Positions 1-64,000 are shown, counted from the first letter of the stretch. The stretch: DNA of 64,000 nucleotides from an archaeon (GCA_024276825.1 JAJRWI010000009.1:4902-68901); one strand, 5' to 3'. Numbers and translations: made by a program. Notes: generated by a model from the sequence alone, not told the origin.

Positions 1-1
1 T

Positions 2-892
2 GATTACTACGGAGCCAACCAAAACCTAAATCAAATGCAATTAAACAACAGGACCGAACTGTTTCTCGATTGGAACTGGCGATTGAACAATTTCACCAAT
101 CTGAATGATGAATACGTAATGTTGTGTTTTTACTTTGAGTCAGAGGGCTTTGCCTATGTCATGGGTAATGCAAGCCTCGCGGAAAATACTGGAGAATGTG
201 ATAAGTACATTGTACTCCCAGAAGCAGGCGTCATGAATGGCTGGGTGAACACACAACGTGACATCTACGCAGATTATGTGTCGCTGTTTGGAAGTGCTGA
301 AACTAGCATAAGTGAGATATACTTAGTTGCATATGCCCCAGCGGGCGGTAAGATCGAGATTTTATTCGATGATCTCTATCTGTTCTATGACCCCGCACCT
401 GACCTCTACAACCCTAAAATCTCCACGTTAGTCCCTACTGATGAGATGACAGTTAATGTCAATGTCACAGCTTTCGATTTGAATCTAGACGCAGTTCTAC
501 TATTCTATAGAGTTGATGCAGGTTCATGGATATCGATCTCTATGAGCAATCTGGTTGGCAATACTTTCACTGCTACGATTCCAGAACAGTCTGCAGATAC
601 TGTAGTTGAATACTATTTCTTCGCCAATGACACATACGAGAAAGAAACCACCCTGATGAATGACACAGACTACTTCAGATACACAGTAATGGCATCTTCA
701 ACTACATCTACCACAACAACAACTACGACTACCACAACCACATCACCAGAATCTACAACAACTACAACCACGCCCACACAAGGACAATTGATGGATCCCA
801 CAATGGTTCTGTTAGCCATTGGGCTTATTGCTGCAGTGGTCGTCATTGTGCTTATATTTGCTTACAACAAGGGTAGATTGGGCAAAAACTAG
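2..892 (+). CDS. Cell-surface protein, 5'-partial; Thr-rich stalk plus C-terminal TM anchor
   Basis: ORF 35..892 stays open in frame back to nt 2 with no upstream stop. The C-terminus is TTTSTTTTTTTTTTTTSPESTTTTTTPTQG, then the hydrophobic MVLLAIGLIAAVVVIVLIFAY, then a basic tail NKGRLGKN. It contains the module LLFYRVDAGSWISISMSNLVGNTFTATIPEQSADTVVEYYFFAND, which recurs in the giant proteins at 50517-63902. Several N-x-S/T sequons. Confidence 0.6.
   Translation, partial: DYYGANQNLNQMQLNNRTELFLDWNWRLNNFTNLNDEYVMLCFYFESEGFAYVMGNASLAENTGECDKYIVLPEAGVMNGWVNTQRDIYADYVSLFGSAETSISEIYLVAYAPAGGKIEILFDDLYLFYDPAPDLYNPKISTLVPTDEMTVNVNVTAFDLNLDAVLLFYRVDAGSWISISMSNLVGNTFTATIPEQSADTVVEYYFFANDTYEKETTLMNDTDYFRYTVMASSTTSTTTTTTTTTTTSPESTTTTTTPTQGQLMDPTMVLLAIGLIAAVVVIVLIFAYNKGRLGKN
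700..790 (+). repeat. Thr-codon (acN) low-complexity tract encoding the poly-Thr stalk
   Basis: acatctaccacaacaacaactacgactaccacaaccacatcaccagaatctacaacaactacaaccacg. Confidence 0.5.
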
Positions 893-907
893 CCCGCATA
901 TATTTGA

Positions 908-952
908 ATGGACCATGGACCTTTGAGGTTCGGGTCCATTTGCTCCTTTTTT
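908..952 (+). terminator. Hairpin plus T6 terminator downstream of the surface-protein gene
   Basis: atggacc(915-921) pairs with ggtccat(933-939) around an 11-nt loop, followed by ttgctcctttttt. Confidence 0.45.
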
Positions 953-1096
953 GACTCTTGAAGATTAATGACTCCTTCTTTGTATAATCGTATCAGGCTA
1001 GACGTTCTTCTCTGAGAAATCGGTAGTAAATAAGGTCATATATCATGATACAAATCAGATAGAGAAAATTAAAACAGTCAATGTTAATAATCATTA

Positions 1097-1648
1097 TTGA
1101 AAAATCGTGAGAGGATTGAGTTGAGTCAGAGAATCGGGAGGTTCATCATCAAGATTCAGAAAGGAGATATCACTGAGTTTGATGTGGATGCAGTAATCAA
1201 TGCCGCGAACTCGGATCTCTGGATGGGCTCGGGGGTTGCAGGTGCCATTAAGAGTAAGGGGGGTATCATGATAGAGAGAGAAGCAATGGCGCAAGGTCCC
1301 ATAAAGCCCGGTGAAGCGATCATCACAACAGGAGGAAACCTCAAGGCAATACATGTGATTCATTGCGCTGGAATGCCACCTGGAGGACAAGCAACATTCC
1401 TAGCAGTCAAAGAATCAATGGACCATGCAATTCGTCTTGCAGATGGTCATGGGTTGCGTTCTGTCGCAGTCCCTGCAATAGGTGCAGGTGTTGGTGGTCT
1501 TACAATAAATGAGGCTATGGAGGCGATTCTCGCTGCAATCAGAGAGAATTGCGAGGCACATGGTCCACTCGCAGAGATAGTCCTTGTTGGATATGGTGAG
1601 CGCGCCTATAACGAGATCTGCAAGATTGTGCAGAAATCTGGTGAGTAG
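1097..1648 (+). CDS. Macro domain protein (ADP-ribose binding / O-acetyl-ADP-ribose deacetylase-like)
   Basis: TTG start. Carries DVDAVINAANSDLWMGSGVAGAIKSKGG and the glycine-rich loops AVPAIGAGVGGL, IHVIHCAGM and IVLVGYG, typical of macro/YmdB-type domains. Confidence 0.8.
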   Translation: MKNRERIELSQRIGRFIIKIQKGDITEFDVDAVINAANSDLWMGSGVAGAIKSKGGIMIEREAMAQGPIKPGEAIITTGGNLKAIHVIHCAGMPPGGQATFLAVKESMDHAIRLADGHGLRSVAVPAIGAGVGGLTINEAMEAILAAIRENCEAHGPLAEIVLVGYGERAYNEICKIVQKSGE

Positions 1649-1649
1649 A

Positions 1650-2141
1650 ATGCAGTGCTGGAAGGTAGGAAACATCTCGGTCAGAATAACATTGGGCAAT
1701 CCTAGTAATGAGGAGATTGATCTTGCTGTTACCTCAGAGGGAATCACACTCGGTTTCGATCCATCTGACCCATTCGGCAAGAGAACACCCGCAAAGATAT
1801 CAATCAAGGAGGATGCCCCAGCGAAACATGTGATTCACTGGCCACAGGTCTCCGTGCTGGATGAGAACCGCAGAGAGATTATCTACAACACTGTCAAGAA
1901 AGCTCTTGAGTCAGCCCACAAAGAACAGATGCAAAAGATCGGTTTCTACATCTTCTCTCTTGAAGTTGCACGGATTCCCAGCTGGGAGGTTGCAGAGGAG
2001 ATAGTGAGAGCACTTCAAAACACAAGCAATGAACACTCTAGTGTTGATTCGGTCATCATAGTCACAAGCTCCGCAGTCCAGATGAGCTCACTCCAGTTCG
2101 CTCTTGAGAACCAGAACCTTGTCACTTACAAGAATGACTGA
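1650..2141 (+). CDS. Degenerate macro-domain paralog (likely non-catalytic)
   Basis: ATG at 1650 directly follows the stop of the upstream macro gene. The protein aligns by eye to its neighbour (KHVIHWPQV vs AIHVIHCAGM; IGFYIFSLEVARIPSWEVAEEIVRALQN vs VAVPAIGAGVGGLTINEAMEAILAAIRE; SVIIVTSS vs EIVLVGYG) but has lost the Gly-rich phosphate-binding loops. Confidence 0.45.
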   Translation: MQCWKVGNISVRITLGNPSNEEIDLAVTSEGITLGFDPSDPFGKRTPAKISIKEDAPAKHVIHWPQVSVLDENRREIIYNTVKKALESAHKEQMQKIGFYIFSLEVARIPSWEVAEEIVRALQNTSNEHSSVDSVIIVTSSAVQMSSLQFALENQNLVTYKND

Positions 2142-2309
2142 TTTTTTTCATATCTTATTATAATTCATGAAAACGCTCATTGATAGTATTCTCATATCTT
2201 GCATCCCGTTCAAGAGATGCTAAAGCGCAATATGCATAGTAAGCTTTGGTATCAAGACAATAGAGTTCAGCAATTTGGAGTATAAAAAACTCAACATTTC
2301 TTTAACGCA

Positions 2310-2600
2310 ATGTTTGTACTCGTGGGAGTGAATATTAATTTAGTGGGACATGTGTCATTTATTGCGAAAGTTGACAAAAAGGGAGGAATTCTACTGCAAA
2401 AAGAAACTAGAGAAAATGTTGGAATTAAAGAGGAAAGTAATGCTAGAATAAGAATTGAGAGTGAAAAAAAGGCAATCGAGCCGCTAGAGTCGATTGCAGA
2501 CAAATTCTTCGGAGTTTTCAGCAGTGATAGATGGCCAAAAGATCTTGATAACTTCATACTGGAGGTTATTAAAAATTGGAAGATATCAAGCAGTACATAG
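2310..2600 (+). CDS. vapB: AbrB/SpoVT-fold antitoxin (VapB-like)
   Basis: Swapped-hairpin motif IAKVDKKGGILLQKETRENVGIKEESNARIRIE. The true start may be a GTG near 2346. It is followed immediately by a PIN-like gene. Confidence 0.55.
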   Translation: MFVLVGVNINLVGHVSFIAKVDKKGGILLQKETRENVGIKEESNARIRIESEKKAIEPLESIADKFFGVFSSDRWPKDLDNFILEVIKNWKISSST

Positions 2601-3000
2601 ATGTCAGCATATTTGTTTATTGGCTTGGGAACCATCTCCTACTTTTGGACAAAAAGCATATGATTGGACTAAAAAGGTTGAGCAGAGCTCGCTGGGATCA
2701 TATGTAACAGCCAGTCCTTCGATTTACGAGGTCATGGTGATACTTGCAGGATTGACAAATAAAAAACTGAAAAACAATGAATTCACAAGGAGGATTATTG
2801 AGGCCATAACAAATCTGAGAGGCCTTATGATAGAAGCAGTTACACATGAAGAAATCTTATCAGCTCAAAGATTGATGATGCAGTATAATTTGGATTATGA
2901 GGATGCCTTGCACCTCTCGGTCGCTGCAAAGGTCAATGCAAAAGAAATAGTTTCAGATGATATTGATTTTGAAAATTTACCTATCGAGTCCTCCAATTAG
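2576..3000 (+). pseudogene. vapC: PIN-domain toxin (VapC-like), interrupted by a frameshift
   Basis: The N-terminal PIN motif (TTG)EDIKQYIDVSIFVYWLGNHLLLLDKK is read in frame 2 from 2576 and stops near 2710. The C-terminal PIN motif NLDYEDALHLSVAAKVNAKEIVSDDIDFENL is in frame 1 (the ORF ending at 3000). The frame switch lies around 2650-2700, where there are two A5 runs. Confidence 0.5.
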
Positions 3001-3183
3001 ATATTGAATATTTGCATCAAAATTCGTCCTATGAGTCAAATTAAGTCGAGCATGTTCGTGATTAATGCCCAACTCTGCTCAAGAAGAATCAATAGCAGGT
3101 CATATCATTTGTCCATAAAGGTTCTGATTGAATAATTAGAATCAACCCAAGATGTGAGTTGGGCCAATATTGAAGAGATAATG

Positions 3184-4545
3184 CTATTTTCGAAATCGTC
3201 TACGTGCGGCATCTGCAGAAAGGACAATTGGGTCCCAAGTGTCGCAGATGGCAGGGGCGTAGCAATTCTCCCAGTCAAACACTTCGAGGGCGCTCAGATC
3301 CTTTTGGATGGCAAGGGTCAGTACATTGATTCTCATAGCTGCATCCTCTACACCAATTATCTGGCCGCCAATGATTCTACCTGTGTGTTTATCGAACAGG
3401 GTCTTCACTTTTATCTCATGACCACCTTGAAAATAGGGAGGTTTGGTAGTGCCCTTGATTGAACCGCGCACAACCTCAATCTCGTACCTCTTGGCGAGTT
3501 GATCGGTAAGTCCTGTGCTGGCTATTTCGAGACCGAACAGTTTAGTGACCTTGGCACCAATGACTCCTGGGAACTTGATGTCGCCACCAGCAGCATTGAT
3601 GCCTGCAACACGAGCTTGGCGAACAGCAACGGTTCCGAGACCGCTCACAATGGTTCGTCGAGTGACAAAGTCGAAACTCTCGGCACAGTCGCCACATGCA
3701 TAGACGCCCTCAAGATTTGTCATCATGTGATTATCGGTCATGATTCCGCGAGTTGAACCAATCTGAACACCTATGTTCTCAGCAAGGTCAGTTACAGGTC
3801 TTACGCCTGTTGCAACAACAACAACATCAGCAGGAATCTCAGAAATTTCCTCATTCTCGCGGTTCTGCACAATGACGGCTGTGGGGGTTACATCGCCGAG
3901 AATCTCTTGGGCAGATGTGTTGGTCAATATCTTGAGACCGTGGGAACTGCAGTGTTCCTCTACAATTCGTGCCATTTCAGGATCCACCATGGCGAGGAGG
4001 ATATTTGGTAGAAATTCAACAATGATAACATTGAGACCCCGTTCATGAAATGCTTCAGCGGTTTCCATGCCAATCAGACCACCGCCAATGACCACTACAT
4101 TCTTGGCCTTGTCAACCTCTTGAGCAAGGGCTTTTGCATCATCAAGGGTTCGCAGTCTATACACGCGTCTTTTATCCAGGCCTTTGATTGGTGGGTCTAT
4201 GTTTTTAGCTCCGGTGGCAAATACAAGGGAGTCATATTCCATTGAGCCAGTTCCCGCATCGCCGGTATAGAATATCTCTCTGTTTTCATGATCAATATTA
4301 GTGACCTTTGTGCCAAGCTTTGCATCTATTTTAAGAGACGCCCAGTTTTCAGGAGGGGTCAACACAAGGTCCTCAAATTCCTTGACCTTTCCCGATATTG
4401 TGTATGGAAGTCCACAACGAGAGTATTGCGAATATGGTTCGATGTCAAAAATCGTGATTTCGGCTTTACGATTAAACTTTCTAGCTTGCATGGCGGCGGT
4501 AGCCCCAGCTGCTCCACACCCAATGATAACTATCCTCACAGCCAT
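3184..4545 (-). CDS. NADH oxidase / CoA-disulfide reductase family flavoprotein (class I pyridine nucleotide-disulfide oxidoreductase)
   Basis: Rossmann motif VIIGCGAAGATAA, single redox-active Cys in YSRCGLPY, a second dinucleotide fold VVVIGGGLIGMETAE. 453 aa, with no rhodanese extension. Confidence 0.8.
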   Translation of the reverse strand: MAVRIVIIGCGAAGATAAMQARKFNRKAEITIFDIEPYSQYSRCGLPYTISGKVKEFEDLVLTPPENWASLKIDAKLGTKVTNIDHENREIFYTGDAGTGSMEYDSLVFATGAKNIDPPIKGLDKRRVYRLRTLDDAKALAQEVDKAKNVVVIGGGLIGMETAEAFHERGLNVIIVEFLPNILLAMVDPEMARIVEEHCSSHGLKILTNTSAQEILGDVTPTAVIVQNRENEEISEIPADVVVVATGVRPVTDLAENIGVQIGSTRGIMTDNHMMTNLEGVYACGDCAESFDFVTRRTIVSGLGTVAVRQARVAGINAAGGDIKFPGVIGAKVTKLFGLEIASTGLTDQLAKRYEIEVVRGSIKGTTKPPYFQGGHEIKVKTLFDKHTGRIIGGQIIGVEDAAMRINVLTLAIQKDLSALEVFDWENCYAPAICDTWDPIVLSADAARRRFRK

Positions 4546-4841
4546 GGTGATTTACCTTCCTAGATAGGTTACACATCTTGCGACTGACATACTACAACTT
4601 CAATCTTTGGTAACAAGACATTGATAGTATATGAATGATATCACAGATTATAAAATAGGAAAGACATAGATGAAGGTTGGTTATTTGATTTTCATGAAGT
4701 AGAGAAGATGGCACTCTTTCTATTTGAGTAGAATAGACCATGCTTGCCAAATCCAATCAGTGCATAGTTTCGATGACTATCAAAACACTCTTGATTGTAA
4801 TTTCTAGCACATTTTCTTTCAATACTAACTGTACTAGATTT

Positions 4842-4869
4842 AAAAAAATGTGAGCCCAATAATGGGCTC
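4842..4869 (-). terminator. Hairpin plus oligo-T (on the minus strand) after the 528-aa membrane-protein gene
   Basis: gagccc-aataat-gggctc hairpin (4852-4869) adjacent to aaaaaaa (4842-4848), which is a T7 run on the minus strand. Confidence 0.4.
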
Positions 4870-4899
4870 GTTCCATTTGGGTGTTTGATCACTAATCAA

Positions 4900-6486
4900 T
4901 TATTGACGTTCGCGATCTAGTTCTTCAGGGGTCAGCTTGTCGCCCTCATCCTCTGCAGCTTCTTCCGCCATGGTTTCAGATGTGTCTTCGTCAATACTTT
5001 GTTCAGAGGTATAAGCAGATGGTTCTTCAGATTTCGGAGCTTTTTCGACCTCTGCTGGTTCACTCACCTTTGGAGTTGTGTCGGTGGGTTCATCGCTAAC
5101 TTCAGGTTCTGGTGAAGGTGTTGGCTCACTAGGGGGCTCTTGCATAGACTCTATTTCTACTGAGAACTTTTTGATCTGATTCTTCCTCGCAATATAAAGT
5201 GCAATTATCACAGCCAGTGATAGAGCAGCTCCGATGAATGTGAGTGTTGTTTGGATCTTGCTTGTTGCACCACCCAAGAGTTGTTGCCAAGTGAGAATAA
5301 GAAACACAAGACCTGCGAGGTTCATTGCAAATCCACGAATGGGGGTTTCAATCTTGGTGATCTCAGTGAGCCCCGCATCAACCATTGCGGCACCAATGAC
5401 GCCTGCGTTATAGTCCTTGAGTTTAGTCTTCTTTGCAATCTTTCTGATTGATAGTGATTTCTTTTTGCCAAGAAGCTTAACTGCCTTGTCTGCCTTTGAA
5501 ACAAGGAAATCAGCATATGCCAGACGAGCACCTGTTTCATCCAACTTGCACTTTTTGCAATAATTGGTCTTCTTATTCCATTTCCTCTTGCATTTCGGAC
5601 ACTTGTCCATGAGCCATGCAGATGGGGCAATCTCACGAATCTTCTGCTTGAGTCGGAACTCAGAAACATCTTCCCTAATGGGTTCTTCAGGCTCACCCTT
5701 CTTTTTCTTTCGCTTTTTCATTTTTGCTTTGAAAAGAACGAGTGAGAATAGTGCAGGTGTTGCTCCTAGCACTGTGAGATTTGGCAACGACTTCAATTCA
5801 GAGGCTTTTTTCTGGATACTTCGAAGTTTATGAGCTGTCTGGAACCCATCAAATAATTGCCAGATACTGCTCCCCATTCCAGTGACTGCACCCACTGTGG
5901 CCACACCGGCACTTATGCCTGCAACCGATGTTATCACTGTGAGAGGATCGGCAGGGATGAGGAGATAGAAGTCCGTGCCTATCTGATAAGTTTCAGTTTC
6001 GCCCTGTATGTGATATGTGAAATTGAGAGTAGCCTTGAATAGACCAGTTGCAATGTCAACACCACTAAGTGAAAGTATCTGGCCAAAGTCAATCAATGCA
6101 GAAACAGGAGGAATGCTGACATTAGCTGGAATAACGACTTCGGATGTATTAGTATTGGGGTCTCGAACTTCCAATGGAAACAGTGCCATGTCCAAGTAGT
6201 AGAACCATATCACACCTTTCATAACAATGGGCTCAGTGTATGTATTGTTTACCTGAAGATATATCTCCATTGGGTTTTCTAAATCCACAGTGATTGGATT
6301 CTCCTCTGTAGCATGTGTGATTGGAGTGCCATCAAGCAGAATTTTAACAGCAAGCTTATCATCATAGACGAACTCATCTGTCCATTGAGCATTGGCGATT
6401 CCAGCCCTCGAAAAGAAAAGTGCGGCTATGAAAAGAACATATGCAAACATAATCATTCGTGACCTTGAATGTTTCATTTTGACCAC
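4900..6486 (-). CDS. Membrane protein: signal peptide, approx. 200-aa extracytoplasmic domain, TM, Lys-rich zinc ribbon, TM hairpin, acidic Pro/Glu tail
   Basis: N-terminal MIMFAYVLFIAALFFSRAGIANA. Cytoplasmic KKRKKKKGEPEE followed by CPKCKRKWNKKTNYCKKCK. C-terminal EPPSEPTPSPEPEVSDEPTD...EEAAEDEGD. Lies directly downstream of the giant membrane-protein gene. Confidence 0.6.
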   Translation of the reverse strand: MVKMKHSRSRMIMFAYVLFIAALFFSRAGIANAQWTDEFVYDDKLAVKILLDGTPITHATEENPITVDLENPMEIYLQVNNTYTEPIVMKGVIWFYYLDMALFPLEVRDPNTNTSEVVIPANVSIPPVSALIDFGQILSLSGVDIATGLFKATLNFTYHIQGETETYQIGTDFYLLIPADPLTVITSVAGISAGVATVGAVTGMGSSIWQLFDGFQTAHKLRSIQKKASELKSLPNLTVLGATPALFSLVLFKAKMKKRKKKKGEPEEPIREDVSEFRLKQKIREIAPSAWLMDKCPKCKRKWNKKTNYCKKCKLDETGARLAYADFLVSKADKAVKLLGKKKSLSIRKIAKKTKLKDYNAGVIGAAMVDAGLTEITKIETPIRGFAMNLAGLVFLILTWQQLLGGATSKIQTTLTFIGAALSLAVIIALYIARKNQIKKFSVEIESMQEPPSEPTPSPEPEVSDEPTDTTPKVSEPAEVEKAPKSEEPSAYTSEQSIDEDTSETMAEEAAEDEGDKLTPEELDRERQ

Positions 6487-6660
6487 TCATTTAACCTTCG
6501 ATTACTGAAAGAATCATTGCTATTTCTCATTTTCTCTTTAAATCATATAATCGACTAGTGGCATATCTAATTCTAGCATTAAAAAACGCTTTGTGTATCC
6601 AATCACTTCGAAATATAATCCTATTCTGATAATATTTGAGATTGAAGGGATTATAACTTG

Positions 6661-9600
6661 TTATGTAAATATGAGCATTAAGACAAATATCGAAATTGCG
6701 CCAATTAGAGCTAGCAGTGTGATGAATCGCATGTAGACTAATTGAGGGTGCTGACTCTCCTTGATCTTCAGAAATCTACTTAGAAACAGTAGAGACGCCG
6801 AGAGTGCAAGGAGAAGACTCTGATAGAATACACCGAATATGAAGGTGAATGCAAATCCCGTGATACCAAAGGACATAGGAGCAAGGAAGAGTTGACTGGA
6901 TTCCTTTTTTAGTAATGGATAGAGAAAGATTGCGGCCACGAATACTGCAAAATAGAGAGAGGCCAAGCTCACAAAGAATATGTTTGCTGTCCAGAGATAT
7001 GAAATAGCACCAGAGAACGCTGACAACAGGACCCAAAGAATGGGAATACTGCGTGTTGGCATCCACTCAATTCGTGTCGAGATCATCATTATACATAATG
7101 CAGGATAAAATGCTGCAAATCCGCTCAGGAGCTGAAATTGCAATGTTGGAGCAAAAGGAAGGAGCAGTAGTAAAATAGCAATTCCAGAACTGACTGGCAC
7201 AGGCACCCAAGTGATTGTGATGTATTCTGGACTCAACTCAAGTTCTTGATTGATGATGAGTATTCCGATGAACAGAGAGACCAGAATTGTGAGAAGTGCC
7301 AGATGTGGAAGATTGTGATCTGCCAAAGTCGCCATGAGTGTAATTCCCATACCTAACATTGCTAAGAAGCCACTTGCATAGCCAAAGCGGCTCCTCACCG
7401 TTCTTCGGACAATTGCAATCAAGACAAGAAGTAGTCCAAGGATCATGAGTGGCATGCTGAAGCTTGGAATTGTGTATAACAGACCTTGAGGGTTCATGTT
7501 GACAAAATCACTGAAGAATGGGTAAGAGAGCACACCGAGAGTAATGGAGAAGGCAATTGAGAATATCGCCCACATGAAATAGCCCCATTTCTCGAATAGC
7601 TTTTTCACATACATCATAAACTGCTTGAAGGCCTGAACAATAAGCACACCAAGGTTGAAAAAGTTTCGAGCAATAAAGACGAGTGCAGGAAATATCACTG
7701 GAATCTCCAGAATAAAGAAGACGAACAGACCAGGGAGTAAGGCGTCCGCCAATGTGATTTCAAGAGCTAGTTGGTTAGTTAAGAGTGCCAAGAAGCCAAA
7801 TAATCCCATTATTCCCCAACTGCCTTTGGCAAATCTCCTATACTGCATCGCCCAGCCTAAGAGAGACAGAATTAATGTGGAGGTAGCCAAGTAGGTCAAA
7901 ACATTCGAGAATACAAGCATTTGAGAGATCTCGCCCGAAGGCATCAGAAGTCCAAAGAGCAAAAGAAATGCATCAAACCAAATAGATGGCAAAGTGAACT
8001 TCTTTAGATAGTCAAGCCGTAAGTCTTGGAAATAGAATATTTCTGAAATGATAAAAATGACTGCAGCTCCAAGACCAATTGCAAGTGAAACAACATAATG
8101 ACGGATTGGGATGTTCATAATGGAACTCGGTTGGAAGAGTAAATAGGTGAGAATTCCGCCAACAACCCCAAACATGAATGGAAAAACGATGACGGACCTC
8201 TCAAAGTGTTCATCATACTCATTCTTGATGAAATTGACCAGTCTTATAGCGAGAGGATAGGTTATTGATAGGGCTAAAAGCATCCAAATGATCAGGGTCA
8301 TGAGTATCAATTGATTGATTGGCATTATCAGAAGATTCCTCATATAAAACAGAACAGCAACACCAATCGAACCTACGAGATTGATTACTTTGATGAGGGA
8401 TTTTGGACAATTGTACCAGATTGAGAACAAGACCAAGCCAGCTCCAGCCATGACAATACATCCCACACCAAATGCAACTAGAACATCAGCAGTCAAAAGA
8501 TATGTAATGGCTGAGGAGTAGATGAAAGCACCCAAGACCGCGGGGAACCAAGCGCCATGAACTACGCGATCTTCCATTGGTAGATGGTTTGCTCGTTCAC
8601 CCAAGTAGAATCCAGGTGTTGCAACCAATGAGAATACAATCATGACACTGCCAAAGTATTGAAAAATAGCTATTGATGAATTAACTGCATACATTGTCAA
8701 ATGGGCAGGCAATGAGTAGATCAATGCGAAGACTAATGACACCAGTTCCCATGCTGGTTCAAATTGGAACCACGACACAGGTCGAGTCATTGGCAAGATT
8801 ATTGTGAGTAGTGAGATGAATGTGGCGCCAAGGAGAATATCATTGAGTGGCAGTGTGTAAATGAATACTGAATGCCAGATCCATATTGATTCTAGAAACA
8901 CTATAAACAGGGATGAGGACACAGCTTGAATCATTCCCTGACTGAGTCCATCAAATGGGTTCCAGAGCTCAAACAGCGAATACATAAACAGACCTGTGAT
9001 CAAGACCAGAACCACGCTTTCAAATATGGGATAGATTTGATACCAGAGGATGGATACGAACCCTGAAACTATCAGGCCCAAGATTCGCCAATGAAATCGT
9101 GGATGAGGACCAACCTTTGATCGCACAATTGATATAAAAAGTAAGGGCAAGAGTCCAATTAGAATTGGCACTATTGAATTGGGTGGCATAATCACTGAGA
9201 GATATCGGAACCCAGTGAGGGAGAGGAAGCCACAACCAACCAACGAGATTATCACGGTTATTGTTTCAGAAATATCAGAGCCACCCGAGAAGTAGAGCAC
9301 TATGATGAAAACAAAGATACTCAAGAATATTGAAACCTGAAGGTCAATGAGATTATAGCTGAACATGAAGACAAATAAAGCAGACAGAGCAGAACGAAAG
9401 AGTCCCAGGCCAAATACAAAATCACTCAGATCGAATGGCATATTGGGAGTCTTTCTCAACAGTTCAACGGCCAAGAGTAGTCCAATGGCTGGCGAAGCAA
9501 TAGTGAATGGGTACAGTCCATAGGCCACAAGTATTGCGAGTGAAATTGAGAAGAACATCCAAATCTGATACATGAATCGTCTGCGTGGGATGAATAACAA

Positions 9601-12600
9601 CAGGAAGGACTCTATTGTGAGGTAGATTAAAACAAACAAGAGAAGATTGTATGCTGACGTGTATAGTATTGAGAAAAGGCTCGCTAATGAAAGGCTTGTT
9701 AGTGATATATAACCAACCAACTCTCGTTTCTCTGGTCCTAGATAGAGTAATGCAATCAATGAATAACCAAGGGCAAGCACTAGTGCCTGCGAGATAATAC
9801 TCATTGGTAAAAGGAATACTCCATATGTGATCATTGTTGCTGCAAAGATTGTAATTGAGATATTGCGGACGATAGGCTTTTCTAGAAGGTGAGAGGACAT
9901 GGCTGAAAACATGCCAAATATGATGATTGCAAGTAATGTTGATAGAAATGCATCGGGAATTCGAATCAGGCGGACCAAGAGTATACTGACTAATACATCA
10001 AACATATAGGAAACAATCGTTAGTATAATTCCATATTCTGCTTTGCGGACCACCAGTGATGGAATCCAAAGAATGATGAAGAGCACTACAAAAAAGATAA
10101 AGACATCTAGGTAAGTCTGGAATAATGGGAAGATATGAGGGATGAATATCATTATGACATATAATGAGATGACTCCAGCAAAAATTGCAGAAAAGATGAC
10201 GAGATAGAGGGCAATATACATTGCAGCGATCCGAATTGCAAGAGCGTATTGATGATATACGAGAGGGATGGGAATTAATAGGAGAACAATCAAAATGCCA
10301 GTGATGCCATAACCCAATAGGTAAATCCATAGACTTCCACAGCCTAATGCTATCACAAAATATGTAGCATCGAGCACTCGACCTTTGACAGATGAACGCC
10401 TTAATGGGAGTAGACCAAGGCCAAATATGAGTCCAATTTGGGAGTGTGAAGTAAGATCTGCTGGAAGATAGTTAAAGTAGTAATATGAGAGTGCAAGCAT
10501 CAATACTGAGAGCCAAACTGCTGGAAAGACAAACTTCTGGACAACCTCGGGGTAATGCTGTCTTGTCAATGCAACGAACACAAACACTATGGAAAGCATG
10601 GTTAGAACAGCAAGAATTGGGTTCGTAATATTGAGTAAAGTGACAGCATTCACTGCTATTACAATGGATAGGGCTATCAATATGCTTGAGTATAGGTTGG
10701 GATGTTCACTCCTTCGCCTAAACAGCGCAGGAAACCAGAAACAGAAGGTGATTAGGACAAAGAGAAATGAAGCAGACATCAGAGGATTTGGATATGCTGA
10801 AAACAAAGGCAAGAAGTAATGTGTTAGGTAAGCAGCCAGGACAACTGCAACAACAGCTGCTACAATCACAAGATGGGCAATAGCAACAACAATGAGAAGT
10901 TGAATAATTCGCCTGATAGCACTTGCCAGAAATATTGAGAATCGATAATACAATTCATAGGTGACAGGAAGGGGTAGCAAAAGAGCTGCAAAAAAGGTAA
11001 TCAAGTAATCACCAGTGATCATAAACAGGTACATGACAGCAGAGGGGACCACTGTTAGAAGATAGACAGCGTTTGGAAACTTGGAGGGAACACCGATCGC
11101 ACGAATAGGGAACCAGCCAATACCAAATAGTATTGCTGACAACGAGGCTGCTGTCAAAGCTCCCAGATCAGGTTCTAGTATATAAAAACCCTGAAGTGAG
11201 AGTGTGAGAAGAGCAAATGTCCACGAAGTTGAAAATAATAGGTGTTTAATCGACTCGGAAAATAATCGGTTTCCACCAGCAAGTGTGATTGAAAAAATTG
11301 AAGCACTGATTAGTAGTCTAACAACAATGACAAATTCTGTGAAGAAAAGAAAACCGAATAATGCCATTGAAACAGCCAGTGCAATTATTGAGGTCCTCTT
11401 GATGGACTCTGTGATACTCTCGTTCATTAAGACTGCAGGCAGGAAGAAGAGCAGATATAGTGTTGACAACATTGAGCTGAAGAGCATTGGATCAGAGAGA
11501 AACATCTCTTGAAGGTAGAACCATGTGATTGAGGAGAACACCATAAGAAGTAGAACACCCCAGACTGCAATGTAATGTCTTTTAATGAATTCCATTGAAA
11601 TTATAGCGAATCTGACATAATGCGACCAGAGGAGTGGGGCCAATAGTGTAATGGCAACTGGAACGACAGCAAGAATGAGTCCTGAATATGCCCATGCTAA
11701 ATACGAAACTCCCAAAACACCAAAGACATAAGGACATGAGATGTATTGTTTCCTTAATCCAATTCTCAAGAGTGAGATTGAGAGCAAAAACCATGCTGAT
11801 GCAAGGCCAAGTGAAATTTGAATACTATAATCAAGTGGATAATATGCTGCCCAAAAGGTGAACACTGAATAGGAAGCGAGTGTTGCAAAGACTGAGGGAA
11901 TGACAAGCCGAACTCTGGTTCTAAGAGATTCAATCTGAGCAAGGCCGATAGTTCCAAGGGTTGTAAATATCATACATCCGAGAGCAACAACAAGGAGTAA
12001 GGAATTCTCAAATGTGATCAAGAATGGATACAAGTATAATATTACTAAAAGAGTGAAGACAGTATCACCAATGATACCTGAGATGAGTATATGCGACCGA
12101 ACCCAGTATTTCAATTCCCTGAATACATGAACAATTCTAAGCCATAGTAATTTCCATAATCTACGGATACTTCGAAATAGACCCGAGAGACCAGCTATGA
12201 AGAGTAAGATTGAGTAAGACACCGAATGGACTAGTTGCCATGCAAAATATTGGGTCCAGACAAAAAGTACCGAGCACCCGAAGATTAGGGCGGATAGCCC
12301 AATTACTCTCACATAGATGGATTCTTTCTCTCGATTTATAACGAATGCAAACCGTAAGAAGACAGGAGCAGGAGCGAGAATAAGAGCAGAGAAAAGCAAG
12401 GCCAAGGGGAGCATTAATATCATGAAGGAGGGTGATATGATCCAGCCTGTCCTTGAAGCCATCCAAAGAAATAGGAATGGTTCTCCAATAGCAATAAAGA
12501 CCATTGCAATACTTGACAGAGCATGACCATCATAGGGGTCAATCAACCATGGAATCTTAACATCCACTTCTCCCTCAGATTCTTGCTCAGTTAATGATTC

Positions 12601-13419
12601 GGAATCATCAATCTCAATGCCCATCATGGTCATTATGTGGATTTGTTTCTCTGACTTCTTCTTTATCCTCTCCTTTCGTGTGAATAGGTATAGTTGCATT
12701 CGTCGAAAGATTTGAGACATAGCTAGAAGGCCGATTCCAGAGCCCGTCAAGAATAGAGAGGACAAAATAAGTAAATCAATTGTAGGACCAGAGAGCGATA
12801 CAATCTCGATTGAAAGTATCCCAATTGAGAATGAGAGGATGAATGCTGACACAATGCCAAGTCTTGGTTTTCTGATAAAATATTGATAAATCTGAATATA
12901 GACATATAACACAACTAGGGCAATAATCAATGACCATGTGAAAAGTCCTGTGAAGAAGTTCACTGTCAAGAATGATGCTAGGGGAGCAGTCACTAAGATG
13001 ATTGCAGAAAATAGTTTTCCAATCAGTCCCCATCTAGCGCGTGATATCTCTCCCCGTCTAAACAGATTAAACAGAATCACAAGTGATAATAGGGAGAATG
13101 TATGAAAGCAAGCGACTGTTGCGTGTATTGCAGCCCAGCCTATACTCAGAGAAACAGCTGCAGACACATTGCTTATCATCAGCAGTGTTGTTCCTAATCT
13201 GTTCCGCTTCACCAAAAGCAGAAGGAATCCGCCCACTGCAACTCCCACAGCAGCTGACATCAATATTCGAACAACCGCATCTGGGATCACTGGTTCAAGT
13301 ACAAAGTATACCATTGATAGAATTGCAACAGGCAGAATGAGTCCAAATACAACAATAGCAGCAAATGAATAGAGATAGTCTGCCCATTTCTTGACCCTAA
13401 GCGTGCTATCGGCGGTCAT
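6661..13419 (-). CDS. Giant (2252 aa) polytopic integral membrane protein of unknown function
   Basis: Single uninterrupted ORF of 6.76 kb. Almost the whole sequence is hydrophobic helix-length segments separated by short R/K-containing loops (by eye 50 or more TM segments). The only obvious soluble stretch is an acidic loop (IEIDDSESLTEQESEGEVD, ORF residues ~273-291). No recognisable catalytic motif. Confidence 0.7.
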   Translation of the reverse strand: MTADSTLRVKKWADYLYSFAAIVVFGLILPVAILSMVYFVLEPVIPDAVVRILMSAAVGVAVGGFLLLLVKRNRLGTTLLMISNVSAAVSLSIGWAAIHATVACFHTFSLLSLVILFNLFRRGEISRARWGLIGKLFSAIILVTAPLASFLTVNFFTGLFTWSLIIALVVLYVYIQIYQYFIRKPRLGIVSAFILSFSIGILSIEIVSLSGPTIDLLILSSLFLTGSGIGLLAMSQIFRRMQLYLFTRKERIKKKSEKQIHIMTMMGIEIDDSESLTEQESEGEVDVKIPWLIDPYDGHALSSIAMVFIAIGEPFLFLWMASRTGWIISPSFMILMLPLALLFSALILAPAPVFLRFAFVINREKESIYVRVIGLSALIFGCSVLFVWTQYFAWQLVHSVSYSILLFIAGLSGLFRSIRRLWKLLWLRIVHVFRELKYWVRSHILISGIIGDTVFTLLVILYLYPFLITFENSLLLVVALGCMIFTTLGTIGLAQIESLRTRVRLVIPSVFATLASYSVFTFWAAYYPLDYSIQISLGLASAWFLLSISLLRIGLRKQYISCPYVFGVLGVSYLAWAYSGLILAVVPVAITLLAPLLWSHYVRFAIISMEFIKRHYIAVWGVLLLMVFSSITWFYLQEMFLSDPMLFSSMLSTLYLLFFLPAVLMNESITESIKRTSIIALAVSMALFGFLFFTEFVIVVRLLISASIFSITLAGGNRLFSESIKHLLFSTSWTFALLTLSLQGFYILEPDLGALTAASLSAILFGIGWFPIRAIGVPSKFPNAVYLLTVVPSAVMYLFMITGDYLITFFAALLLPLPVTYELYYRFSIFLASAIRRIIQLLIVVAIAHLVIVAAVVAVVLAAYLTHYFLPLFSAYPNPLMSASFLFVLITFCFWFPALFRRRSEHPNLYSSILIALSIVIAVNAVTLLNITNPILAVLTMLSIVFVFVALTRQHYPEVVQKFVFPAVWLSVLMLALSYYYFNYLPADLTSHSQIGLIFGLGLLPLRRSSVKGRVLDATYFVIALGCGSLWIYLLGYGITGILIVLLLIPIPLVYHQYALAIRIAAMYIALYLVIFSAIFAGVISLYVIMIFIPHIFPLFQTYLDVFIFFVVLFIILWIPSLVVRKAEYGIILTIVSYMFDVLVSILLVRLIRIPDAFLSTLLAIIIFGMFSAMSSHLLEKPIVRNISITIFAATMITYGVFLLPMSIISQALVLALGYSLIALLYLGPEKRELVGYISLTSLSLASLFSILYTSAYNLLLFVLIYLTIESFLLLFIPRRRFMYQIWMFFSISLAILVAYGLYPFTIASPAIGLLLAVELLRKTPNMPFDLSDFVFGLGLFRSALSALFVFMFSYNLIDLQVSIFLSIFVFIIVLYFSGGSDISETITVIISLVGCGFLSLTGFRYLSVIMPPNSIVPILIGLLPLLFISIVRSKVGPHPRFHWRILGLIVSGFVSILWYQIYPIFESVVLVLITGLFMYSLFELWNPFDGLSQGMIQAVSSSLFIVFLESIWIWHSVFIYTLPLNDILLGATFISLLTIILPMTRPVSWFQFEPAWELVSLVFALIYSLPAHLTMYAVNSSIAIFQYFGSVMIVFSLVATPGFYLGERANHLPMEDRVVHGAWFPAVLGAFIYSSAITYLLTADVLVAFGVGCIVMAGAGLVLFSIWYNCPKSLIKVINLVGSIGVAVLFYMRNLLIMPINQLILMTLIIWMLLALSITYPLAIRLVNFIKNEYDEHFERSVIVFPFMFGVVGGILTYLLFQPSSIMNIPIRHYVVSLAIGLGAAVIFIISEIFYFQDLRLDYLKKFTLPSIWFDAFLLLFGLLMPSGEISQMLVFSNVLTYLATSTLILSLLGWAMQYRRFAKGSWGIMGLFGFLALLTNQLALEITLADALLPGLFVFFILEIPVIFPALVFIARNFFNLGVLIVQAFKQFMMYVKKLFEKWGYFMWAIFSIAFSITLGVLSYPFFSDFVNMNPQGLLYTIPSFSMPLMILGLLLVLIAIVRRTVRSRFGYASGFLAMLGMGITLMATLADHNLPHLALLTILVSLFIGILIINQELELSPEYITITWVPVPVSSGIAILLLLLPFAPTLQFQLLSGFAAFYPALCIMMISTRIEWMPTRSIPILWVLLSAFSGAISYLWTANIFFVSLASLYFAVFVAAIFLYPLLKKESSQLFLAPMSFGITGFAFTFIFGVFYQSLLLALSASLLFLSRFLKIKESQHPQLVYMRFITLLALIGAISIFVLMLIFT

Positions 13420-13707
13420 GATAATTCGTTCCTAAAGTACCTCTTAACCTACGAGCGGTTATCCCCATGAACCTTTGAAACTATAGTCATTTAATATTTA
13501 CTGGAACAGCAGCGATTGAGCGGTAATTTCCATTAAATTTCATTTTAAGTGGTCATTCAATCATGATGTTTCAACATACAGGAGAATAATTCATTTCGAG
13601 CCACATTATTGATTGAATAATTGAATTGAGTCAGCAGTTTATGGATTATGTAAAAATGCGCAGTCCTTTTATGATTTAAAGCACCCTAGAAAGATGAGGA
13701 CACGCCA

Positions 13708-14217
13708 TTGCCAGAGAAAATAGAATGTAGGTATTGTGGGAGAATTTATTCAGAAGGCCAGACTGTCTGCACGAATTGTGGTGCGAGTCTTGCTGATGGA
13801 TTTCGAAGACTCACATGTGATAAATGTGGAAGGCCAGTGCCTGATGGAACAGACCCCGTGGGCAAATGTGTCACCTGTGGCAAAGAGGTCTATCTCTGTG
13901 ACAAACATTTCAAGAGACTAAAGGATGATGAGGTCTTCTGTAATGAGCATGAGTCAGAGTGCTTTATCGCCACTGCTGTCTTTGGGACACCACTGGATCC
14001 ACATCTCGACATTCTGAGGGAGTTCAGGGACAAATGGCTTCTGACCACGCCCATTGGTAGGGTTGCTGTTTTTACATACTATGAGATTTCACCACCAATT
14101 GCAAGGAAAACGAGAAAAAGCCCCATTTTAAAGAAGATATTCAGGACAATATTAGTAGAACCTGGCCTAGGTCTTGCACGCATTGTACTTGGAAAGGACT
14201 CCGATGAAGGCATCTGA
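13708..14217 (+). CDS. Zinc-ribbon protein with conserved CFIATAVFG...LREFRDKWLL C-terminal module
   Basis: Two CxxC...CxxC ribbons (CRYCGR...CTNCG; CDKCGR...CVTCGK). These are followed by ECFIATAVFGTPLDPHLDILREFRDKWLLTTPIGRVAVFTYYEISPPIA, which resembles a widespread C-terminal module (CFI-box-like, recalled from memory). Confidence 0.55.
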   Translation: MPEKIECRYCGRIYSEGQTVCTNCGASLADGFRRLTCDKCGRPVPDGTDPVGKCVTCGKEVYLCDKHFKRLKDDEVFCNEHESECFIATAVFGTPLDPHLDILREFRDKWLLTTPIGRVAVFTYYEISPPIARKTRKSPILKKIFRTILVEPGLGLARIVLGKDSDEGI

Positions 14218-14230
14218 TCAAGGTTGAAGA

Positions 14231-15121
14231 TTGATGAGAGTAAGAATCGGCGACACAGTGATTCCATATCCTATCAATCGAATTGTGGGCCATCTTCGAC
14301 TGGTGGGACTATCATACAATGATTGCTTCAGATTGACCCAGCCACTATATAATAATGCCCGGATTTTTGAGCTATCCGAACTATTGGAATATTTGAATAA
14401 AGAAATATTCAATATATCGGAAGAAGCGGCGGAGTCGTTTGAATTGATAAACAGGTATCAGGGTCTCAGGAGGTCGAAGAGGGGCGTGCCGCCAATCATC
14501 ATAGTCCTTGAAGGAGCTTCTGCAACGGGCAAGTCATTGCTGAGTATCTCCGTCATATCAAATCTGGGTCTAGCCAGAATAATCAGTACAGACAGCGTCC
14601 GACAGATATTACGATCCGTCATCAGCAAGGATGAGCACCCAGAATTGTTCTGTCATACTTATCAGGCCCACAAGTACAGAATGAGCGGCAACCCCAGATT
14701 GAGCGAGTCAGTGAGGGGATTTCTCGCACAGGTGGACTTGATGAGGTCTGCATTGGAAAGTGCCGTGCAATTACTCATCAGTGAGGGTGCTGATGGAATG
14801 ATAGAGGGAGTCCATATTGTGCCAGGGTCATTCTCAAGGCTTGAGAAGAGTGTTCTTGAAATCTTGATACATCCCAGTGCTGAGATGCACAAAATGATGT
14901 TCATTTCAAAGAGCAAGGCTGCAGCATTGAAGTCAGTCAGTAATGATGAACAGATCAGAAGAGTCGAGTTCAAAGCGACGCGTGAGATACAGGACTACAT
15001 GTATGAGCAGGCAACGAAGAACGGGGTCCCAATAATCCAACTAGAGGATTATGAGAGTGCAGAGAATGAGCTTAATGCACTCATTCTCCGCAGAGTCCGA
15101 GAACTTGTGAGCGAGTTTTAG
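14231..15121 (+). CDS. 2-phosphoglycerate kinase family P-loop ATPase
   Basis: N-terminal ATP-cone-like MMRVRIGDTVIPYPINRIVGHL, a Walker A in IIIVLEGASATGKSLLS, and LGLARIISTDSVRQILRSV, which matches the 2PGK family pattern. Lies 14 nt downstream of the zinc-ribbon gene. Confidence 0.6.
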   Translation: MMRVRIGDTVIPYPINRIVGHLRLVGLSYNDCFRLTQPLYNNARIFELSELLEYLNKEIFNISEEAAESFELINRYQGLRRSKRGVPPIIIVLEGASATGKSLLSISVISNLGLARIISTDSVRQILRSVISKDEHPELFCHTYQAHKYRMSGNPRLSESVRGFLAQVDLMRSALESAVQLLISEGADGMIEGVHIVPGSFSRLEKSVLEILIHPSAEMHKMMFISKSKAAALKSVSNDEQIRRVEFKATREIQDYMYEQATKNGVPIIQLEDYESAENELNALILRRVRELVSEF

Positions 15122-16623
15122 GGTATTAATGTGAAGGCGCCGTTTATTGCAAGTTCCATGATTATGCTGGGATTAAGAAATAGAATCACAGTCAGGGCAG
15201 CACAGATGATGACCGCCAGTGTTGGAATTCGGGGCAGTGTGATTCTTGACTCATCAGAGGGGTCTTCAAAGTAAGTGACCTTTAGCACTCGTAGGTAATA
15301 ACCCAGAGAGAACACCGAGTTGATAAGTCCAATCAATGCAAGCCACCACATACCAACTTCCACAGCGCTTTGGAATACGTACCACTTGGCCCAGAGACCC
15401 ACAGTGAACGGGATTCCAGCCAGAGATATCATGAATATGACTAGCATTCCCGCAGCTAATGGAGACCGTCTGCTCAATCCAGACAGATCTGCATAAGTGA
15501 TTTCTTTTGCAAGTCTGAGTGAGAGAATCCATATGAGAATGAATGCTCCGGCCTTTGTAATGGCATGTGCAAATGCATAGAACAGTGCTGCTGAGGCACC
15601 AAAGGAATTGGTTGCGGTAGTCGAGGCGATTCCGATGAACAGGTAGCCCATCTGGGCAATGGATGAAAATGCCAACATCTTGGTGATCGTTATCTTTGGA
15701 TCAAGTGCCAGTACATTGCCAATAATCATGGTTGCAACTGATACTATCACAATAAGCATGCTCCACTCAAAGCGTGCAACAAGGAACCCTACAAGGAGGA
15801 TTCGCATGAGGGCACTTATACCAGTCTTCTTGGTAGCGCCGGCCAAATACGAAACGACATTGCCATCGGAATTGCAATATGTGTCAGGGACCCATTGCCA
15901 GCCAGGGAATATACCAACTTTGAAGCCAAAGGCAATCACAAAAAGGATTAAGGCAAGAATCAGGGGGTATGCTGCTTCGCCAATTGGGGTTGTAGACCAG
16001 ATTGTGTTGGCTGCGGCAGCGATAACAGGAATTGATGTGGTCCCTATCACACCATAGACTATTGCAATGCCAAAGGCGAGAAGCATGCTAGAGAGCAGAC
16101 CAATAACCAAGTACTTTACAGCACCGTCAATAGACCCTCTGAATGGACCAAGCGCGACAAGCACGTAAGTTGGTGTGGACATCAACTCCCATGCCATGAA
16201 AAGGGCGACGAGATCATTTGCCATTACAACCCACATGGCTCCCGCGAAAGATATCAGAAATAGTGCGTTATAGATCCCTTTTGAGCCGCCATAACTTGTG
16301 GCAGAGAGCAAGACAATGAAGGCAACAAACAGGATGATATAGATGAAGAAGTCTGTGAAGGCATTTCTGATGAACAGACCACCAAATGAATTGGTTGGTG
16401 CGAGAATTATCATCTCGAGCCCTGAGAGAATCACGCCTATGAAACTGATGGGCAGGGGGTTCCAGCGGAGACCCACCATCAGGGCCAATAATGCAAATAC
16501 TATCAAGGTTATTGCCGGAAGCGAACCAATCCAGTCGCTTGGAACATAGGTTGTCATAAGATCTCTTATTGGACTTGCGATGAGTTCGAACAGTTGTAGT
16601 AGTGGGTCAAATATCTGGAACAT
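15118..16623 (-). CDS. nuoN: Complex I antiporter-like subunit N
   Basis: 14 TM, Mrp/NuoN-type. Motif GWQWVPDTYCNSDGNVVSYLAGATKKTGISALMRILL. Last gene of the tightly packed operon; its start overlaps the nuoM stop. Confidence 0.8.
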   Translation of the reverse strand: MFQIFDPLLQLFELIASPIRDLMTTYVPSDWIGSLPAITLIVFALLALMVGLRWNPLPISFIGVILSGLEMIILAPTNSFGGLFIRNAFTDFFIYIILFVAFIVLLSATSYGGSKGIYNALFLISFAGAMWVVMANDLVALFMAWELMSTPTYVLVALGPFRGSIDGAVKYLVIGLLSSMLLAFGIAIVYGVIGTTSIPVIAAAANTIWSTTPIGEAAYPLILALILFVIAFGFKVGIFPGWQWVPDTYCNSDGNVVSYLAGATKKTGISALMRILLVGFLVARFEWSMLIVIVSVATMIIGNVLALDPKITITKMLAFSSIAQMGYLFIGIASTTATNSFGASAALFYAFAHAITKAGAFILIWILSLRLAKEITYADLSGLSRRSPLAAGMLVIFMISLAGIPFTVGLWAKWYVFQSAVEVGMWWLALIGLINSVFSLGYYLRVLKVTYFEDPSDESRITLPRIPTLAVIICAALTVILFLNPSIIMELAINGAFTLIP

Positions 16624-18116
16624 TATGGAATCACCCCTAGCATGTTATCAACAGCTGGTGCTATTAGGTTCAATATCAAGTCAGGCCACACACCCAACAG
16701 AATGACGGGAATCATCATCAGAACAGGAGCAATTAGGTCACTCCAACTGGCCTCTTTAACTCCACTCTCAGGATCTGGCTCGCTAAAGACAATCCTGTTA
16801 AGAGTCCATAACAGATAGCCGACAGTTATGAAAATGCCAAATGCTATCAGCCCTGATAATGGATAGATCATTACTGCGCCAAAGATAATGAGCAACTCGG
16901 CAATAAAGCCACTAAAGCCCGGTAGTCCGAAAGCAGCAAATGATGCAAGGATAAGCAGGACCGACATTCTTGGGGCTTGCTTCAGGAGACCCTTGACCTT
17001 GGGGATCTCGCGAGTGCCAGCAGAATATTTCAACTGTCCTGCCATGATGAACATCACAGAGATGATTGTTCCATGGGAGAACATCATGAATACTGCACCC
17101 TGAATTGCCAGACTTGTTCCCACTGCCACTCCAAGTAAGACCCAAGACATGTGATTGATTGAGGTATAGGCGACCATACTCTTGAGATCAGTCTGGGCCA
17201 TTGCGGTGAATGCCGCATAAATGCATGTAAAGATGGCAAGAATTACGAATGGAATGCTGAGTCTTGCAAATGCATCAGGCACAAGCCAGACACCAAGACG
17301 GATGAAGGCGTATCCGCCCATCTTCAGCAGAATGCCAGCAAGAATTACAGACCCTGGAGTCGGCGCCTTTACATGAGCCCAAGGAAGCCAAGTGTGCATC
17401 GGAAACACAGGGAGTTTCACTCCAGCGCCCATAAACACCGCAAGAACATAGCCCATCTGCACCATCGATGGAAGACTCATGTCGCGGAGGGCTAACATAT
17501 TGAAGGTATGACCTCCGAAGAAGAAGATCACAAAAAAGCCCACAAGCATGATTGCTGAGCCAAAGTGTGTGAAGATAAAGAACTTGATGGCCGCATGTTT
17601 GCAACCCTCCTCACCCCATTTGCCAATTATGAAGAACATGGGGATTAAGACCAGTTCCCACATAACAAAGAATCCCACAAGGTCGATGGACATGAAGACT
17701 CCAAGCAGGCCGGTCTGCATGAACATGAATAATGAATAGTAAAGGCTCTGTGACTTGTTGATGTGGTTCGAGCTGATGGCTGCAATGAGAGTGACGATGT
17801 TGGACAATAGAATCATCACAACCGAGATACCATCAACTCCCAATGCGAGTTGCATGTTGGCCCAATCACCAGATACATAGATTCTGCCAAATGTGTAGGC
17901 CCATAGAAATGTCATGTCTGAGGAGGGATCAATACCAAGTGCCAGTAAAACTGCAAGTCCGAGTTCGAACAACGAAATTACCAGTGTGATTGCTCTTGCT
18001 GCCCGAGAACCGGTCAATAGAGATAGGAAAGCACCAATCAATGGCGCAAGCAGCATCAATGGCAGTATTGGTAGTGGCAAGCTCTGAAGTATCTGTAAGG
18101 CAAAGTCCAACTGCAA
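16623..18116 (-). CDS. nuoM: Complex I antiporter-like subunit M
   Basis: HTWLPWAHVKAPTPGSVILAGILLKMGGYAFIRL, an M-type signature. Abuts nuoL. Confidence 0.8.
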   Translation of the reverse strand: MQLDFALQILQSLPLPILPLMLLAPLIGAFLSLLTGSRAARAITLVISLFELGLAVLLALGIDPSSDMTFLWAYTFGRIYVSGDWANMQLALGVDGISVVMILLSNIVTLIAAISSNHINKSQSLYYSLFMFMQTGLLGVFMSIDLVGFFVMWELVLIPMFFIIGKWGEEGCKHAAIKFFIFTHFGSAIMLVGFFVIFFFGGHTFNMLALRDMSLPSMVQMGYVLAVFMGAGVKLPVFPMHTWLPWAHVKAPTPGSVILAGILLKMGGYAFIRLGVWLVPDAFARLSIPFVILAIFTCIYAAFTAMAQTDLKSMVAYTSINHMSWVLLGVAVGTSLAIQGAVFMMFSHGTIISVMFIMAGQLKYSAGTREIPKVKGLLKQAPRMSVLLILASFAAFGLPGFSGFIAELLIIFGAVMIYPLSGLIAFGIFITVGYLLWTLNRIVFSEPDPESGVKEASWSDLIAPVLMMIPVILLGVWPDLILNLIAPAVDNMLGVIP

Positions 18117-20303
18117 TCACAGCACCCCCATTATGACAAGAAGGATGATTATCATCACTCCAAGTCCAAAGATTATCATTGCAACATAATCGTTGATACG
18201 TCCCGTCTGCACAGTCATTCCCGTTCTGGATGCCTGCACACTCTGAGTGGCCACACCCTCAGCAAAGCCATCGATGACATGATCATCGAACCATCTAATC
18301 TTTCTCGACATCGTCTGTGCCAGTCTTGATGAACCAAAGTCAATGCCATCTATTATTCGATTGTCAATCTTTACACGCCACCACTCGACAAACCTCAAGA
18401 ACTTGTAAAGTACCCAGTAATAGAACTCGTTGATATACCAGCGATGTTTCAAAAAGCTGTAGACTCTTCTTCGGACTCCTCTTTCGGGAATGAGTGCATT
18501 GTTCTTACCTTCACCCTTGATGTAAATCATATATGCAGGAATGCCGCCCAGCGCCAATGCAGCCAGAGTGGCTCCAAAGGGTATCAGGCCAGGCATGGTG
18601 ATCTTGACTATAATCATTTCCATGAGAATCTCATCCCATGGAGTATCTGCAGCCAAGACAATGTTCTGAATTATCGGGTAAATGAGAAACGCGATTAGTG
18701 TGAATCCAGCAAGAATGTACAGTGGAATCATCATTGCAGGGCCCGGATCATGAGGCGAATTATGCGCCTCTTTATCTTGCATTTCATGATGCTCTTCTTC
18801 ATGGCCATAGAACACGATACCCATTAGTCTGATACTATAGAATATTGTGCACATAGCAGCCAAGACTGCAAGTATGAACAAGACCATTCCAAGCTGATTC
18901 AGAAACACACCTGCCTCAGAGGCCACTGCAAGCTCATATGTGTATTCGATGATTGAGTCTTTTGACCAGAACCCTGAGAATGGAGGAATTCCAGCAAGTG
19001 CTGCAACTCCAATCCACATCACCGCCAGGGTTCTTGGCATGTACTTCTTGAGACCACCCATTTTTGTCATGTACTTGGTATGAACCGCATGAATTACTCC
19101 GCCTGCTGCAAGGAATAGGAGAGCCTTGAAGGCACCATGACTGATGACATGAAGAACAGAAGAGAGATAGGCGGCTTCCCCAGCATGGAGGAGATGTTCA
19201 TTGGCCCCAATCAAAAGACCGCCAACGCCAATCGCCAACATCATGTAGCCCAGCTGACTTAGAGTAGAGAATGCCAGAACCTGCTTCATTTCGTTTGATG
19301 TCATACCCATGGTTGCTGTCATGAATGCAGTAATGGCACCAATGACAGCAATAACGAGGAAGAATGTCTGTGCACTGCCGAGCGAGATTAGAGAGGATTG
19401 AATATGTCCTGCAGCTTCCACAAGAGTGATGAGAAATCTGGCGCTTATGTATACTCCGGCCTTGACCATGGTGGCAGCATGAATTAGGGCAGAAACAGCA
19501 GTTGGACCTGCCATGGCCTCAGGCAGCCAAACCTGCAGTGGTGCCTGTCCGGACTTTCCAATCGCACCCATGAATATCAGCAGGAAGGTCGGTATCAGCA
19601 TTCCAGCCCCAACCATTGCTACAAACCATTCACCACTCTCAGCCATTTCAGTGAACATGAATGTTCCAGTGAAGAGAAATAGGAGAAGTATTCCCCCTAG
19701 CATAAAGGCGTCACCAATTCTTGTGACTATGAATGCCTTTGTGCCACAGTGTGTATTGTATTGACCCTCAGTCTTATAGTTCAGCAATGGATTGCTCTGA
19801 GGATAACCTGTGGGATCTTCTTCAGGAGGATTTCGTTTGTCGTTCCAGAAGCCAATCAGTCCATAGGAACAGAACCCCATTATCTCCCAGCCAATGAACC
19901 CGATCAATAGGTTGTTGCTCAATACAAGTGTCAGCATTCCGCCTCCGAAGGCAAGCATCAGGAAGAAGAATCGATCTTTGTCCTCTTCATGTGCCATATA
20001 TTCGGTACTGTAGACATAAATGAGGAAGCAGAGCGTGCTGGCCAGAACAGCCATAATAACCGACAGGGGATCCAATAAGACACCAAACTCAAGATGCAAT
20101 GAGGGAATCCACATCCAAGTTGTCTGTGTCTGAGGATTGTTGATCTCAAGGAGTAGCGACCAGCACAAGATCATAGTGATCCCCATCAGAATTGCGGGAG
20201 TCCAGTCTCTTAATTTCTGACTGAGCCTTCCAATCAGGGGGACGAATAATGAACCAGCAAGGGGAATCACAAGAATGATGTAATAGGGTAATCCGAACAG
20301 CAT
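18117..20303 (-). CDS. nuoL: Complex I antiporter-like subunit L (with long C-terminal lateral helix region)
   Basis: VWLPEAMAGPTAVSALIHAATMVKAGVY is the L-type signature. 728 aa with a C-terminal extension and a terminal TM. Confidence 0.85.
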   Translation of the reverse strand: MLFGLPYYIILVIPLAGSLFVPLIGRLSQKLRDWTPAILMGITMILCWSLLLEINNPQTQTTWMWIPSLHLEFGVLLDPLSVIMAVLASTLCFLIYVYSTEYMAHEEDKDRFFFLMLAFGGGMLTLVLSNNLLIGFIGWEIMGFCSYGLIGFWNDKRNPPEEDPTGYPQSNPLLNYKTEGQYNTHCGTKAFIVTRIGDAFMLGGILLLFLFTGTFMFTEMAESGEWFVAMVGAGMLIPTFLLIFMGAIGKSGQAPLQVWLPEAMAGPTAVSALIHAATMVKAGVYISARFLITLVEAAGHIQSSLISLGSAQTFFLVIAVIGAITAFMTATMGMTSNEMKQVLAFSTLSQLGYMMLAIGVGGLLIGANEHLLHAGEAAYLSSVLHVISHGAFKALLFLAAGGVIHAVHTKYMTKMGGLKKYMPRTLAVMWIGVAALAGIPPFSGFWSKDSIIEYTYELAVASEAGVFLNQLGMVLFILAVLAAMCTIFYSIRLMGIVFYGHEEEHHEMQDKEAHNSPHDPGPAMMIPLYILAGFTLIAFLIYPIIQNIVLAADTPWDEILMEMIIVKITMPGLIPFGATLAALALGGIPAYMIYIKGEGKNNALIPERGVRRRVYSFLKHRWYINEFYYWVLYKFLRFVEWWRVKIDNRIIDGIDFGSSRLAQTMSRKIRWFDDHVIDGFAEGVATQSVQASRTGMTVQTGRINDYVAMIIFGLGVMIIILLVIMGVL

Positions 20304-20313
20304 CTGTCACACC

Positions 20314-21843
20314 TCACGGAGTCGGAATGATATTAATCAGGTGACTGACTGCAGGCATAATCACATCCACAGCAAGCCCTGGGAATATTCCAAATAGCAC
20401 AATCAGCACGCCCAGTAGTATCTGGGGAATGATCATTGAGCGTGGACCCTCTTTGACATCTTCCAGCTCATCAGGATGAGGCCCGAGAAAGACCTTCCAG
20501 AGAAACCGCAGCATGTAGCCAGCACTAATGATTGAGCTCGAAACAGCAAAGATTGTCAGTATCAGAAAATTGAATGATCCAGTAGCATAATAGACTTGGA
20601 AGCCACCCAGAAACATCAACCATTCACTAGCAAAGCCTGAGAGGGGTGGGCTGCCTGCAATGCTCATGGCTCCGACTGCAGCCATAAATGCGGTGATTGG
20701 CATCTTATTGGAGAGACCGCCCATCTTATTGATATCTCTCAGACCTGTCTGATGGATAACTGTTCCAGCAGTCATGAACAACAGACCTTTTGAGAAGGCA
20801 TGATTAATCAGATGAAACATGCCTCCAGTCACGCCAAATGTGGAAAATGTGCCAAGGGCAAAGAGCACATAGCCCATTTGCGAAACTGATGAGTAAGCGA
20901 GCAGTCTCTTGATGTCCACTTGAACCAGTGCCATGAAGCCACCATAGAACATTGTGATGACGCCAATAGAACTGATGAAGAAAGCGAGGTCTCTGGCTGC
21001 TGAAAAGAGCATGATGTTTCCGAAGCGCATTAGAGCATAGGCACCGGTTTCAATCATTGCACCTGACAAGAGAACAGATATTGGAGTTGGAGCTTCAGCG
21101 TGAACGGGAGGTAGCCACCAATGGATTGGGAATACCGCCATCTTGACGAGAAACCCTGCAGCGAGTAAGATGAATATCACCTTGAGCATTCCAGAAGCAA
21201 TCAGTTCGCCAACAGCAGGCCCTCCAGCTATCAGAAATGCCTGAATGTCATTCAATACAAACATTCCTGTCACCATGTAGGTCAGTCCAAGGCCAACGAT
21301 TATGCAGACAGCTCCAGCCTGTGTGTAAAGCCAGAACTTCAGAGCTGTCCGCTGACGAGTTTCGGGTAGGCCCCAGAATAGTATCAGGAAATAGCTTGGG
21401 ACCAACATCAGCTCCCAGGCGATGAAGAACTCTACGATGTTAGTTGCAAGAGTGACCCATTGCATGCCCATTAGAAAGAACAGTTGATTTGCAAAGAAGG
21501 TCGACCTGTTCTCCATATGTTTCGTATAGCCGATAGCATAGACAACTGACAGGAATCCAAGGAATACTACAGCGAAAGTAATGGGAAATGCGACACCATC
21601 AAGAAACAGGCCAAATGAGCCCAAAACCGATGACCACTCGATAGACTCAAGGGCCACACCATTCTCGACCATCACACGATAGAACGGCGGTATCATGAGC
21701 AGCAAAGCAACAAAGGAGATTGCCGAGGCAACTTTTCCCGCATAGTTTTCAAATCGATCACCGTTCAGATATATCAACAGGCCGCCAAAGAACAGCACCA
21801 CGAGGGATGCTGTCATGAATGGAAATTCTACTATCTGCATCAT
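20314..21843 (-). CDS. Additional NuoM-like antiporter subunit (fourth antiporter-like subunit)
   Basis: FPIHWWLPPVHAEAPTPISVLLSGAMIETGAYALMRFG, an M-type motif. Sits between nuoI and nuoL. Its start overlaps the nuoI stop (ATGA). Confidence 0.75.
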   Translation of the reverse strand: MMQIVEFPFMTASLVVLFFGGLLIYLNGDRFENYAGKVASAISFVALLLMIPPFYRVMVENGVALESIEWSSVLGSFGLFLDGVAFPITFAVVFLGFLSVVYAIGYTKHMENRSTFFANQLFFLMGMQWVTLATNIVEFFIAWELMLVPSYFLILFWGLPETRQRTALKFWLYTQAGAVCIIVGLGLTYMVTGMFVLNDIQAFLIAGGPAVGELIASGMLKVIFILLAAGFLVKMAVFPIHWWLPPVHAEAPTPISVLLSGAMIETGAYALMRFGNIMLFSAARDLAFFISSIGVITMFYGGFMALVQVDIKRLLAYSSVSQMGYVLFALGTFSTFGVTGGMFHLINHAFSKGLLFMTAGTVIHQTGLRDINKMGGLSNKMPITAFMAAVGAMSIAGSPPLSGFASEWLMFLGGFQVYYATGSFNFLILTIFAVSSSIISAGYMLRFLWKVFLGPHPDELEDVKEGPRSMIIPQILLGVLIVLFGIFPGLAVDVIMPAVSHLINIIPTP

Positions 21844-22271
21844 CTGAATCTACTCCCTCGCCATTCTAGAGGATCCCTGTCTAGGGTTTCTATTCTTTCT
21901 GGATCGTAATGCAATCGCTCGCGTTCTGGCTCGCTCAGATCAACCACTTTAGTATGGAACAAGGCATTAAACCGACATGCTTGAACACAGAGGCCACAGA
22001 ATATGCATCGAGTATAGTCAAAATACAAGGCTGCATCCTTCTCATATTTGCGGTCAGACTTGTCAATTCTGATGGCCACGACAGGGCAGGCCCGCACACA
22101 TTGTGCGCATGCAGTACATTTCTCTCTAATGTGTATATGTCGGCCTCGTGTACGTTCAGGATGCTCCCGGTCCTCGTAGGGATAGAGCACCGTAAATGGT
22201 CGCTCAAAGACCTGACTGAACACATGTTTTAAGATTGTGAATATTTCTCCGAGAGTTGAAAAGAACCCCAT
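21840..22271 (-). CDS. nuoI: Complex I subunit I (2x[4Fe-4S] ferredoxin-like)
   Basis: CTACAQCVRACP and CIFCGLCVQACR cluster motifs. 143 aa. Confidence 0.85.
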   Translation of the reverse strand: MGFFSTLGEIFTILKHVFSQVFERPFTVLYPYEDREHPERTRGRHIHIREKCTACAQCVRACPVVAIRIDKSDRKYEKDAALYFDYTRCIFCGLCVQACRFNALFHTKVVDLSEPERERLHYDPERIETLDRDPLEWRGSRFR

Positions 22272-22275
22272 TTGC

Positions 22276-23415
22276 TTAACCTCCCATTACAAGGGCCGCA
22301 AGGCCATCAATGTATGCCAGTCCAAATAGCACAAGAATGATGTTCAGCATTGATAGTGGCAGCAAATATTTCCAGCAGTATCTTGTGATCTGGTCCTGCC
22401 TTAGTCTGTAAAATGAAGATGTCACTATAATGAAGAAGAACATCACAATCAAGAATTTGATTATAAAGTTGACAAATCCCGGTAGAAACGGAAGTCCTGA
22501 AGCTCCTCCAAAGAAAAGTACAACCATGAGTGCGCTATAGAGCATCTGTTCAGCAAACTCTGCAAAGTAGGTCAGAGTGAAATAGACACCAGAGAGTTCA
22601 GTTCTCCAGCCAAAAATAATCTCGGAGTCTGCAACAGGTGCATCAAACGGGAAGGTCCCAACAGCGACCACAGAGCTGACAAGGAAGGTAACAAAATTGA
22701 TCGGTAGCAGAAACACATACCACACCGAACTCTGAGCTCCTGAAATCGCCATTAGACTCAGAGACCCAGCAAGCAGGGCAGGACCAACTGAAGACATTAT
22801 GATGGGGATTTCTGCTGCAAACTGATTGTTTGCTGCTCGGAAACCACCTATCAATGAGTATTTAGAGCCGCTAATCCATCCAATCAGTAATGCCAGAATT
22901 GGTACTGCGGCTAGAAATGCAAACACTAGTACTAGGCTAACGCTAAGGTCAGCGATATACCAAGTTGCGTCCCAAGGTATGAAAGCGAAGGGCAGAAGGA
23001 CTATGACTAACAGGATTGATGGTAAGATGCGATACATCCAACGTCTTGAACCATCAGGAATGATGACCTCTTTGGAAATAAGCTTGATGGCATCAGCAAA
23101 GAGCTGCAGTCCACCAAATTTGCCCATATGAAACGGACCCCGTCGCATCTGGATTCGACCCCACATTTTTCGGGTGAACCAGACTGTATAGATCAGGGCA
23201 AGGACTACGAATATGAGTCCTGGAAATAAGATTGCCTTAATCAGAAAGTCGAGATTCAGGAAGACTAAATCCCAAATCCAGAATATAACACCCCAGACCC
23301 AGTTGTAGACCCAAAGGATGATTCCAACAATCCAGTTAACGACATCATAAACCCAGAAGATTAGCCCATAGACCCAATCAATCAGAATTTGAAACCAGTT
23401 GACTTGCATCATCAC
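22276..23415 (-). CDS. nuoH: Complex I subunit H with an unusual Trp-rich N-terminal repeat extension
   Basis: RKMWGRIQMRRGPFHMGKFGGLQLFADAIKLISKE is the NuoH signature. Residues 6-52 are NWFQILIDWVYGLIFWVYDVVNWIVGIILWVYNWVWGVIFWIWDLVFL. Confidence 0.85.
   Translation of the reverse strand: MMMQVNWFQILIDWVYGLIFWVYDVVNWIVGIILWVYNWVWGVIFWIWDLVFLNLDFLIKAILFPGLIFVVLALIYTVWFTRKMWGRIQMRRGPFHMGKFGGLQLFADAIKLISKEVIIPDGSRRWMYRILPSILLVIVLLPFAFIPWDATWYIADLSVSLVLVFAFLAAVPILALLIGWISGSKYSLIGGFRAANNQFAAEIPIIMSSVGPALLAGSLSLMAISGAQSSVWYVFLLPINFVTFLVSSVVAVGTFPFDAPVADSEIIFGWRTELSGVYFTLTYFAEFAEQMLYSALMVVLFFGGASGLPFLPGFVNFIIKFLIVMFFFIIVTSSFYRLRQDQITRYCWKYLLPLSMLNIILVLFGLAYIDGLAALVMGG
23260..23400 (-). repeat. 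Imperfect 21-nt (heptad) coding repeat at the nuoH 5' end
   Basis: Repeated heptad: ILIDWVY / GLIFWVY / DVVNWIV / GIILWVY / NWVWGVI / FWIWDLV. At DNA level the reiterated units are like aacccagtt, aatccagtt and gacccaatc. Confidence 0.5.
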
Positions 23416-23425
23416 TCTTATCCTC

Positions 23426-24562
23426 CTATCTGTCCCAAAGCCCGGGATATGGATCTAGACTTCCAAATATCACAATAAAGTCTGCAAAGCGCGATCCTGG
23501 CACTAGATGCTTTAAGGCATAGTATGAGGCAAAGCACGGGCCTCGAATCTTCGCCCTATAGGCGGTCTGTGCCTTTTCGGTCGTCTTCAACCAGAGGGAG
23601 GTTATTCCTCGTGTCCCTTCAACTCTGCCATATGCCTCGCCTTCAGGTAGTCTGTTTGCCTTTGCTCTTGCCTTTGGATCAATTATTGGACCTTCTGGAA
23701 TCTGAGGCAATAGCTGTCGTATTATGTTGATTGAGGTCTCAACCTCCAAAAACCGCTGAACCATTCTGTCGTAAGCATCGCTCTGGCCGGGATGCTCCTC
23801 ATTGTGAACCGTGGGCACTTCCCAGTCTGCAAGATCATAGGCGAGGTTGGAGTCGGGCTTGTCCTTTCGCAGGTCCATTGGCACCCCACACGCCTTGATG
23901 TTCGGTCCTGAGAGACCCCAACGTAGGCCCTGTTCTGCACTGAAGAGACCTACATTCTTTGTACGAAGACGAAATGTCGGGCCATGTAATAGCATATCTT
24001 TGAACTTCGGCAATCGTTCCTCGATCCGCAATAGTGCACGATCAAGTTTCTTGAGAAATTTGTCAGTAAAGTCGTATTTCACGCCGCCAGGAGTATTGAA
24101 TGAAACTGCATGACGAGAGCCTGTGAGTTCCTCAAAGGCATCTAGGAAGTATTCACGATCCACCCATGGCCATAATAGCATCGTGAATAGACCAAGTTCT
24201 GCTGCAAACTGCCCCCACCAGAACTGAAGACTATGGATTCGACTGGCCTCCATGAGAATTGTACGCATGATACGGGCACGTTCGGGAACCTCAAGTCCAG
24301 CAATCTGCTCAACCGCTGAAACATATGGATATTCCATAAGAAATGATTCAAGCATGCACAACCGCTCCATCACTAGGGGGCCCTGCCTGAAATTCCTAAA
24401 CTCCAGCACTTTTTCAGCAGAACGATGGAAGTAGCCAGCATGCGGGTCACATTCCACAATGTAATCACCAATGAGTGTCAGCTTAGCGGCCCAGCCATGT
24501 GCTGAAACATGTTGGGGGCCAAACCAGATCTCGATTGCTTCATCAAGAATGTCAGGACTCAT
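23426..24562 (-). CDS. nuoD: Complex I subunit D (49 kDa, quinone-binding; not a hydrogenase large subunit)
   Basis: GPQHVSAHG motif. No N-terminal RxCGxC or C-terminal DPCxxC NiFe-ligand motifs. Confidence 0.85.
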   Translation of the reverse strand: MSPDILDEAIEIWFGPQHVSAHGWAAKLTLIGDYIVECDPHAGYFHRSAEKVLEFRNFRQGPLVMERLCMLESFLMEYPYVSAVEQIAGLEVPERARIMRTILMEASRIHSLQFWWGQFAAELGLFTMLLWPWVDREYFLDAFEELTGSRHAVSFNTPGGVKYDFTDKFLKKLDRALLRIEERLPKFKDMLLHGPTFRLRTKNVGLFSAEQGLRWGLSGPNIKACGVPMDLRKDKPDSNLAYDLADWEVPTVHNEEHPGQSDAYDRMVQRFLEVETSINIIRQLLPQIPEGPIIDPKARAKANRLPEGEAYGRVEGTRGITSLWLKTTEKAQTAYRAKIRGPCFASYYALKHLVPGSRFADFIVIFGSLDPYPGLWDR

Positions 24563-25074
24563 TATTCATTCGCCTCCTTTGGTGGGCGTGGCTTGGGCTG
24601 CGGAAGTCCAGACTCTGCCAATCGACTGCGGTCAGTCATAAAGCTCTTTCTCATGGGATATCTTCCTACAAGTTCATCAGGAAGCAATAGAGGTCTGAGA
24701 TCGGGATGTCCCTTGAACTTGATACCGAACATCTCATGGGTCTCGCGCTCATGCCATTCAAGTCCAGCAATAATATCACTCACAGTATCAATCTCTGGGG
24801 GCTCGCCCTCAAGTAGAACCCGCACTTGAACCAGCAGTCTTTTGTTTCGCGACCAGAAGATGTAGATCATCTCATACTGATTGTTCCTTAGATCCACACC
24901 GAAGCACGATTCAGGAAACAGATCATTGATGTACTCGTCTAAGAATCTGATTACATCACGTATCTTCTCCGGAGCTGCTTTGATGTCCAGTCTGTCAATT
25001 GATGGCACTACTTCAATATCAGGCATCTTGTTGACCAGTTCCCGAGCCAGAGTCATTGCCTCACCATCACTCAT
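24562..25074 (-). CDS. nuoC: Complex I subunit C (30 kDa)
   Basis: EWHERETHEMFGIKFKGHPDLRPLLLPDE is the NuoC signature. The ORF is open to 25113, but Met codons at 25074 or 25056 are the more likely starts given the nuoK stop at 25067. Confidence 0.75.
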   Translation of the reverse strand: MSDGEAMTLARELVNKMPDIEVVPSIDRLDIKAAPEKIRDVIRFLDEYINDLFPESCFGVDLRNNQYEMIYIFWSRNKRLLVQVRVLLEGEPPEIDTVSDIIAGLEWHERETHEMFGIKFKGHPDLRPLLLPDELVGRYPMRKSFMTDRSRLAESGLPQPKPRPPKEANE

Positions 25075-25387
25075 CAGAAATCTCCTCCTGAACAACTGGG
25101 ACACCGAGGTCAATGGTCTGATATCTACGATGATACATGAGCATTAGTACCATGGCCAGAGCTGTATGAGCTGCAGCTACTGAAATAATCAGAATGACAA
25201 GACCTTGGCCAGTGAATGTAAAAGTGTCCAGATATAATGAGAATGCAACTAGAGCGATCATTACACCATTTCCCATGATTTCTGCGCTAATGATTATTCG
25301 AATGAGGTTTCTCTTCACCATCATTCCATATGCTCCAAGCCCAATGAGCATGAAAGCAAGTGCAAGATACCATGATAATGGAATCAT
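25067..25387 (-). CDS. nuoK: Complex I subunit K
   Basis: 106 aa, 3 TM, with IIISAEIMGNGVMIALVAFS and AAHTALAMVLMLM. Confidence 0.8.
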   Translation of the reverse strand: MIPLSWYLALAFMLIGLGAYGMMVKRNLIRIIISAEIMGNGVMIALVAFSLYLDTFTFTGQGLVILIISVAAAHTALAMVLMLMYHRRYQTIDLGVPVVQEEISDE

Positions 25388-25389
25388 CC

Positions 25390-26058
25390 TTATGTCCCCT
25401 CCTCTTCAGCATCCTGTGCCATTATGACAGGAACGGTGTCTTCTGATTTGTTTCCCGCCTTTGCTTTTTCAGAAGTGTCATCATCCCAGGTCGCTAAGCC
25501 ATATACACCACTCTCAGGGTTCAAATGCTCAGCCTTCTCAAGCTTAAGGATTGCAAGTGAACCAATTAATGATGTGAGAATAATTATCGCGATAAACTGA
25601 ACATATATTCCATGGTTACCCCAAAGCCATTGCGCAAGCCCTTCAAGGCTCTGAGCCAAGTCAACATTAACTGCAGGGATCTCAGTGGGCCAAGTGAATA
25701 AAAAGACCAGACTCCCGCTCAAGATTATTACAAATATTGAAAGAACAATTCCTAATCGCTTCTTTCTGATTGTCTCAAAGCGCTCGCGCGTTGTGTCATG
25801 AAAGATGGGAAGTAGTAATACTCCAAAGATTATCAGCACACTGATGCCTCCAGTGTAGACAGCAATCTGCATACCTGCAACAAAGGGGGCTTCAAGCAAT
25901 AGGAAAAAGCCTGCTACAAAGGAGGCCATTATTCCAAAGAAGAACACTGCATAGACCAAGTCTTTGTGTTCAAGAGCCAGTATTGCAAGAACAAGCACAA
26001 TTCCTGCAATTAGAAGGAATTCAATATGTTCGAGTAGTGCTTCAATCTGCATAAGCAT
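25390..26058 (-). CDS. nuoJ: Complex I subunit J
   Basis: GMQIAVYTGGISVLIIFGVLLL is J-type. Acidic C-terminal tail. Confidence 0.8.
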   Translation of the reverse strand: MLMQIEALLEHIEFLLIAGIVLVLAILALEHKDLVYAVFFFGIMASFVAGFFLLLEAPFVAGMQIAVYTGGISVLIIFGVLLLPIFHDTTRERFETIRKKRLGIVLSIFVIILSGSLVFLFTWPTEIPAVNVDLAQSLEGLAQWLWGNHGIYVQFIAIIILTSLIGSLAILKLEKAEHLNPESGVYGLATWDDDTSEKAKAGNKSEDTVPVIMAQDAEEEGT

Positions 26059-26492
26059 TAATGGTGAACCTCCTTTGTTTCATGCTTGGTTTTTGCCTCC
26101 CGATACAGCTTGAGGGTCTCCTCGCCAGACAGGAAGGTTTGCGGCAGAATCTTTACAGCAAACATGATTCCTGCCATTATGAACAGAGCAAAGAAAAGGA
26201 CCTGCCAGACAACCATCTTATCAAGTCGTAGTGCAGATACTGAGAACAACCAAAGAAAGGCGCCCATTACATCTACAACTAGAAACAAGATGGAATAGAC
26301 TATGTAATTATAGGGATATGAGACTCTTGCTGGACCAATTGGCTCTTCACCGCATTCATAGGTCGAGGTCTTCTCAGAGTTCTGCAACACATGGGGACGT
26401 AGCACCCATGAAGCAAGCAGCATAACAATAACCAGAACAACTGCAAGTATTGCCCATACCAGCACGGGGATGAAGTCCAGGAACAATCTCAT
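26058..26492 (-). CDS. nuoA: Complex I subunit A
   Basis: YECGEEPIGPARVSYPYNYIVYSILFLVVDV is the NuoA signature. First gene of the contiguous A-J-K-C-D-H-I-M'-L-M-N block. Confidence 0.8.
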   Translation of the reverse strand: MRLFLDFIPVLVWAILAVVLVIVMLLASWVLRPHVLQNSEKTSTYECGEEPIGPARVSYPYNYIVYSILFLVVDVMGAFLWLFSVSALRLDKMVVWQVLFFALFIMAGIMFAVKILPQTFLSGEETLKLYREAKTKHETKEVHH

Positions 26493-26506
26493 GCTATCAC
26501 CGTCCC

Positions 26507-26532
26507 CATGTTGATGTTATCAAATCAACATG
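26507..26532. promoter_or_regulatory. Perfect 9-bp inverted repeat (operator-like) 15-40 nt upstream of the nuoA start
   Basis: CATGTTGAT-gttatcaa-ATCAACATG. Sits in the divergent intergenic region between nuoA (minus) and a small membrane-protein gene (plus). Confidence 0.3.
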
Positions 26533-26655
26533 TGAAGTAGGATTCTAGCCACAATTTCCATGATAAAAAGACTTCGCAAGCAAGGAGAAGATGTTATATA
26601 TAGCTCATTTACGAATTCTGACATGTGTTGAAAGGAACAGAATGGTGAAAGATTC

Positions 26656-27021
26656 ATGGTCATGATCAAAATCACATGGACTTCATTGTATTATGTAGGG
26701 TTCATACTAGGACTATTCTTGGTCGCCACAAATCTCTGGGTCATTATCGACACAATTCCTGTTAATTATACGGTTCATTTCATTCTATTCATGAGCGGAA
26801 TTGGAATGGTAATCTCAACATTGCTTATTGTCAATTCAAGCAGCCGGTCGGGAAGATTATTATTGACGATTGCATCGGGGTCCTTGGCAGGAGTTCATGG
26901 ATTTCTTGATGTGGTCTACTTTCCAACCCTTCCAGGATATTTCATGTTCATGTGGCTGGCTTTCGGAACATTGTTGACCCTCTCCTGCTACGATTGGCTG
27001 GCCAGAAAGCCATCTGCATAG
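26656..27021 (+). CDS. Small 4-TM membrane protein, unknown function, encoded inside the nuo locus on the opposite strand
   Basis: 121 aa, four hydrophobic segments. Fills the 530-nt gap between nuoA and the upstream minus-strand genes. Confidence 0.4.
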   Translation: MVMIKITWTSLYYVGFILGLFLVATNLWVIIDTIPVNYTVHFILFMSGIGMVISTLLIVNSSSRSGRLLLTIASGSLAGVHGFLDVVYFPTLPGYFMFMWLAFGTLLTLSCYDWLARKPSA

Positions 27022-27025
27022 TTGT

Positions 27026-27550
27026 TCATGATGTGCTTTCTTCTGATTGGTCTCCTGCAGAAGGCACTGTTTCAGTTTTGGGTTTCTTTTCAGGTTCAGG
27101 CTCTGGCTCAGGCGCAGGCTTAGGGCCATAATGGAGAGCACTCACATCCATTATCCCAAGAGTCGTGGCCTGATCATAGCTGTGTCTCATGGAGAAACCC
27201 AAAGCAACAACAATTGCACTCCCAATACCCCAAGTTGTGAGAAACACCCCTCCAACAGGGTAGGAGATCACAAGGTATAATGCAGAGAGAAAGATTGCCA
27301 ATGCGAGCATGTTGATCCTCAACTTCTTCCTCTTTGGTCTGAAATAGCCAATGAATAAAAACACAAGAAGCACAGGGATTATTATCAGTGATAGAAATCT
27401 CCCGCCGAGAGATGCGATGAAGTCAGCCTGCAAGAACTGGTTATAGAAGAAATTGAAGTAATATGCTGCAAAGAAGAGTATTCCAACCCACAATGTGCAG
27501 TATGGATCAGCATCCTCACGAAGTCTTGGTGTTCTTGACTCAGAACTCAT
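27026..27550 (-). CDS. Small 4-TM membrane protein with Pro/Glu-rich C-terminal tail, translationally coupled to the FAD-oxidase::NuoB gene
   Basis: ATG at 27550-27548 overlaps the TGA stop of the upstream gene (ATGA). Four TM segments, then PKPAPEPEPEPEKKPKTE. The ORF-track N-terminal 15-aa extension was trimmed. Confidence 0.5.
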   Translation of the reverse strand: MSSESRTPRLREDADPYCTLWVGILFFAAYYFNFFYNQFLQADFIASLGGRFLSLIIIPVLLVFLFIGYFRPKRKKLRINMLALAIFLSALYLVISYPVGGVFLTTWGIGSAIVVALGFSMRHSYDQATTLGIMDVSALHYGPKPAPEPEPEPEKKPKTETVPSAGDQSEESTS

Positions 27551-29556
27551 TTGATCAACCCCATTGCATCTTGGCTCTCGTGTTTGAGTTGCCAATGAGT
27601 AGTGCCTGCTCGAATCTTATTCTCTAGAATGATATGAGCACGAACAAAGTCAGATGGCTTGGGCGGGCAGCCAGGCAGATAGACATCAACAGGAACAATT
27701 GACTCTGGAGAAGTGACCAAGGAATAGCCATCCCAGAAAAGGCCCCCACTTGCAGCACATTGACCGAAAGAGATGACGAACTTTGGTTCGGGCATCTGTT
27801 CATAGATGCGCCTGAGTCGTGGAGCCATCTTCTTAGTGAGTGATCCTGAGATCCACAAAACATCACATTGACGTGGACCAAAGAGAGGCAGCATTCCGAA
27901 CCGCTCAATGTCCCATCGTGATGCAACTGCTGCAGCACCATCGACCATGCAGCAGCCAAGTCCATATTGTACAGGCCAAGGACTGTGAGCTCTGCCCCAA
28001 CGAAGTATCCATTTAACAGGAGGCAAGTTCTGAAGCCATTTTAAGAATATTGGCGCGATCCTACCAAAGCCGTTTCTGAATAGGTCGAATCCCAACCACA
28101 TGAAATACTTGCCAACCCGTAATATGAAAGGTAACCAGAAGGCAAAGATCTTGCCTGGATTTGATATCTCCTTTGGGTCATACTTTAGCTTTGCAGCGCG
28201 AATCTTTCCAAGGCGTCGCTTGCCAAAGTACTGCGGAGCATAGTTTGCGAACCAGATGCCTGTGGAATGTGGATGTCCACCATGACGCTGTGCAATCTTG
28301 AATATCACAAAGCTCTGAGACCAGCTTAGCATGAAAAAGTGTCTGCGTTCATCCTCGAGAAAATAGCCCATCATTGTCACGCCATTCTTAGAGGTCACAT
28401 AGCCATCGATCCCTGCTCTTGCAGATGCCTGCTCAAACTGAAAGTCATCAAGAATTGCCTCTAAGTTTTCTAGTGGGGCAAATGCTTGGCCGACCACTAA
28501 TGTTGGACCAGCCTTTTTGATCTTCATTGGATAGAAACGTTCATGCCACTCATGTTCAGCAACTTGATCATCATAAACAGTACCTTTGAGTTCTGCTGTG
28601 ACCCTCTTCACTACTTCGATACCTTCCTCGATCTCTTCTTCAGGGCCATCATATGCCACCAGCATTACACAGTGATGTACTGGAAATGGAAATCGCTCTT
28701 TCTTATCCCATATTCGTTTCTTTAAGTCAACATATTTGCTCTCTTCGAACTTGATTGTATGTGGAAGAGGCCCCTCCTCAATTATCTTCTCTATTGCGAA
28801 CACCATTAGATAGTTCTCTGGAAAGCTTGCGACAATGGCCTTTATCTTTGTAAGTGGCTTTACTTTGAGTTTGATCTTAGTGATAATGCCAAGAATGCCC
28901 TCAGTGTCGCAGAACAGTTCGCGATCCTTGCTCTTCACAATTCTACCTGTTGGAATGACCACTTCAAACTCAAGCACATTTTCGTTGATATTCCCGTACT
29001 TTAGGGAGCCGATGCCATCACCGCCTTGAGCAACCCAACCGCCAATAGTGGCAGCAAGTCCTGACGATGGGTAAGCACGCAGATCAAGTCCTTGCCTGTT
29101 CAACTCAAACTGAAGGTTTGCCCAGGAAATTCCTGGTTCTACAACAACAGTCAGGTTCTCTTTGTCAATCTCTATTATTGAGTCCATTCTACGCATGTCA
29201 ACAATTATTCCACCTTTGCGTGGGATGGCACCGCCATATCCCGAGGTGCCTGCCCCGCGGGGGACAATTGGAATCTCTTCTTGATTGGCGAATTCATAGA
29301 GAGCCTTAATCTCTTCGGGTGTAGTGGGCTGAACAATGGCATCAGGTTTGTTGTTCATCAACCAGCCTACTTGTTTTGGCAGAGAACCGACATCCATCGA
29401 GTCGATGATGAGCTCATGTTTTTCAAGAATAACACGATCACCAAAGAGTTCTTTGAGCCTATCGACATGATGTTTTTTCAGTTTCAATTGGCTTTCTCCT
29501 TTCAGTTCTGAGTGGTTGCCATCAATCTTAATGGAATAAAAAATGTTCCCATTCAC
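27547..29556 (-). CDS. Fusion protein: FAD-linked oxidase (GlcD / D-lactate dehydrogenase type) N-terminal approx. 470 aa plus complex I subunit B (NuoB, N2-cluster subunit) C-terminal approx. 165 aa
   Basis: N-terminal PCMH FAD-binding motif PDAIVQPTTPEEIKALYEFANQEEIPIVPRGAGTSGYGGAIP. The FAD-oxidase C-terminal domain ends KLKYDPKEISNPGK. The C-terminus is unmistakably NuoB: WGRAHSPWPVQYGLGCCMVDG, ERFG...GPRQCDVLWISGSLTKKMAPRLRRIYEQMPEPKFVISFGQCAASGG and VPVDVYLPGCPPKP. All four N2-cluster cysteines are present. Single continuous 669-codon ORF. Confidence 0.8.
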   Translation of the reverse strand: MNGNIFYSIKIDGNHSELKGESQLKLKKHHVDRLKELFGDRVILEKHELIIDSMDVGSLPKQVGWLMNNKPDAIVQPTTPEEIKALYEFANQEEIPIVPRGAGTSGYGGAIPRKGGIIVDMRRMDSIIEIDKENLTVVVEPGISWANLQFELNRQGLDLRAYPSSGLAATIGGWVAQGGDGIGSLKYGNINENVLEFEVVIPTGRIVKSKDRELFCDTEGILGIITKIKLKVKPLTKIKAIVASFPENYLMVFAIEKIIEEGPLPHTIKFEESKYVDLKKRIWDKKERFPFPVHHCVMLVAYDGPEEEIEEGIEVVKRVTAELKGTVYDDQVAEHEWHERFYPMKIKKAGPTLVVGQAFAPLENLEAILDDFQFEQASARAGIDGYVTSKNGVTMMGYFLEDERRHFFMLSWSQSFVIFKIAQRHGGHPHSTGIWFANYAPQYFGKRRLGKIRAAKLKYDPKEISNPGKIFAFWLPFILRVGKYFMWLGFDLFRNGFGRIAPIFLKWLQNLPPVKWILRWGRAHSPWPVQYGLGCCMVDGAAAVASRWDIERFGMLPLFGPRQCDVLWISGSLTKKMAPRLRRIYEQMPEPKFVISFGQCAASGGLFWDGYSLVTSPESIVPVDVYLPGCPPKPSDFVRAHIILENKIRAGTTHWQLKHESQDAMGLIK

Positions 29557-29848
29557 AATTCAAGAGTAAATAATGGAGAATTATTGAACATTTTTTCAGA
29601 TCTATTCGTTGATTTGCATACATGGTCCAATGAAATAAGCATACTTCAAGCATCTGATTTGTTTCCTGATAAGAAGTCTTGATTAAGATCGCACCTGCCA
29701 AGAAGGAACAAAATAGTTCAGTGATTACAAAATGGCAATCAATTATTAATTATCTTTGACAGTGATTTGAATATCCTTATTTGGGAAAAGTATTAGTGGG
29801 AGGAAAAACGCCAAAGAGCCTAACTGGAAATTCATTGAGGTATCGATT

Positions 29849-31075
29849 ATGCGATTCTCAACTCTGAACAAGTTTGGTCTTCAAGACATTCCATTCACTT
29901 GCGCTCAATGCAGCTTTTGTCAGGTAGGCAATGGCGCATGTCCTACCTACAAGGTCAAACGAAGAAACAGCTATTCAGGCAAGGGAAAGATGGTTCTCAC
30001 TAGATCCTTGATGCAGGGCCGATTAAGTAAGAATGATGGTCTTGAAGGTCTACGCGATGCAATATTTGGCTGCACGCTTTGCGGCGGTTGCGAGGAGATT
30101 TGCCAAGTGGACATTCCATTTGTTCAGATCTATCAACTCATGCGTGCAGAGTTTTTGAAGCGCGGCATGTGGCCAGAACAACTTGTGCCAATGCGTGAAA
30201 CCCTTGTTAAGGAGAGAAACATTCAAGGACAATGGAATGGCGACAGAGTTGAGGGTTGGTCATATTGGCATCCTGATGAGGATGAGTTATTAGAACATGT
30301 GGGCCGCAAAGCCAAGACTGCTTTCTATGTGGGCTGCACATCCTCGTTTAGGGGCATTCCAATTCAGGCCACCATAGCCACTACTCTTATTATGGAAAAG
30401 ACAGGTGAGGATTACACCCTGCTTGGTGAGGAAGAGTGGTGTTGTGGGGCCCCATTAATCATGACTGGAGATTTCGACACAGCAAGGCAATTTGCAGAGC
30501 ATAATATCGCAGCATATCAGGAGTTGGGTGTTGAGAAGATTGTGACCAACTGTCCAGGATGCTACAAGATGTGGGCACATGAATATCATGAGTTTCTTGA
30601 AATAGATGTTCCATTTGAGGTCCAATATGGTGCCCAGTATCTTGCTGAGCTCGTTGATGATAACAGGCTCACTGGACTCTCCAATCCACTAGATGTGTCA
30701 ATCACTTTTCATGACGGATGTGATGCTGGCAGGAATTGTGGAATTTATGAAGAGCCTCGTAAGGTGCTCGAATATCTCCCAGGCGTTGAATTTGAAGAGC
30801 TTCCTCATAATAAGAACCGTTGCTATTGTTGTGGCTCTGGGGGTGTGCTTCGTCCAGTCGATGCAGACTTTGCAATCCAGATTAACAGACTCAAGGTCAA
30901 GGACATTGAACAGACAAATGCGGATTTGGTGATTTCTGCGTGCCCGTCATGTGTTGATTTCATGTATGACCAGTTGCCGCAAGCAAGCTCAAATCGAATC
31001 AGCAAGGATCTTGCAGTCATAGTGGCTCAGGCACTTGGTCTCACATGGGATGGTCTAGAAGAAACTTATGGTTAG
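29849..31075 (+). CDS. GlcF/HdrD/LutA-like Fe-S oxidoreductase (2x[4Fe-4S] ferredoxin motifs plus two CCG cysteine-rich domains)
   Basis: Cluster motifs CAQCSFCQVGNGACP and CTLCGGCEEICQ. CCG domains at WCCGAP and CYCCGSGG. Divergently transcribed from the FAD-oxidase::NuoB gene. Confidence 0.75.
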   Translation: MRFSTLNKFGLQDIPFTCAQCSFCQVGNGACPTYKVKRRNSYSGKGKMVLTRSLMQGRLSKNDGLEGLRDAIFGCTLCGGCEEICQVDIPFVQIYQLMRAEFLKRGMWPEQLVPMRETLVKERNIQGQWNGDRVEGWSYWHPDEDELLEHVGRKAKTAFYVGCTSSFRGIPIQATIATTLIMEKTGEDYTLLGEEEWCCGAPLIMTGDFDTARQFAEHNIAAYQELGVEKIVTNCPGCYKMWAHEYHEFLEIDVPFEVQYGAQYLAELVDDNRLTGLSNPLDVSITFHDGCDAGRNCGIYEEPRKVLEYLPGVEFEELPHNKNRCYCCGSGGVLRPVDADFAIQINRLKVKDIEQTNADLVISACPSCVDFMYDQLPQASSNRISKDLAVIVAQALGLTWDGLEETYG

Positions 31076-32136
31076 ACTGGAACTCTTATTGATGCGATGT
31101 TTCGATATACAATGTATGTAATCACAATGACTATCAGAAGGTAGACTGCAAACAATTCAATGGATATTTCAAGACTAGTACAAATGTATGCACCAGACAT
31201 AATGAGTCCTGTGAATAGGTGAACCTGAATTGTTCCAACATAACTGGGAATCAATGCGACTGAATTTGAAAAGTTCTTCATCGTGTTACGGGTTGCAAGT
31301 ATTGCTATAGGCAGAGTTACCAATGCAGATAGCGCATAGAACGGAATTAGAAACAGAACAACCAAGGCAAGTAATGATACATATACACCCATCATCAATA
31401 CAGCGTATCCCTTTGCAGCTTTCTCGAGTCCAAGACGCACAACCAGAGTTTTCTTTCCAGCAGCTTTATCAGCATTATAATCTGGAAACTCGTTTATGTA
31501 AAGTATCGCAGTGATGAGAAGTGAAACTGGAATTGATGCTGAAATTGGCCACAGATCAATAGTCTGCGCTTGGACATAGTATGATCCCAAAGTCATCAAA
31601 ATGCCAAAGTTCAATCCAATGAATATCTCACCGATACCACGGGAAACCAATTTGAATGGGGGTGCAGTATAGAAAAAGCCAGAGAGGGCCCCGATAATTC
31701 CAAGATATAAAATGGTAATGCCTCTCATCAATGTAAGGTAAAGGCCGATAATTCCACCACATGCGAAAAATACCAGAGACCCCGCTAATACCTCACGTGG
31801 TGATAGCCAGCCACGTTGAATCATTCTGGCGCCACCGCTGAATGGACTGATGAATTCTACATTAATATCATCTGTCCCACTCTTGTGATCAAAGTAGTCA
31901 TTTGAAACATTGGCACCAAAATGGAGAAACATTCCTGCTGTTAATGTCAATAGAAAGTAGTCAATCAAAAATACTCCAGAAACTGCCCATGCAACTGTGG
32001 TTCCAAGAATAATTGGTACAATAGTAGCTGTGAGAAATGGAAGTCGAAGCTCCATTAACCAAATTCGACCTTTTCCAAGTCGGTCTTGACTTGTTGTCCT
32101 ATCGTTCATTATCATAAGGTGGCTTATCTTGACCAA
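31072..32136 (-). CDS. menA: UbiA-family prenyltransferase, MenA-like (1,4-dihydroxy-2-naphthoate polyprenyltransferase)
   Basis: FGANVSNDYFDHKSGTD fits the MenA pattern N-D-x-x-D-x-x-x-G-x-D. 8-9 TM. The likely true start is the Met of MELRLPF (approx. nt 32055). The gene has a C-terminal extension. Confidence 0.55.
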   Translation of the reverse strand: MVKISHLMIMNDRTTSQDRLGKGRIWLMELRLPFLTATIVPIILGTTVAWAVSGVFLIDYFLLTLTAGMFLHFGANVSNDYFDHKSGTDDINVEFISPFSGGARMIQRGWLSPREVLAGSLVFFACGGIIGLYLTLMRGITILYLGIIGALSGFFYTAPPFKLVSRGIGEIFIGLNFGILMTLGSYYVQAQTIDLWPISASIPVSLLITAILYINEFPDYNADKAAGKKTLVVRLGLEKAAKGYAVLMMGVYVSLLALVVLFLIPFYALSALVTLPIAILATRNTMKNFSNSVALIPSYVGTIQVHLFTGLIMSGAYICTSLEISIELFAVYLLIVIVITYIVYRNIASIRVPV

Positions 32137-32333
32137 TAAAAGGGTTTTGAATCATAATATTCAAATATTGAAATAATTCATATTTAAGATATGTTTCAAT
32201 GAGTCATATAGACAATGCCCACTCTGAGATATTGTGGCTGTTGCCCATCAACCATAGAATTATGAGATTCAAAACGTTTTAAGGTCAACATATCTTACAA
32301 AACATAACAAAATACATCGAGTTACATAACGAA

Positions 32334-33401
32334 GTGTTATCCATGAAGGAAGACATCTCTGAGCCAAGAACCGGACCTGAATCGCCAGTTGTATTTTATG
32401 AGAGAGATAGACCTGTTGGCTTGGAGACAGAAGCGGCAGATACGCTTCTTAGTTATGAGCCTTTTAGAAAAAGAATTGAAATGGTCAATAGCGGGATAGA
32501 GGACATATTAAGCAGCAAAGCTGGTCATTCAGAAATACTCTACGAAGCCGCTGCATATCTTTTAAGAGCTGGAGGAAAACGGCTCAGACCGTTGTTAACA
32601 ATTCTCTCATGTGAAGCCACAGGTGGAACTGCAGAAAGCGCTCTTCCGTATGCAATTGCTACGGAATTCATACAGACAGCAAGCCTAATTCATGATGATA
32701 TAATTGATGGTAGTGATAGAAGGAGGGGTGTACCTTCGGTCCACAAAAAATATGGATTGCGCGTGGCAATTCTTGCTGCGGACTTGTTAATTGCACTTTC
32801 AATTAAAATTGTCAGTGAGCGTGGTAAGCCTGAGGTCATAGTACATCTGGGAAAATGTGGTATCCAAATGGTCGAGGGTGAGGCCACCGATATGTTGATT
32901 GATCTTGGCCGTATTGATATCGACAGTCAAAATCAATATTTCAAGATGATTGAGAGCAAGACTGTGTCATTTATCAGGGAAGTGGCAAGGCTCGGAGGAA
33001 TTGTCAGTGATGCCAGTGAGGATCATATTGAACAGTTGGGAAAATATGGCGAGCTAATTGGATATGCCTTCCAGATTCGAGATGACATTATAGACTTCAT
33101 TGATTCGAGCACAGGGAAAGTCACTCATATTGATCTCTTAAAGAAGCGTTATAACTATCCAATTATCCTTGCTCTTGAAACACTGTCAATTGAAGAGCGT
33201 AAAGCAATCATTGATGAAATAACTGAGGGGAACCTAGAATCAGCCGTTAATCTAATAGACAAAACTGATGCGTTGAGTAAGGCCAATGAAGTTGCAAGCG
33301 ACTACATAGAACAAGCGAAAAAGCTGGTCGAGTTCTCCGATTTCAAACAGAAGCAGCTTTTGATGAAGCTGGCCGATTTCATCATAACTCGAAAACATTG
33401 A
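32334..33401 (+). CDS. trans-Polyprenyl diphosphate synthase, probably long-chain
   Basis: First Asp-rich motif LIHDDIIDGS and second Asp-rich motif FQIRDDIIDF. Small residues (A, S) at positions -5/-4 before the first motif suggest a long-chain product. About 50-aa N-terminal extension before the conserved core. Confidence 0.8.
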   Translation: MLSMKEDISEPRTGPESPVVFYERDRPVGLETEAADTLLSYEPFRKRIEMVNSGIEDILSSKAGHSEILYEAAAYLLRAGGKRLRPLLTILSCEATGGTAESALPYAIATEFIQTASLIHDDIIDGSDRRRGVPSVHKKYGLRVAILAADLLIALSIKIVSERGKPEVIVHLGKCGIQMVEGEATDMLIDLGRIDIDSQNQYFKMIESKTVSFIREVARLGGIVSDASEDHIEQLGKYGELIGYAFQIRDDIIDFIDSSTGKVTHIDLLKKRYNYPIILALETLSIEERKAIIDEITEGNLESAVNLIDKTDALSKANEVASDYIEQAKKLVEFSDFKQKQLLMKLADFIITRKH

Positions 33402-33413
33402 ATGACTTCATTG

Positions 33414-34643
33414 TTATAGGAAGTATCTCAAGATTGAAACAAATGTCTTTGACGCCAGGTCAACAGCAATTGGCAGCCTACATCGGATAATATGTTTTAG
33501 AAAGCGTGGCCCTGCAAGTCGCATGCAGATGTCTGTCAGTGATTCGGAAGGCATTACCCGATCCGCAATATGGAGGATTCTCAATGCAGAATCGAGCTCA
33601 TTCCCGAACTCCACTCTCCACTGTTTCTCATATTCACTCAGCGGTGTCCCTTCAGACAGATATGAGATAATAGTGTCCGCAGCAATGTCTCCCCCAGCAA
33701 GTGCTGTAGGAATACCTCCGCCATTGGACGCCATCACATGACCAGCAGCATCACCAACAAGCAGAGTTGATTTGGAATATGTCTTCTTGAGAGGTCCACC
33801 CATTGGTATCAAGGCACTGACTCTTGCCTTGATCTTTGCCTTCTTGCATCGTGGAGCGACCAGTGGATGCTTCTTTATCATTCTTTGTAAATATTTAATG
33901 AGGGGCGCATTATCCCTCTGAAATTGCCTTCTTATTCCAAGACCAACATTTGCAACATTATCGCTCTTTGGGATTATCCATGCATAGCCACCTGGTGAAA
34001 TGTCGGATCCAAAATACATCTCTGTTACATCATCATCAAATTCACATCCCTCTAGCACGAACTGAATTGCAGGTGATATATCATTAGGATCATGTGTGAA
34101 TATATGACCAAGATATTTTGCAACCACTGACGTGGCGCCATCAGCCGCAACAACAACATATGAAGTGATCTCCATTGTTTCGCCGTTATTCTTCAAGACC
34201 AGACGTGATTCATTATCCACCCTAATAACTCTAGAGCCTAGAAGAAGATCTGCTCCAAGATCAATTGCAGTCATTGCGAGCGATGAGTCAAAATCCGCGC
34301 GATTTAGAATATTGGCTCTTAATGAGAATTGAAACTCACTATTCTTGGGTGAAACCATCCTTAGAATATGGGTCTTGTTCTCTATAAATTGTGATGGCAC
34401 ATTGACAAGTCTTGAAGCTCTTTTACATGATGGCAGCATATCAAGCATTTCATGGGATGTTGGAAGAAATTCGCCACATTGTACAGGGTTGCCAAGTTTA
34501 GTCCGTCTATCAATCAATGCAACTCTAAGGCCCGCCTTAGCAAGTTTCTGAGCACATGTGCTTCCTGCAGGGCCTGCACCTACAATTGTTACATCATAAT
34601 GTTGGGCCATTTTGTTCATCTCAAGTTCCATATGCGAATCCAT
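33414..34643 (-). CDS. Geranylgeranyl reductase family FAD-dependent oxidoreductase
   Basis: YDVTIVGAGPAGSTCAQKLAKAGLRVALIDR dinucleotide-binding motif plus the family-typical ...CGE... motif. Adjacent to the prenyl synthase and MenA genes. Confidence 0.7.
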   Translation of the reverse strand: MDSHMELEMNKMAQHYDVTIVGAGPAGSTCAQKLAKAGLRVALIDRRTKLGNPVQCGEFLPTSHEMLDMLPSCKRASRLVNVPSQFIENKTHILRMVSPKNSEFQFSLRANILNRADFDSSLAMTAIDLGADLLLGSRVIRVDNESRLVLKNNGETMEITSYVVVAADGATSVVAKYLGHIFTHDPNDISPAIQFVLEGCEFDDDVTEMYFGSDISPGGYAWIIPKSDNVANVGLGIRRQFQRDNAPLIKYLQRMIKKHPLVAPRCKKAKIKARVSALIPMGGPLKKTYSKSTLLVGDAAGHVMASNGGGIPTALAGGDIAADTIISYLSEGTPLSEYEKQWRVEFGNELDSALRILHIADRVMPSESLTDICMRLAGPRFLKHIIRCRLPIAVDLASKTFVSILRYFL

Positions 34644-34741
34644 ATTCTGATTTGAAATTGATTCAACTCGGTGCTAAAGCCTTGATAGATTTGTTGATAA
34701 TTCCATTAAAGTAGTATACTTTAGTTCATCCCACAGTATAA

Positions 34742-36190
34742 ATGTCAGTATACAATAGAGTGCAATGCGGAGACCAACAAATGAGTTGGAAGATTGATTC
34801 ACTCAACCATCTTTTCAATCCATCAACTATTGCTGTTATTGGAGCGTCGCAGAGAAAAGCAAGTCTTGGAGGACTCACACTCAGGGCCCTACGAAACTAT
34901 AATGGAAGTCTGTATGCGGTCAATCCAAAATATCAGAATATTGGCACTCTGAAATGTTTTCCGAGTGTTAAAGACATCGGCGATCAGATTGACCTTGCAA
35001 TCATCGCACTGCAGGCACCACAGGTCCTTCCAGTCATGAGAGAATGTGCAGAGGCTAATGTGAGGAGTGCAATCATATTTACTGCGGGATTTAAGGAATT
35101 GGGCTCATTGGGCGAAATGGAACAAGAGCGAATCAAAGAAGTCGCAGATAACGCAGGAATTGTAGTTATTGGTCCAAACTGTCTTGGTGCAGGAAATCTC
35201 AAGACAGGGCTCAATGCAACCTTTTTCTCACACCCTGTGCGTATTAAGAGCGGTACAGTCAGCATGGCAAGCCAGAGTGGTGGCGTGACAGGCTTGATGT
35301 TGTACCGTGCCTACGATACAGGCCTTGGCGTTTCGAAGTTTGTGTCAGTTGGGAACAGAGTGAACATCGACTTTCATGATATCGTCAGATACTTTGGGAG
35401 TGATCAAGACACTGATGTCATCTGCCTGTTTGTTGAGGGAACCGAATTTGCCCGTGAGATGTACGAAGAGGTTTCTAGAATTACTAATGAGAAACCAGTC
35501 TTAATACACAAAGTTGGCAAGACACCAGCGGCAAAGGCAGCAGCCCTGAGTCATACAGGAAGTCTTGCAGGGGACAGCTCAATATACACAGGAGCATTCA
35601 GACAGGCAAGGGCGCTCGAGTTAGATAGTATATCCGAAATGATTGATATAGCCAAGGTGATGACTGTTTGCAAGAACCACCCGAGGGGAAATCAGGTTGT
35701 CATTATCACTCATACATTGGGCCTTGCATTGATTGCTGCACAATCATTAGAGATGAATGGATTATGTCTCAAGCCACCAAAGAAGCAGATTGCAAAAGAT
35801 ATTCAGTCATTCCTTGGAATGCCTGTAGATATCCCAATTTCGAATCCTGTTGACCTTCTCGCACAAGGCTGGTCTAACCCCGAGATCTTCGCCAATGCAT
35901 TTGACCTAGTAATCAAGAATGATCAATATGATGCTGCTATCATAGTATTCGCTCCCAATTTTCAGGAGGACATTGGTGGAGGGCTTCCAGCAAAGAGAAT
36001 AGCAGAGTCAGCAAGAATATCGAAAAAACCAATTATAGCTATACTCAGTTCTCCATATTGCAAGAAGCCTCCAGAAGCCGCATTTCTTGAGGATAATGGA
36101 ATTCCCGTGTTTACAGACCCCCAAAGGGCTGCTGTCGCTCTTGCAAGTGTGATTAAATATTACGCTGGCATTGCCAGTAATGTGCAGTGA
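34742..36190 (+). CDS. Acyl-CoA synthetase (NDP-forming) alpha subunit / CoA-binding plus ligase-CoA domains
   Basis: CoA-binding TIAVIGASQRKASLG, succinyl-CoA-synthetase-alpha-like body, and the phosphohistidine loop LSHTGSLAG. No beta/ATP-grasp domain in this ORF. Confidence 0.7.
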   Translation: MSVYNRVQCGDQQMSWKIDSLNHLFNPSTIAVIGASQRKASLGGLTLRALRNYNGSLYAVNPKYQNIGTLKCFPSVKDIGDQIDLAIIALQAPQVLPVMRECAEANVRSAIIFTAGFKELGSLGEMEQERIKEVADNAGIVVIGPNCLGAGNLKTGLNATFFSHPVRIKSGTVSMASQSGGVTGLMLYRAYDTGLGVSKFVSVGNRVNIDFHDIVRYFGSDQDTDVICLFVEGTEFAREMYEEVSRITNEKPVLIHKVGKTPAAKAAALSHTGSLAGDSSIYTGAFRQARALELDSISEMIDIAKVMTVCKNHPRGNQVVIITHTLGLALIAAQSLEMNGLCLKPPKKQIAKDIQSFLGMPVDIPISNPVDLLAQGWSNPEIFANAFDLVIKNDQYDAAIIVFAPNFQEDIGGGLPAKRIAESARISKKPIIAILSSPYCKKPPEAAFLEDNGIPVFTDPQRAAVALASVIKYYAGIASNVQ

Positions 36191-36211
36191 TATAACATGC
36201 CTTAGAGAACA

Positions 36212-36772
36212 TTAAAAGATGCCAAATAATATCAACATACCAACGATAATGAAGGCAGGGCCAGCCGTATTCTTGATTTTTCGAAATGACACATTCTCAG
36301 CCAGTCTTGCTCCAATAGACGCACCGATCATATTCACTAAGAGGAGCCCCAAGACCGCACCCAAAAATACAACCAATGGTAGTCCAGTCTGAGCTGAGAT
36401 CAGTACTGCGGCCAACTGAGTCTTATCACCCATCTCTGATAGAAACACGAGAGAAAACATGCCAATCATGGAACCTTGTGAGGGCACAGCTTCGCATTCA
36501 TTGGAGTTGGCCCATAGTGTATGCAGACCAATAATAATGAAAAGAACAGCAGATACTGTAGTTATGATTTCAGTGGGCAAAGAGAAGTTGAGTAATGCTC
36601 CTACTAGTACTGCAATTGCGGTTGAAGTGACCAGAGCAGTCATTGCGACAAGAAGCACTAGACGAGGTCGCCTGTACCGAGCGGCCAGACACACTGTTGC
36701 CAGCATTGTCTTGTCACCAAGTTCTGCAAGAAAAATTAGAACTAATGAAGTGACAAATATGTCAATTATCAT
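36212..36772 (-). CDS. UPF0016/GDT1-family cation (Ca2+/Mn2+):H+ transporter
   Basis: Two E-x-G-D-K-T signature motifs (ELGDKTMLAT and EMGDKTQLAA) in a 6-TM protein. Confidence 0.75.
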   Translation of the reverse strand: MIIDIFVTSLVLIFLAELGDKTMLATVCLAARYRRPRLVLLVAMTALVTSTAIAVLVGALLNFSLPTEIITTVSAVLFIIIGLHTLWANSNECEAVPSQGSMIGMFSLVFLSEMGDKTQLAAVLISAQTGLPLVVFLGAVLGLLLVNMIGASIGARLAENVSFRKIKNTAGPAFIIVGMLILFGIF

Positions 36773-36824
36773 TTCTTGCTAGGGCCAATGCGTCCTGTTT
36801 TAATAATTTGCATTTGTGCTTCAA

Positions 36825-37175
36825 TTACCATTCGCCCGAGAAAAACACGATCCAAGCCACGATTGCTTCAAGTTCATCGCGGGGGTCATCATCAACTCGA
36901 AACAGTGTTGAACCACTGGAGGTCATGATACTTCTTGAGTCCAGTCTGAACCTTGTTGAGCCAGAGCTACTCATGATATATTTTCTATCGTACCGACCTA
37001 TGGTGCTTCCTGAAGAGTTGGTGACATATCCATTCTTTACATAACCAATTGTGCTTCCTGAAGAGTTAGCCACAGTACCCGATGAGAATCGACCAATCGT
37101 GCTTCGTGAAGAGTTCATTATGTAATTGCCCTCAATGAATCCAATGGTCGATCCGCTGCTGCTCATAATTCTCAT
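36825..37175 (-). CDS. Small Ser/Gly/Thr repeat protein (6 x 16-aa tandem repeats)
   Basis: Repeats: IMSSSGSTIGFIEGNY / IMNSSRSTIGRFSSGT / VANSSGSTIGYVKNGY / VTNSSGSTIGRYDRKY / IMSSSGSTRFRLDSRS / IMTSSGSTLFRVDD. Hydrophobic C-terminal tail AIVAWIVFFSGEW. Confidence 0.5.
   Translation of the reverse strand: MRIMSSSGSTIGFIEGNYIMNSSRSTIGRFSSGTVANSSGSTIGYVKNGYVTNSSGSTIGRYDRKYIMSSSGSTRFRLDSRSIMTSSGSTLFRVDDDPRDELEAIVAWIVFFSGEW
36880..37170 (-). repeat. 48-nt period coding tandem repeat (6 units)
   Basis: Units like ccactggaggtcatgatacttc, tgaagagttggtgaca and cctgaagagttagccaca recur. This is the DNA of the xSSGSTIG repeats. Confidence 0.5.
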
Positions 37176-37741
37176 GTGAACACCAGGAGTTCCAGCGCAT
37201 TTCGATTTAGAGTTTTTCTCATATGGCTATCCAATATTGATTCGTGATATTTTCTAAACTTAAAGAGATAAACTAACACAACCACACCTATGATCATGGT
37301 AAATACAAATGCCACAGCCATAGTTGATGGAATGAATGTCGGATAAGGTGTAAATGTGAATAGAGGTCTAGTAATGTTTCCTGTAACATGGATGGATTGA
37401 GAAGCTGTTTCTGGATTATGAATTACAATATACCATATATCTTTGTATAGAACTACAAAGTCCCAAGATAGTTCATCTAGACCCTGTTGGTAATGATAAA
37501 GATAAGCAGTTCCGTTATTCTGCCATATTGTGTAATTTCCACTATCACATATGAAAAATGTAGCTCCTGAGCCTTTATTGACGACAAATGCGCCAGTCAG
37601 AACATAGTTTCTATCAACGCATGCTGTCGCAAAAAAATCATCACCAGGTTGTATCCAAGCGTTAAACTCGTAAAGGTCATTCATCTGCATCATCACAGGT
37701 GCCATAAAAACAATAAAAATAATCCAAACAGCCATTTTCAT
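37172..37741 (-). CDS. Secreted/membrane-anchored hypothetical protein
   Basis: N-terminal signal-like MAVWIIFIVFMAPVMMQ, an Asn/aromatic-rich ectodomain, then a C-terminal TM MAVAFVFTMIIGVVVLVYLF and a basic tail. Confidence 0.45.
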   Translation of the reverse strand: MKMAVWIIFIVFMAPVMMQMNDLYEFNAWIQPGDDFFATACVDRNYVLTGAFVVNKGSGATFFICDSGNYTIWQNNGTAYLYHYQQGLDELSWDFVVLYKDIWYIVIHNPETASQSIHVTGNITRPLFTFTPYPTFIPSTMAVAFVFTMIIGVVVLVYLFKFRKYHESILDSHMRKTLNRNALELLVFT

Positions 37742-37860
37742 TGTTATTCATTATTCTAATCACATTGAACAGATTTATCTTTTTTTAACGAATTAGCAGA
37801 GCCATTACGGTCGATAGCATTAAGAGTAAAACATAATTTCGTGAGGTTGAGGAGCTGGCC

Positions 37861-40467
37861 ATGAAAAAGAGGACCCCAATGCAACGCCAATACCTTGAAC
37901 TGAAACGCCAGTATCCTGATTGCCTGCTTATGTTCAGACTGGGCGATTTCTATGAGCTGTTCAATGAAGATGCCAAAATAGCCAGCAATGTTCTTGACAT
38001 TGTTCTCACTGCCAGAGGAGAGGGAGTTGACAAGTGGCCAATGTGTGGTGTCCCTTACCATTCGGTTGATGGATATATTGCCAAGTTGCTTCATGCTGGA
38101 TTCACCGTTGCAATTGCCGAGCAGGTCGAAGACGCATCACAGGCCAAAGGACTGGTAAGGCGTGAAGTTGTCAGAGTGATCACACCGGGAACTGTCCTTG
38201 AATCATCAATGCTTGAAGATGCGACAAACAACTATCTTATGTCATTGGTCGAACATGATGGACGAGCTGGTATTGGTGTTGTTGACGTTTCAACAGGTGA
38301 GTTCATGGTCACTGAAACTAAGGGGCGAATCACAAGTGATGTTGTATTGAATGAGATAGGAAGACTGAGTCCATCTGAGATATTATTGCCTGAGTCCTAT
38401 TCTGGTAGAAGTGAATTGCGTGAAGTATTGGAAGAAACTGGAGCACTATTGACCTTTCGGAATGATACTGATTTTTCTGCCAGAGTGGCAGAGGAAAAGT
38501 TAAAGGACCACTTCGGTGTTTCAACGCTCGAAGGTTTTGGTCTGACTGATAAACATGTTGCGCTTGGTGCTAGCGGGGCCATAATTGCATATCTCATGGA
38601 AGTTCATAAGACTAATGCAATCACAATCTCTTCACTTCGGACATATTCGATTGAGCAACACATGATCATTGATGTGACAACCCAGAGGAATCTGGAGCTG
38701 ACCAGAAATGCAAGAGATGGCTCTCAAAGGGGCACACTATTGTCTGTGCTCAATCAGACTGTCACATCGATGGGAAAGAGAAGGCTCAAGCAATGGATCT
38801 TACAACCCTTGCGAGATATTAATGCAATTGAAAGAAGACTTGACTGTGTGGATGAGCTGGCAAGAAATGCTATTCTGCGAAAAGAGATCTCTAGTAGGCT
38901 TAGAGACCTTGGAGACCTCGAGAGGGTCTCAAGCAGAATTGTCTTTGGAAACTCCAATGCTCGTGAACTATTAGCCCTCAGAAATGCCCTCAAAAGGCTA
39001 CCAGAAATCAAGAAGACCCTTGCCGAGTGCAAGTCCGAGATACTGAAGGATGCAGCTAGAGATATCGATCCGCTTGAAGAGTTATACAAGACCCTAGAAG
39101 ATGCCATTGTCGAAGACCCTCCAGTCAGTGTAAAAGATGGTGGAATGATCAAGGAAGGATTTGATGAGCAACTCGATAGTCTTCGTGCATCAATTGCATC
39201 TGACAAGAAATGGATTGCTTCTCTGCAGGCAAGAGAACGACATAGAACAGGTATTAAGTCATTGAAGGTGGGCTTTAACAAGGTCTTTGGATATTATATA
39301 GAAGTCACCAAGGCAAACCTGCATCTTGTGCCTACTGAATATGAGCGTAAGCAGACACTGACTGGAGCCGAGCGTTTCATAACGCCCGAACTGAAAGAGA
39401 AGGAGACCTCGGTCCTTGCAGGCGAGGAGAAGATAAATCAACTAGAGTTTGAGATCTATGAGAAGCTCAGAGCCCAAGTCAAAGACGTGATTGACATCCT
39501 GAGAAAGAATGCTTCAGCAATTGCGACGACTGATGTTCTGAGCGCATTAGCGGAGGTCGCTGTTCTAAGAAGATACTGCAGGCCCAACTTGACAAATGGC
39601 AAGAGGATTAAGATAGTTGATGGCAGACACCCCTCACTTGAGGTAATTCTTGGCCCCAATGAATTTGTGCCAAACAGCCTTGAGATTGGCGATGGTGGTG
39701 CGACACTCATCATAGTCACAGGGCCTAACATGGCTGGGAAGTCAACCTTCATGCGACAAGCAGCATTGATCATTCTTCTTGCACAGATGGGCTCATTCGT
39801 CCCTGCCAAGTCTGCAGAAATTGGTCTCGTGGACAGAATCTTCACGCGAGTGGGAGCATTTGACGATCTTACAGCCAGACAGAGTACATTCATGGTTGAG
39901 ATGATTGAAACCGCCAACATACTCAATAATGCCACTGACAAGAGTTTTGTCATACTTGATGAGATTGGTAGAGGGACCTCCACATTTGACGGAATGGCAC
40001 TGGCGTGGGCTGTTGCTGAAGAAATGGCCCAAATGAAGACAAGAACCCTCTTTGCAACCCATTTTCATCAGTTGACAGATATGGCTCGAACCCATCATGG
40101 AGTCAAGAATGTCCATACTCTTGCGAAAGAGGTAGGCCATAAGATCGTATTCTTGCACAAGGTTGTTGAGGGAGGGACCGATAAGAGCTATGGTGTCCAT
40201 GTAGCGGCTCTTGCAGGAGTTCCTGAATCTGTTGTCAACCGAGCGCGCAAGATTCTCACCAAGCTTGAAAGAGAGAGCGTCGTGGATATTGCAAATGTTG
40301 GAGAGAGTCCCGTTGAAGAGGTTGTTCAGACCACTCTTGAATCGCTACTTGTAACGGATCCGATTGTAGAGATGATTCTGAAACTTGACATAGACAGAAT
40401 GACTCCCATTGATGCATTGATTCTTCTCAAAGAACTTCAAGAGGACGCGAAAAAAAGAGAGGAATAG
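37861..40467 (+). CDS. mutS: DNA mismatch repair protein MutS (bacterial MutS1 type)
   Basis: Mismatch-binding N-terminus MQRQYLELKRQYPDCLLMFRLGDFYELF. Walker A GPNMAGKSTFMRQ. Walker B/ABC signature STFMVEMIE...ILDEIGRGTST. 868 aa. Confidence 0.9.
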   Translation: MKKRTPMQRQYLELKRQYPDCLLMFRLGDFYELFNEDAKIASNVLDIVLTARGEGVDKWPMCGVPYHSVDGYIAKLLHAGFTVAIAEQVEDASQAKGLVRREVVRVITPGTVLESSMLEDATNNYLMSLVEHDGRAGIGVVDVSTGEFMVTETKGRITSDVVLNEIGRLSPSEILLPESYSGRSELREVLEETGALLTFRNDTDFSARVAEEKLKDHFGVSTLEGFGLTDKHVALGASGAIIAYLMEVHKTNAITISSLRTYSIEQHMIIDVTTQRNLELTRNARDGSQRGTLLSVLNQTVTSMGKRRLKQWILQPLRDINAIERRLDCVDELARNAILRKEISSRLRDLGDLERVSSRIVFGNSNARELLALRNALKRLPEIKKTLAECKSEILKDAARDIDPLEELYKTLEDAIVEDPPVSVKDGGMIKEGFDEQLDSLRASIASDKKWIASLQARERHRTGIKSLKVGFNKVFGYYIEVTKANLHLVPTEYERKQTLTGAERFITPELKEKETSVLAGEEKINQLEFEIYEKLRAQVKDVIDILRKNASAIATTDVLSALAEVAVLRRYCRPNLTNGKRIKIVDGRHPSLEVILGPNEFVPNSLEIGDGGATLIIVTGPNMAGKSTFMRQAALIILLAQMGSFVPAKSAEIGLVDRIFTRVGAFDDLTARQSTFMVEMIETANILNNATDKSFVILDEIGRGTSTFDGMALAWAVAEEMAQMKTRTLFATHFHQLTDMARTHHGVKNVHTLAKEVGHKIVFLHKVVEGGTDKSYGVHVAALAGVPESVVNRARKILTKLERESVVDIANVGESPVEEVVQTTLESLLVTDPIVEMILKLDIDRMTPIDALILLKELQEDAKKREE

Positions 40468-40536
40468 TTCGTTGCAACACAACATATCAATTGGCAATAT
40501 AAACCAAAATGCTAAAATATTAGGATTTAAATCATA

Positions 40537-41982
40537 ATGATTATGCCCCTAAAGTTTATCGATAGAGAGTTCGAGTTAGATATCCTTACCAAGGAGTATT
40601 CAAAAAAAGGTTTCACATTCACTATCATTTATGGACGAAGAAGAGTTGGAAAGACTGAGTTGGTCCGACATTTTATTAATGGTAAAAAGGCGATTTATTT
40701 TCAATGTGATAAAAGGGGAGTTAGAGCTAATATCGAGTCGATGCGAAAAGTTTGTTCACGATTTTTCGATGATGTGGAGCCTTCTCTTGCTTCATTAAAT
40801 GAGATCTTCCACTACATCATCAAAAGAAAGGAATATGAGAAAATAGTATTCATCATTGATGAATTCCCCTATCTTATTCAACAGGATGGAGCATTAACAT
40901 CTGAATTGCAGAGAATAATTGACACATTTCTTATCCACGAAGATATGTATCTGATCATTCTTGGTTCGTCCATCGGAATGATGAAGGATGAACTGCTAAG
41001 TGAGAAAAGTCCGCTATATGGACGAAGAACTAGTCAATTAGAGATCAGACCTTTTGGCTTCAGAAATCTAATTGAGTGGTTCCCTCAAATTAATCCCAAA
41101 AGACTAGTAAAAATCTATGGCGCTTTTGGAGGAATGCCATTCTATCTGCAATTCATTAACCAAAAGGAGAACTTTTTCAAAAATTTGGAGAGAACAGTTT
41201 TCAATAAATCACATGTCTTGTACCCAGAGGGAGAATTCGTTATTCGATCCGAATTATCGCAAGTATCAAGTTATATGAAAATATTGCAAGCGATTGCATC
41301 GGGGGCGTCAAAGGTAGTAGATATTGCAGTAAAATCAGGCATTAAGGCTAGCGACCTGCCACATTATCTTGATAGATTGAGAGCCCTTGACATCATACAT
41401 AGGGAGAGGCCAATTCTTGGAAGGAGCAAGAAAAGCAAAAAGTCACTTTATTTCCTGTCAGACAATTTCTTGCAATTTTGGTTCAGGTATGTATTGCCAT
41501 ATGGCAGTATGATTGAAATTGGCAACTTGGACCCCATATTTGATGATTTAAAACGTTCCTATGACACATTTCTTGGGCGAGTCTTCGAGCAGATCAGTCG
41601 AGAGTATCTGATGCTTGCAAATAAAATGAAGATTGAACCAATCAAATTTACTCGTTTAGGTTCACAATGGGGAAAAATTCCCGGAATGCCAAAAGGGCGA
41701 AATGAATATGAAATTGATCATATTGCAATTGATATGAATGAGAAGTCATTGATAATTGCCGAATCTAAATGGCAGAATAATGTAAATCCAGTTTCAATGG
41801 AGAAGCGGCTTAATGATCTTGTCAAGGTAGTTCCAGAATTATCAAGATGGAAGACAGTCCACCTGATTGGGTTCGCAAGGTCATTCAGAAAAACGCGGAA
41901 GGATTTGAGTATTCATACAGTCGACCTAAAGACAATTCATAGTACATTCAAATCAAGCTTGAAGAGCAAGAAAGAGATCTAG
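40537..41982 (+). CDS. AAA+ ATPase (archaeal ATPase family) fused to a C-terminal PD-(D/E)xK nuclease-like domain (DUF234-like)
   Basis: Walker A GRRRVGKTE, Walker B IFIIDEF. The C-terminal EIDHIAIDMNEKSLIIAESKW has D...E-x-K spacing. Confidence 0.6.
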   Translation: MIMPLKFIDREFELDILTKEYSKKGFTFTIIYGRRRVGKTELVRHFINGKKAIYFQCDKRGVRANIESMRKVCSRFFDDVEPSLASLNEIFHYIIKRKEYEKIVFIIDEFPYLIQQDGALTSELQRIIDTFLIHEDMYLIILGSSIGMMKDELLSEKSPLYGRRTSQLEIRPFGFRNLIEWFPQINPKRLVKIYGAFGGMPFYLQFINQKENFFKNLERTVFNKSHVLYPEGEFVIRSELSQVSSYMKILQAIASGASKVVDIAVKSGIKASDLPHYLDRLRALDIIHRERPILGRSKKSKKSLYFLSDNFLQFWFRYVLPYGSMIEIGNLDPIFDDLKRSYDTFLGRVFEQISREYLMLANKMKIEPIKFTRLGSQWGKIPGMPKGRNEYEIDHIAIDMNEKSLIIAESKWQNNVNPVSMEKRLNDLVKVVPELSRWKTVHLIGFARSFRKTRKDLSIHTVDLKTIHSTFKSSLKSKKEI

Positions 41983-42028
41983 TTACAAACAGGGATGCTT
42001 AAAAGAAACAAGTGCTCTCTGAATTCAC

Positions 42029-42697
42029 ATGAAGCATCCTCCTGAGATCGCACCTTCAATCCTTTCAGCCAATTTTGCAAATCTCGAGACTGACATAAGG
42101 CAGGCTGAGAAGGGCGGTGCTGATTGGTTTCATCTAGACATCATGGACGGTCATTTTGTTCCCAACATCTCCTTTGGGCCATGGGTCGCCAAGATCATGA
42201 AGGCTATCACTGATGTGCCTCTTGATGCGCATCTTATGATCACCAATCCTCGTGAGTATATTCCAAAGTTCATTGATGCAGGTGTAGAACTGATCTATCC
42301 ACATTACGAGGCCTCTTATGATGTCTACAGAACTGTTCAACTCATCGTCGATCTTGGAGCAAAGGCAGGCATTACTCTAAACCCGGCAACTCGTTTTGAT
42401 GTTGTCGAACCATTCTTGGAACTCATTGATTCTGTACTAATCATGAGTGTGTGCCCTGGATTCGGTGGTCAGAAATTCATTGAGTCCTCAGTCCAGAAGA
42501 TTAGATGGTTAAGGAAACTTCTCGATGAGCAGAAACCCGAGGTGCGAATTGCAATTGATGGTGGTGTAAATCTAGAAAACATTGCAGACTTGCGGCATGC
42601 TGGCGTGGATTTCTTTGTTGCGGGATCTGCTGTTTTTAAGGCTAAAAATATTGAAGAAACTGTTCGAAGGTTAAAGCAGATTGCTGAAAGTGTATAA
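42029..42697 (+). CDS. rpe: Ribulose-phosphate 3-epimerase
   Basis: APSILSANFANL...HLDIMDGHFVPNISFGP and GFGGQKF motifs. Confidence 0.85.
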   Translation: MKHPPEIAPSILSANFANLETDIRQAEKGGADWFHLDIMDGHFVPNISFGPWVAKIMKAITDVPLDAHLMITNPREYIPKFIDAGVELIYPHYEASYDVYRTVQLIVDLGAKAGITLNPATRFDVVEPFLELIDSVLIMSVCPGFGGQKFIESSVQKIRWLRKLLDEQKPEVRIAIDGGVNLENIADLRHAGVDFFVAGSAVFKAKNIEETVRRLKQIAESV

Positions 42698-42857
42698 ATC
42701 GATTCATGAATTTTATGCGAATGGGACAGCATCTGCAATGTTTTCAAAATAACACATCAATAAATAGTAAGATTCAATTCATATTATTAATAGATTGAAT
42801 GAACAATATTAACAAGTCAATTATCACTTTTTCATAATATCAACATGAGAAAAAAAG

Positions 42858-43070
42858 GTGAAAATTCAATTTCCTGTTGTAATTACGAAGGAAGAAAAAT
42901 ACTATGTTACATTGGCTGTAAATGTTGATATATCTTCACAAGGTGAAACAGTTGAAGAGGCCCTTGAAAACCTTCTTGAAGCGCTAGAGCTTTATTTGGA
43001 AGATGAAGACTCAATAATTCCTGAATCCTCGGAAAAACCAATATTGACAATAATTGAGGTATCTTATTAA
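42858..43070 (+). CDS. hicB: HicB-family antitoxin (UPF0150)
   Basis: YYVTLAVNVDISSQGETVEEALENLLEALELYLED matches the HicB/UPF0150 pattern. Confidence 0.55.
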   Translation: MKIQFPVVITKEEKYYVTLAVNVDISSQGETVEEALENLLEALELYLEDEDSIIPESSEKPILTIIEVSY

Positions 43071-43227
43071 AAGTTCCAATTGTATCAGCAAGCGAGTTAA
43101 TCAAGTATCTTGAGAAAATGGCTTTAGAATAGTTGGAAGGGGAGGGAGTCATATTAGATTAAAGAGAATAGTGAAGCCAAGCAAATTAATTGTAATTATT
43201 CCATTTCATAAAGGGCTTGCAATGTGA
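43070..43227 (+). pseudogene. hicA: HicA-family mRNA-interferase toxin, frameshifted in an A4 run and lacking a canonical start codon
   Basis: Frame A reads KVPIVSASELIKYLEKMALE* and frame C reads ENGFRIVGRGGSHIRLKRIVKPSKLIVIIPFHKGLAM*. One extra A in aaaa (43115-43118) would join them as ...KYLEKNGFRIVGRGGSH..., a typical HicA. No ATG/GTG/TTG lies between the hicB stop and the HicA motif. Confidence 0.5.
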
Positions 43228-43377
43228 ACACTGCGTTTCATTCTGCGGCAAGCGAATAGTCCTTTGGAAGAGTTTATTGAAGACTTCAGTAAGAACTCTC
43301 ATCATACTAGCTAAATAGACAATGTAATATATTGGGATTCACTGAAAAGCGCAAGCACTTGCATGAGTTGAGATGAT

Positions 43378-44028
43378 ATGAAGTTCTTCATTGATACTGC
43401 AAATGTAGAGGCGATAAGAAAGGCTCACGAGCGTGGAATGGTTGATGGCGTGACTACGAACCCGACTCTTGTAGCTAAAGAGGGACGCGATTTCCGACAG
43501 ATTGTTGAGGAGATCGCATCCTTTGTTGAAGGTCCCATCAGCCTAGAGGTAGTGAGTGAGGACGCAGAAGGAATGATCGAGGAGGCACGAGAACTCAATG
43601 GCTGGATTGATAACGCAGCAATCAAGATTCCTATGACATGGGAGGGTCTCAAAGCAGTCAGGGTTCTTGCCAGTGAAGACATCAAGACAAATGTCACCCT
43701 CTGTTTTAGTGCCAATCAAGCCCTGTTGGCGGCGAAGGCAGGAGCAACATTCGTGTCACCATTCATTGGCAGACTGGATGATGTTGGTCATACTGGAATG
43801 CAGTTGATTGCAGATGTTGTTCAAATCTATGCCAACTATGGATATGACACAGAAGTGATTGTAGCCAGTATTCGACATCCAATTCATGTCTATGAAGCAG
43901 CACTTCTGGGTGCTGATATAGCAACAATTCCTCCGGCAGTCCTTGACAAGATGGTCAACCATCCACTCACTGATGTCGGGATAAAGCGATTCCTTGCAGA
44001 TTGGGAACGAGTGAAGAAAAAAAGTTGA
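43378..44028 (+). CDS. tal: Transaldolase / fructose-6-phosphate aldolase (short TalC/MipB type)
   Basis: [15 protein letters not shown]...GVTTNPTL and IKIPMTWEG motifs. 216 aa. Confidence 0.85.
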
Positions 44029-44096
44029 CCCCTACTAAAAATAGGTACAACAATCATTGATATGTTTGCATTCGAAATAACCAGATGTGACATTCC

Positions 44097-45659
44097 TTGA
44101 GATTGGAAACTGACCTGATCATCTATAATGCCAACATTATTACCATGGACCCTGCAAATCCGATGGCATCAGCACTGGCCGTCAAAAGTTACAAAATAGT
44201 TGCCGTTGGCAGTGAGGAACAGGTTGCAGAACTTATTGAGGGAGCAGAGCGAGTAATGGACCTTGGTGGCAAGACTGTAGTACCAGGGTTTGTTGATTCT
44301 CACACTCATCTCACGAGTGCAGGGGTTAGATCGAGGGATGTCGATCTTGCTAACACTAAATCCATAACAGAGGTCAAGAAAAGGCTCAGGCAGGCCATAG
44401 GCAGCTATTCTCGAGATGGCTGGCTTCTGGGTTTTGGCTGGGATGAGAGCTCCTGGCGAGTGAAGAGATATTTGACTGCAAGAGACCTCGATGAGGTCAG
44501 TGCCGATATCCCAATGGCCATCTTTAGAATAGATGGGCATCTGGCCACTGTTAATAGTGCAGGTCTCAAGCTCCTTGGGAAGAAGCTCACAGGCGAGGGT
44601 GTGGAGAGAGACAGCGAAGGCAGACCAACTGGCGTCTTGAAAGACATGGATGATGTCTTTAAGGAGGTAAGGTACCGTTCAGAGAATCTGATCGAGGGCG
44701 TGGTCGAGGGAAATAAGATTGCCAATCGCAATGGGATCACAACTGCGGTTGATAATGTTTCAGCCCATTATATCAAGCCCATACGACGAGCAGAAACAAT
44801 GGGTCTATTAACAACAAGAATGGTGATCAACCCACCCATTGAGCTAATGAAGCATATGATTGGTCTTGGGCTCACTTCTGGGGTGGGCAGCCCGATGTTC
44901 AGACTTGGTGGAATAAAGTCGTTCATCGATGGTTCAATCGGAGCACGGACCGCCTATCTCAGTGAGGATTATGCTGATGCACCTGGCGAGAAAGGCATGC
45001 TTCTTTTCAAAGAACGAAAGTTTAGAAAATATGTCAAGGATGCAGTGGAGAATGACATTCAGACCGTCACCCATGCCATTGGCGATGCTGCCATTGAGAT
45101 TGTCATCTCTGCTTTTGAGGATATTAATGACAAGGCACTCATTAGAGAACAGAGGCATCGAATAGAACATGCTGAGATAATTAATGAGAACCAGATCAGG
45201 CGAGCTGCCAGTCTTGGTTTGATTCTTTCAATGCAACCAAACTTTGTGGGTCAGTGGCAACAGAGAAGGGGGATGTATGAAGAGCGACTCGGTATAGAGA
45301 GAACAAGTCAGTTGAACATGTTCAGAACAATTCTATCTAATGGCGCAAGGTTGTGCTTTGGCTCTGATGGCATGCCATATGGTCCATTGTATGGGATCTG
45401 GTGTGCAATCAACCATCCAAATGAGAAAGAACGACTCACTTTAGAAGAGGCATTGCGCTGCTATACAATGGAAGGGGCGTACTCTGTCTTTATGGAACGG
45501 ACCATAGGGAGTATCACACCGGGCAAGCGTGCTGATTTTGTTGTCTTGTCCAAGGATATTATGAGAGTTCCAGCGGCCATAATAAAGGACATTGAGGTGG
45601 ATATGACCGTAGTCGGGGGAATTGTTGAGTTCTCCAAAGTCAAGAGCCAAGGTGGTTGA
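44097..45659 (+). CDS. Amidohydrolase-family metal-dependent hydrolase (amidohydrolase 3-like)
   Basis: VVPGFVDSHTHL metal-binding motif, HAIGDAA, and a C-terminal ...FGSDG... region. TTG start at 44097. Confidence 0.7.
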   Translation: MRLETDLIIYNANIITMDPANPMASALAVKSYKIVAVGSEEQVAELIEGAERVMDLGGKTVVPGFVDSHTHLTSAGVRSRDVDLANTKSITEVKKRLRQAIGSYSRDGWLLGFGWDESSWRVKRYLTARDLDEVSADIPMAIFRIDGHLATVNSAGLKLLGKKLTGEGVERDSEGRPTGVLKDMDDVFKEVRYRSENLIEGVVEGNKIANRNGITTAVDNVSAHYIKPIRRAETMGLLTTRMVINPPIELMKHMIGLGLTSGVGSPMFRLGGIKSFIDGSIGARTAYLSEDYADAPGEKGMLLFKERKFRKYVKDAVENDIQTVTHAIGDAAIEIVISAFEDINDKALIREQRHRIEHAEIINENQIRRAASLGLILSMQPNFVGQWQQRRGMYEERLGIERTSQLNMFRTILSNGARLCFGSDGMPYGPLYGIWCAINHPNEKERLTLEEALRCYTMEGAYSVFMERTIGSITPGKRADFVVLSKDIMRVPAAIIKDIEVDMTVVGGIVEFSKVKSQGG

Positions 45660-47459
45660 ATGGGGCATATTAGACCGCTCAGTGACGACCTCGTCGCACT
45701 TATCTCTGCAGGAGAGGTGATTGAGAACCCAGCATCAATTGTCAAAGAGCTAATTGAAAATTCACTTGATGCAGGAGCAAGTCTGATTGAGATAGAGATA
45801 GAAGAGGGGGGAATCAAGAGCATTGCTGTTTCCGATAATGGCACGGGGATTCTCAAAGAAGATGTTCCAGTCTGCATTCAACGACATACGACAAGCAAGA
45901 TCGCATCGCATGAGGACATCCATCGTGTTAAGACCTATGGATTCAGAGGAGAGGCGCTTGCAAGCATTGCGTCTGTTGCAGAATTGACAATCAAGACGCG
46001 TCATGTTGATGAGGAGATTGGAACACAGTTAGTATCAAGACCAAATGAACCACCCATCATCACAGACATTTCGAAACCCTCAGGCACCCGAGTTGAAGTC
46101 AGAAACCTATTTCTGCAAGTGCCTGCTAGAAGGAAGCATCTGCAAGAACCCAAGTTTGAAGGAATAAGGATTCATGAAATCATTCTGCGTCATGCAATTA
46201 TTCGAACTGATGTGGGATTTCGTTTTGTGAAGGATGGTGCATTACTAATAGACTGCCCCCCAGATCAAGATGCTCGAGATCGAGTCCTTATACTCTGGGG
46301 AATGAGCCTTGCAAAGAATCTGATTCCAGTGATATATAAAGAGAAGGGTCTGATAATCAGGGGCTTTATAGTTAAACCGCCCTTCTCGAGGGGCAACCGA
46401 AGCAGAGAGTATTTCTCAGTGTTGAAAAGGCCAATTGAGGAAATTCGACTCAGCAAAGCTGTAGAGAGAGCCTACTCAACCCTTCTAATGAAAGGCAGGT
46501 TTCCCATTTGCTCTTTGGATATTGTTCTTGATGTCGAGAGAGTTGATCCCAATGTGCATCCTACAAAGAGAGAGGTTCGAATTCAAGACATAGATGGAAT
46601 TGTTCAAGCAGTATTCAGAGCTGTTCGAAAGGCACTGAGCCCCAAGACTGACAAATATGAAACGGAGCCAATTATGGAGGAAACTTCAGCAGACATAGTA
46701 GTTGATAGAGATAGGGTCAGGGTGTCAACCACATCAGAAGAGGAACAGACGTCACTCCTTGAACATATGACATTGTTCTCTGATAGTGATTTTGAGATTT
46801 CTAGCAAGACAGTCGACCTGCACGATCTTGGTGGCGAATTCAGAGTTATTGGTCAATTTCAGAACCTCTATCTATTGCTAGAGTTCAATGACGCTCTCGT
46901 GATTGTCGATCAACATGCAGCTCATGAACGCGTTTTGTATGAGAGGTTAAGAGCACTGGTTAATAGTGGTGAGGTCACAATTCAAGAGCTTATTGAACCA
47001 TATGTAATAAAACTGGGTCCACAGGATGTTGAAAGGATTCTTAATATATCTGGGAGTCTTAAGGCCCTTGGTTTTGAGATCACGAGCTTTGGGGGAAATG
47101 AGATCCTTGTTTCTGCAGTGCCTGAAATTCTTGGGCGTATTGCAACAGAGCAGGAGATCATATCATTCATGGACAGAGTTCTCGATATAGGCTCTGGACT
47201 TGCCCATCGGGAGTTCATGGATGAAGTGATAAAACTGACCGCATGCCATTCTGCCATTCGTGCTGGCCAACCAATGTCCAATGCAGAGATTGCAGATCTA
47301 TTAATTGACCTCTCAAAGGCAGAGAATAAAACTGCATGCTGTCATGGAAGGCCTTCAATCATTTTTGTCCCCAGAAAAACATTAGACAAACGTTTTGGCA
47401 GAACCGATCCTGAAGCTATTGCGAGATATAAAGCACGACACAGAACTGATCCTCAATGA
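45660..47459 (+). CDS. mutL: DNA mismatch repair protein MutL
   Basis: GHKL ATPase N-terminus LISAGEVIENPASIVKELIENSLDAGA and VSDNGTGI, plus a C-terminal dimerisation domain. The ATG overlaps the stop of the upstream gene. Confidence 0.9.
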   Translation: MGHIRPLSDDLVALISAGEVIENPASIVKELIENSLDAGASLIEIEIEEGGIKSIAVSDNGTGILKEDVPVCIQRHTTSKIASHEDIHRVKTYGFRGEALASIASVAELTIKTRHVDEEIGTQLVSRPNEPPIITDISKPSGTRVEVRNLFLQVPARRKHLQEPKFEGIRIHEIILRHAIIRTDVGFRFVKDGALLIDCPPDQDARDRVLILWGMSLAKNLIPVIYKEKGLIIRGFIVKPPFSRGNRSREYFSVLKRPIEEIRLSKAVERAYSTLLMKGRFPICSLDIVLDVERVDPNVHPTKREVRIQDIDGIVQAVFRAVRKALSPKTDKYETEPIMEETSADIVVDRDRVRVSTTSEEEQTSLLEHMTLFSDSDFEISSKTVDLHDLGGEFRVIGQFQNLYLLLEFNDALVIVDQHAAHERVLYERLRALVNSGEVTIQELIEPYVIKLGPQDVERILNISGSLKALGFEITSFGGNEILVSAVPEILGRIATEQEIISFMDRVLDIGSGLAHREFMDEVIKLTACHSAIRAGQPMSNAEIADLLIDLSKAENKTACCHGRPSIIFVPRKTLDKRFGRTDPEAIARYKARHRTDPQ

Positions 47460-47855
47460 GCTACAATCTATTGATTATGGACTCAGACCACTGAGGATCA
47501 GAAAGATATTGGATCCTTTGACTCTTTGCGTTTATTATCATTTAGTATTTTAATAATTCTTCAATATGTATAATCGGATAGAATAAGGTTAAACCTTCGA
47601 CACATAGAATAGATTATTAATGATTTAAATTGTCACGGCGTGAGAGGAACAAGAGTGATTGCAAATTCGACCATTGACAAGACAAGAGTCATAACCAGAA
47701 CAGCTATTGTCAAAACTTTCGAATGACATGCAATTGCAGTCATTGCGATGCTCATGAGTATTGTTCAAGTCAATGGTTGAAATGAGCAGTTATTCCATTG
47801 TCACAAAGAATTCAATTATTAGCCCACAACTGAAATCTCAAACAGATCGAGTGGA

Positions 47856-49136
47856 GTGAATAATGTGGAACATGTACTGATAGTAATTGGCACTGGTCTG
47901 GCCTTGGCGTTTATTGCATCCAAGATCTTCAAAAAATTCGGGATTCCACAAGTTGTCGGCTTTATGGTTGCAGGCATACTCCTTCGAGCTGTCGGTGTTA
48001 TGACATCAGAGGTAATTGAGCCATTAACAGTAATTGTGACTCTGGCACTTGGCCTTATTGGATATAATATTGGATTGGAGCTGAAGATCAAAGTCTTTAG
48101 GGGCAAGCTCAAAAAACTGTTCTTCATTGTGGTCTTTGAGGCAACCGCTGCATTCTGGCTTGTGACATTATTGACTTACGCATTCACTCAGCAACTGCAT
48201 CTATCACTTCTACTTGGCTCGGTAGCCAGTGCTACTGCACCTGCAGCCACAGCGGATGTGATCTGGGAGCATGAATGTAGGGGTCCACTCTCAGAGTCAC
48301 TGATGTTCATTCTTGCCATGGATGATGTTATTGCAGTCATATTGACCAACTCTGCAATTGCATACGCGCTCTTTGTTCTGGTTCCTGGAACAGAGGTGAT
48401 CACTCTTCTCATCAATCCCCTGATCATCATACTTGGATCACTCCTCTTTGGTGGTCTGTTTGGAATAGTATTTGTTAAGTTCATGAAATATGAAACCAAA
48501 AGGAGTGTCCTTGTTGAGCTAGAGCTGGCATTGATAGTGCTACTTGTTGGTGTGGTTGATTTTCTCAATATGAGCGACATCCTTGCTGCAGTGGTCTTTG
48601 GATTTGTTGTGGGTAATCGTGTGCCAGAAGAGAAACAGCAAGCTCCACATATGCTGGAGGTCATCATGTCACCAATAGTCATGCTGTTTTTTGTTCTAGT
48701 GGGAGCCAAGACTGACCTAGGAATATTCATCAGCAGTCTTGGAGGTGTAGTACTATTTCTAGTACTCATATATCTTGCTGGCAGAACACTTGGGAAAATA
48801 CTAGGCACTCGATTAAGTGCGGCGATTGTAAATTGTGAAACCCCGGTGAAGAAATATCTTGGAACAAGTCTTCTTAGTCAGGCAGGGGTGGCCCTTGGAC
48901 TTGGAATAATAATTGAAACAAAGTTTGTTGCTCTTGGTGGAGAGGCTGCGATTATTGGAATTATAATCCTTAATGTTGTTGCGATTTCAACCATTTTTCT
49001 TGAATTGATTGGGCCTATTGCTGCCAAATGGAGTCTTTGTAGGGCGGGAGAGATCACAACATCTGATGAGTGCGTTTCGCTCGAAGTTAAAAAGATGAAA
49101 GACGATATTTTGACCTACAAGGAAAAGGACTCTTGA
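47856..49136 (+). CDS. Monovalent cation:proton antiporter (CPA/Kef-NhaP-like) membrane transporter
   Basis: About 12 TM, Na_H-exchanger-like body, and a short cytoplasmic tail ITTSDECVSLEVKKMKDD. Confidence 0.65.
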   Translation: MNNVEHVLIVIGTGLALAFIASKIFKKFGIPQVVGFMVAGILLRAVGVMTSEVIEPLTVIVTLALGLIGYNIGLELKIKVFRGKLKKLFFIVVFEATAAFWLVTLLTYAFTQQLHLSLLLGSVASATAPAATADVIWEHECRGPLSESLMFILAMDDVIAVILTNSAIAYALFVLVPGTEVITLLINPLIIILGSLLFGGLFGIVFVKFMKYETKRSVLVELELALIVLLVGVVDFLNMSDILAAVVFGFVVGNRVPEEKQQAPHMLEVIMSPIVMLFFVLVGAKTDLGIFISSLGGVVLFLVLIYLAGRTLGKILGTRLSAAIVNCETPVKKYLGTSLLSQAGVALGLGIIIETKFVALGGEAAIIGIIILNVVAISTIFLELIGPIAAKWSLCRAGEITTSDECVSLEVKKMKDDILTYKEKDS

Positions 49137-49365
49137 ATTGTGATATCCGATTCTGTCCGATGTCTGGTTTGAAATATACCATGGAGCAGGTTGACCATCT
49201 TAAGAATAAGAAAATGGTCATGTGTGAATACTGTGAAACTTCAATCGGGTGATCGACATTTGAATACTGTCAAGGCAAAGCCACAATTCTCGTAATGCGA
49301 AGACTTTTACTATTATTTTGCTATAATTACATAGGCAAAATGAGAGAGTTAAGGATAGGAGTCCG

Positions 49366-49761
49366 TTGAGCACAACTTGGTTCATTGCAAAAGAATATCT
49401 AAAAAGGCTGAATATCGAGTTTGAAGAGAAGGGTAGAAAGACCTTTAGCCTGTTCCCATATGGACCAACAGAAACAGAAGAGATTGAGGTGTTTCCGGGT
49501 AAGAACTGGATCACTCTGACTACCCGACTTCTCAGTCTTTCGGATGTATCTGCATCAAAACGACGGCAGATTCATAGTGCTCTGCTGAAGGCAAACGCCA
49601 AACTTGTTGAAGTGAGCTTTGGAATCGACAAGAAGAATTGCATTATTTTAAGAAACGCCATTCCAGTCACAGGCATCTCGTATGATGTCTTCAGCTGCGT
49701 ATATGAAGCACATCTGATGGGAATCAGGTTCTTCTACAAGGAGCTAATGCCATCTTTCTAA
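49366..49761 (+). CDS. Hypothetical small cytoplasmic protein
   Basis: 131-aa ORF with no motif I can name confidently. Confidence 0.35.
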   Translation: MSTTWFIAKEYLKRLNIEFEEKGRKTFSLFPYGPTETEEIEVFPGKNWITLTTRLLSLSDVSASKRRQIHSALLKANAKLVEVSFGIDKKNCIILRNAIPVTGISYDVFSCVYEAHLMGIRFFYKELMPSF

Positions 49762-49843
49762 CAATATGGCCTTTGATTAACAAATAATAGCAGATTCGCC
49801 AATAATATATTGATTTCAATTGGACTATTCATAGTCAGATAAT

Positions 49844-50386
49844 TCAATCATGTTTTCCAACTGCAAAAGATTCTGGAAGACGCCTTCTGAGTTCGTCAAA
49901 AAGCAACTTGAATTTTTCTAGGCGGCCAAGACCTTCCAGTTGATCCTTCATTTCCTTGCGAAGCCTTCTCAGAAGTAGACCGGCATACATAGAGTCAAAG
50001 AGGATAAATCCTCGTTTAAGAGCCTGATGATCATCATCACTTATGTAAGCAAGGCCACTAGATACAAGCTCAACCCCGCGGGCCTCAGGTGCCTTGTCAA
50101 TGTCTTTACTTACATCTGCCCCATGAATAATCTCAGCCATATCCTTAAGGACTGGATCATCGAGGTTATAGTGATCAATCAGCACTTCAAAAGTGCATTT
50201 CCCATCGTGATGCGTGAAGGGAATGTCCATGTTTGGAAAGTCAAAGGGCGTTCCATCTTCAGGAGTCAGCTCTGTGCCTGGCCATTGAACAAACTTGAAT
50301 TTGGCATCAAGATCGATGAAACGTTTGATCAGCCAAGGCGATACCACTCTATCAACATGTACATGATTTCTTGTGACCCACAACAT
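49844..50386 (-). CDS. ChrB C-terminal domain-like protein (chromate-resistance-associated family)
   Basis: N-terminal MLWVTRNHVHVDRVVSPWLIKRFIDLDAKFKFV resembles the conserved WVTR...H.DR...WLIRRFID signature. This is from memory and needs an HMM check. Confidence 0.4.
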   Translation of the reverse strand: MLWVTRNHVHVDRVVSPWLIKRFIDLDAKFKFVQWPGTELTPEDGTPFDFPNMDIPFTHHDGKCTFEVLIDHYNLDDPVLKDMAEIIHGADVSKDIDKAPEARGVELVSSGLAYISDDDHQALKRGFILFDSMYAGLLLRRLRKEMKDQLEGLGRLEKFKLLFDELRRRLPESFAVGKHD

Positions 50387-50516
50387 GATATTTCACATGT
50401 CGGGCACTCCTAAAACCGGGATTTAAACTATTTGAATTTCAGTGAAGAAATCAAATAGAAGATAGTTGATAGAAAAAAGAGTATGGAAAGAGGGGATACC
50501 CCCTCTTTGTATTAAA

Positions 50517-53500
50517 CTAACGCCTACGTCTCATAACAACTATTGCTAGGATAAGGACCACTATACCAACGCCTGCTAACATTATCATTGTGTCAGATGT
50601 ACCAGGCACAGGTTCCGAACCTGGGCCAGGCGTGGTAGTAGTGACTGCACCTTGTCCAACAATGTATGAGAGCACATAGGACTCATAGGTTCCTGAGTCA
50701 GTGTAGACGACAACCTTGTAGTATACCTGAGTGCCATCAGGATATGGTGGAATCTCACCAACCCAGTGAACTCCATCGTAGGAACTCATTTGGGTGCTGC
50801 TCCAAGAGAACTGATCAGTCGAGTATTGAAGCTCAACACTCATGATGTCCTCCTGTGATAAGATGTCCACACCAACCTGCACTGTGTCGCTGGAGGTTGG
50901 CACTTCAGGATAGATGCTGAATCCGGAGAACTGGACTCCGCCAGGAGCAGTCGAGGTTCCAGTGTTGGACACATATGCCACGAACACTGGATCCTGGTAT
51001 ACTGAGTAGCCATCCCAATTCAGGAATCCGATGGACACATAGAACTGGGTTGATGTGAAACTCCATGCAGTTGCTGACTGGCCATTATCAGACTGGTATG
51101 CAGATCTGAATGTCCCTGCGGGAGTGGTGTAGCTAACGACATCGTATGGAGCACTCAAGTTCTTGCCCCAGTCATAAGTCACCCCACCCATTATCATCTC
51201 AGCAAACTTGGCATTCTGAGTTTCAAGTTCAAAGACATCTGCACCAACCACCATGTCCTGATCGGTCAGTGTGCCATTTGCCTTGAAGGCAAAGTCCTCC
51301 ATGTTAACATCGGCGAAGTAGTTCAATGCCAATGACTTGTTCTCAAGGTTGTCGCGTCCACCAAGCATGTCGACATCCCAGTTGCCAATGTAGTTGTCAA
51401 CTTTGATAGTTGCATAATTGTTCAGGGAGTCGGTTTCATTGATGTATCCTTGGAAGTGTACAAGGAATGAGATCTCATCAATGTTGACTTTGGTTGGACG
51501 CTCGTCGAATGTTCGCATGTCGGAACCAGACACAACGCTGTCATACCAACCCCAATAGCCAAAGTCAAGGAATGGGAAGGTTGTACCATTGATATCAGTG
51601 AATGACACACCCCAGACTACTTCATCGGTCAGGTTGACTCTCATCTCACCAGACGCATCCGTTATGCCGAATGCTGCACCTGGCGTGACAAACGTCACAT
51701 TTCCTACATAGTCGGGGATGAAGAAGTGCGTAAGCTCACTGTCACTTGGGTTATTGAGGTCAACGTCCATCAGGCTATCATTGTTCTGGTCCTCCCAGAG
51801 CATGAGTCCTGAGAACTCGTAGTGCAGGTTGATTCCGAGCCAGTGGTCAACATCGCCATCCTGATAGCTTGTTCCATAGTTCTGATCGATGCCAAAGCTC
51901 ATCCAAGTCCATGTCTGTTCATTGGATGTTATCCAGTCCCAGCCATTCTCTTGAGCCATCTGGAGGAGGTCCGCCCATGTGACGTTCTCCGCCATCCATG
52001 CGATGTCCCAATAACCTGGCATTGGATCGCCTTCAGGGGACAGCAGTGTGTCATGAACTGTTTGCATCTCAGTTGAGTTTAGCAGAGTGAAATCGTCCGC
52101 ATGGAACCAGTAGAATGTCTGATTCCACTCGTAGGTCCATGTGAATGTGTTAAGACCCAGCCAAGAGTGGACATTGATCTCATCGCCATACAGGGTGACA
52201 TTTGGATCCCATTTGAGTCCGACATCCATCCAGCTCCACTCATGAGTCCAGCTGTCAGTGGATGAGTACTCTTCGAGGACGAAGTATTGGTCATCTGTTG
52301 TGTCTAGGTTGCCATCAAGATCGAGGGCACCATTGTCCTCATTGACAGTCCATGCTGTTACACCCCACATTCCCCACTTTGGTTCACCAATGATAAAGTC
52401 ATGGTGGTTCTTGTATGTTGGCCATTCTATTGGGGCAGGACCATAGATAACATCGTATCCATAGACAAATCTCTGGCGGTTGACCATCTCCTTGAATGGA
52501 TAGGCCTGCACCGTGGAGCCCTTGTAGTTAAACTCAAGTATCTCAGGAGGAATGACCTCGAAGTACATGTACAGGTCGCCACCATAAGTGGCATTTAGGA
52601 CCTTGTAGGTGTAAATGTAGTTCCATCCATAATAGGAATATGACTCATTCATGAAGCTATAGAAGTATTCTCCCGTAAATGAGTCATAGAATGCCTCAGC
52701 GAGGTATTTGTCAACAATAATGAACTCAGAGTAGTCATAGAACTTCAGTACAGTACCGTTAAGGGTTGTGAACTCGTACCAGCTTTCGTTTCCAACACTC
52801 TGCCAATTGGGATATGTTTCTGTTGAATAGAACACACCCTGTGTTGAGTTGAACTTGTAGATGTTGAACAGGTATGTTTCATTCAACAACCAAGTGGTCC
52901 CATTCATTAGGTTAATGTAGTATTTGTCGAGGTTTCCATCATATGCTGGGTAGGCACCATTTGGAGACATGTACGACAGGTTCCAGAGCATATGGAAACC
53001 AAGATTGATGTCGTACTCGCCGAAGCTGCCAAAATTGCCGACAGTGGCGGGTTCCCAAATATCCGTGCCGTTAGCTCTTGTATATCTTAGGAACCATTGA
53101 TCAAGGCGATATGAAGTGCCATTGATATCAACCCAGTAGTTGCCCAATGTATCGTTGTAGACAGGATACTCGACATTATTGTACATCACAGAAAATGTGG
53201 TTGGAACCTTGCCACCATCAGTTTCTTTGTGGTCTAAGTCCCATTGCCAGTCGGCATTAGCACCTGGATATGGCATTTCATGCTTGACCCCATTGGAGTC
53301 TTCATAGTACCAGAACTTGTGAATCCAAGCATTAACAAAGTATGAGGAAGTGCCGTTATAGTCAATGTAGTAGTAGTATAGTGGGTAGCTGACATATTCC
53401 CAGGTACCGTTGATATATGCCATGTATGAGCCCTGTCCATCATCCCAGATCAATGTGTAGTAATTGCCATTGTTGTCAATCATTATGTAGGTGTCGTTCA

Positions 53501-56345
53501 TGCTTGACCAGAACCATTCAGAGATAAGAAGCACATTATCAAGTCCAACCCTGACGAGTTGGAATGTTGGTTCGTAATTGAATGGAACTGTGTCATAAAG
53601 GTCGTAGGATATTGCTGGACTGGTACTGGTGTGTGCCACACCATCAATGTCGATCCAAATGTTATAGCCCTGTCCCATGTAATACATATAGTCGGGATAA
53701 TCCTGAGTTGTTAGGAATGACTCTCCCTCAACGGTTGATACATTGTAAATCCATAGCGAGTCAGTTGATGTGACATAGATGTTTGTGCCGTTGGTCAGCT
53801 CGTATCTATAGACATCCTTGCCATTTTCGTAGTCATAGTGGTCATAGAGGAACATTGCATCCCAAGTAGTTCCACTCCATGGGTCATAGTTCTCATAGAC
53901 TTTGACGGGCAACTTCTCATCATTGATCACAATGTATGGAGTCTCCTTGCCCATCAGATAGTCAGGACTCAGAGTTGAATTTGTAAATGCCAATTGATTC
54001 CATTCGACTGGATCGACATATACTCGCTCACCATTGTACTTGAAGCTCCAGACAAGTTCATCGTCCCAAGAGTATACCTGATGGAGACCATATTCACTTG
54101 AGTAATCAGTGTACCATGTATTGTTGAGCAGTCTCACATCCCACCAGTAGTTGGAGTCTGGGACATTCTGGGACATATTGACCAGAAACTCGTAGTATAG
54201 GTCTCCCCCATCAAACCATTTTGTGAAATTCGAAACAACTGCAAATGTTGTTGAAACTACTGTTTCTGGACCGCGCATATCAATCCATTCGGTCTGCCAT
54301 TCACCGGTCTTCTGGTTGTAGTACCACCATTGCCAGTGCCAGCCTTCTACTTCGGCCCAGTCCCAGTCAGTGTAATTGCCATAGGTCCACTCCCAGACAC
54401 CTGACATGGGGTTGAGCTCATAGTGCCATCCAGTCTTATTGACTTGCACCCAGTCCCAATAGGTCCCATAGGTGTAATTCATCTTCTCAGTGTAATTGTA
54501 AGCAGTCATGGTTGGAATGCCATTGTTGTCAAATCTGATTATGTATGCAAGGTTTGACCACCTGCTCTCAGTTTCGGTCCAGTAACCATCATAAGTATCT
54601 AGCTCAAGCTGGATGCCGTCAATGTCATCTGCATATTCACTTCCACCCTGAAGTCTAGTACGGACCATGAAATTCTCGCCCTTGTTAACTTGAAACATCC
54701 ATGAGGAGGGTTCAGTACCGTCTCCTTCCAAGATTTTTGCAATAACGACAGGGCTCTCAATTGTGACCTGATGGGCAAGTTCAAACTCAGATGGTGATTG
54801 TCTTGCTGCATCACCCCAAGTAGCGGCGTCGAACCACTGGTCTTCAGTGCCTCTCACACGAGAGTCAAACCTGAAGGTATTGAAATCAGTGCTCTTTGGC
54901 ATCTGATCCGTGAAGTGTCCAACAAAGTCGACCACAAGTTCTCCGTTAATTGTTGTGGCAGAACATAGAGTATCATTTAGCTCAAAGAGGACAATTCCTG
55001 AAGCATTCAGAGGCTCAAAGACGAAGATCTCTTTATTCCATGTATCTGGGATGTATTGGTCATATGGATAGCCATAGTAATCATAGCCGTAGTACGACTC
55101 AAAACTGTCAGTGGTTGCATTGTATATGTAGTAGAATTTCTTGTCAACCCAAGTGGTTGTATTGACAACTTCATAGACCCAAGTCTGAGACTGGTCATCC
55201 CAATACTCATTCAGGTAGGTGATGTTGACTTCTTGCCATGTTGAGAGATCAATCCATTCTCGGTCTTCGAACTCGCCAAATACATCCTTGACCGTCGTAA
55301 TGACAGCCGATGCATTCCACACATAAGTATCAAGTACTGGGTCGTACTCCCAACCTCCAGTTTCAGTGATTACTTCTTGATGCCAACCCGTTCGGTTCAC
55401 AGGAACAAACATTCCACCAGGTAGCTGAAATGAGAGCATCGCATAGGCAACATTCTCGCCAGTAATATTGAACCTCATCATGAAGTCCTTGTTTCTACTG
55501 ACAGAGTAGATGGTGTCACCGGTTAGGTCTAATTTTTGCACGGTGTAGCTTCCACCCCATGACCATTTCCAAGCCAGGTCTGGTGACATTCCAATTGCAA
55601 CACCCTTGAACTCCCAGCCTGATCCAAAATTGTAAGAACCAATCCAATTGTAATCTGTATCAAGTACATTCAGGTTAATCTCATACAGACCCTTTGGCAC
55701 ATAATTGTTAAAGATCACAACGACATCAGCATAATATGCCATGGAGTCGGTGTAGTTCTGGCAGTCTTCTCCCACAATATCGAGGAATGGAGGTTCAGGG
55801 TCTACACTCCCGGTCTCAGAATTGTTATATGTATAAGACCATGCATAGAATGGTTGCCATTCGTCTATTGGACTAAATCCGATTGTGAACCCTGCACTGA
55901 AATTCCAGTCGGGAGTAAGGTACCAAGCATTCAGTTCAACTCTTCCAAATTCTGAACCTTGAGTAAATACACCCATTGGTACTTCAAAATGAAAAGTGAC
56001 TTTCTCACCAATCACAATATACGAGTCTTTGGTGATTAGTGAGCCGTTCTCGTGATAAATCTCAACTGTTGGACTGGGCCCAAATAGCCAGTTACGACTG
56101 TCCCAGGTCCATTGGTCGCTAGTGCTGTTTGTTTCCTGCCGCCACCACACAAATGTACCGTTGTCTTCATTTTGAGAGATCTGTGGAATCATTTGTGGTG
56201 TGAGGATATATTCTGAAGGCGTGCTATTAAGTACGCTTTCTGAGGCTGGCAGTGATGCCATTCCTCCTGAATATATCATAGAAAACAGGAATATTGCAAC
56301 AGCGACTATAGAGATAAGTTTCTTATTACCCTTAGTCAGTTGCAT
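50517..56345 (-). CDS. Giant (1942 aa) cell-surface protein; signal peptide, W/Y/N/T-rich ectodomain, Thr/Pro stalk, C-terminal TM anchor, RRRR tail
   Basis: N-terminal KKLISIVAVAIFLFSMIYSGGMASLPA. C-terminal TTTPGPGSEPVPGTSDTMIMLAGVGIVVLILAIVVMRRRR. Very many N-x-S/T sequons. Long collinear similarity to the neighbouring 2437-aa protein. Confidence 0.7.
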   Translation of the reverse strand: MQLTKGNKKLISIVAVAIFLFSMIYSGGMASLPASESVLNSTPSEYILTPQMIPQISQNEDNGTFVWWRQETNSTSDQWTWDSRNWLFGPSPTVEIYHENGSLITKDSYIVIGEKVTFHFEVPMGVFTQGSEFGRVELNAWYLTPDWNFSAGFTIGFSPIDEWQPFYAWSYTYNNSETGSVDPEPPFLDIVGEDCQNYTDSMAYYADVVVIFNNYVPKGLYEINLNVLDTDYNWIGSYNFGSGWEFKGVAIGMSPDLAWKWSWGGSYTVQKLDLTGDTIYSVSRNKDFMMRFNITGENVAYAMLSFQLPGGMFVPVNRTGWHQEVITETGGWEYDPVLDTYVWNASAVITTVKDVFGEFEDREWIDLSTWQEVNITYLNEYWDDQSQTWVYEVVNTTTWVDKKFYYIYNATTDSFESYYGYDYYGYPYDQYIPDTWNKEIFVFEPLNASGIVLFELNDTLCSATTINGELVVDFVGHFTDQMPKSTDFNTFRFDSRVRGTEDQWFDAATWGDAARQSPSEFELAHQVTIESPVVIAKILEGDGTEPSSWMFQVNKGENFMVRTRLQGGSEYADDIDGIQLELDTYDGYWTETESRWSNLAYIIRFDNNGIPTMTAYNYTEKMNYTYGTYWDWVQVNKTGWHYELNPMSGVWEWTYGNYTDWDWAEVEGWHWQWWYYNQKTGEWQTEWIDMRGPETVVSTTFAVVSNFTKWFDGGDLYYEFLVNMSQNVPDSNYWWDVRLLNNTWYTDYSSEYGLHQVYSWDDELVWSFKYNGERVYVDPVEWNQLAFTNSTLSPDYLMGKETPYIVINDEKLPVKVYENYDPWSGTTWDAMFLYDHYDYENGKDVYRYELTNGTNIYVTSTDSLWIYNVSTVEGESFLTTQDYPDYMYYMGQGYNIWIDIDGVAHTSTSPAISYDLYDTVPFNYEPTFQLVRVGLDNVLLISEWFWSSMNDTYIMIDNNGNYYTLIWDDGQGSYMAYINGTWEYVSYPLYYYYIDYNGTSSYFVNAWIHKFWYYEDSNGVKHEMPYPGANADWQWDLDHKETDGGKVPTTFSVMYNNVEYPVYNDTLGNYWVDINGTSYRLDQWFLRYTRANGTDIWEPATVGNFGSFGEYDINLGFHMLWNLSYMSPNGAYPAYDGNLDKYYINLMNGTTWLLNETYLFNIYKFNSTQGVFYSTETYPNWQSVGNESWYEFTTLNGTVLKFYDYSEFIIVDKYLAEAFYDSFTGEYFYSFMNESYSYYGWNYIYTYKVLNATYGGDLYMYFEVIPPEILEFNYKGSTVQAYPFKEMVNRQRFVYGYDVIYGPAPIEWPTYKNHHDFIIGEPKWGMWGVTAWTVNEDNGALDLDGNLDTTDDQYFVLEEYSSTDSWTHEWSWMDVGLKWDPNVTLYGDEINVHSWLGLNTFTWTYEWNQTFYWFHADDFTLLNSTEMQTVHDTLLSPEGDPMPGYWDIAWMAENVTWADLLQMAQENGWDWITSNEQTWTWMSFGIDQNYGTSYQDGDVDHWLGINLHYEFSGLMLWEDQNNDSLMDVDLNNPSDSELTHFFIPDYVGNVTFVTPGAAFGITDASGEMRVNLTDEVVWGVSFTDINGTTFPFLDFGYWGWYDSVVSGSDMRTFDERPTKVNIDEISFLVHFQGYINETDSLNNYATIKVDNYIGNWDVDMLGGRDNLENKSLALNYFADVNMEDFAFKANGTLTDQDMVVGADVFELETQNAKFAEMIMGGVTYDWGKNLSAPYDVVSYTTPAGTFRSAYQSDNGQSATAWSFTSTQFYVSIGFLNWDGYSVYQDPVFVAYVSNTGTSTAPGGVQFSGFSIYPEVPTSSDTVQVGVDILSQEDIMSVELQYSTDQFSWSSTQMSSYDGVHWVGEIPPYPDGTQVYYKVVVYTDSGTYESYVLSYIVGQGAVTTTTPGPGSEPVPGTSDTMIMLAGVGIVVLILAIVVMRRRR

Positions 56346-56519
56346 TTTTGAATCATCTCCTGCGCTTGATTTACATTAGTCCCAGCAGTTAGATATACGG
56401 TATGCTGCCTTAGTAAAATTGTAAATCGATTAGGCGCGCTTGACTACAATTCTATTACTATTTTACCTCACATTGTTTATAAAAAAATCCATGACATATT
56501 TAGTCATGCTTTTTTTGAA

Positions 56520-56581
56520 TAAGTAGTAATAAAAATCGAGGGGGATAAAAAAGAAGGAAAAGGGGGCGGGGTATAACCCGC
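56520..56581 (-). terminator. GC hairpin plus T-rich tract (minus strand) between the two giant surface-protein genes
   Basis: GCGGG-gtataa-CCCGC (56566-56581) next to A-rich plus-strand sequence (T-rich on the minus strand), downstream of the 2437-aa gene's stop. A GGAG site lies approx. 10-14 nt before the downstream ATG. Confidence 0.35.
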
Positions 56582-56588
56582 ACACACC

Positions 56589-64000: not shown

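Follow-up and report, generated by a model that had tools for sequence, protein, structure and literature searches.

A giant, predicted polytopic membrane protein of Thorarchaeota-type archaea with tandem eight-helix modules and a linked zinc-ribbon/CFI-box gene

What kind of protein is specified by a single archaeal reading frame that seems to encode little else than transmembrane (TM) helices, and what might such a protein do? The frame lies in a 64,000-nucleotide stretch of DNA (GCA_024276825.1, JAJRWI010000009.1:4902-68901; here called the window), and the locus is organized as follows.

6661..13419, minus strand: giant membrane protein gene (ORF and translation, hydropathy, full-length orthologues)
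13420..13707, no strand: AT-rich divergent intergenic region of 288 bp, common to the giant gene and its partner
13708..14217, plus strand: zinc-ribbon/CFI-box partner gene, 169 aa (Pfam, NCBIfam, orthologue identity, adjacency)

The ORF call and translation agree with the preliminary description of a single 6.76-kb minus-strand ORF: it starts with ATG and runs uninterrupted through 2252 codons to its stop. The composition of the product is dominated by L (17.1%), I (11.3%), F (8.9%) and V (8.1%), with D, E, K and R together amounting to 9.2%, a GRAVY of +1.16 and ten cysteines in the whole protein. Given the stop-codon frequency expected in DNA of ~43% GC, a chance origin of 2252 stop-free codons can be excluded, and protein-level conservation over the entire length in other genomes, used in place of read evidence for the continuity of the ORF, confirms the frame. 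The ORF is one genuine gene, and its translation predicts an integral membrane protein with about 70 TM helices.

The distribution across related genomes, proposed earlier as a check, could be established: collinear full-length orthologues of 2033-2447 aa, sharing 24-45% identity, are present in about 20 Thorarchaeota-type genomes, and the family was found here only in such genomes (Thorarchaeota are Asgard archaea). Word-indexed protein searches returned 7 clusters only and saturate on hydrophobic words, so that further relatives had to be sought by an exhaustive search and by a genome scan in which motifs of the C-terminal region served as search patterns. When 1.84 billion proteins were scanned exhaustively by HMMER, with residues 1060-2252 as query, 37 were returned, all of them family members or fragments. 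A distant member, L029 (assembly GCA_053940065.1), is 1753 aa long and lies in a locus of 32.6% GC, and at least one complete Thorarchaeota genome lacks the gene at the syntenic site. In a set of 19 sequences, 131 positions spread along the whole protein are shared by 17 or more; the start methionine is conserved in 17 of the 19, and cysteine is absent from the 131 positions.

The following segments of the protein can be distinguished, all encoded on the minus strand.

12709..13419, minus strand: N-terminal region, residues 1-237, ~8 hydrophobic helices (positive-inside reading, conservation)
12526..12708, minus strand: sole soluble loop, residues 238-298, ~60 residues (sequence, hydropathy, conservation)
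11560..12177, minus strand: segment ~415-620 (conservation; three tandem copies in the relative P0106)
10978..11658, minus strand: repeat unit B, residues 588-814 (iterative HMM with decoys, hhalign probability 100%, AlphaFold pLDDT ~84)
10282..10989, minus strand: repeat unit C, residues 811-1046 (HMM, hhalign, AlphaFold model)
9622..10290, minus strand: repeat unit D, residues 1044-1266 (HMM, hhalign; unit profile matched at E 1e-29)
7723..9621, minus strand: central non-repeat TM region, residues 1267-1899 (conservation in 19 sequences, AlphaFold)
6664..7722, minus strand: C-terminal region, residues 1900-2252, where conservation is highest (conservation)

The preliminary description had counted 50 or more helices joined by short loops. 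That the protein consists almost entirely of TM helices with minimal loops holds, but the count was too low, and we estimate about 70, within a range of 65-80. Family-averaged hydropathy resolves ~70 hydrophobic segments separated by minima, and AlphaFold secondary structure gives 18-20 helices for residues 588-1046 and 44 for residues 1060-2252. The model of the latter part, made from a 6-sequence input, is poor (pLDDT 48.5) and was therefore kept for helix counting and not for fold searches. By positive-inside reading, with K/R at residues 8-11, the N-terminus is predicted to lie inside, and the N-terminal region contains an invariant, membrane-embedded histidine, H106. The soluble loop, predicted to be cytoplasmic, begins with a basic run, RKERIKKKSEKQ, followed by an acidic run at ~269-290 and the conserved W291-x-I-D-P; the one acidic soluble stretch noted earlier (~273-291) is thereby recovered within the only sizeable hydrophilic part of the protein. 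Segment ~415-620 opens with a highly conserved, R/W-rich amphipathic helix, FRSIRRLWKLLWLRIVHVFRELKYW. The central region is all-helical in AlphaFold, at low confidence, and the C-terminal region carries the motifs FDRFGYxMW, PFFSELxNMP, IVRRxVKSRFG and VTGFAFTF. Charged residues conserved within hydrophobic stretches across the 19 sequences are H106, the central E1270, E1319, R1342 and E1510, and R2231. The outside loops are predicted to be 2-10 residues each and have no conserved acidic character, and no extracellular domain of any size occurs in the sequence.

Internal repetition, suspected in the preliminary description, was detected by HMM and hhalign: an 8-TM module of ~229 residues occurs three times in tandem across residues 588-1266, with E values of 1e-21 to 1e-39 for units B, C and D against 0.0015-0.04 for the best decoy. 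In a deeper test, with a profile of 47 units built on the alignment of 19 sequences and with reversed sequences as decoys, a possible fourth unit at ~1900-2140 (hhalign 61%, loose iteration) and weak matches elsewhere in the protein fell to E 5.7e-4 to 2.5e-3, the best decoy being at 0.0015, and only B, C and D were accepted. A Piezo-THU-like 4+4 substructure inside the 8-TM unit was unsupported by the repeat analysis. The repeats account for only ~30% of the protein, and the remainder is not demonstrably repetitive. Each module comprises 8 hydrophobic segments with K/R-rich loops after helices 1, 3, 5 and 7; as these loops alternate with neutral ones, a module enters and leaves on the same side of the membrane. 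The module consensus conserves P, Y, W, G and R only, and no more than a single P and a single Y attain 80%. Most relatives have two modules and the window protein has three, unit C being an extra copy restricted to a subgroup of 2241-2295 aa, while P0106 (2447 aa) triplicates a different segment, the equivalent of ~415-620. A two-module model reached a pLDDT of ~84 yet a pTM of 0.51, and the relative placement of the modules in it is uncertain. The architecture is one of serial helical bundles, in which the three modules are framed by TM regions (N-terminal, central and C-terminal) that are unique and conserved.

Searches of Pfam, NCBIfam and PADLOC with the giant protein gave zero matches, which bears out the earlier remark that no catalytic or transporter motif is recognisable. 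With 7 family members, no Pfam family was matched at E<=5; a profile run against the complete set of PDB sequences found none at E<=1; and no segment matched the MFS, ABC-2, RND, DMT, Mrp/Proton_antipo_M or other transporter superfamilies in Pfam or NCBIfam. Homology to a known multi-domain transporter family was not found by Pfam, NCBIfam or HMMER, PADLOC assigned the gene to no defence system, and a literature search for giant Thorarchaeota or Asgard membrane proteins returned nothing relevant. The remote fold search suggested in the preliminary description was also run, and the best Foldseek matches of the two-module model were non-significant (E >= 0.5, TM-score <= 0.2). The protein is without a relative by sequence or fold in the databases searched, the two-module model having been used for the fold. 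Of the internally repeated transporter, glycosyltransferase or flippase array considered earlier, the repeats stand (residues 588-1266), but no known family or fold supports such an assignment. The protein is a new family with a new 8-TM repeat module, even if it should be lineage-specific structural filler. Nothing points to catalysis (few conserved module residues, ten cysteines, zero family matches), an observation counted in favour of the scaffold proposed below.

The giant gene is tightly linked to the divergent zinc-ribbon/CFI-box gene: the two are neighbours at all 11 informative GTDB loci, those in which the 5' end is intact, and at the further loci inspected. The distant 1753-aa member keeps the partner in a rearranged position, on the same strand across a 13-bp gap and with 50% identity. 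Sequence comparison of the intergenic region between genomes revealed no conserved operator or promoter motif. The partner consists of two CxxC zinc ribbons and a CxxH...CxxH site, followed at residues 85-150 by a CFI-box-CTERM domain. Both profile matches exceed their cutoffs: NF041770 is matched over model positions 1-66 of 69 with 88.6 bits (cutoff 40, E 1.8e-25), and Pfam Zn_Ribbon_1 (PF13240), for the zinc ribbon, with 28.7 bits (cutoff 25). Partner orthologues share 55-73% identity, with invariant residues at the putative metal sites C7/C10/C21/C24, C37/C40/C54/C57 and C64/H67/C78/H81, and the motif ECFIATAV.GT..P..D.LR..RD.WL is invariant across 5 aligned orthologues. The partner contains neither a signal peptide nor a terminal TM helix and is predicted to be cytosolic, and in comparison with CFI-box-CTERM proteins its domain follows zinc ribbons of cytosolic type. 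At the syntenic site of one complete genome the partner is present and the giant gene absent; hence the partner does not strictly require the giant gene, an observation counted against the scaffold. The literature library searched contained no paper mentioning the CFI-box. A general pairing of CFI-box proteins with giant membrane proteins was considered and dropped, as two distant examples checked adjoin none; distant matches to the partner profile in other lineages, one named Dehalococcoidia, have different architectures and sizes.

Tentatively, and at less than even odds, we propose that the giant protein acts as an in-plane scaffold of the membrane and docks the cytosolic zinc-ribbon/CFI-box partner, and is not an enzyme or a classical carrier. 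The scaffold would be a 'transmembrane solenoid', a long ribbon of helices laid in the membrane; we infer this ribbon geometry. Placed in line, the helices would form ~9-10 bundles a few tens of nanometres long, with a cytoplasmic face of R/W-rich amphipathic helices and one basic-acidic loop docking the partner, and the duplicated modules would serve as spacers determining how large the assembly is. Tolerance of copy-number variation is typical of structural repeat proteins and would support such a modular scaffold. Soluble alpha-solenoids and designed repeats (TPR, 14-3-3) are alike in their variable copy number and in giving the weak helical repeat matches in Foldseek, non-significant as these are, but they are soluble, whereas the giant protein is entirely membrane-embedded.

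The main rival, possible though less probable than the scaffold, is a Piezo-like giant channel, in which a conserved core, formed by the C-terminal ~350 residues and the central region and its buried Glu, Arg and His, would conduct ions or sense the state of the membrane and the peripheral modules would form a lever or curvature arm of variable length. In common with Piezo are the size class (2000-2450 aa, more than 2000 residues in one chain), serial repeated TM bundles of varying number and a conservation that peaks at the C-terminus, and the conserved embedded E1270, E1319, R1342, E1510 and H106 as well as the Arg/Lys-rich amphipathic helix 414-441 would suit a channel. However, no similarity in sequence or fold to Piezo or to any channel family was detected (Pfam at E<=5, PDB profile search), the module has 8 TM helices without an internal 4+4 duplication where that of Piezo has 4, soluble domains are practically absent, including the cap, beam and anchor, the buried charges are few for ~70 helices, and the giant family is restricted to Thorarchaeota-type genomes. 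The buried conserved charges and the most-conserved C-terminal ~350 residues fit a channel or transport core equally well, and this was counted against the scaffold. It is unlikely, if conceivable, that the single chain represents a class of membrane protein not described before, a ~70-helix solenoid forming a long curved blade or ribbon which, together with the adaptor, shapes or senses curvature or gates a pore, as a convergent Asgard analogue of eukaryotic membrane-shaping and mechanosensing machines.

That the protein is a membrane-embedded enzyme or translocase handling lipids or glycans, be it a flippase, a scramblase, a polymerase or a GT-C-like enzyme, is improbable. Some flippases, polymerases and GT-C-type enzymes are very hydrophobic, polytopic and poor in loops, so that the giant protein could belong to this class, and its cytoplasmic R/W-rich interfacial helix could touch lipid head groups. 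However, no GT-C, Wzy, MurJ, MprF, O-antigen polymerase-ligase or related profile was matched, and a varying number of modules would be unusual for an enzyme. GT-C enzymes carry an acidic DxD/ExD-type motif on an extracytoplasmic loop, and the outside loops of the giant protein, at 2-10 residues and without conserved acidic residues, are too short for it. Still less probable, and very much so, is a machine that sorts or processes the 'CTERM' of the partner in the manner of an exosortase or archaeosortase. Exosortases are proteins of ~8 TM helices acting on C-terminal sorting signals, and the strict gene linkage and the NCBI-named CFI-box-CTERM domain agree with the idea. Against it, no exosortase or archaeosortase profile, including the Exosortase Pfam, was matched; without a cysteine among the 131 conserved positions a Cys-Arg-His triad cannot be assembled; the partner lacks a signal peptide and a terminal TM helix and remains where the giant gene is missing; and the two CFI-box proteins checked elsewhere do not lie beside giant membrane genes. 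That ordinary transporter genes were fused by an assembly or frameshift error, or that the ORF is non-functional and merely hydrophobic, is scarcely credible, for although the window stems from a metagenome-assembled genome, ORFs that are collinear, full-length and similar in size recur in independent assemblies of many samples, the start methionine is shared, conservation runs from end to end and no segment matches a transporter family. Neither reads with stops or frameshifts in most genomes nor separate smaller orthologues in complete genomes were seen.

To our knowledge, the 38 TM helices of Piezo are the largest number in a solved structure, and if the prediction holds, the giant protein, with about twice the helix number of Piezo, would have by far the most TM helices known to us in one polypeptide. 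It would also raise the question of how archaeal Sec/YidC inserts and folds ~70 helices, and its Asgard setting is of interest since the way membranes are organised in these archaea matters for ideas on how eukaryotic cells arose. The occurrence of the gene in many genomes, its absence from the site in at least one complete genome and its linked partner offer a tractable genetic and biochemical handle, and the two-module model, confident within modules, is usable for experimental design.

The remaining neighbours of the giant gene are listed here.

4900..6486, minus strand, downstream of the giant gene: 528-aa membrane protein ORF (translation)
14231..15121, plus strand: 296-aa P-loop protein resembling 2-phosphoglycerate kinase (2PGK), below family cutoffs

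A complex-I-like operon with Proton_antipo_M subunits occupies 15118-25113. The membrane arms of complex I and Mrp resemble the giant protein in that homologous TM modules with few buried charges are lined up over a long distance in the membrane plane. Their 14-TM subunits, however, are separate, contain a 5+5 inverted repeat and carry chains of conserved Lys and Glu; the giant protein has no Proton_antipo_M similarity, and its proximity to the operon reflects synteny. The 296-aa gene often follows the partner, also where the giant gene is absent, which leaves it only weakly linked to the latter. A functional link of the giant gene to the operon, the 2PGK-like gene or the 528-aa gene was considered and rejected: all three stay beside the partner in the locus without the giant gene, so the shared gene order is conserved synteny. 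The 528-aa ORF does exist, its product having TM segments, an N-terminus that resembles a signal and a zinc ribbon of the form CPKC...CKKC, but the suggestion that it acts together with the giant protein did not hold. It adjoins the giant gene only in the window and in the closest relative, a CorA or OB-fold gene takes its place at other giant loci, and a 60%-identical orthologue occurs in the same synteny in the complete Thorarchaeota genome whose locus lacks the giant gene.

The giant membrane protein and the shorter membrane protein downstream of it are encoded as follows.

6661..13419, minus strand: giant membrane protein ORF, ATG start, 2252 aa (ORF listing)
4900..6486, minus strand: 528-aa membrane protein with a signal-like N-terminus, TM segments, a Lys-rich region, a CPKC...CKKC zinc ribbon and an acidic tail

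The translation of the giant ORF presents hydrophobic stretches in a near-continuous series (L, I, F and V together 45%; the four charged residues summed 9.2%; GRAVY +1.16), and its sole hydrophilic stretch of any size, residues ~238-298, consists of a basic run and then an acidic run at ~269-290. The preliminary description had reported a single ORF with this hydrophobic series and acidic run, followed by the 528-aa ORF on the same strand, and was accurate. AlphaFold secondary structure gives 44 helices for residues 1060-2252 and 18-20 for residues 588-1046, and the N-terminal 237 residues can likewise be resolved into eight helices, their N-terminus lying on the inside. Helix counts and hydropathy segmentation combined yield ~70 TM helices for the whole protein, which has almost no mass outside the membrane except for one cytoplasmic loop.

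Relatives of this protein were retrieved in three ways. Among 5.8 billion proteins, a word-indexed search returned seven clusters, all of 2080-2295 aa and with 26-45% identity, whose source records name Candidatus Thorarchaeota. Nineteen giant-gene loci emerged when each GTDB species was scanned through a single genome; every locus belongs to a Thorarchaeota-type MAG (including one labelled Promethearchaeota and another labelled Hermodarchaeota), with tblastn matches spanning residues ~1 to ~2250 wherever the contig permits. A profile of residues 1060-2252, run exhaustively with HMMER against 1.84 billion representative proteins, retrieved 37 proteins, all of them family members or fragments (2033-2447 aa at full length), and nothing beyond the family. 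The full-length alignment of 19 sequences shows 24-45% identity to the query; 131 positions, spread from end to end, are conserved in at least 17 sequences, among them the initiator Met and numerous P, G, W, Y and F residues. The best-conserved part is the C-terminal ~350 residues; outside the repeats, conservation also extends to an R/W-rich amphipathic stretch at 414-441 (FRSIRRLWKLLWLRIVHVFRELKYW) and to charged residues within hydrophobic segments (H106, E1270, E1319, R1342, E1510 and R2231). Full-length orthologues and end-to-end conservation exclude that the ORF was created by assembly or frameshift errors, or that it is a hydrophobic reading frame that arose at random. The orthologues also make a break of the ORF into smaller genes, the outcome that the preliminary description had named as refuting it, unlikely, and no such break is seen at any locus. 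The giant protein is a lineage-restricted single chain of ~70 helices under selective maintenance. One MAG, HM4_26_B25, carries two differing partial copies on separate contigs, each covering about residues 700-2252 of the query at ~29% identity, which may be paralogues or a strain mixture within the bin.

No homology or fold match to the giant protein could be detected. It has no Pfam family, and none was found for seven family members even at E<=5; NCBIfam and PADLOC gave no match, and the family profile had 0 matches at E<=1 among all PDB chain sequences. Source labels of family members read 'hypothetical protein' or 'membrane protein of unknown function', and no literature was found on the family or on the CFI-box domain discussed below. 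AlphaFold2 modelled residues 1060-2252 poorly from six sequences (pLDDT 48.5, pTM 0.34) and residues 588-1046 well from 21 rows (mean pLDDT 83.7; 425 of 459 residues >=70). The latter segment comprises two tandem modules, units B and C, each of which is well defined in the model, their mutual placement being less certain given a pTM of just 0.51. Foldseek of this model against the PDB gave no match at E <= 0.001 (best E 0.54; TM-scores <= 0.19), and the weak top matches, a mixture of GPCRs, TPR/14-3-3 and designed repeat proteins, are read as generic helix packing and not as a fold assignment. We rate the protein as a categorically new architecture. Specialists in membrane proteins would find both its helix count and its isolation from all other families surprising, and its occurrence in Asgard archaea makes it more relevant.

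Part of the chain is demonstrably repetitive. Profile-profile comparison of 150-residue windows detected tandem repetition in the stretch ~450 to ~1200, recurring every ~223-236 residues (probability up to 99.7%), and unit boundaries were set by an iterative HMM run against decoys, both reversed and block-shuffled.

Residues 588-814: unit B (iterative HMM with decoys)
Residues 811-1046: unit C (iterative HMM, entry E 1e-18 to 1e-27)
Residues 1044-1266: unit D (iterative HMM, entry E 1e-7 to 1e-15)

The best decoys scored 1.5-4.2 bits over the iterations, and hhalign probabilities for the three units are 100/100/99.8%. The profile of 47 units contains eight hydrophobic segments with K/R-rich loops after segments 1, 3, 5 and 7, the remaining loops being uncharged and 2-6 residues long; by the positive-inside rule, this pattern indicates an 8-TM module with both ends on the outer side, and such same-side ends are a requirement for tandem repetition in the same orientation. 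Recurring motifs are LLxPxPxxYxxY (TM1), WxPALxxRRxE (after TM3), (F/Y)(S/P)E (after TM5) and GxGxxPLR (TM7). No more than a single Pro and a single Tyr are conserved at the 80% level, the profile offers no candidate catalytic set, and the two halves of the unit are unrelated to each other. Most family members possess two units, B and D; the extra unit C is confined to a 2241-2295-aa subgroup that includes the query, which explains the alignment gap at query 800-1050. In a 2447-aa relative (P0106; ENA/JGI contigs up to 14.9 kb), amplification has affected another type of TM block, the counterpart of query ~415-620 being present as three copies in tandem. The extra unit C and this triplication thus show that ~200-230-residue blocks were duplicated more than once in the family, which is modular by tandem 8-TM duplication with variable copy number. 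Hints of further units, such as one at ~1900-2140 (61% probability, hhalign), were lost with a deeper alignment and decoys, under which the remainder of the protein was not demonstrably built from the B/C/D unit. A fully modular origin, with the eight-helix reading of the N-terminal 237 residues, is possible and unproven.

Immediately upstream of the giant gene, and divergent from it, lies the gene for a small zinc-ribbon/CFI-box protein.

13708-14217, plus strand: partner gene, 169 aa

Three Cys/His metal sites of the partner are invariant, and the sequence after them matches NCBIfam NF041770 'CFI-box-CTERM' (E 1.8e-25, 88.6 bits, cutoff 40). The partner has neither a signal peptide nor a TM helix and is predicted to be cytosolic. 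Its orthologues are 55-73% identical and much better conserved than the giant protein. The divergent pair occurs in every locus inspected, and among GTDB loci with the giant-gene 5' end on the contig in 11 of 11, at a spacing of 190-330 bp; the eight GTDB loci without a partner are cut by contig ends. The divergent intergenic regions have no motif in common. The remotest family member (P0124, 1753 aa) is encoded at a locus of 32.6% GC, where a partner homologue of 50% identity comes immediately after the giant gene, in the same orientation and 13 bp away; that the linkage survives this rearrangement is good evidence for a functional connection, and tight linkage between the two genes is firmly established. 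Two further products of the P0124 locus, which comes from an AT-rich archaeal MAG (GCA_053940065.1), are a lamin-tail-domain (LTD) protein and an FHA/STAND-NTPase protein.

The partner family comprises about 60 near-full-length clusters, all named ones being from Thorarchaeota. In the complete 3.16-Mb Thorarchaeota genome CP070761.1, the partner is flanked as elsewhere by OB-fold Ssb-like and 2PGK-like genes and the giant gene is absent there, a clean presence/absence difference at that site. The Ssb-like gene and the partner (9381-10504 of the extracted locus) are 110 bp apart where other genomes carry a ~6.3-kb giant gene, and an Arf/Ras-family small GTPase gene is found just beyond (11537-12070). 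Linkage to the giant gene is thus not obligatory for the partner. Neither of two more distant partner-profile matches inspected adjoins a giant membrane gene.

Since the repeats bear no catalytic signatures, module gain and loss are tolerated and structural residues dominate the conserved positions, we infer an architectural role. Tentatively, we hypothesize that the giant protein would lay its helical bundles out as a ribbon in the plane of the membrane and would dock the zinc-ribbon/CFI-box partner on its cytoplasmic surface. A multi-subunit analogue of such an array is the complex I/Mrp membrane arm, which shows no homology to the giant protein. The main rival, somewhat doubtful, is that the conserved C-terminal and central regions, in which Glu, Arg and His residues are buried, make up the core of a channel or ion translocator, the repeats serving as peripheral arms. 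Piezo, a very large polypeptide with serial TM bundles that is best conserved at its C-terminal end, is the closest design analogy; a channel of this kind would share its logic without homology, and every testable membership feature failed to appear (Pfam, PDB sequences, Foldseek against the PDB, related unit halves). An enzyme or lipid-glycan translocase is unlikely, given the lack of any family match and the variable module number, and a CFI-box sorting machine, suggested by the partner's domain, is more improbable still, the partner also occurring where the giant gene does not. That the ORF is an artefact is scarcely credible given its full-length orthologues.

The preliminary description had proposed that the 528-aa protein may act together with the giant protein. 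CP070761.1 retains the same synteny, with a 60%-identical 528-aa orthologue, a pyridine-nucleotide disulphide oxidoreductase and a complex-I-like operon, and lacks the giant gene at that locus. The presence of these genes near the giant gene in the window is thus a matter of conserved gene order and not of a dedicated system. The 528-aa protein has an extracytoplasmic N-domain, is conserved in Thorarchaeota and is always followed by the oxidoreductase gene. Other neighbours in the window are listed below.

14231-15121, plus strand: P-loop protein, 296 aa, GASATGKS; 2-phosphoglycerate kinase-like, at 127.7 bits far below the equivalog cutoff of 343
15118-25113, minus strand: complex-I-like/Mrp-like operon with four Proton_antipo_M subunits (501, 497, 728 and 509 aa), a 2x[4Fe-4S] subunit and NuoH-, NuoD- and NuoC-like genes
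50517-56345, minus strand: giant hydrophilic ORF, 1942 aa, Thr/Tyr/Asp-rich
56589-63902, minus strand: giant hydrophilic ORF, 2437 aa, Thr/Tyr/Asp-rich

The 2PGK-like gene comes after the partner gene in most Thorarchaeota loci, and the complex-I-like operon adjoins the partner gene in several Thorarchaeota genomes, one of which is without the giant gene. The two hydrophilic ORFs, whose sole Pfam match is DUF7743 in the 2437-aa ORF, resemble giant proteins of the surface, S-layer or adhesin type arranged in tandem. Both carry a signal-like segment at the N-terminus and a Thr-rich stalk, and in both a TM anchor at the C-terminus precedes a run of basic residues.

Follow-up and report, generated by a model that had tools for sequence, protein, structure and literature searches.

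The only NuoB subunit of an archaeal complex-I-like gene cluster is encoded as the C-terminal domain of an FAD-linked flavoprotein, an arrangement that is best explained as a lineage-specific fusion of the Thorarchaeia (Asgard/Thor archaea). The fusion lies within a stretch of 64,000 nucleotides, here called the window, whose relevant features are collected in Table 1. With a probability of roughly 0.4, the locus would encode a menaquinone-linked FAD/Fe-S dehydrogenase held at the foot of a headless complex I with two NuoM subunits, possibly for reverse electron flow to ferredoxin.

Table 1. Features in and around the fusion locus (positions counted from the first letter of the window; aa positions in the 669-aa numbering)
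Feature	Position	Strand	Remarks
Complex-I-like operon, remainder	15118..26492	-	without nuoB, E, F, G
nuoN	15118-16623	-	
nuoM	16623-18116	-	
nuoL	18117-20303	-	728 aa
nuoM-like	20314-21843	-	
nuoI	21840-22271	-	
nuoH	22276-23415	-	
nuoD	23426-24562	-	
nuoC	24562-25113	-	
nuoK	25067-25387	-	
nuoJ	25390-26058	-	
nuoA	26058-26492	-	
121-aa membrane protein	26656..27021	+	directly upstream of nuoA, opposite strand
174-aa membrane protein	27026..27550	-	about 4 TM, acidic Pro/Glu tail; ATG overlaps fusion TGA (ATGA)
Fusion gene (FAD flavoprotein, tail, NuoB)	27547..29487	-	646 aa from TTG 29487
NuoB (Nqo6/PSST) domain	27550..28011	-	aa 516-669
Tail/linker	28012..28146	-	aa 471-515; aromatic-rich, amphipathic
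FAD-oxidase_C (substrate/cap) domain	28147..28842	-	aa 239-470; Pfam E 1.6e-12
FAD_binding_4	28933..29346	-	aa 71-208; Pfam E 2e-40; contains PIVPRGAGTSGYGG
Fe-S/CCG partner	29849..31075	+	408 aa; two [4Fe-4S] motifs, two CCG domains
MenA-type prenyltransferase (UbiA)	31072-32136	-	TIGR00751 menA, 120.8 against cut-off 102.15
Polyprenyl synthase	32334-33401	+	Pfam
Geranylgeranyl-reductase-like flavoprotein (GGR)	33414-34643	-	Pfam

The fusion gene and its distribution

The open reading frame (27547..29556, minus strand) runs unbroken through 669 codons from the mechanically assigned start, GTG 29556, and contains PIVPRGAGTSGYGGAIP, NPGK, GLGCC, GQC and PGCPP. Its matches to FAD_binding_4, FAD-oxidase_C and Oxidored_q6 (the last at aa 536-640, E 4e-23) all exceed the Pfam gathering scores, which, together with NPGK, bears out the description in the initial annotation of a two-domain FAD oxidase ahead of NuoB. 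The open frame reported there also stands, but the length of 669 aa probably does not: since the homologues have 646 aa, their first residue falling at TTG 29487, and this codon is preceded by GGAG, the GTG start is probably 23 codons too long and the TTG the true start. The AF2 pLDDT is 85-97 in the FAD_binding_4 domain and below 50 in the NuoB half.

The same fusion, with an identical junction, recurs in 45 or more clusters, formed at the 90% identity level, which are 75-91% identical and come from NCBI, JGI, ENA and Logan assemblies of Thorarchaeota; the closed 3.16-Mb genome CP070761 carries it as well. It was seen in four genome contexts, and the architecture forms one single 50%-identity cluster among 1.84 billion representative proteins. 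Against the related fusion locus L081, pN is 0.05-0.16 and pS is saturated; the fusion is evidently under purifying selection. The explanation that an assembly or frameshift error merged a glcD-like gene with nuoB found no support. The window is taken from a 70,460-bp NCBI contig with MAG-like relatives. A false fusion is refuted for practical purposes by the recurrence of the junction across independent projects and assemblers, closed chromosome included, and by a linker that is conserved as protein though synonymous sites are saturated. No description of a NuoB-flavoprotein fusion was found in the searchable literature; the initial annotation, too, knew of no described hydroxyacid:menaquinone oxidoreductase built on complex I.

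The tail that joins the two halves is predicted by AF2 to form two helices (451-472 and 474-485 in the 646-aa numbering), with a muH of 0.4-0.6 and a conservation of 0.88 that equals that of the domains. Because the unfused orthologues P0050 and P0051 retain the same tail up to PPLKW, it can be traced to the flavoprotein's own C-terminal tail, standing in for about 25 N-terminal residues of free NuoB.

The two halves and their genomic setting

The NuoB half scores above the NCBIfam cut-offs for NuoB (NF005012, 178.5 against 116; TIGR01957, 170.9 against 142.7), and among solved structures it best matches true complex-I NuoB/Nqo6/PSST chains (E 1.7e-41), with MbsJ, MbhJ and HycG far behind. The N2 ligands Cys535, Cys536, Cys600 and Cys630 are invariant in 45 of 45 sequences, so that the NuoB hallmarks are retained as first proposed, and a tblastn search of the window found no second NuoB-like sequence, which leaves the fusion's C-terminus as the sole NuoB there, again as proposed. 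Since the FAD-fold residues, the carboxylate-binding Arg and the His at the catalytic-base position are equally invariant (45/45), both halves look functional. NuoB's N-terminal portion holds the CC ligands of N2, together with most of the NuoB residues of the quinone chamber (PMC4758237). It is to this part, and not to NuoI, that the flavoprotein is joined, and the junction takes away only about 25 residues ahead of it.

The flavin half has the two-domain VAO/PCMH fold of mouse LDHD (8JDx), A. woodii LctD (7QH2) and the GlcD of GlcDEF (TM 0.80-0.85). Like these FAD-dependent D-2-hydroxyacid dehydrogenases it has a GlcF-like CCG partner, a carboxylate-binding Arg and a His at the catalytic-base position: in the FAD-oxidase_C domain, the subfamily motifs HEWHERFYPMKIKK and GGHPHSTGIW align Arg340 with LctD Arg328 and His430 with LctD His423, respectively. 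Unlike them, it extends at the C-terminus into an additional amphipathic tail, and it is without the His-His-Glu metal site, which is the defining feature of LctD and to which the H405A structure entries of mouse LDHD also point; this site is absent from the whole subfamily, free enzymes included. The flavoprotein was rejected as a GlcD, scoring 151 bits against the 568 of the equivalog TIGR00387, and the half falls into a distinct subfamily with the LDHD/LctD fold. Because the metal site is absent and the GlcD cut-off is failed, glycolate or D-lactate as the substrate, which the initial annotation had favoured, is a guess, and the partner's failure at the GlcF cut-off also speaks against that identity.

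The partner (Fer4_8 plus two CCG domains in Pfam) had been placed about 290 nt away as a divergent GlcF/HdrD-like gene, and the gap indeed measures 292 nt if the GTG start is used and 361 nt if the likelier TTG is; the divergent order is found in L081, L091 and L092 as well as in the window. The protein lies below the cut-offs for GlcF (64 against 333) and for its best NCBIfam match, the thiol:fumarate reductase TfrB (163 against 385), and by these scores is HdrD/GlcF/TfrB/GlpC-like and the equivalog of none. Its orthologue group is tight (63-100% identity, with the next homologues falling to 39%), and the longest contigs of its members match in size those of the fusion proteins; the partner is co-inherited with the fusion, which always has it and a gene for a small membrane protein as neighbours. 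Its length is the same in fused and unfused lineages, which implies that no new docking element was gained, and no CCG-Nuo fusion occurs among its 120 closest homologues.

The ATGA overlap of the fusion with the gene of a protein of roughly four TM segments is real. This 174-aa protein matches no known family in Pfam or NCBIfam, a gene of 152-224 aa occupies its position in L081, L091 and L092 (39% identity to the L081 copy, E 6e-35), and it is possibly an accessory subunit. The 121-aa membrane protein, likewise without a family match in Pfam or NCBIfam, is 42% identical to its L081 counterpart and keeps its position in the same three loci.

In the complex-I-like cluster, from whose operon nuoB is displaced, NCBIfam identifies two NuoM subunits and the long NuoL, and no NuoE/F/G or FpoF domain is present among the window ORFs scanned, as had been reported. 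In the NuoD of the clade the canonical quinone ligand Tyr87 is missing (Met in 58 of 60), and His38 and a relic NiFe cysteine are kept; the best solved match of the window NuoD is MbsL of the quinone-independent MBS. The missing Tyr87 and the relic cysteine mean that canonical quinone chemistry in the chamber is not assured. The sister lineage L090 has a free NuoB and carries the same change (Ser-Met replacing Asp-Tyr), so the loss of Tyr87 is older than the fusion. The neighbouring MenA, polyprenyl synthase and GGR genes are syntenic in L082, L090, L091 and L092, the last with a UbiE/MenG-type methyltransferase inserted among the menaquinone genes, and suggest a menaquinone link of the locus.

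Relatives without NuoB are autonomous enzymes and show other arrangements. An unfused orthologue (59% identical) has the full tail and the same partner and lies beside UbiA, polyprenyl synthase and GGR; since there is no nuo gene within the 21.5 kb examined, the FAD/CCG enzyme would appear to work without complex I. The existence in the subfamily of natural single-chain FAD-CCG proteins of 870-1030 aa argues that the two form one enzyme. Paralogues in Thor archaea have hydrophobic segments at the C-terminus which look like TM helices, and in L084, from the Hydrothermarchaeota, an NrfD::FAD fusion lies next to an NrfC-like Fe-S protein and a CCG protein, in a neighbourhood which also has genes with only faint or weak multihaem-cytochrome matches. 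The subfamily thus seems to be held repeatedly at membrane redox complexes, by C-terminal TM helices, by an NrfD fusion or by the tail only.

Possible electron routes

In the arrangement that we infer, for the position of the flavoprotein, each electron-transfer step, the substrate and the direction alike, a cytoplasmic FAD/Fe-S dehydrogenase would hang at the membrane surface from the N-terminal, quinone-chamber end of NuoB, complex I replacing as anchor the TM helices or NrfD of the relatives. The flavin domain would oxidise an organic substrate, probably carboxylate-bearing and 2-hydroxyacid-like, with hydride transfer to FAD; the electrons would then enter the partner, encoded by its own gene, with its two [4Fe-4S] and two CCG clusters, and leave it for menaquinone at the membrane surface, beside the mouth of the quinone chamber, and the complex-I core would link the same menaquinone with ferredoxin that docks on NuoI. 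For these anaerobes the net reaction of greatest use would be a pmf-driven reverse flow from substrate through menaquinol to ferredoxin. Besides the NuoD features that leave canonical quinone chemistry unassured, three points count against this docked dehydrogenase: a diffusible quinone as carrier gives no evident ground for a covalent tether; MenA does not adjoin the fusion locus in L081 or L091; and the tail, which is also the interdomain linker of the soluble-looking single-chain FAD-CCG proteins, may dock the partner instead of binding the membrane.

The initial annotation had instead let the FAD domain and the CCG protein replace NuoEFG/FpoF as the input module of a proton-pumping hydroxyacid:menaquinone oxidoreductase, with electrons passing from substrate through FAD, Fe-S, NuoI (N6a/N6b) and N2 to menaquinone. 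The absence of NuoEFG/FpoF from the window, a fold that is that of substrate-oxidising dehydrogenases, the 1:1 stoichiometry with the Q-module which the fusion guarantees, and a conserved 45-residue two-helix tail that could span 30-60 A are all in keeping with such a route. To our knowledge, however, every known input module (complex I, NDH-1, Fpo) docks at the NuoI end. The textbook potentials of D-lactate (-190 mV) and menaquinone (-74 mV) yield about 22 kJ per 2 e-, or about 1.5 H+, and 2-hydroxyacid donors in general offer a delta-E to menaquinone of about 0.1 V or less, which by this reckoning cannot supply the 4-5 H+ expected with four antiporter-like subunits. The enzyme pair exists and is conserved without a nearby nuo gene, the partner shows no element added with the fusion and has no Nuo fusion among its 120 closest homologues, and the flavoprotein is attached at the chamber-lining part of NuoB rather than at NuoI, the docking place of known donors (PMC4758237 and general knowledge). 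The tethering of a presumed substrate-oxidising flavoprotein to the Q-module stands; the pumping route that replaces the N-module is the less likely wiring, on balance improbable.

A model with the opposite direction is distinctly improbable. In it the complex would be a quinone-independent, ion-pumping ferredoxin:acceptor oxidoreductase: electrons from ferredoxin would enter at NuoI, move from the Q-module into the CCG protein, which is HdrD-like, and the FAD domain, and end on a soluble acceptor, whether a disulfide reacting at the CCG site or an oxo-acid or enoate reacting at the flavin. We know of no complex-I relative in which electrons can travel from N2 to an external cluster, and VAO/GlcD-type flavoenzymes as a rule oxidise their substrates. 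The loss of Tyr87 and the MbsL match of NuoD would suit this direction, as would the TfrB match of the partner, but the loss preceded the fusion, NuoD retains His38 and N2 its CC motif, and the locus is flanked by menaquinone genes. It is also in its favour that a headless Fpo-like complex is assumed to be in direct contact with HdrD (PMC7374477). That the flavin domain is a non-enzymatic structural or assembly element, comparable to GlcE in glycolate oxidase or GLDH on plant complex I, is very improbable: the lost metal triad and the precedent of a VAO-family protein on complex I (7A24 chain z 'GLDH') point that way, but the triad is missing from the free enzymes too, all 45 of 45 sequences keep the FAD-binding motif, Arg340 and His430, and a four-cluster redox partner is co-conserved.

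Relation to known systems

One close parallel is the headless Fpo-like complex with HdrD of the Methanomassiliicoccales, which has been proposed to act as a ferredoxin:heterodisulfide oxidoreductase (Lang 2015 and Kroninger 2016/2019, reviewed in PMC7374477). It is also an 11-subunit complex-I homologue without input module, and a soluble CCG-type Fe-S protein is presumed to take the place of free quinone there or to act alongside it. In that system the association is only inferred, a flavoprotein is lacking and the acceptor is CoM-S-S-CoB, whereas the present locus, in a non-methanogen and adjacent to menaquinone genes, has a covalent link through an FAD subunit on NuoB. MBS of Pyrococcus furiosus (6U8Y) shares with the NuoD described here the relic NiFe Cys (MbsL C85) and the missing Tyr87, but the fusion NuoB has the complex-I CC motif and four Cys ligands, NuoD His38 is kept, and the genes are Nuo-type, not Mrp-type. 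NuoB takes part in gene fusions of some other lineages, NuoBCD among them, beside NuoCD (NCBIfam NF009808; PMC12361115), but there adjacent core subunits follow its C-terminus, while here a foreign enzyme precedes its N-terminus.

Cytoplasmic Fe-S/CCG proteins on quinone-handling membrane modules are known from HdrDE, DsrMKJOP, Hmc/Tmc, GlpABC and SdhE-type SQR, and L084 has this layout; those systems use a cytochrome b or NrfD protein as the membrane module rather than a complex-I pump. Plant L-galactono-1,4-lactone dehydrogenase is an assembly factor, bound non-covalently to the membrane arm on its opposite side, and, unlike the fusion, unrelated to NuoB. It is nevertheless a FAD_binding_4-family flavoprotein physically present on a complex I assembly intermediate, and its chain in 7A24 is among the structure matches of the flavin half.

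The second NuoM, the long NuoL and the absence of NuoEF are shared with 2M-type complex I (Chadwick et al. 2018, cited in PMC6606698), although no fusion of a flavoprotein to NuoB is known to be described for that type, and nuoB here stands outside the operon. According to the same text, such headless complexes have been suggested to work with ferredoxin and perhaps in the reverse direction, driving quinol-to-ferredoxin transport. If the docked, menaquinone-linked dehydrogenase is the correct reading, then the fusion would be a fixed dehydrogenase/complex-I unit.

The fusion gene and its distribution

The product of the fusion gene carries three Pfam domains in succession, namely FAD_binding_4 (residues 71-208, E 2e-40) and FAD-oxidase_C (residues 239-470, E 1.6e-12), both above the gathering score, and Oxidored_q6 (residues 536-640, E 4e-23, 82 bits vs 27). 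The C-terminal part passes the NCBIfam models for NuoB (NF005012, 178.5 vs 116; TIGR01957, 170.9 vs 142.7), and its closest solved structures are complex-I NuoB/Nqo6/PSST chains (E ~1e-41), with the hydrogenase-type small subunits MbsJ, MbhJ and HycG far behind among the PDB matches. The cysteine ligands of N2, including the tandem CC, lie in motifs (GLGCC, GQC, PGCPP) that are invariant in 45 of 45 fusion proteins, and no second NuoB-like sequence was found in the window. The initial annotation, which regarded the fusion as the sole NuoB of the complex-I locus, with the NuoB hallmarks and the four N2 cysteines retained, is borne out on these points, as it is on the translational coupling of the downstream membrane-protein gene, whose overlap with the fusion gene is real. 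The GTG start of the ORF is probably 23 codons too early, because the homologues are nearly all 646 residues long and begin at the position of a TTG (29487) that has GGAG ahead of it.

Among 5.8 billion proteins searched, the three-domain architecture recurs in at least 45 clusters (clustered at 90% identity) that are 75-91% identical to the fusion and drawn from NCBI, JGI, ENA and Logan assemblies, those with names being nearly all Candidatus Thorarchaeota, and one fusion lies on a closed 3.16-Mb chromosome (CP070761); the same fusion is therefore present in related genomes, which the initial annotation had proposed as a check. When 45 full-length proteins are aligned, conservation is 0.88 in the 45-residue junction segment, compared to 0.83 in the flavin domains and 0.92 in the NuoB domain, and pN relative to the CP070761 orthologue is 0.05-0.16 in all three regions, with synonymous sites saturated. 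HMMER was also run exhaustively against 1.84 billion representatives of 50%-identity clusters, and a single cluster (P0022) aligned over residues 26-668. Taken together, the clusters, the conserved junction, the low pN and the single aligning cluster show that the fusion is real, under selection and limited to one clade. A false joining of two genes by an assembly or frameshift error is excluded by the recurrence of the architecture in independent assemblies and by the conservation of the junction. The scan of genome contigs was dominated by the conserved NuoB peptide YEQMPEPK, and the Thor fusion accounts for one of the 80 loci listed (L001).

No description of the fusion was found in the full-text literature on Thorarchaeota, NuoB and complex I; an earlier passing mention, including one in supplementary material, is possible. 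The single paper that names both “Thorarchae” and “NuoB” does not mention it, and in a 2025 survey of complex-I variants the fusions described are limited to CD and BCD (PMC12361115). Database names for the fusion proteins, where given, are mostly plain “NADH-quinone oxidoreductase subunit NuoB”, and public annotation conceals the feature.

Coordinates of the features discussed, in the window and in related loci
Feature	Sequence	Position	Strand	Remarks
Hydrophobic ORF	window	6661-13419	-	2252 aa, near-wholly hydrophobic, dozens of predicted TM segments; ~1.7 kb past nuo operon end; no Pfam match
Antiporter-like subunits	window	15118-21843	-	four: two NuoM-passing ORFs, NuoL, NuoN
NuoD	window	23426-24562	-	
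Small conserved membrane protein	window	26656-27021	+	~117-121 aa
Small conserved membrane protein	L081 (closed genome CP070761)	12580-12930		~117-121 aa
Membrane protein	window			174 aa, acidic Pro/Glu tail; downstream of fusion; ATGA overlap with fusion gene
Fusion gene	window	27547..29556	-	669 codons, frame unbroken
CCG partner	window	29849..31075		408 aa, divergent from fusion gene
Acyl-CoA synthetase type, ADP-forming	window	34742-36190	+	CoA_binding_2 + Succ_CoA_lig
MutS	window	37861-40467	+	bacterial type, complete (five domains)
MutL	window	45660-47459	+	bacterial type
Giant ORF	window	50517-56345	-	1942 aa; no Pfam match
Giant ORF	window	56589-63902	-	2437 aa; weak DUF7743 match only
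Insert between fusion unit and nuoA	L092 (fused genome)	15999-17093		UbiE/MenG-type methyltransferase, HAMP/HATPase sensor kinase, TPR protein
Tandem flavoprotein/CCG pairs	L086 (Thor paralogues)	543-10855		several pairs
Tandem flavoprotein/CCG pairs	L081	1-5334		several pairs
NrfD::FAD locus	L084 (Hydrothermarchaeota MAG JBHIEG010000010)	3758-10657		flavoprotein relative at C-terminus of NrfD-type subunit, 867 aa

The flavin half and its CCG partner

The flavin half has the two-domain fold of the FAD-dependent D-2-hydroxyacid dehydrogenases. The phmmer pairwise alignment of its C-terminal cap domain is unreliable and was replaced by a 17-sequence profile, which matches mouse LDHD (6e-57), A. 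woodii LctD (8e-53) and 9QGZ, a structure deposited as glycolate oxidase (3e-47). The AF2 model is confident in this half (pLDDT 85-97), and Foldseek aligns it to LDHD with a TM score of 0.85, to LctD with 0.80 and to alkyl-DHAP synthase (AGPS) with ~0.68; in the NuoB half the pLDDT stays under 50, since every homologue in the alignment was >84% identical, and the interdomain geometry is unreadable. The original designation as a GlcD/D-lactate-dehydrogenase-type oxidase holds for the fold, given the Pfam domains and the LDHD and LctD matches, but not for the GlcD equivalog or the metal site. The flavin half is not a GlcD, because it scores far under the cut-off of TIGR00387 (150.9 vs 567.9); NF008408 also fails (102 vs 897). 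It belongs to a distinct subfamily, which occurs in Thor- and Bathyarchaeota, Hydrothermarchaeota, Heimdall and Hod archaea, Nitrospinota, Bacillota and others, and which is marked by W-x-E-R-F-Y-P-M-R-I-K, by G-G-[RH]-P-[YH]-S-T-G-[IL]-W and by an amphipathic tail of 30-50 residues after NPGK.

In LctD the metal is bound by His377, His384 and Glu422, the proposed base is His423, and Arg328 binds the substrate carboxylate (PMC9232219). The Arg of ERFYPM, at the position of Arg328, is conserved in the subfamily and invariant in all 45 fusions, and the second His of GGHPH, at the position of His423, is invariant in the fusions and in the unfused orthologues P0050 and P0051, the rest of the subfamily having Tyr. 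The His-His-Glu metal site is absent: the positions aligned to LctD His377/His384/Glu422 (mouse LDHD His405) hold Tyr/Thr, Val/Met and Pro. At the two metal-His positions the LctD and LDHD alignments are offset from each other by two residues, with His in neither register, and the profile alignment contains no conserved His in the metal-ligand segment across the subfamily. Of the LctD active-site residues, the fusion clade thus keeps the arginine and the base histidine but none of the three metal ligands, a combination that makes a carboxylate-bearing, 2-hydroxyacid-like substrate plausible and suggests a chemistry different from that of the characterised enzymes. A lipid chemistry like that of AGPS, which is a close structural neighbour of the flavin half, would suit the adjacent isoprenoid genes, but it is unsupported: the H-x-H that resembles the AGPS HHH loop is confined to the fusion clade, and the rest of the subfamily has R-P-Y.

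The divergently encoded partner contains Fer4_8 (aa 17-89) and two CCG domains (109 bits) by Pfam, and cysteine motifs for two [4Fe-4S] clusters are legible in the translation, as the initial annotation had described. Its accompanying label of GlcF/HdrD-like survives for the domain content but fails for the GlcF equivalog, since the protein falls below every equivalog cut-off (TfrB 163.5 vs 385; GlcF 64 vs 333; GlpC 107 vs 278; LdhH 124 vs 800). The orthologue group of the partner is sharp, with identities of 63-100% followed by a fall to 39%, and its length is equal in fused and unfused lineages. The longest contigs recorded for the members of this group agree in length with those of the fusion proteins. 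Many organisms encode a flavoprotein of this subfamily and a CCG protein of this kind as a single chain of 870-1030 aa, so the flavoprotein and the CCG protein form one enzyme.

The subfamily is joined to membranes by several different means. Thor paralogues of 573-575 aa, found in tandem FAD/CCG pairs, have C-terminal hydrophobic segments resembling TM helices; the pairs of the L086 locus adjoin cytochrome c maturation genes (CcmB/C/E). In the Hydrothermarchaeota MAG, the neighbours of the NrfD::FAD gene encode an NrfC-like four-cluster protein, two proteins with only faint or weak multihaem-cytochrome Pfam matches, a 132-aa protein and a CCG protein, and this locus is a second, independent case of a FAD/CCG head wired to a membrane redox complex. 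An unfused orthologue from another Thor lineage (locus L082), 59% identical, keeps the whole tail to ...PPLKW, the exact point at which the NuoB of the fusion begins; it is accompanied by the orthologous partner and by UbiA, polyprenyl synthase and GGR genes, and the 21.5 kb inspected there contain no nuo gene. In the fusion, this tail is attached straight to the start of the NuoB conserved core, in place of ~25 residues of free NuoB.

The complex I core and its gene neighbourhood

Downstream of the fusion come nuoA, J, K, C, D, H, I, M, L, M and N, and among the window ORFs scanned there is none of NuoE/F/G or FpoF type, in agreement with the initial annotation. Three further fused genomes (L081, L091 and L092) share the layout: the divergent CCG gene, the fusion, a membrane protein of 152-224 aa, a membrane protein of ~117 aa on the opposite strand, and then nuoA-J-K-C-D-H-I-M-L-.... 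The ~117-121-aa protein, wedged between the fusion unit and nuoA in each case, matched no known family; the window copy is 42% identical to that of L081. In L092 ~6 kb that include a UbiE/MenG-type methyltransferase gene are inserted ahead of nuoA, so the fusion and its membrane-protein gene are a transcription unit separate from nuoA-N. On the other side of the locus, MutS, a GGR-like gene and a polyprenyl synthase gene precede the CCG gene in L091 and L092, the latter also having a UbiA gene, while L081 has additional FAD/CCG pairs and PNPOx-type genes instead. The UbiA-family gene of the window scores above the MenA cut-off.

The closest free NuoB, in the sister lineage L090, is 63% identical and follows nuoA, divergent from nuoJKCDHI, with GGR, polyprenyl synthase, UbiA and CCG genes a few kb away, and in L089, which is more distantly related, the genes run J-K-B-C-D-H-I. 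These settings suggest that nuoB departed from its operon position and joined a flavoprotein gene that was already in the same menaquinone and respiratory neighbourhood. The acyl-CoA synthetase-type gene adjoins the menaquinone genes in the window and the unfused flavoprotein gene in L082, and its product may provide a substrate-level phosphorylation step in the same pathway. The window is archaeal and carries complete MutS and MutL genes of bacterial type; in L082, L091 and L092, MutS is syntenic with the GGR and polyprenyl-synthase genes that adjoin the locus.

The four antiporter-like subunits give the cluster the architecture of the 2M type of complex I, since a second NuoM, a lengthened NuoL and the lack of NuoEF are all present in the cluster. 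ORFs of 509 and 497 aa both pass the NuoM model TIGR01972 (297 and 437 vs 263.8), and NuoL has 728 aa against models of 615-630 positions, which match it in two stretches.

NuoD is unusual. Among PDB entries it is closest to MbsL from the sulfur-reducing MBS of Pyrococcus (E 4e-56), ahead of Thermus Nqo4 at 3e-54. Tyr87 (Thermus numbering) is present in 54 of 54 canonical NuoD homologues, in D-R-x-D/E-Y; 60 of 60 Thor-clade sequences have C-M/L in place of D/E-Y (R-L-C-M-L-E in the window), keeping the first NiFe-ligand Cys (MbsL C85, Thermus position 86). His38 is kept in all 60, and a clade-specific Tyr occupies the third NiFe-ligand position, in a C-terminal D-P-Y motif (SLDPYPG). The loss of Tyr87 was considered as a fusion-specific sign of a non-quinone acceptor and rejected, because L090, with its free NuoB, has Ser-Met for Asp-Tyr and the same C-terminal Tyr; to judge from this lineage, the loss is older than the fusion. 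Canonical quinone chemistry would nevertheless be unsafe to take for granted in this complex, and non-quinone readings stay alive.

Possible modes of action and their significance

The reading preferred here, to which a probability of about 0.4 is assigned, is that the FAD/Fe-S dehydrogenase reduces menaquinone and is held at the membrane by complex I, where the quinone chamber opens. Through the complex-I core the same quinone would be connected to ferredoxin, and the useful net reaction, in a fermentative or acetogenic anaerobe, would be the pmf-driven transfer of electrons from a mid-potential organic donor to ferredoxin. The anatomy alone is observed, and we infer every electron-transfer step of the proposal. 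Docking linked to menaquinone is favoured by the fusion point, by the energetics and by the reverse flow proposed for 2M complexes. We take the first helix of Nqo6 in the Thermus structures to be at the membrane-arm interface, and the input modules known to us all bind at the far end, on NuoI or NuoG. The relevant potentials are -190 mV for pyruvate/D-lactate, ~-90 mV for glyoxylate/glycolate, -74 mV for menaquinone and -400 to -500 mV for ferredoxin. By these textbook potentials, electron transfer from a 2-hydroxyacid to menaquinone yields at most 22 kJ per electron pair, and the movement of 4-5 protons against ~150 mV costs 58-72 kJ; the complex has four antiporter-like subunits. For the 2M architecture, the movement of a fifth proton or a bias towards reverse electron transport has been suggested. 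PMC6606698, citing Chadwick 2018, gives the proposal that headless 2M complexes use ferredoxin and can operate backwards, with electrons passing from quinol to ferredoxin.

The initial annotation had instead proposed a 2-hydroxyacid input module, in which the FAD/CCG pair feeds electrons into complex I. Its premise that NuoEFG is missing stands, but the input itself conflicts with the position of the fusion point on NuoB, with the energetics and with the autonomy of the enzyme pair, and is considered unlikely. A direct connection of the flavoprotein and its HdrD-like partner to the Q-module, bypassing free quinone, is also given a low probability. Electrons might also leave the complex through the pair, as in the ferredoxin:heterodisulfide oxidoreductase of Fpo-like complex and HdrD that is assumed for Methanomassiliicoccales (PMC7374477). 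The window has a headless complex and an HdrD-like partner, and the TfrB-like character of the partner and the unusual NuoD lend this reading some support; output of this kind is nevertheless judged improbable. A catalytically dead flavin domain with a structural role is very improbable indeed, because the cofactor and active-site residues are invariant.

The electron modules of the complex-I relatives known to us are NuoEFG, FpoF, and ferredoxin or flavodoxin at NuoI, while the NuoB/NuoD chamber deals with quinone, protons or polysulfide, and a flavoenzyme carried covalently on NuoB would be a new way of plugging metabolism into the complex-I pump. If direct wiring were true, a bound FAD/CCG enzyme would be the redox partner at the N2/quinone-chamber end in a new class of energy-converting enzyme, in which ion translocation would be coupled to a soluble organic substrate being oxidised or reduced (for instance, a pmf-driven organic-acid:ferredoxin oxidoreductase in Asgard archaea). 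HdrD-type proteins have long been assumed to dock on headless complex I, and in that case the fusion would be the first hard genetic evidence that they do. With the stoichiometry set by the tether, the complex should be a good target for structure prediction and cryo-EM. The fusion is also a natural “Rosetta stone” for how CCG proteins of the HdrD/GlcF type communicate with headless complex I. The hosts are Asgard archaea, whose bioenergetics bear on models of the origin of eukaryotes.
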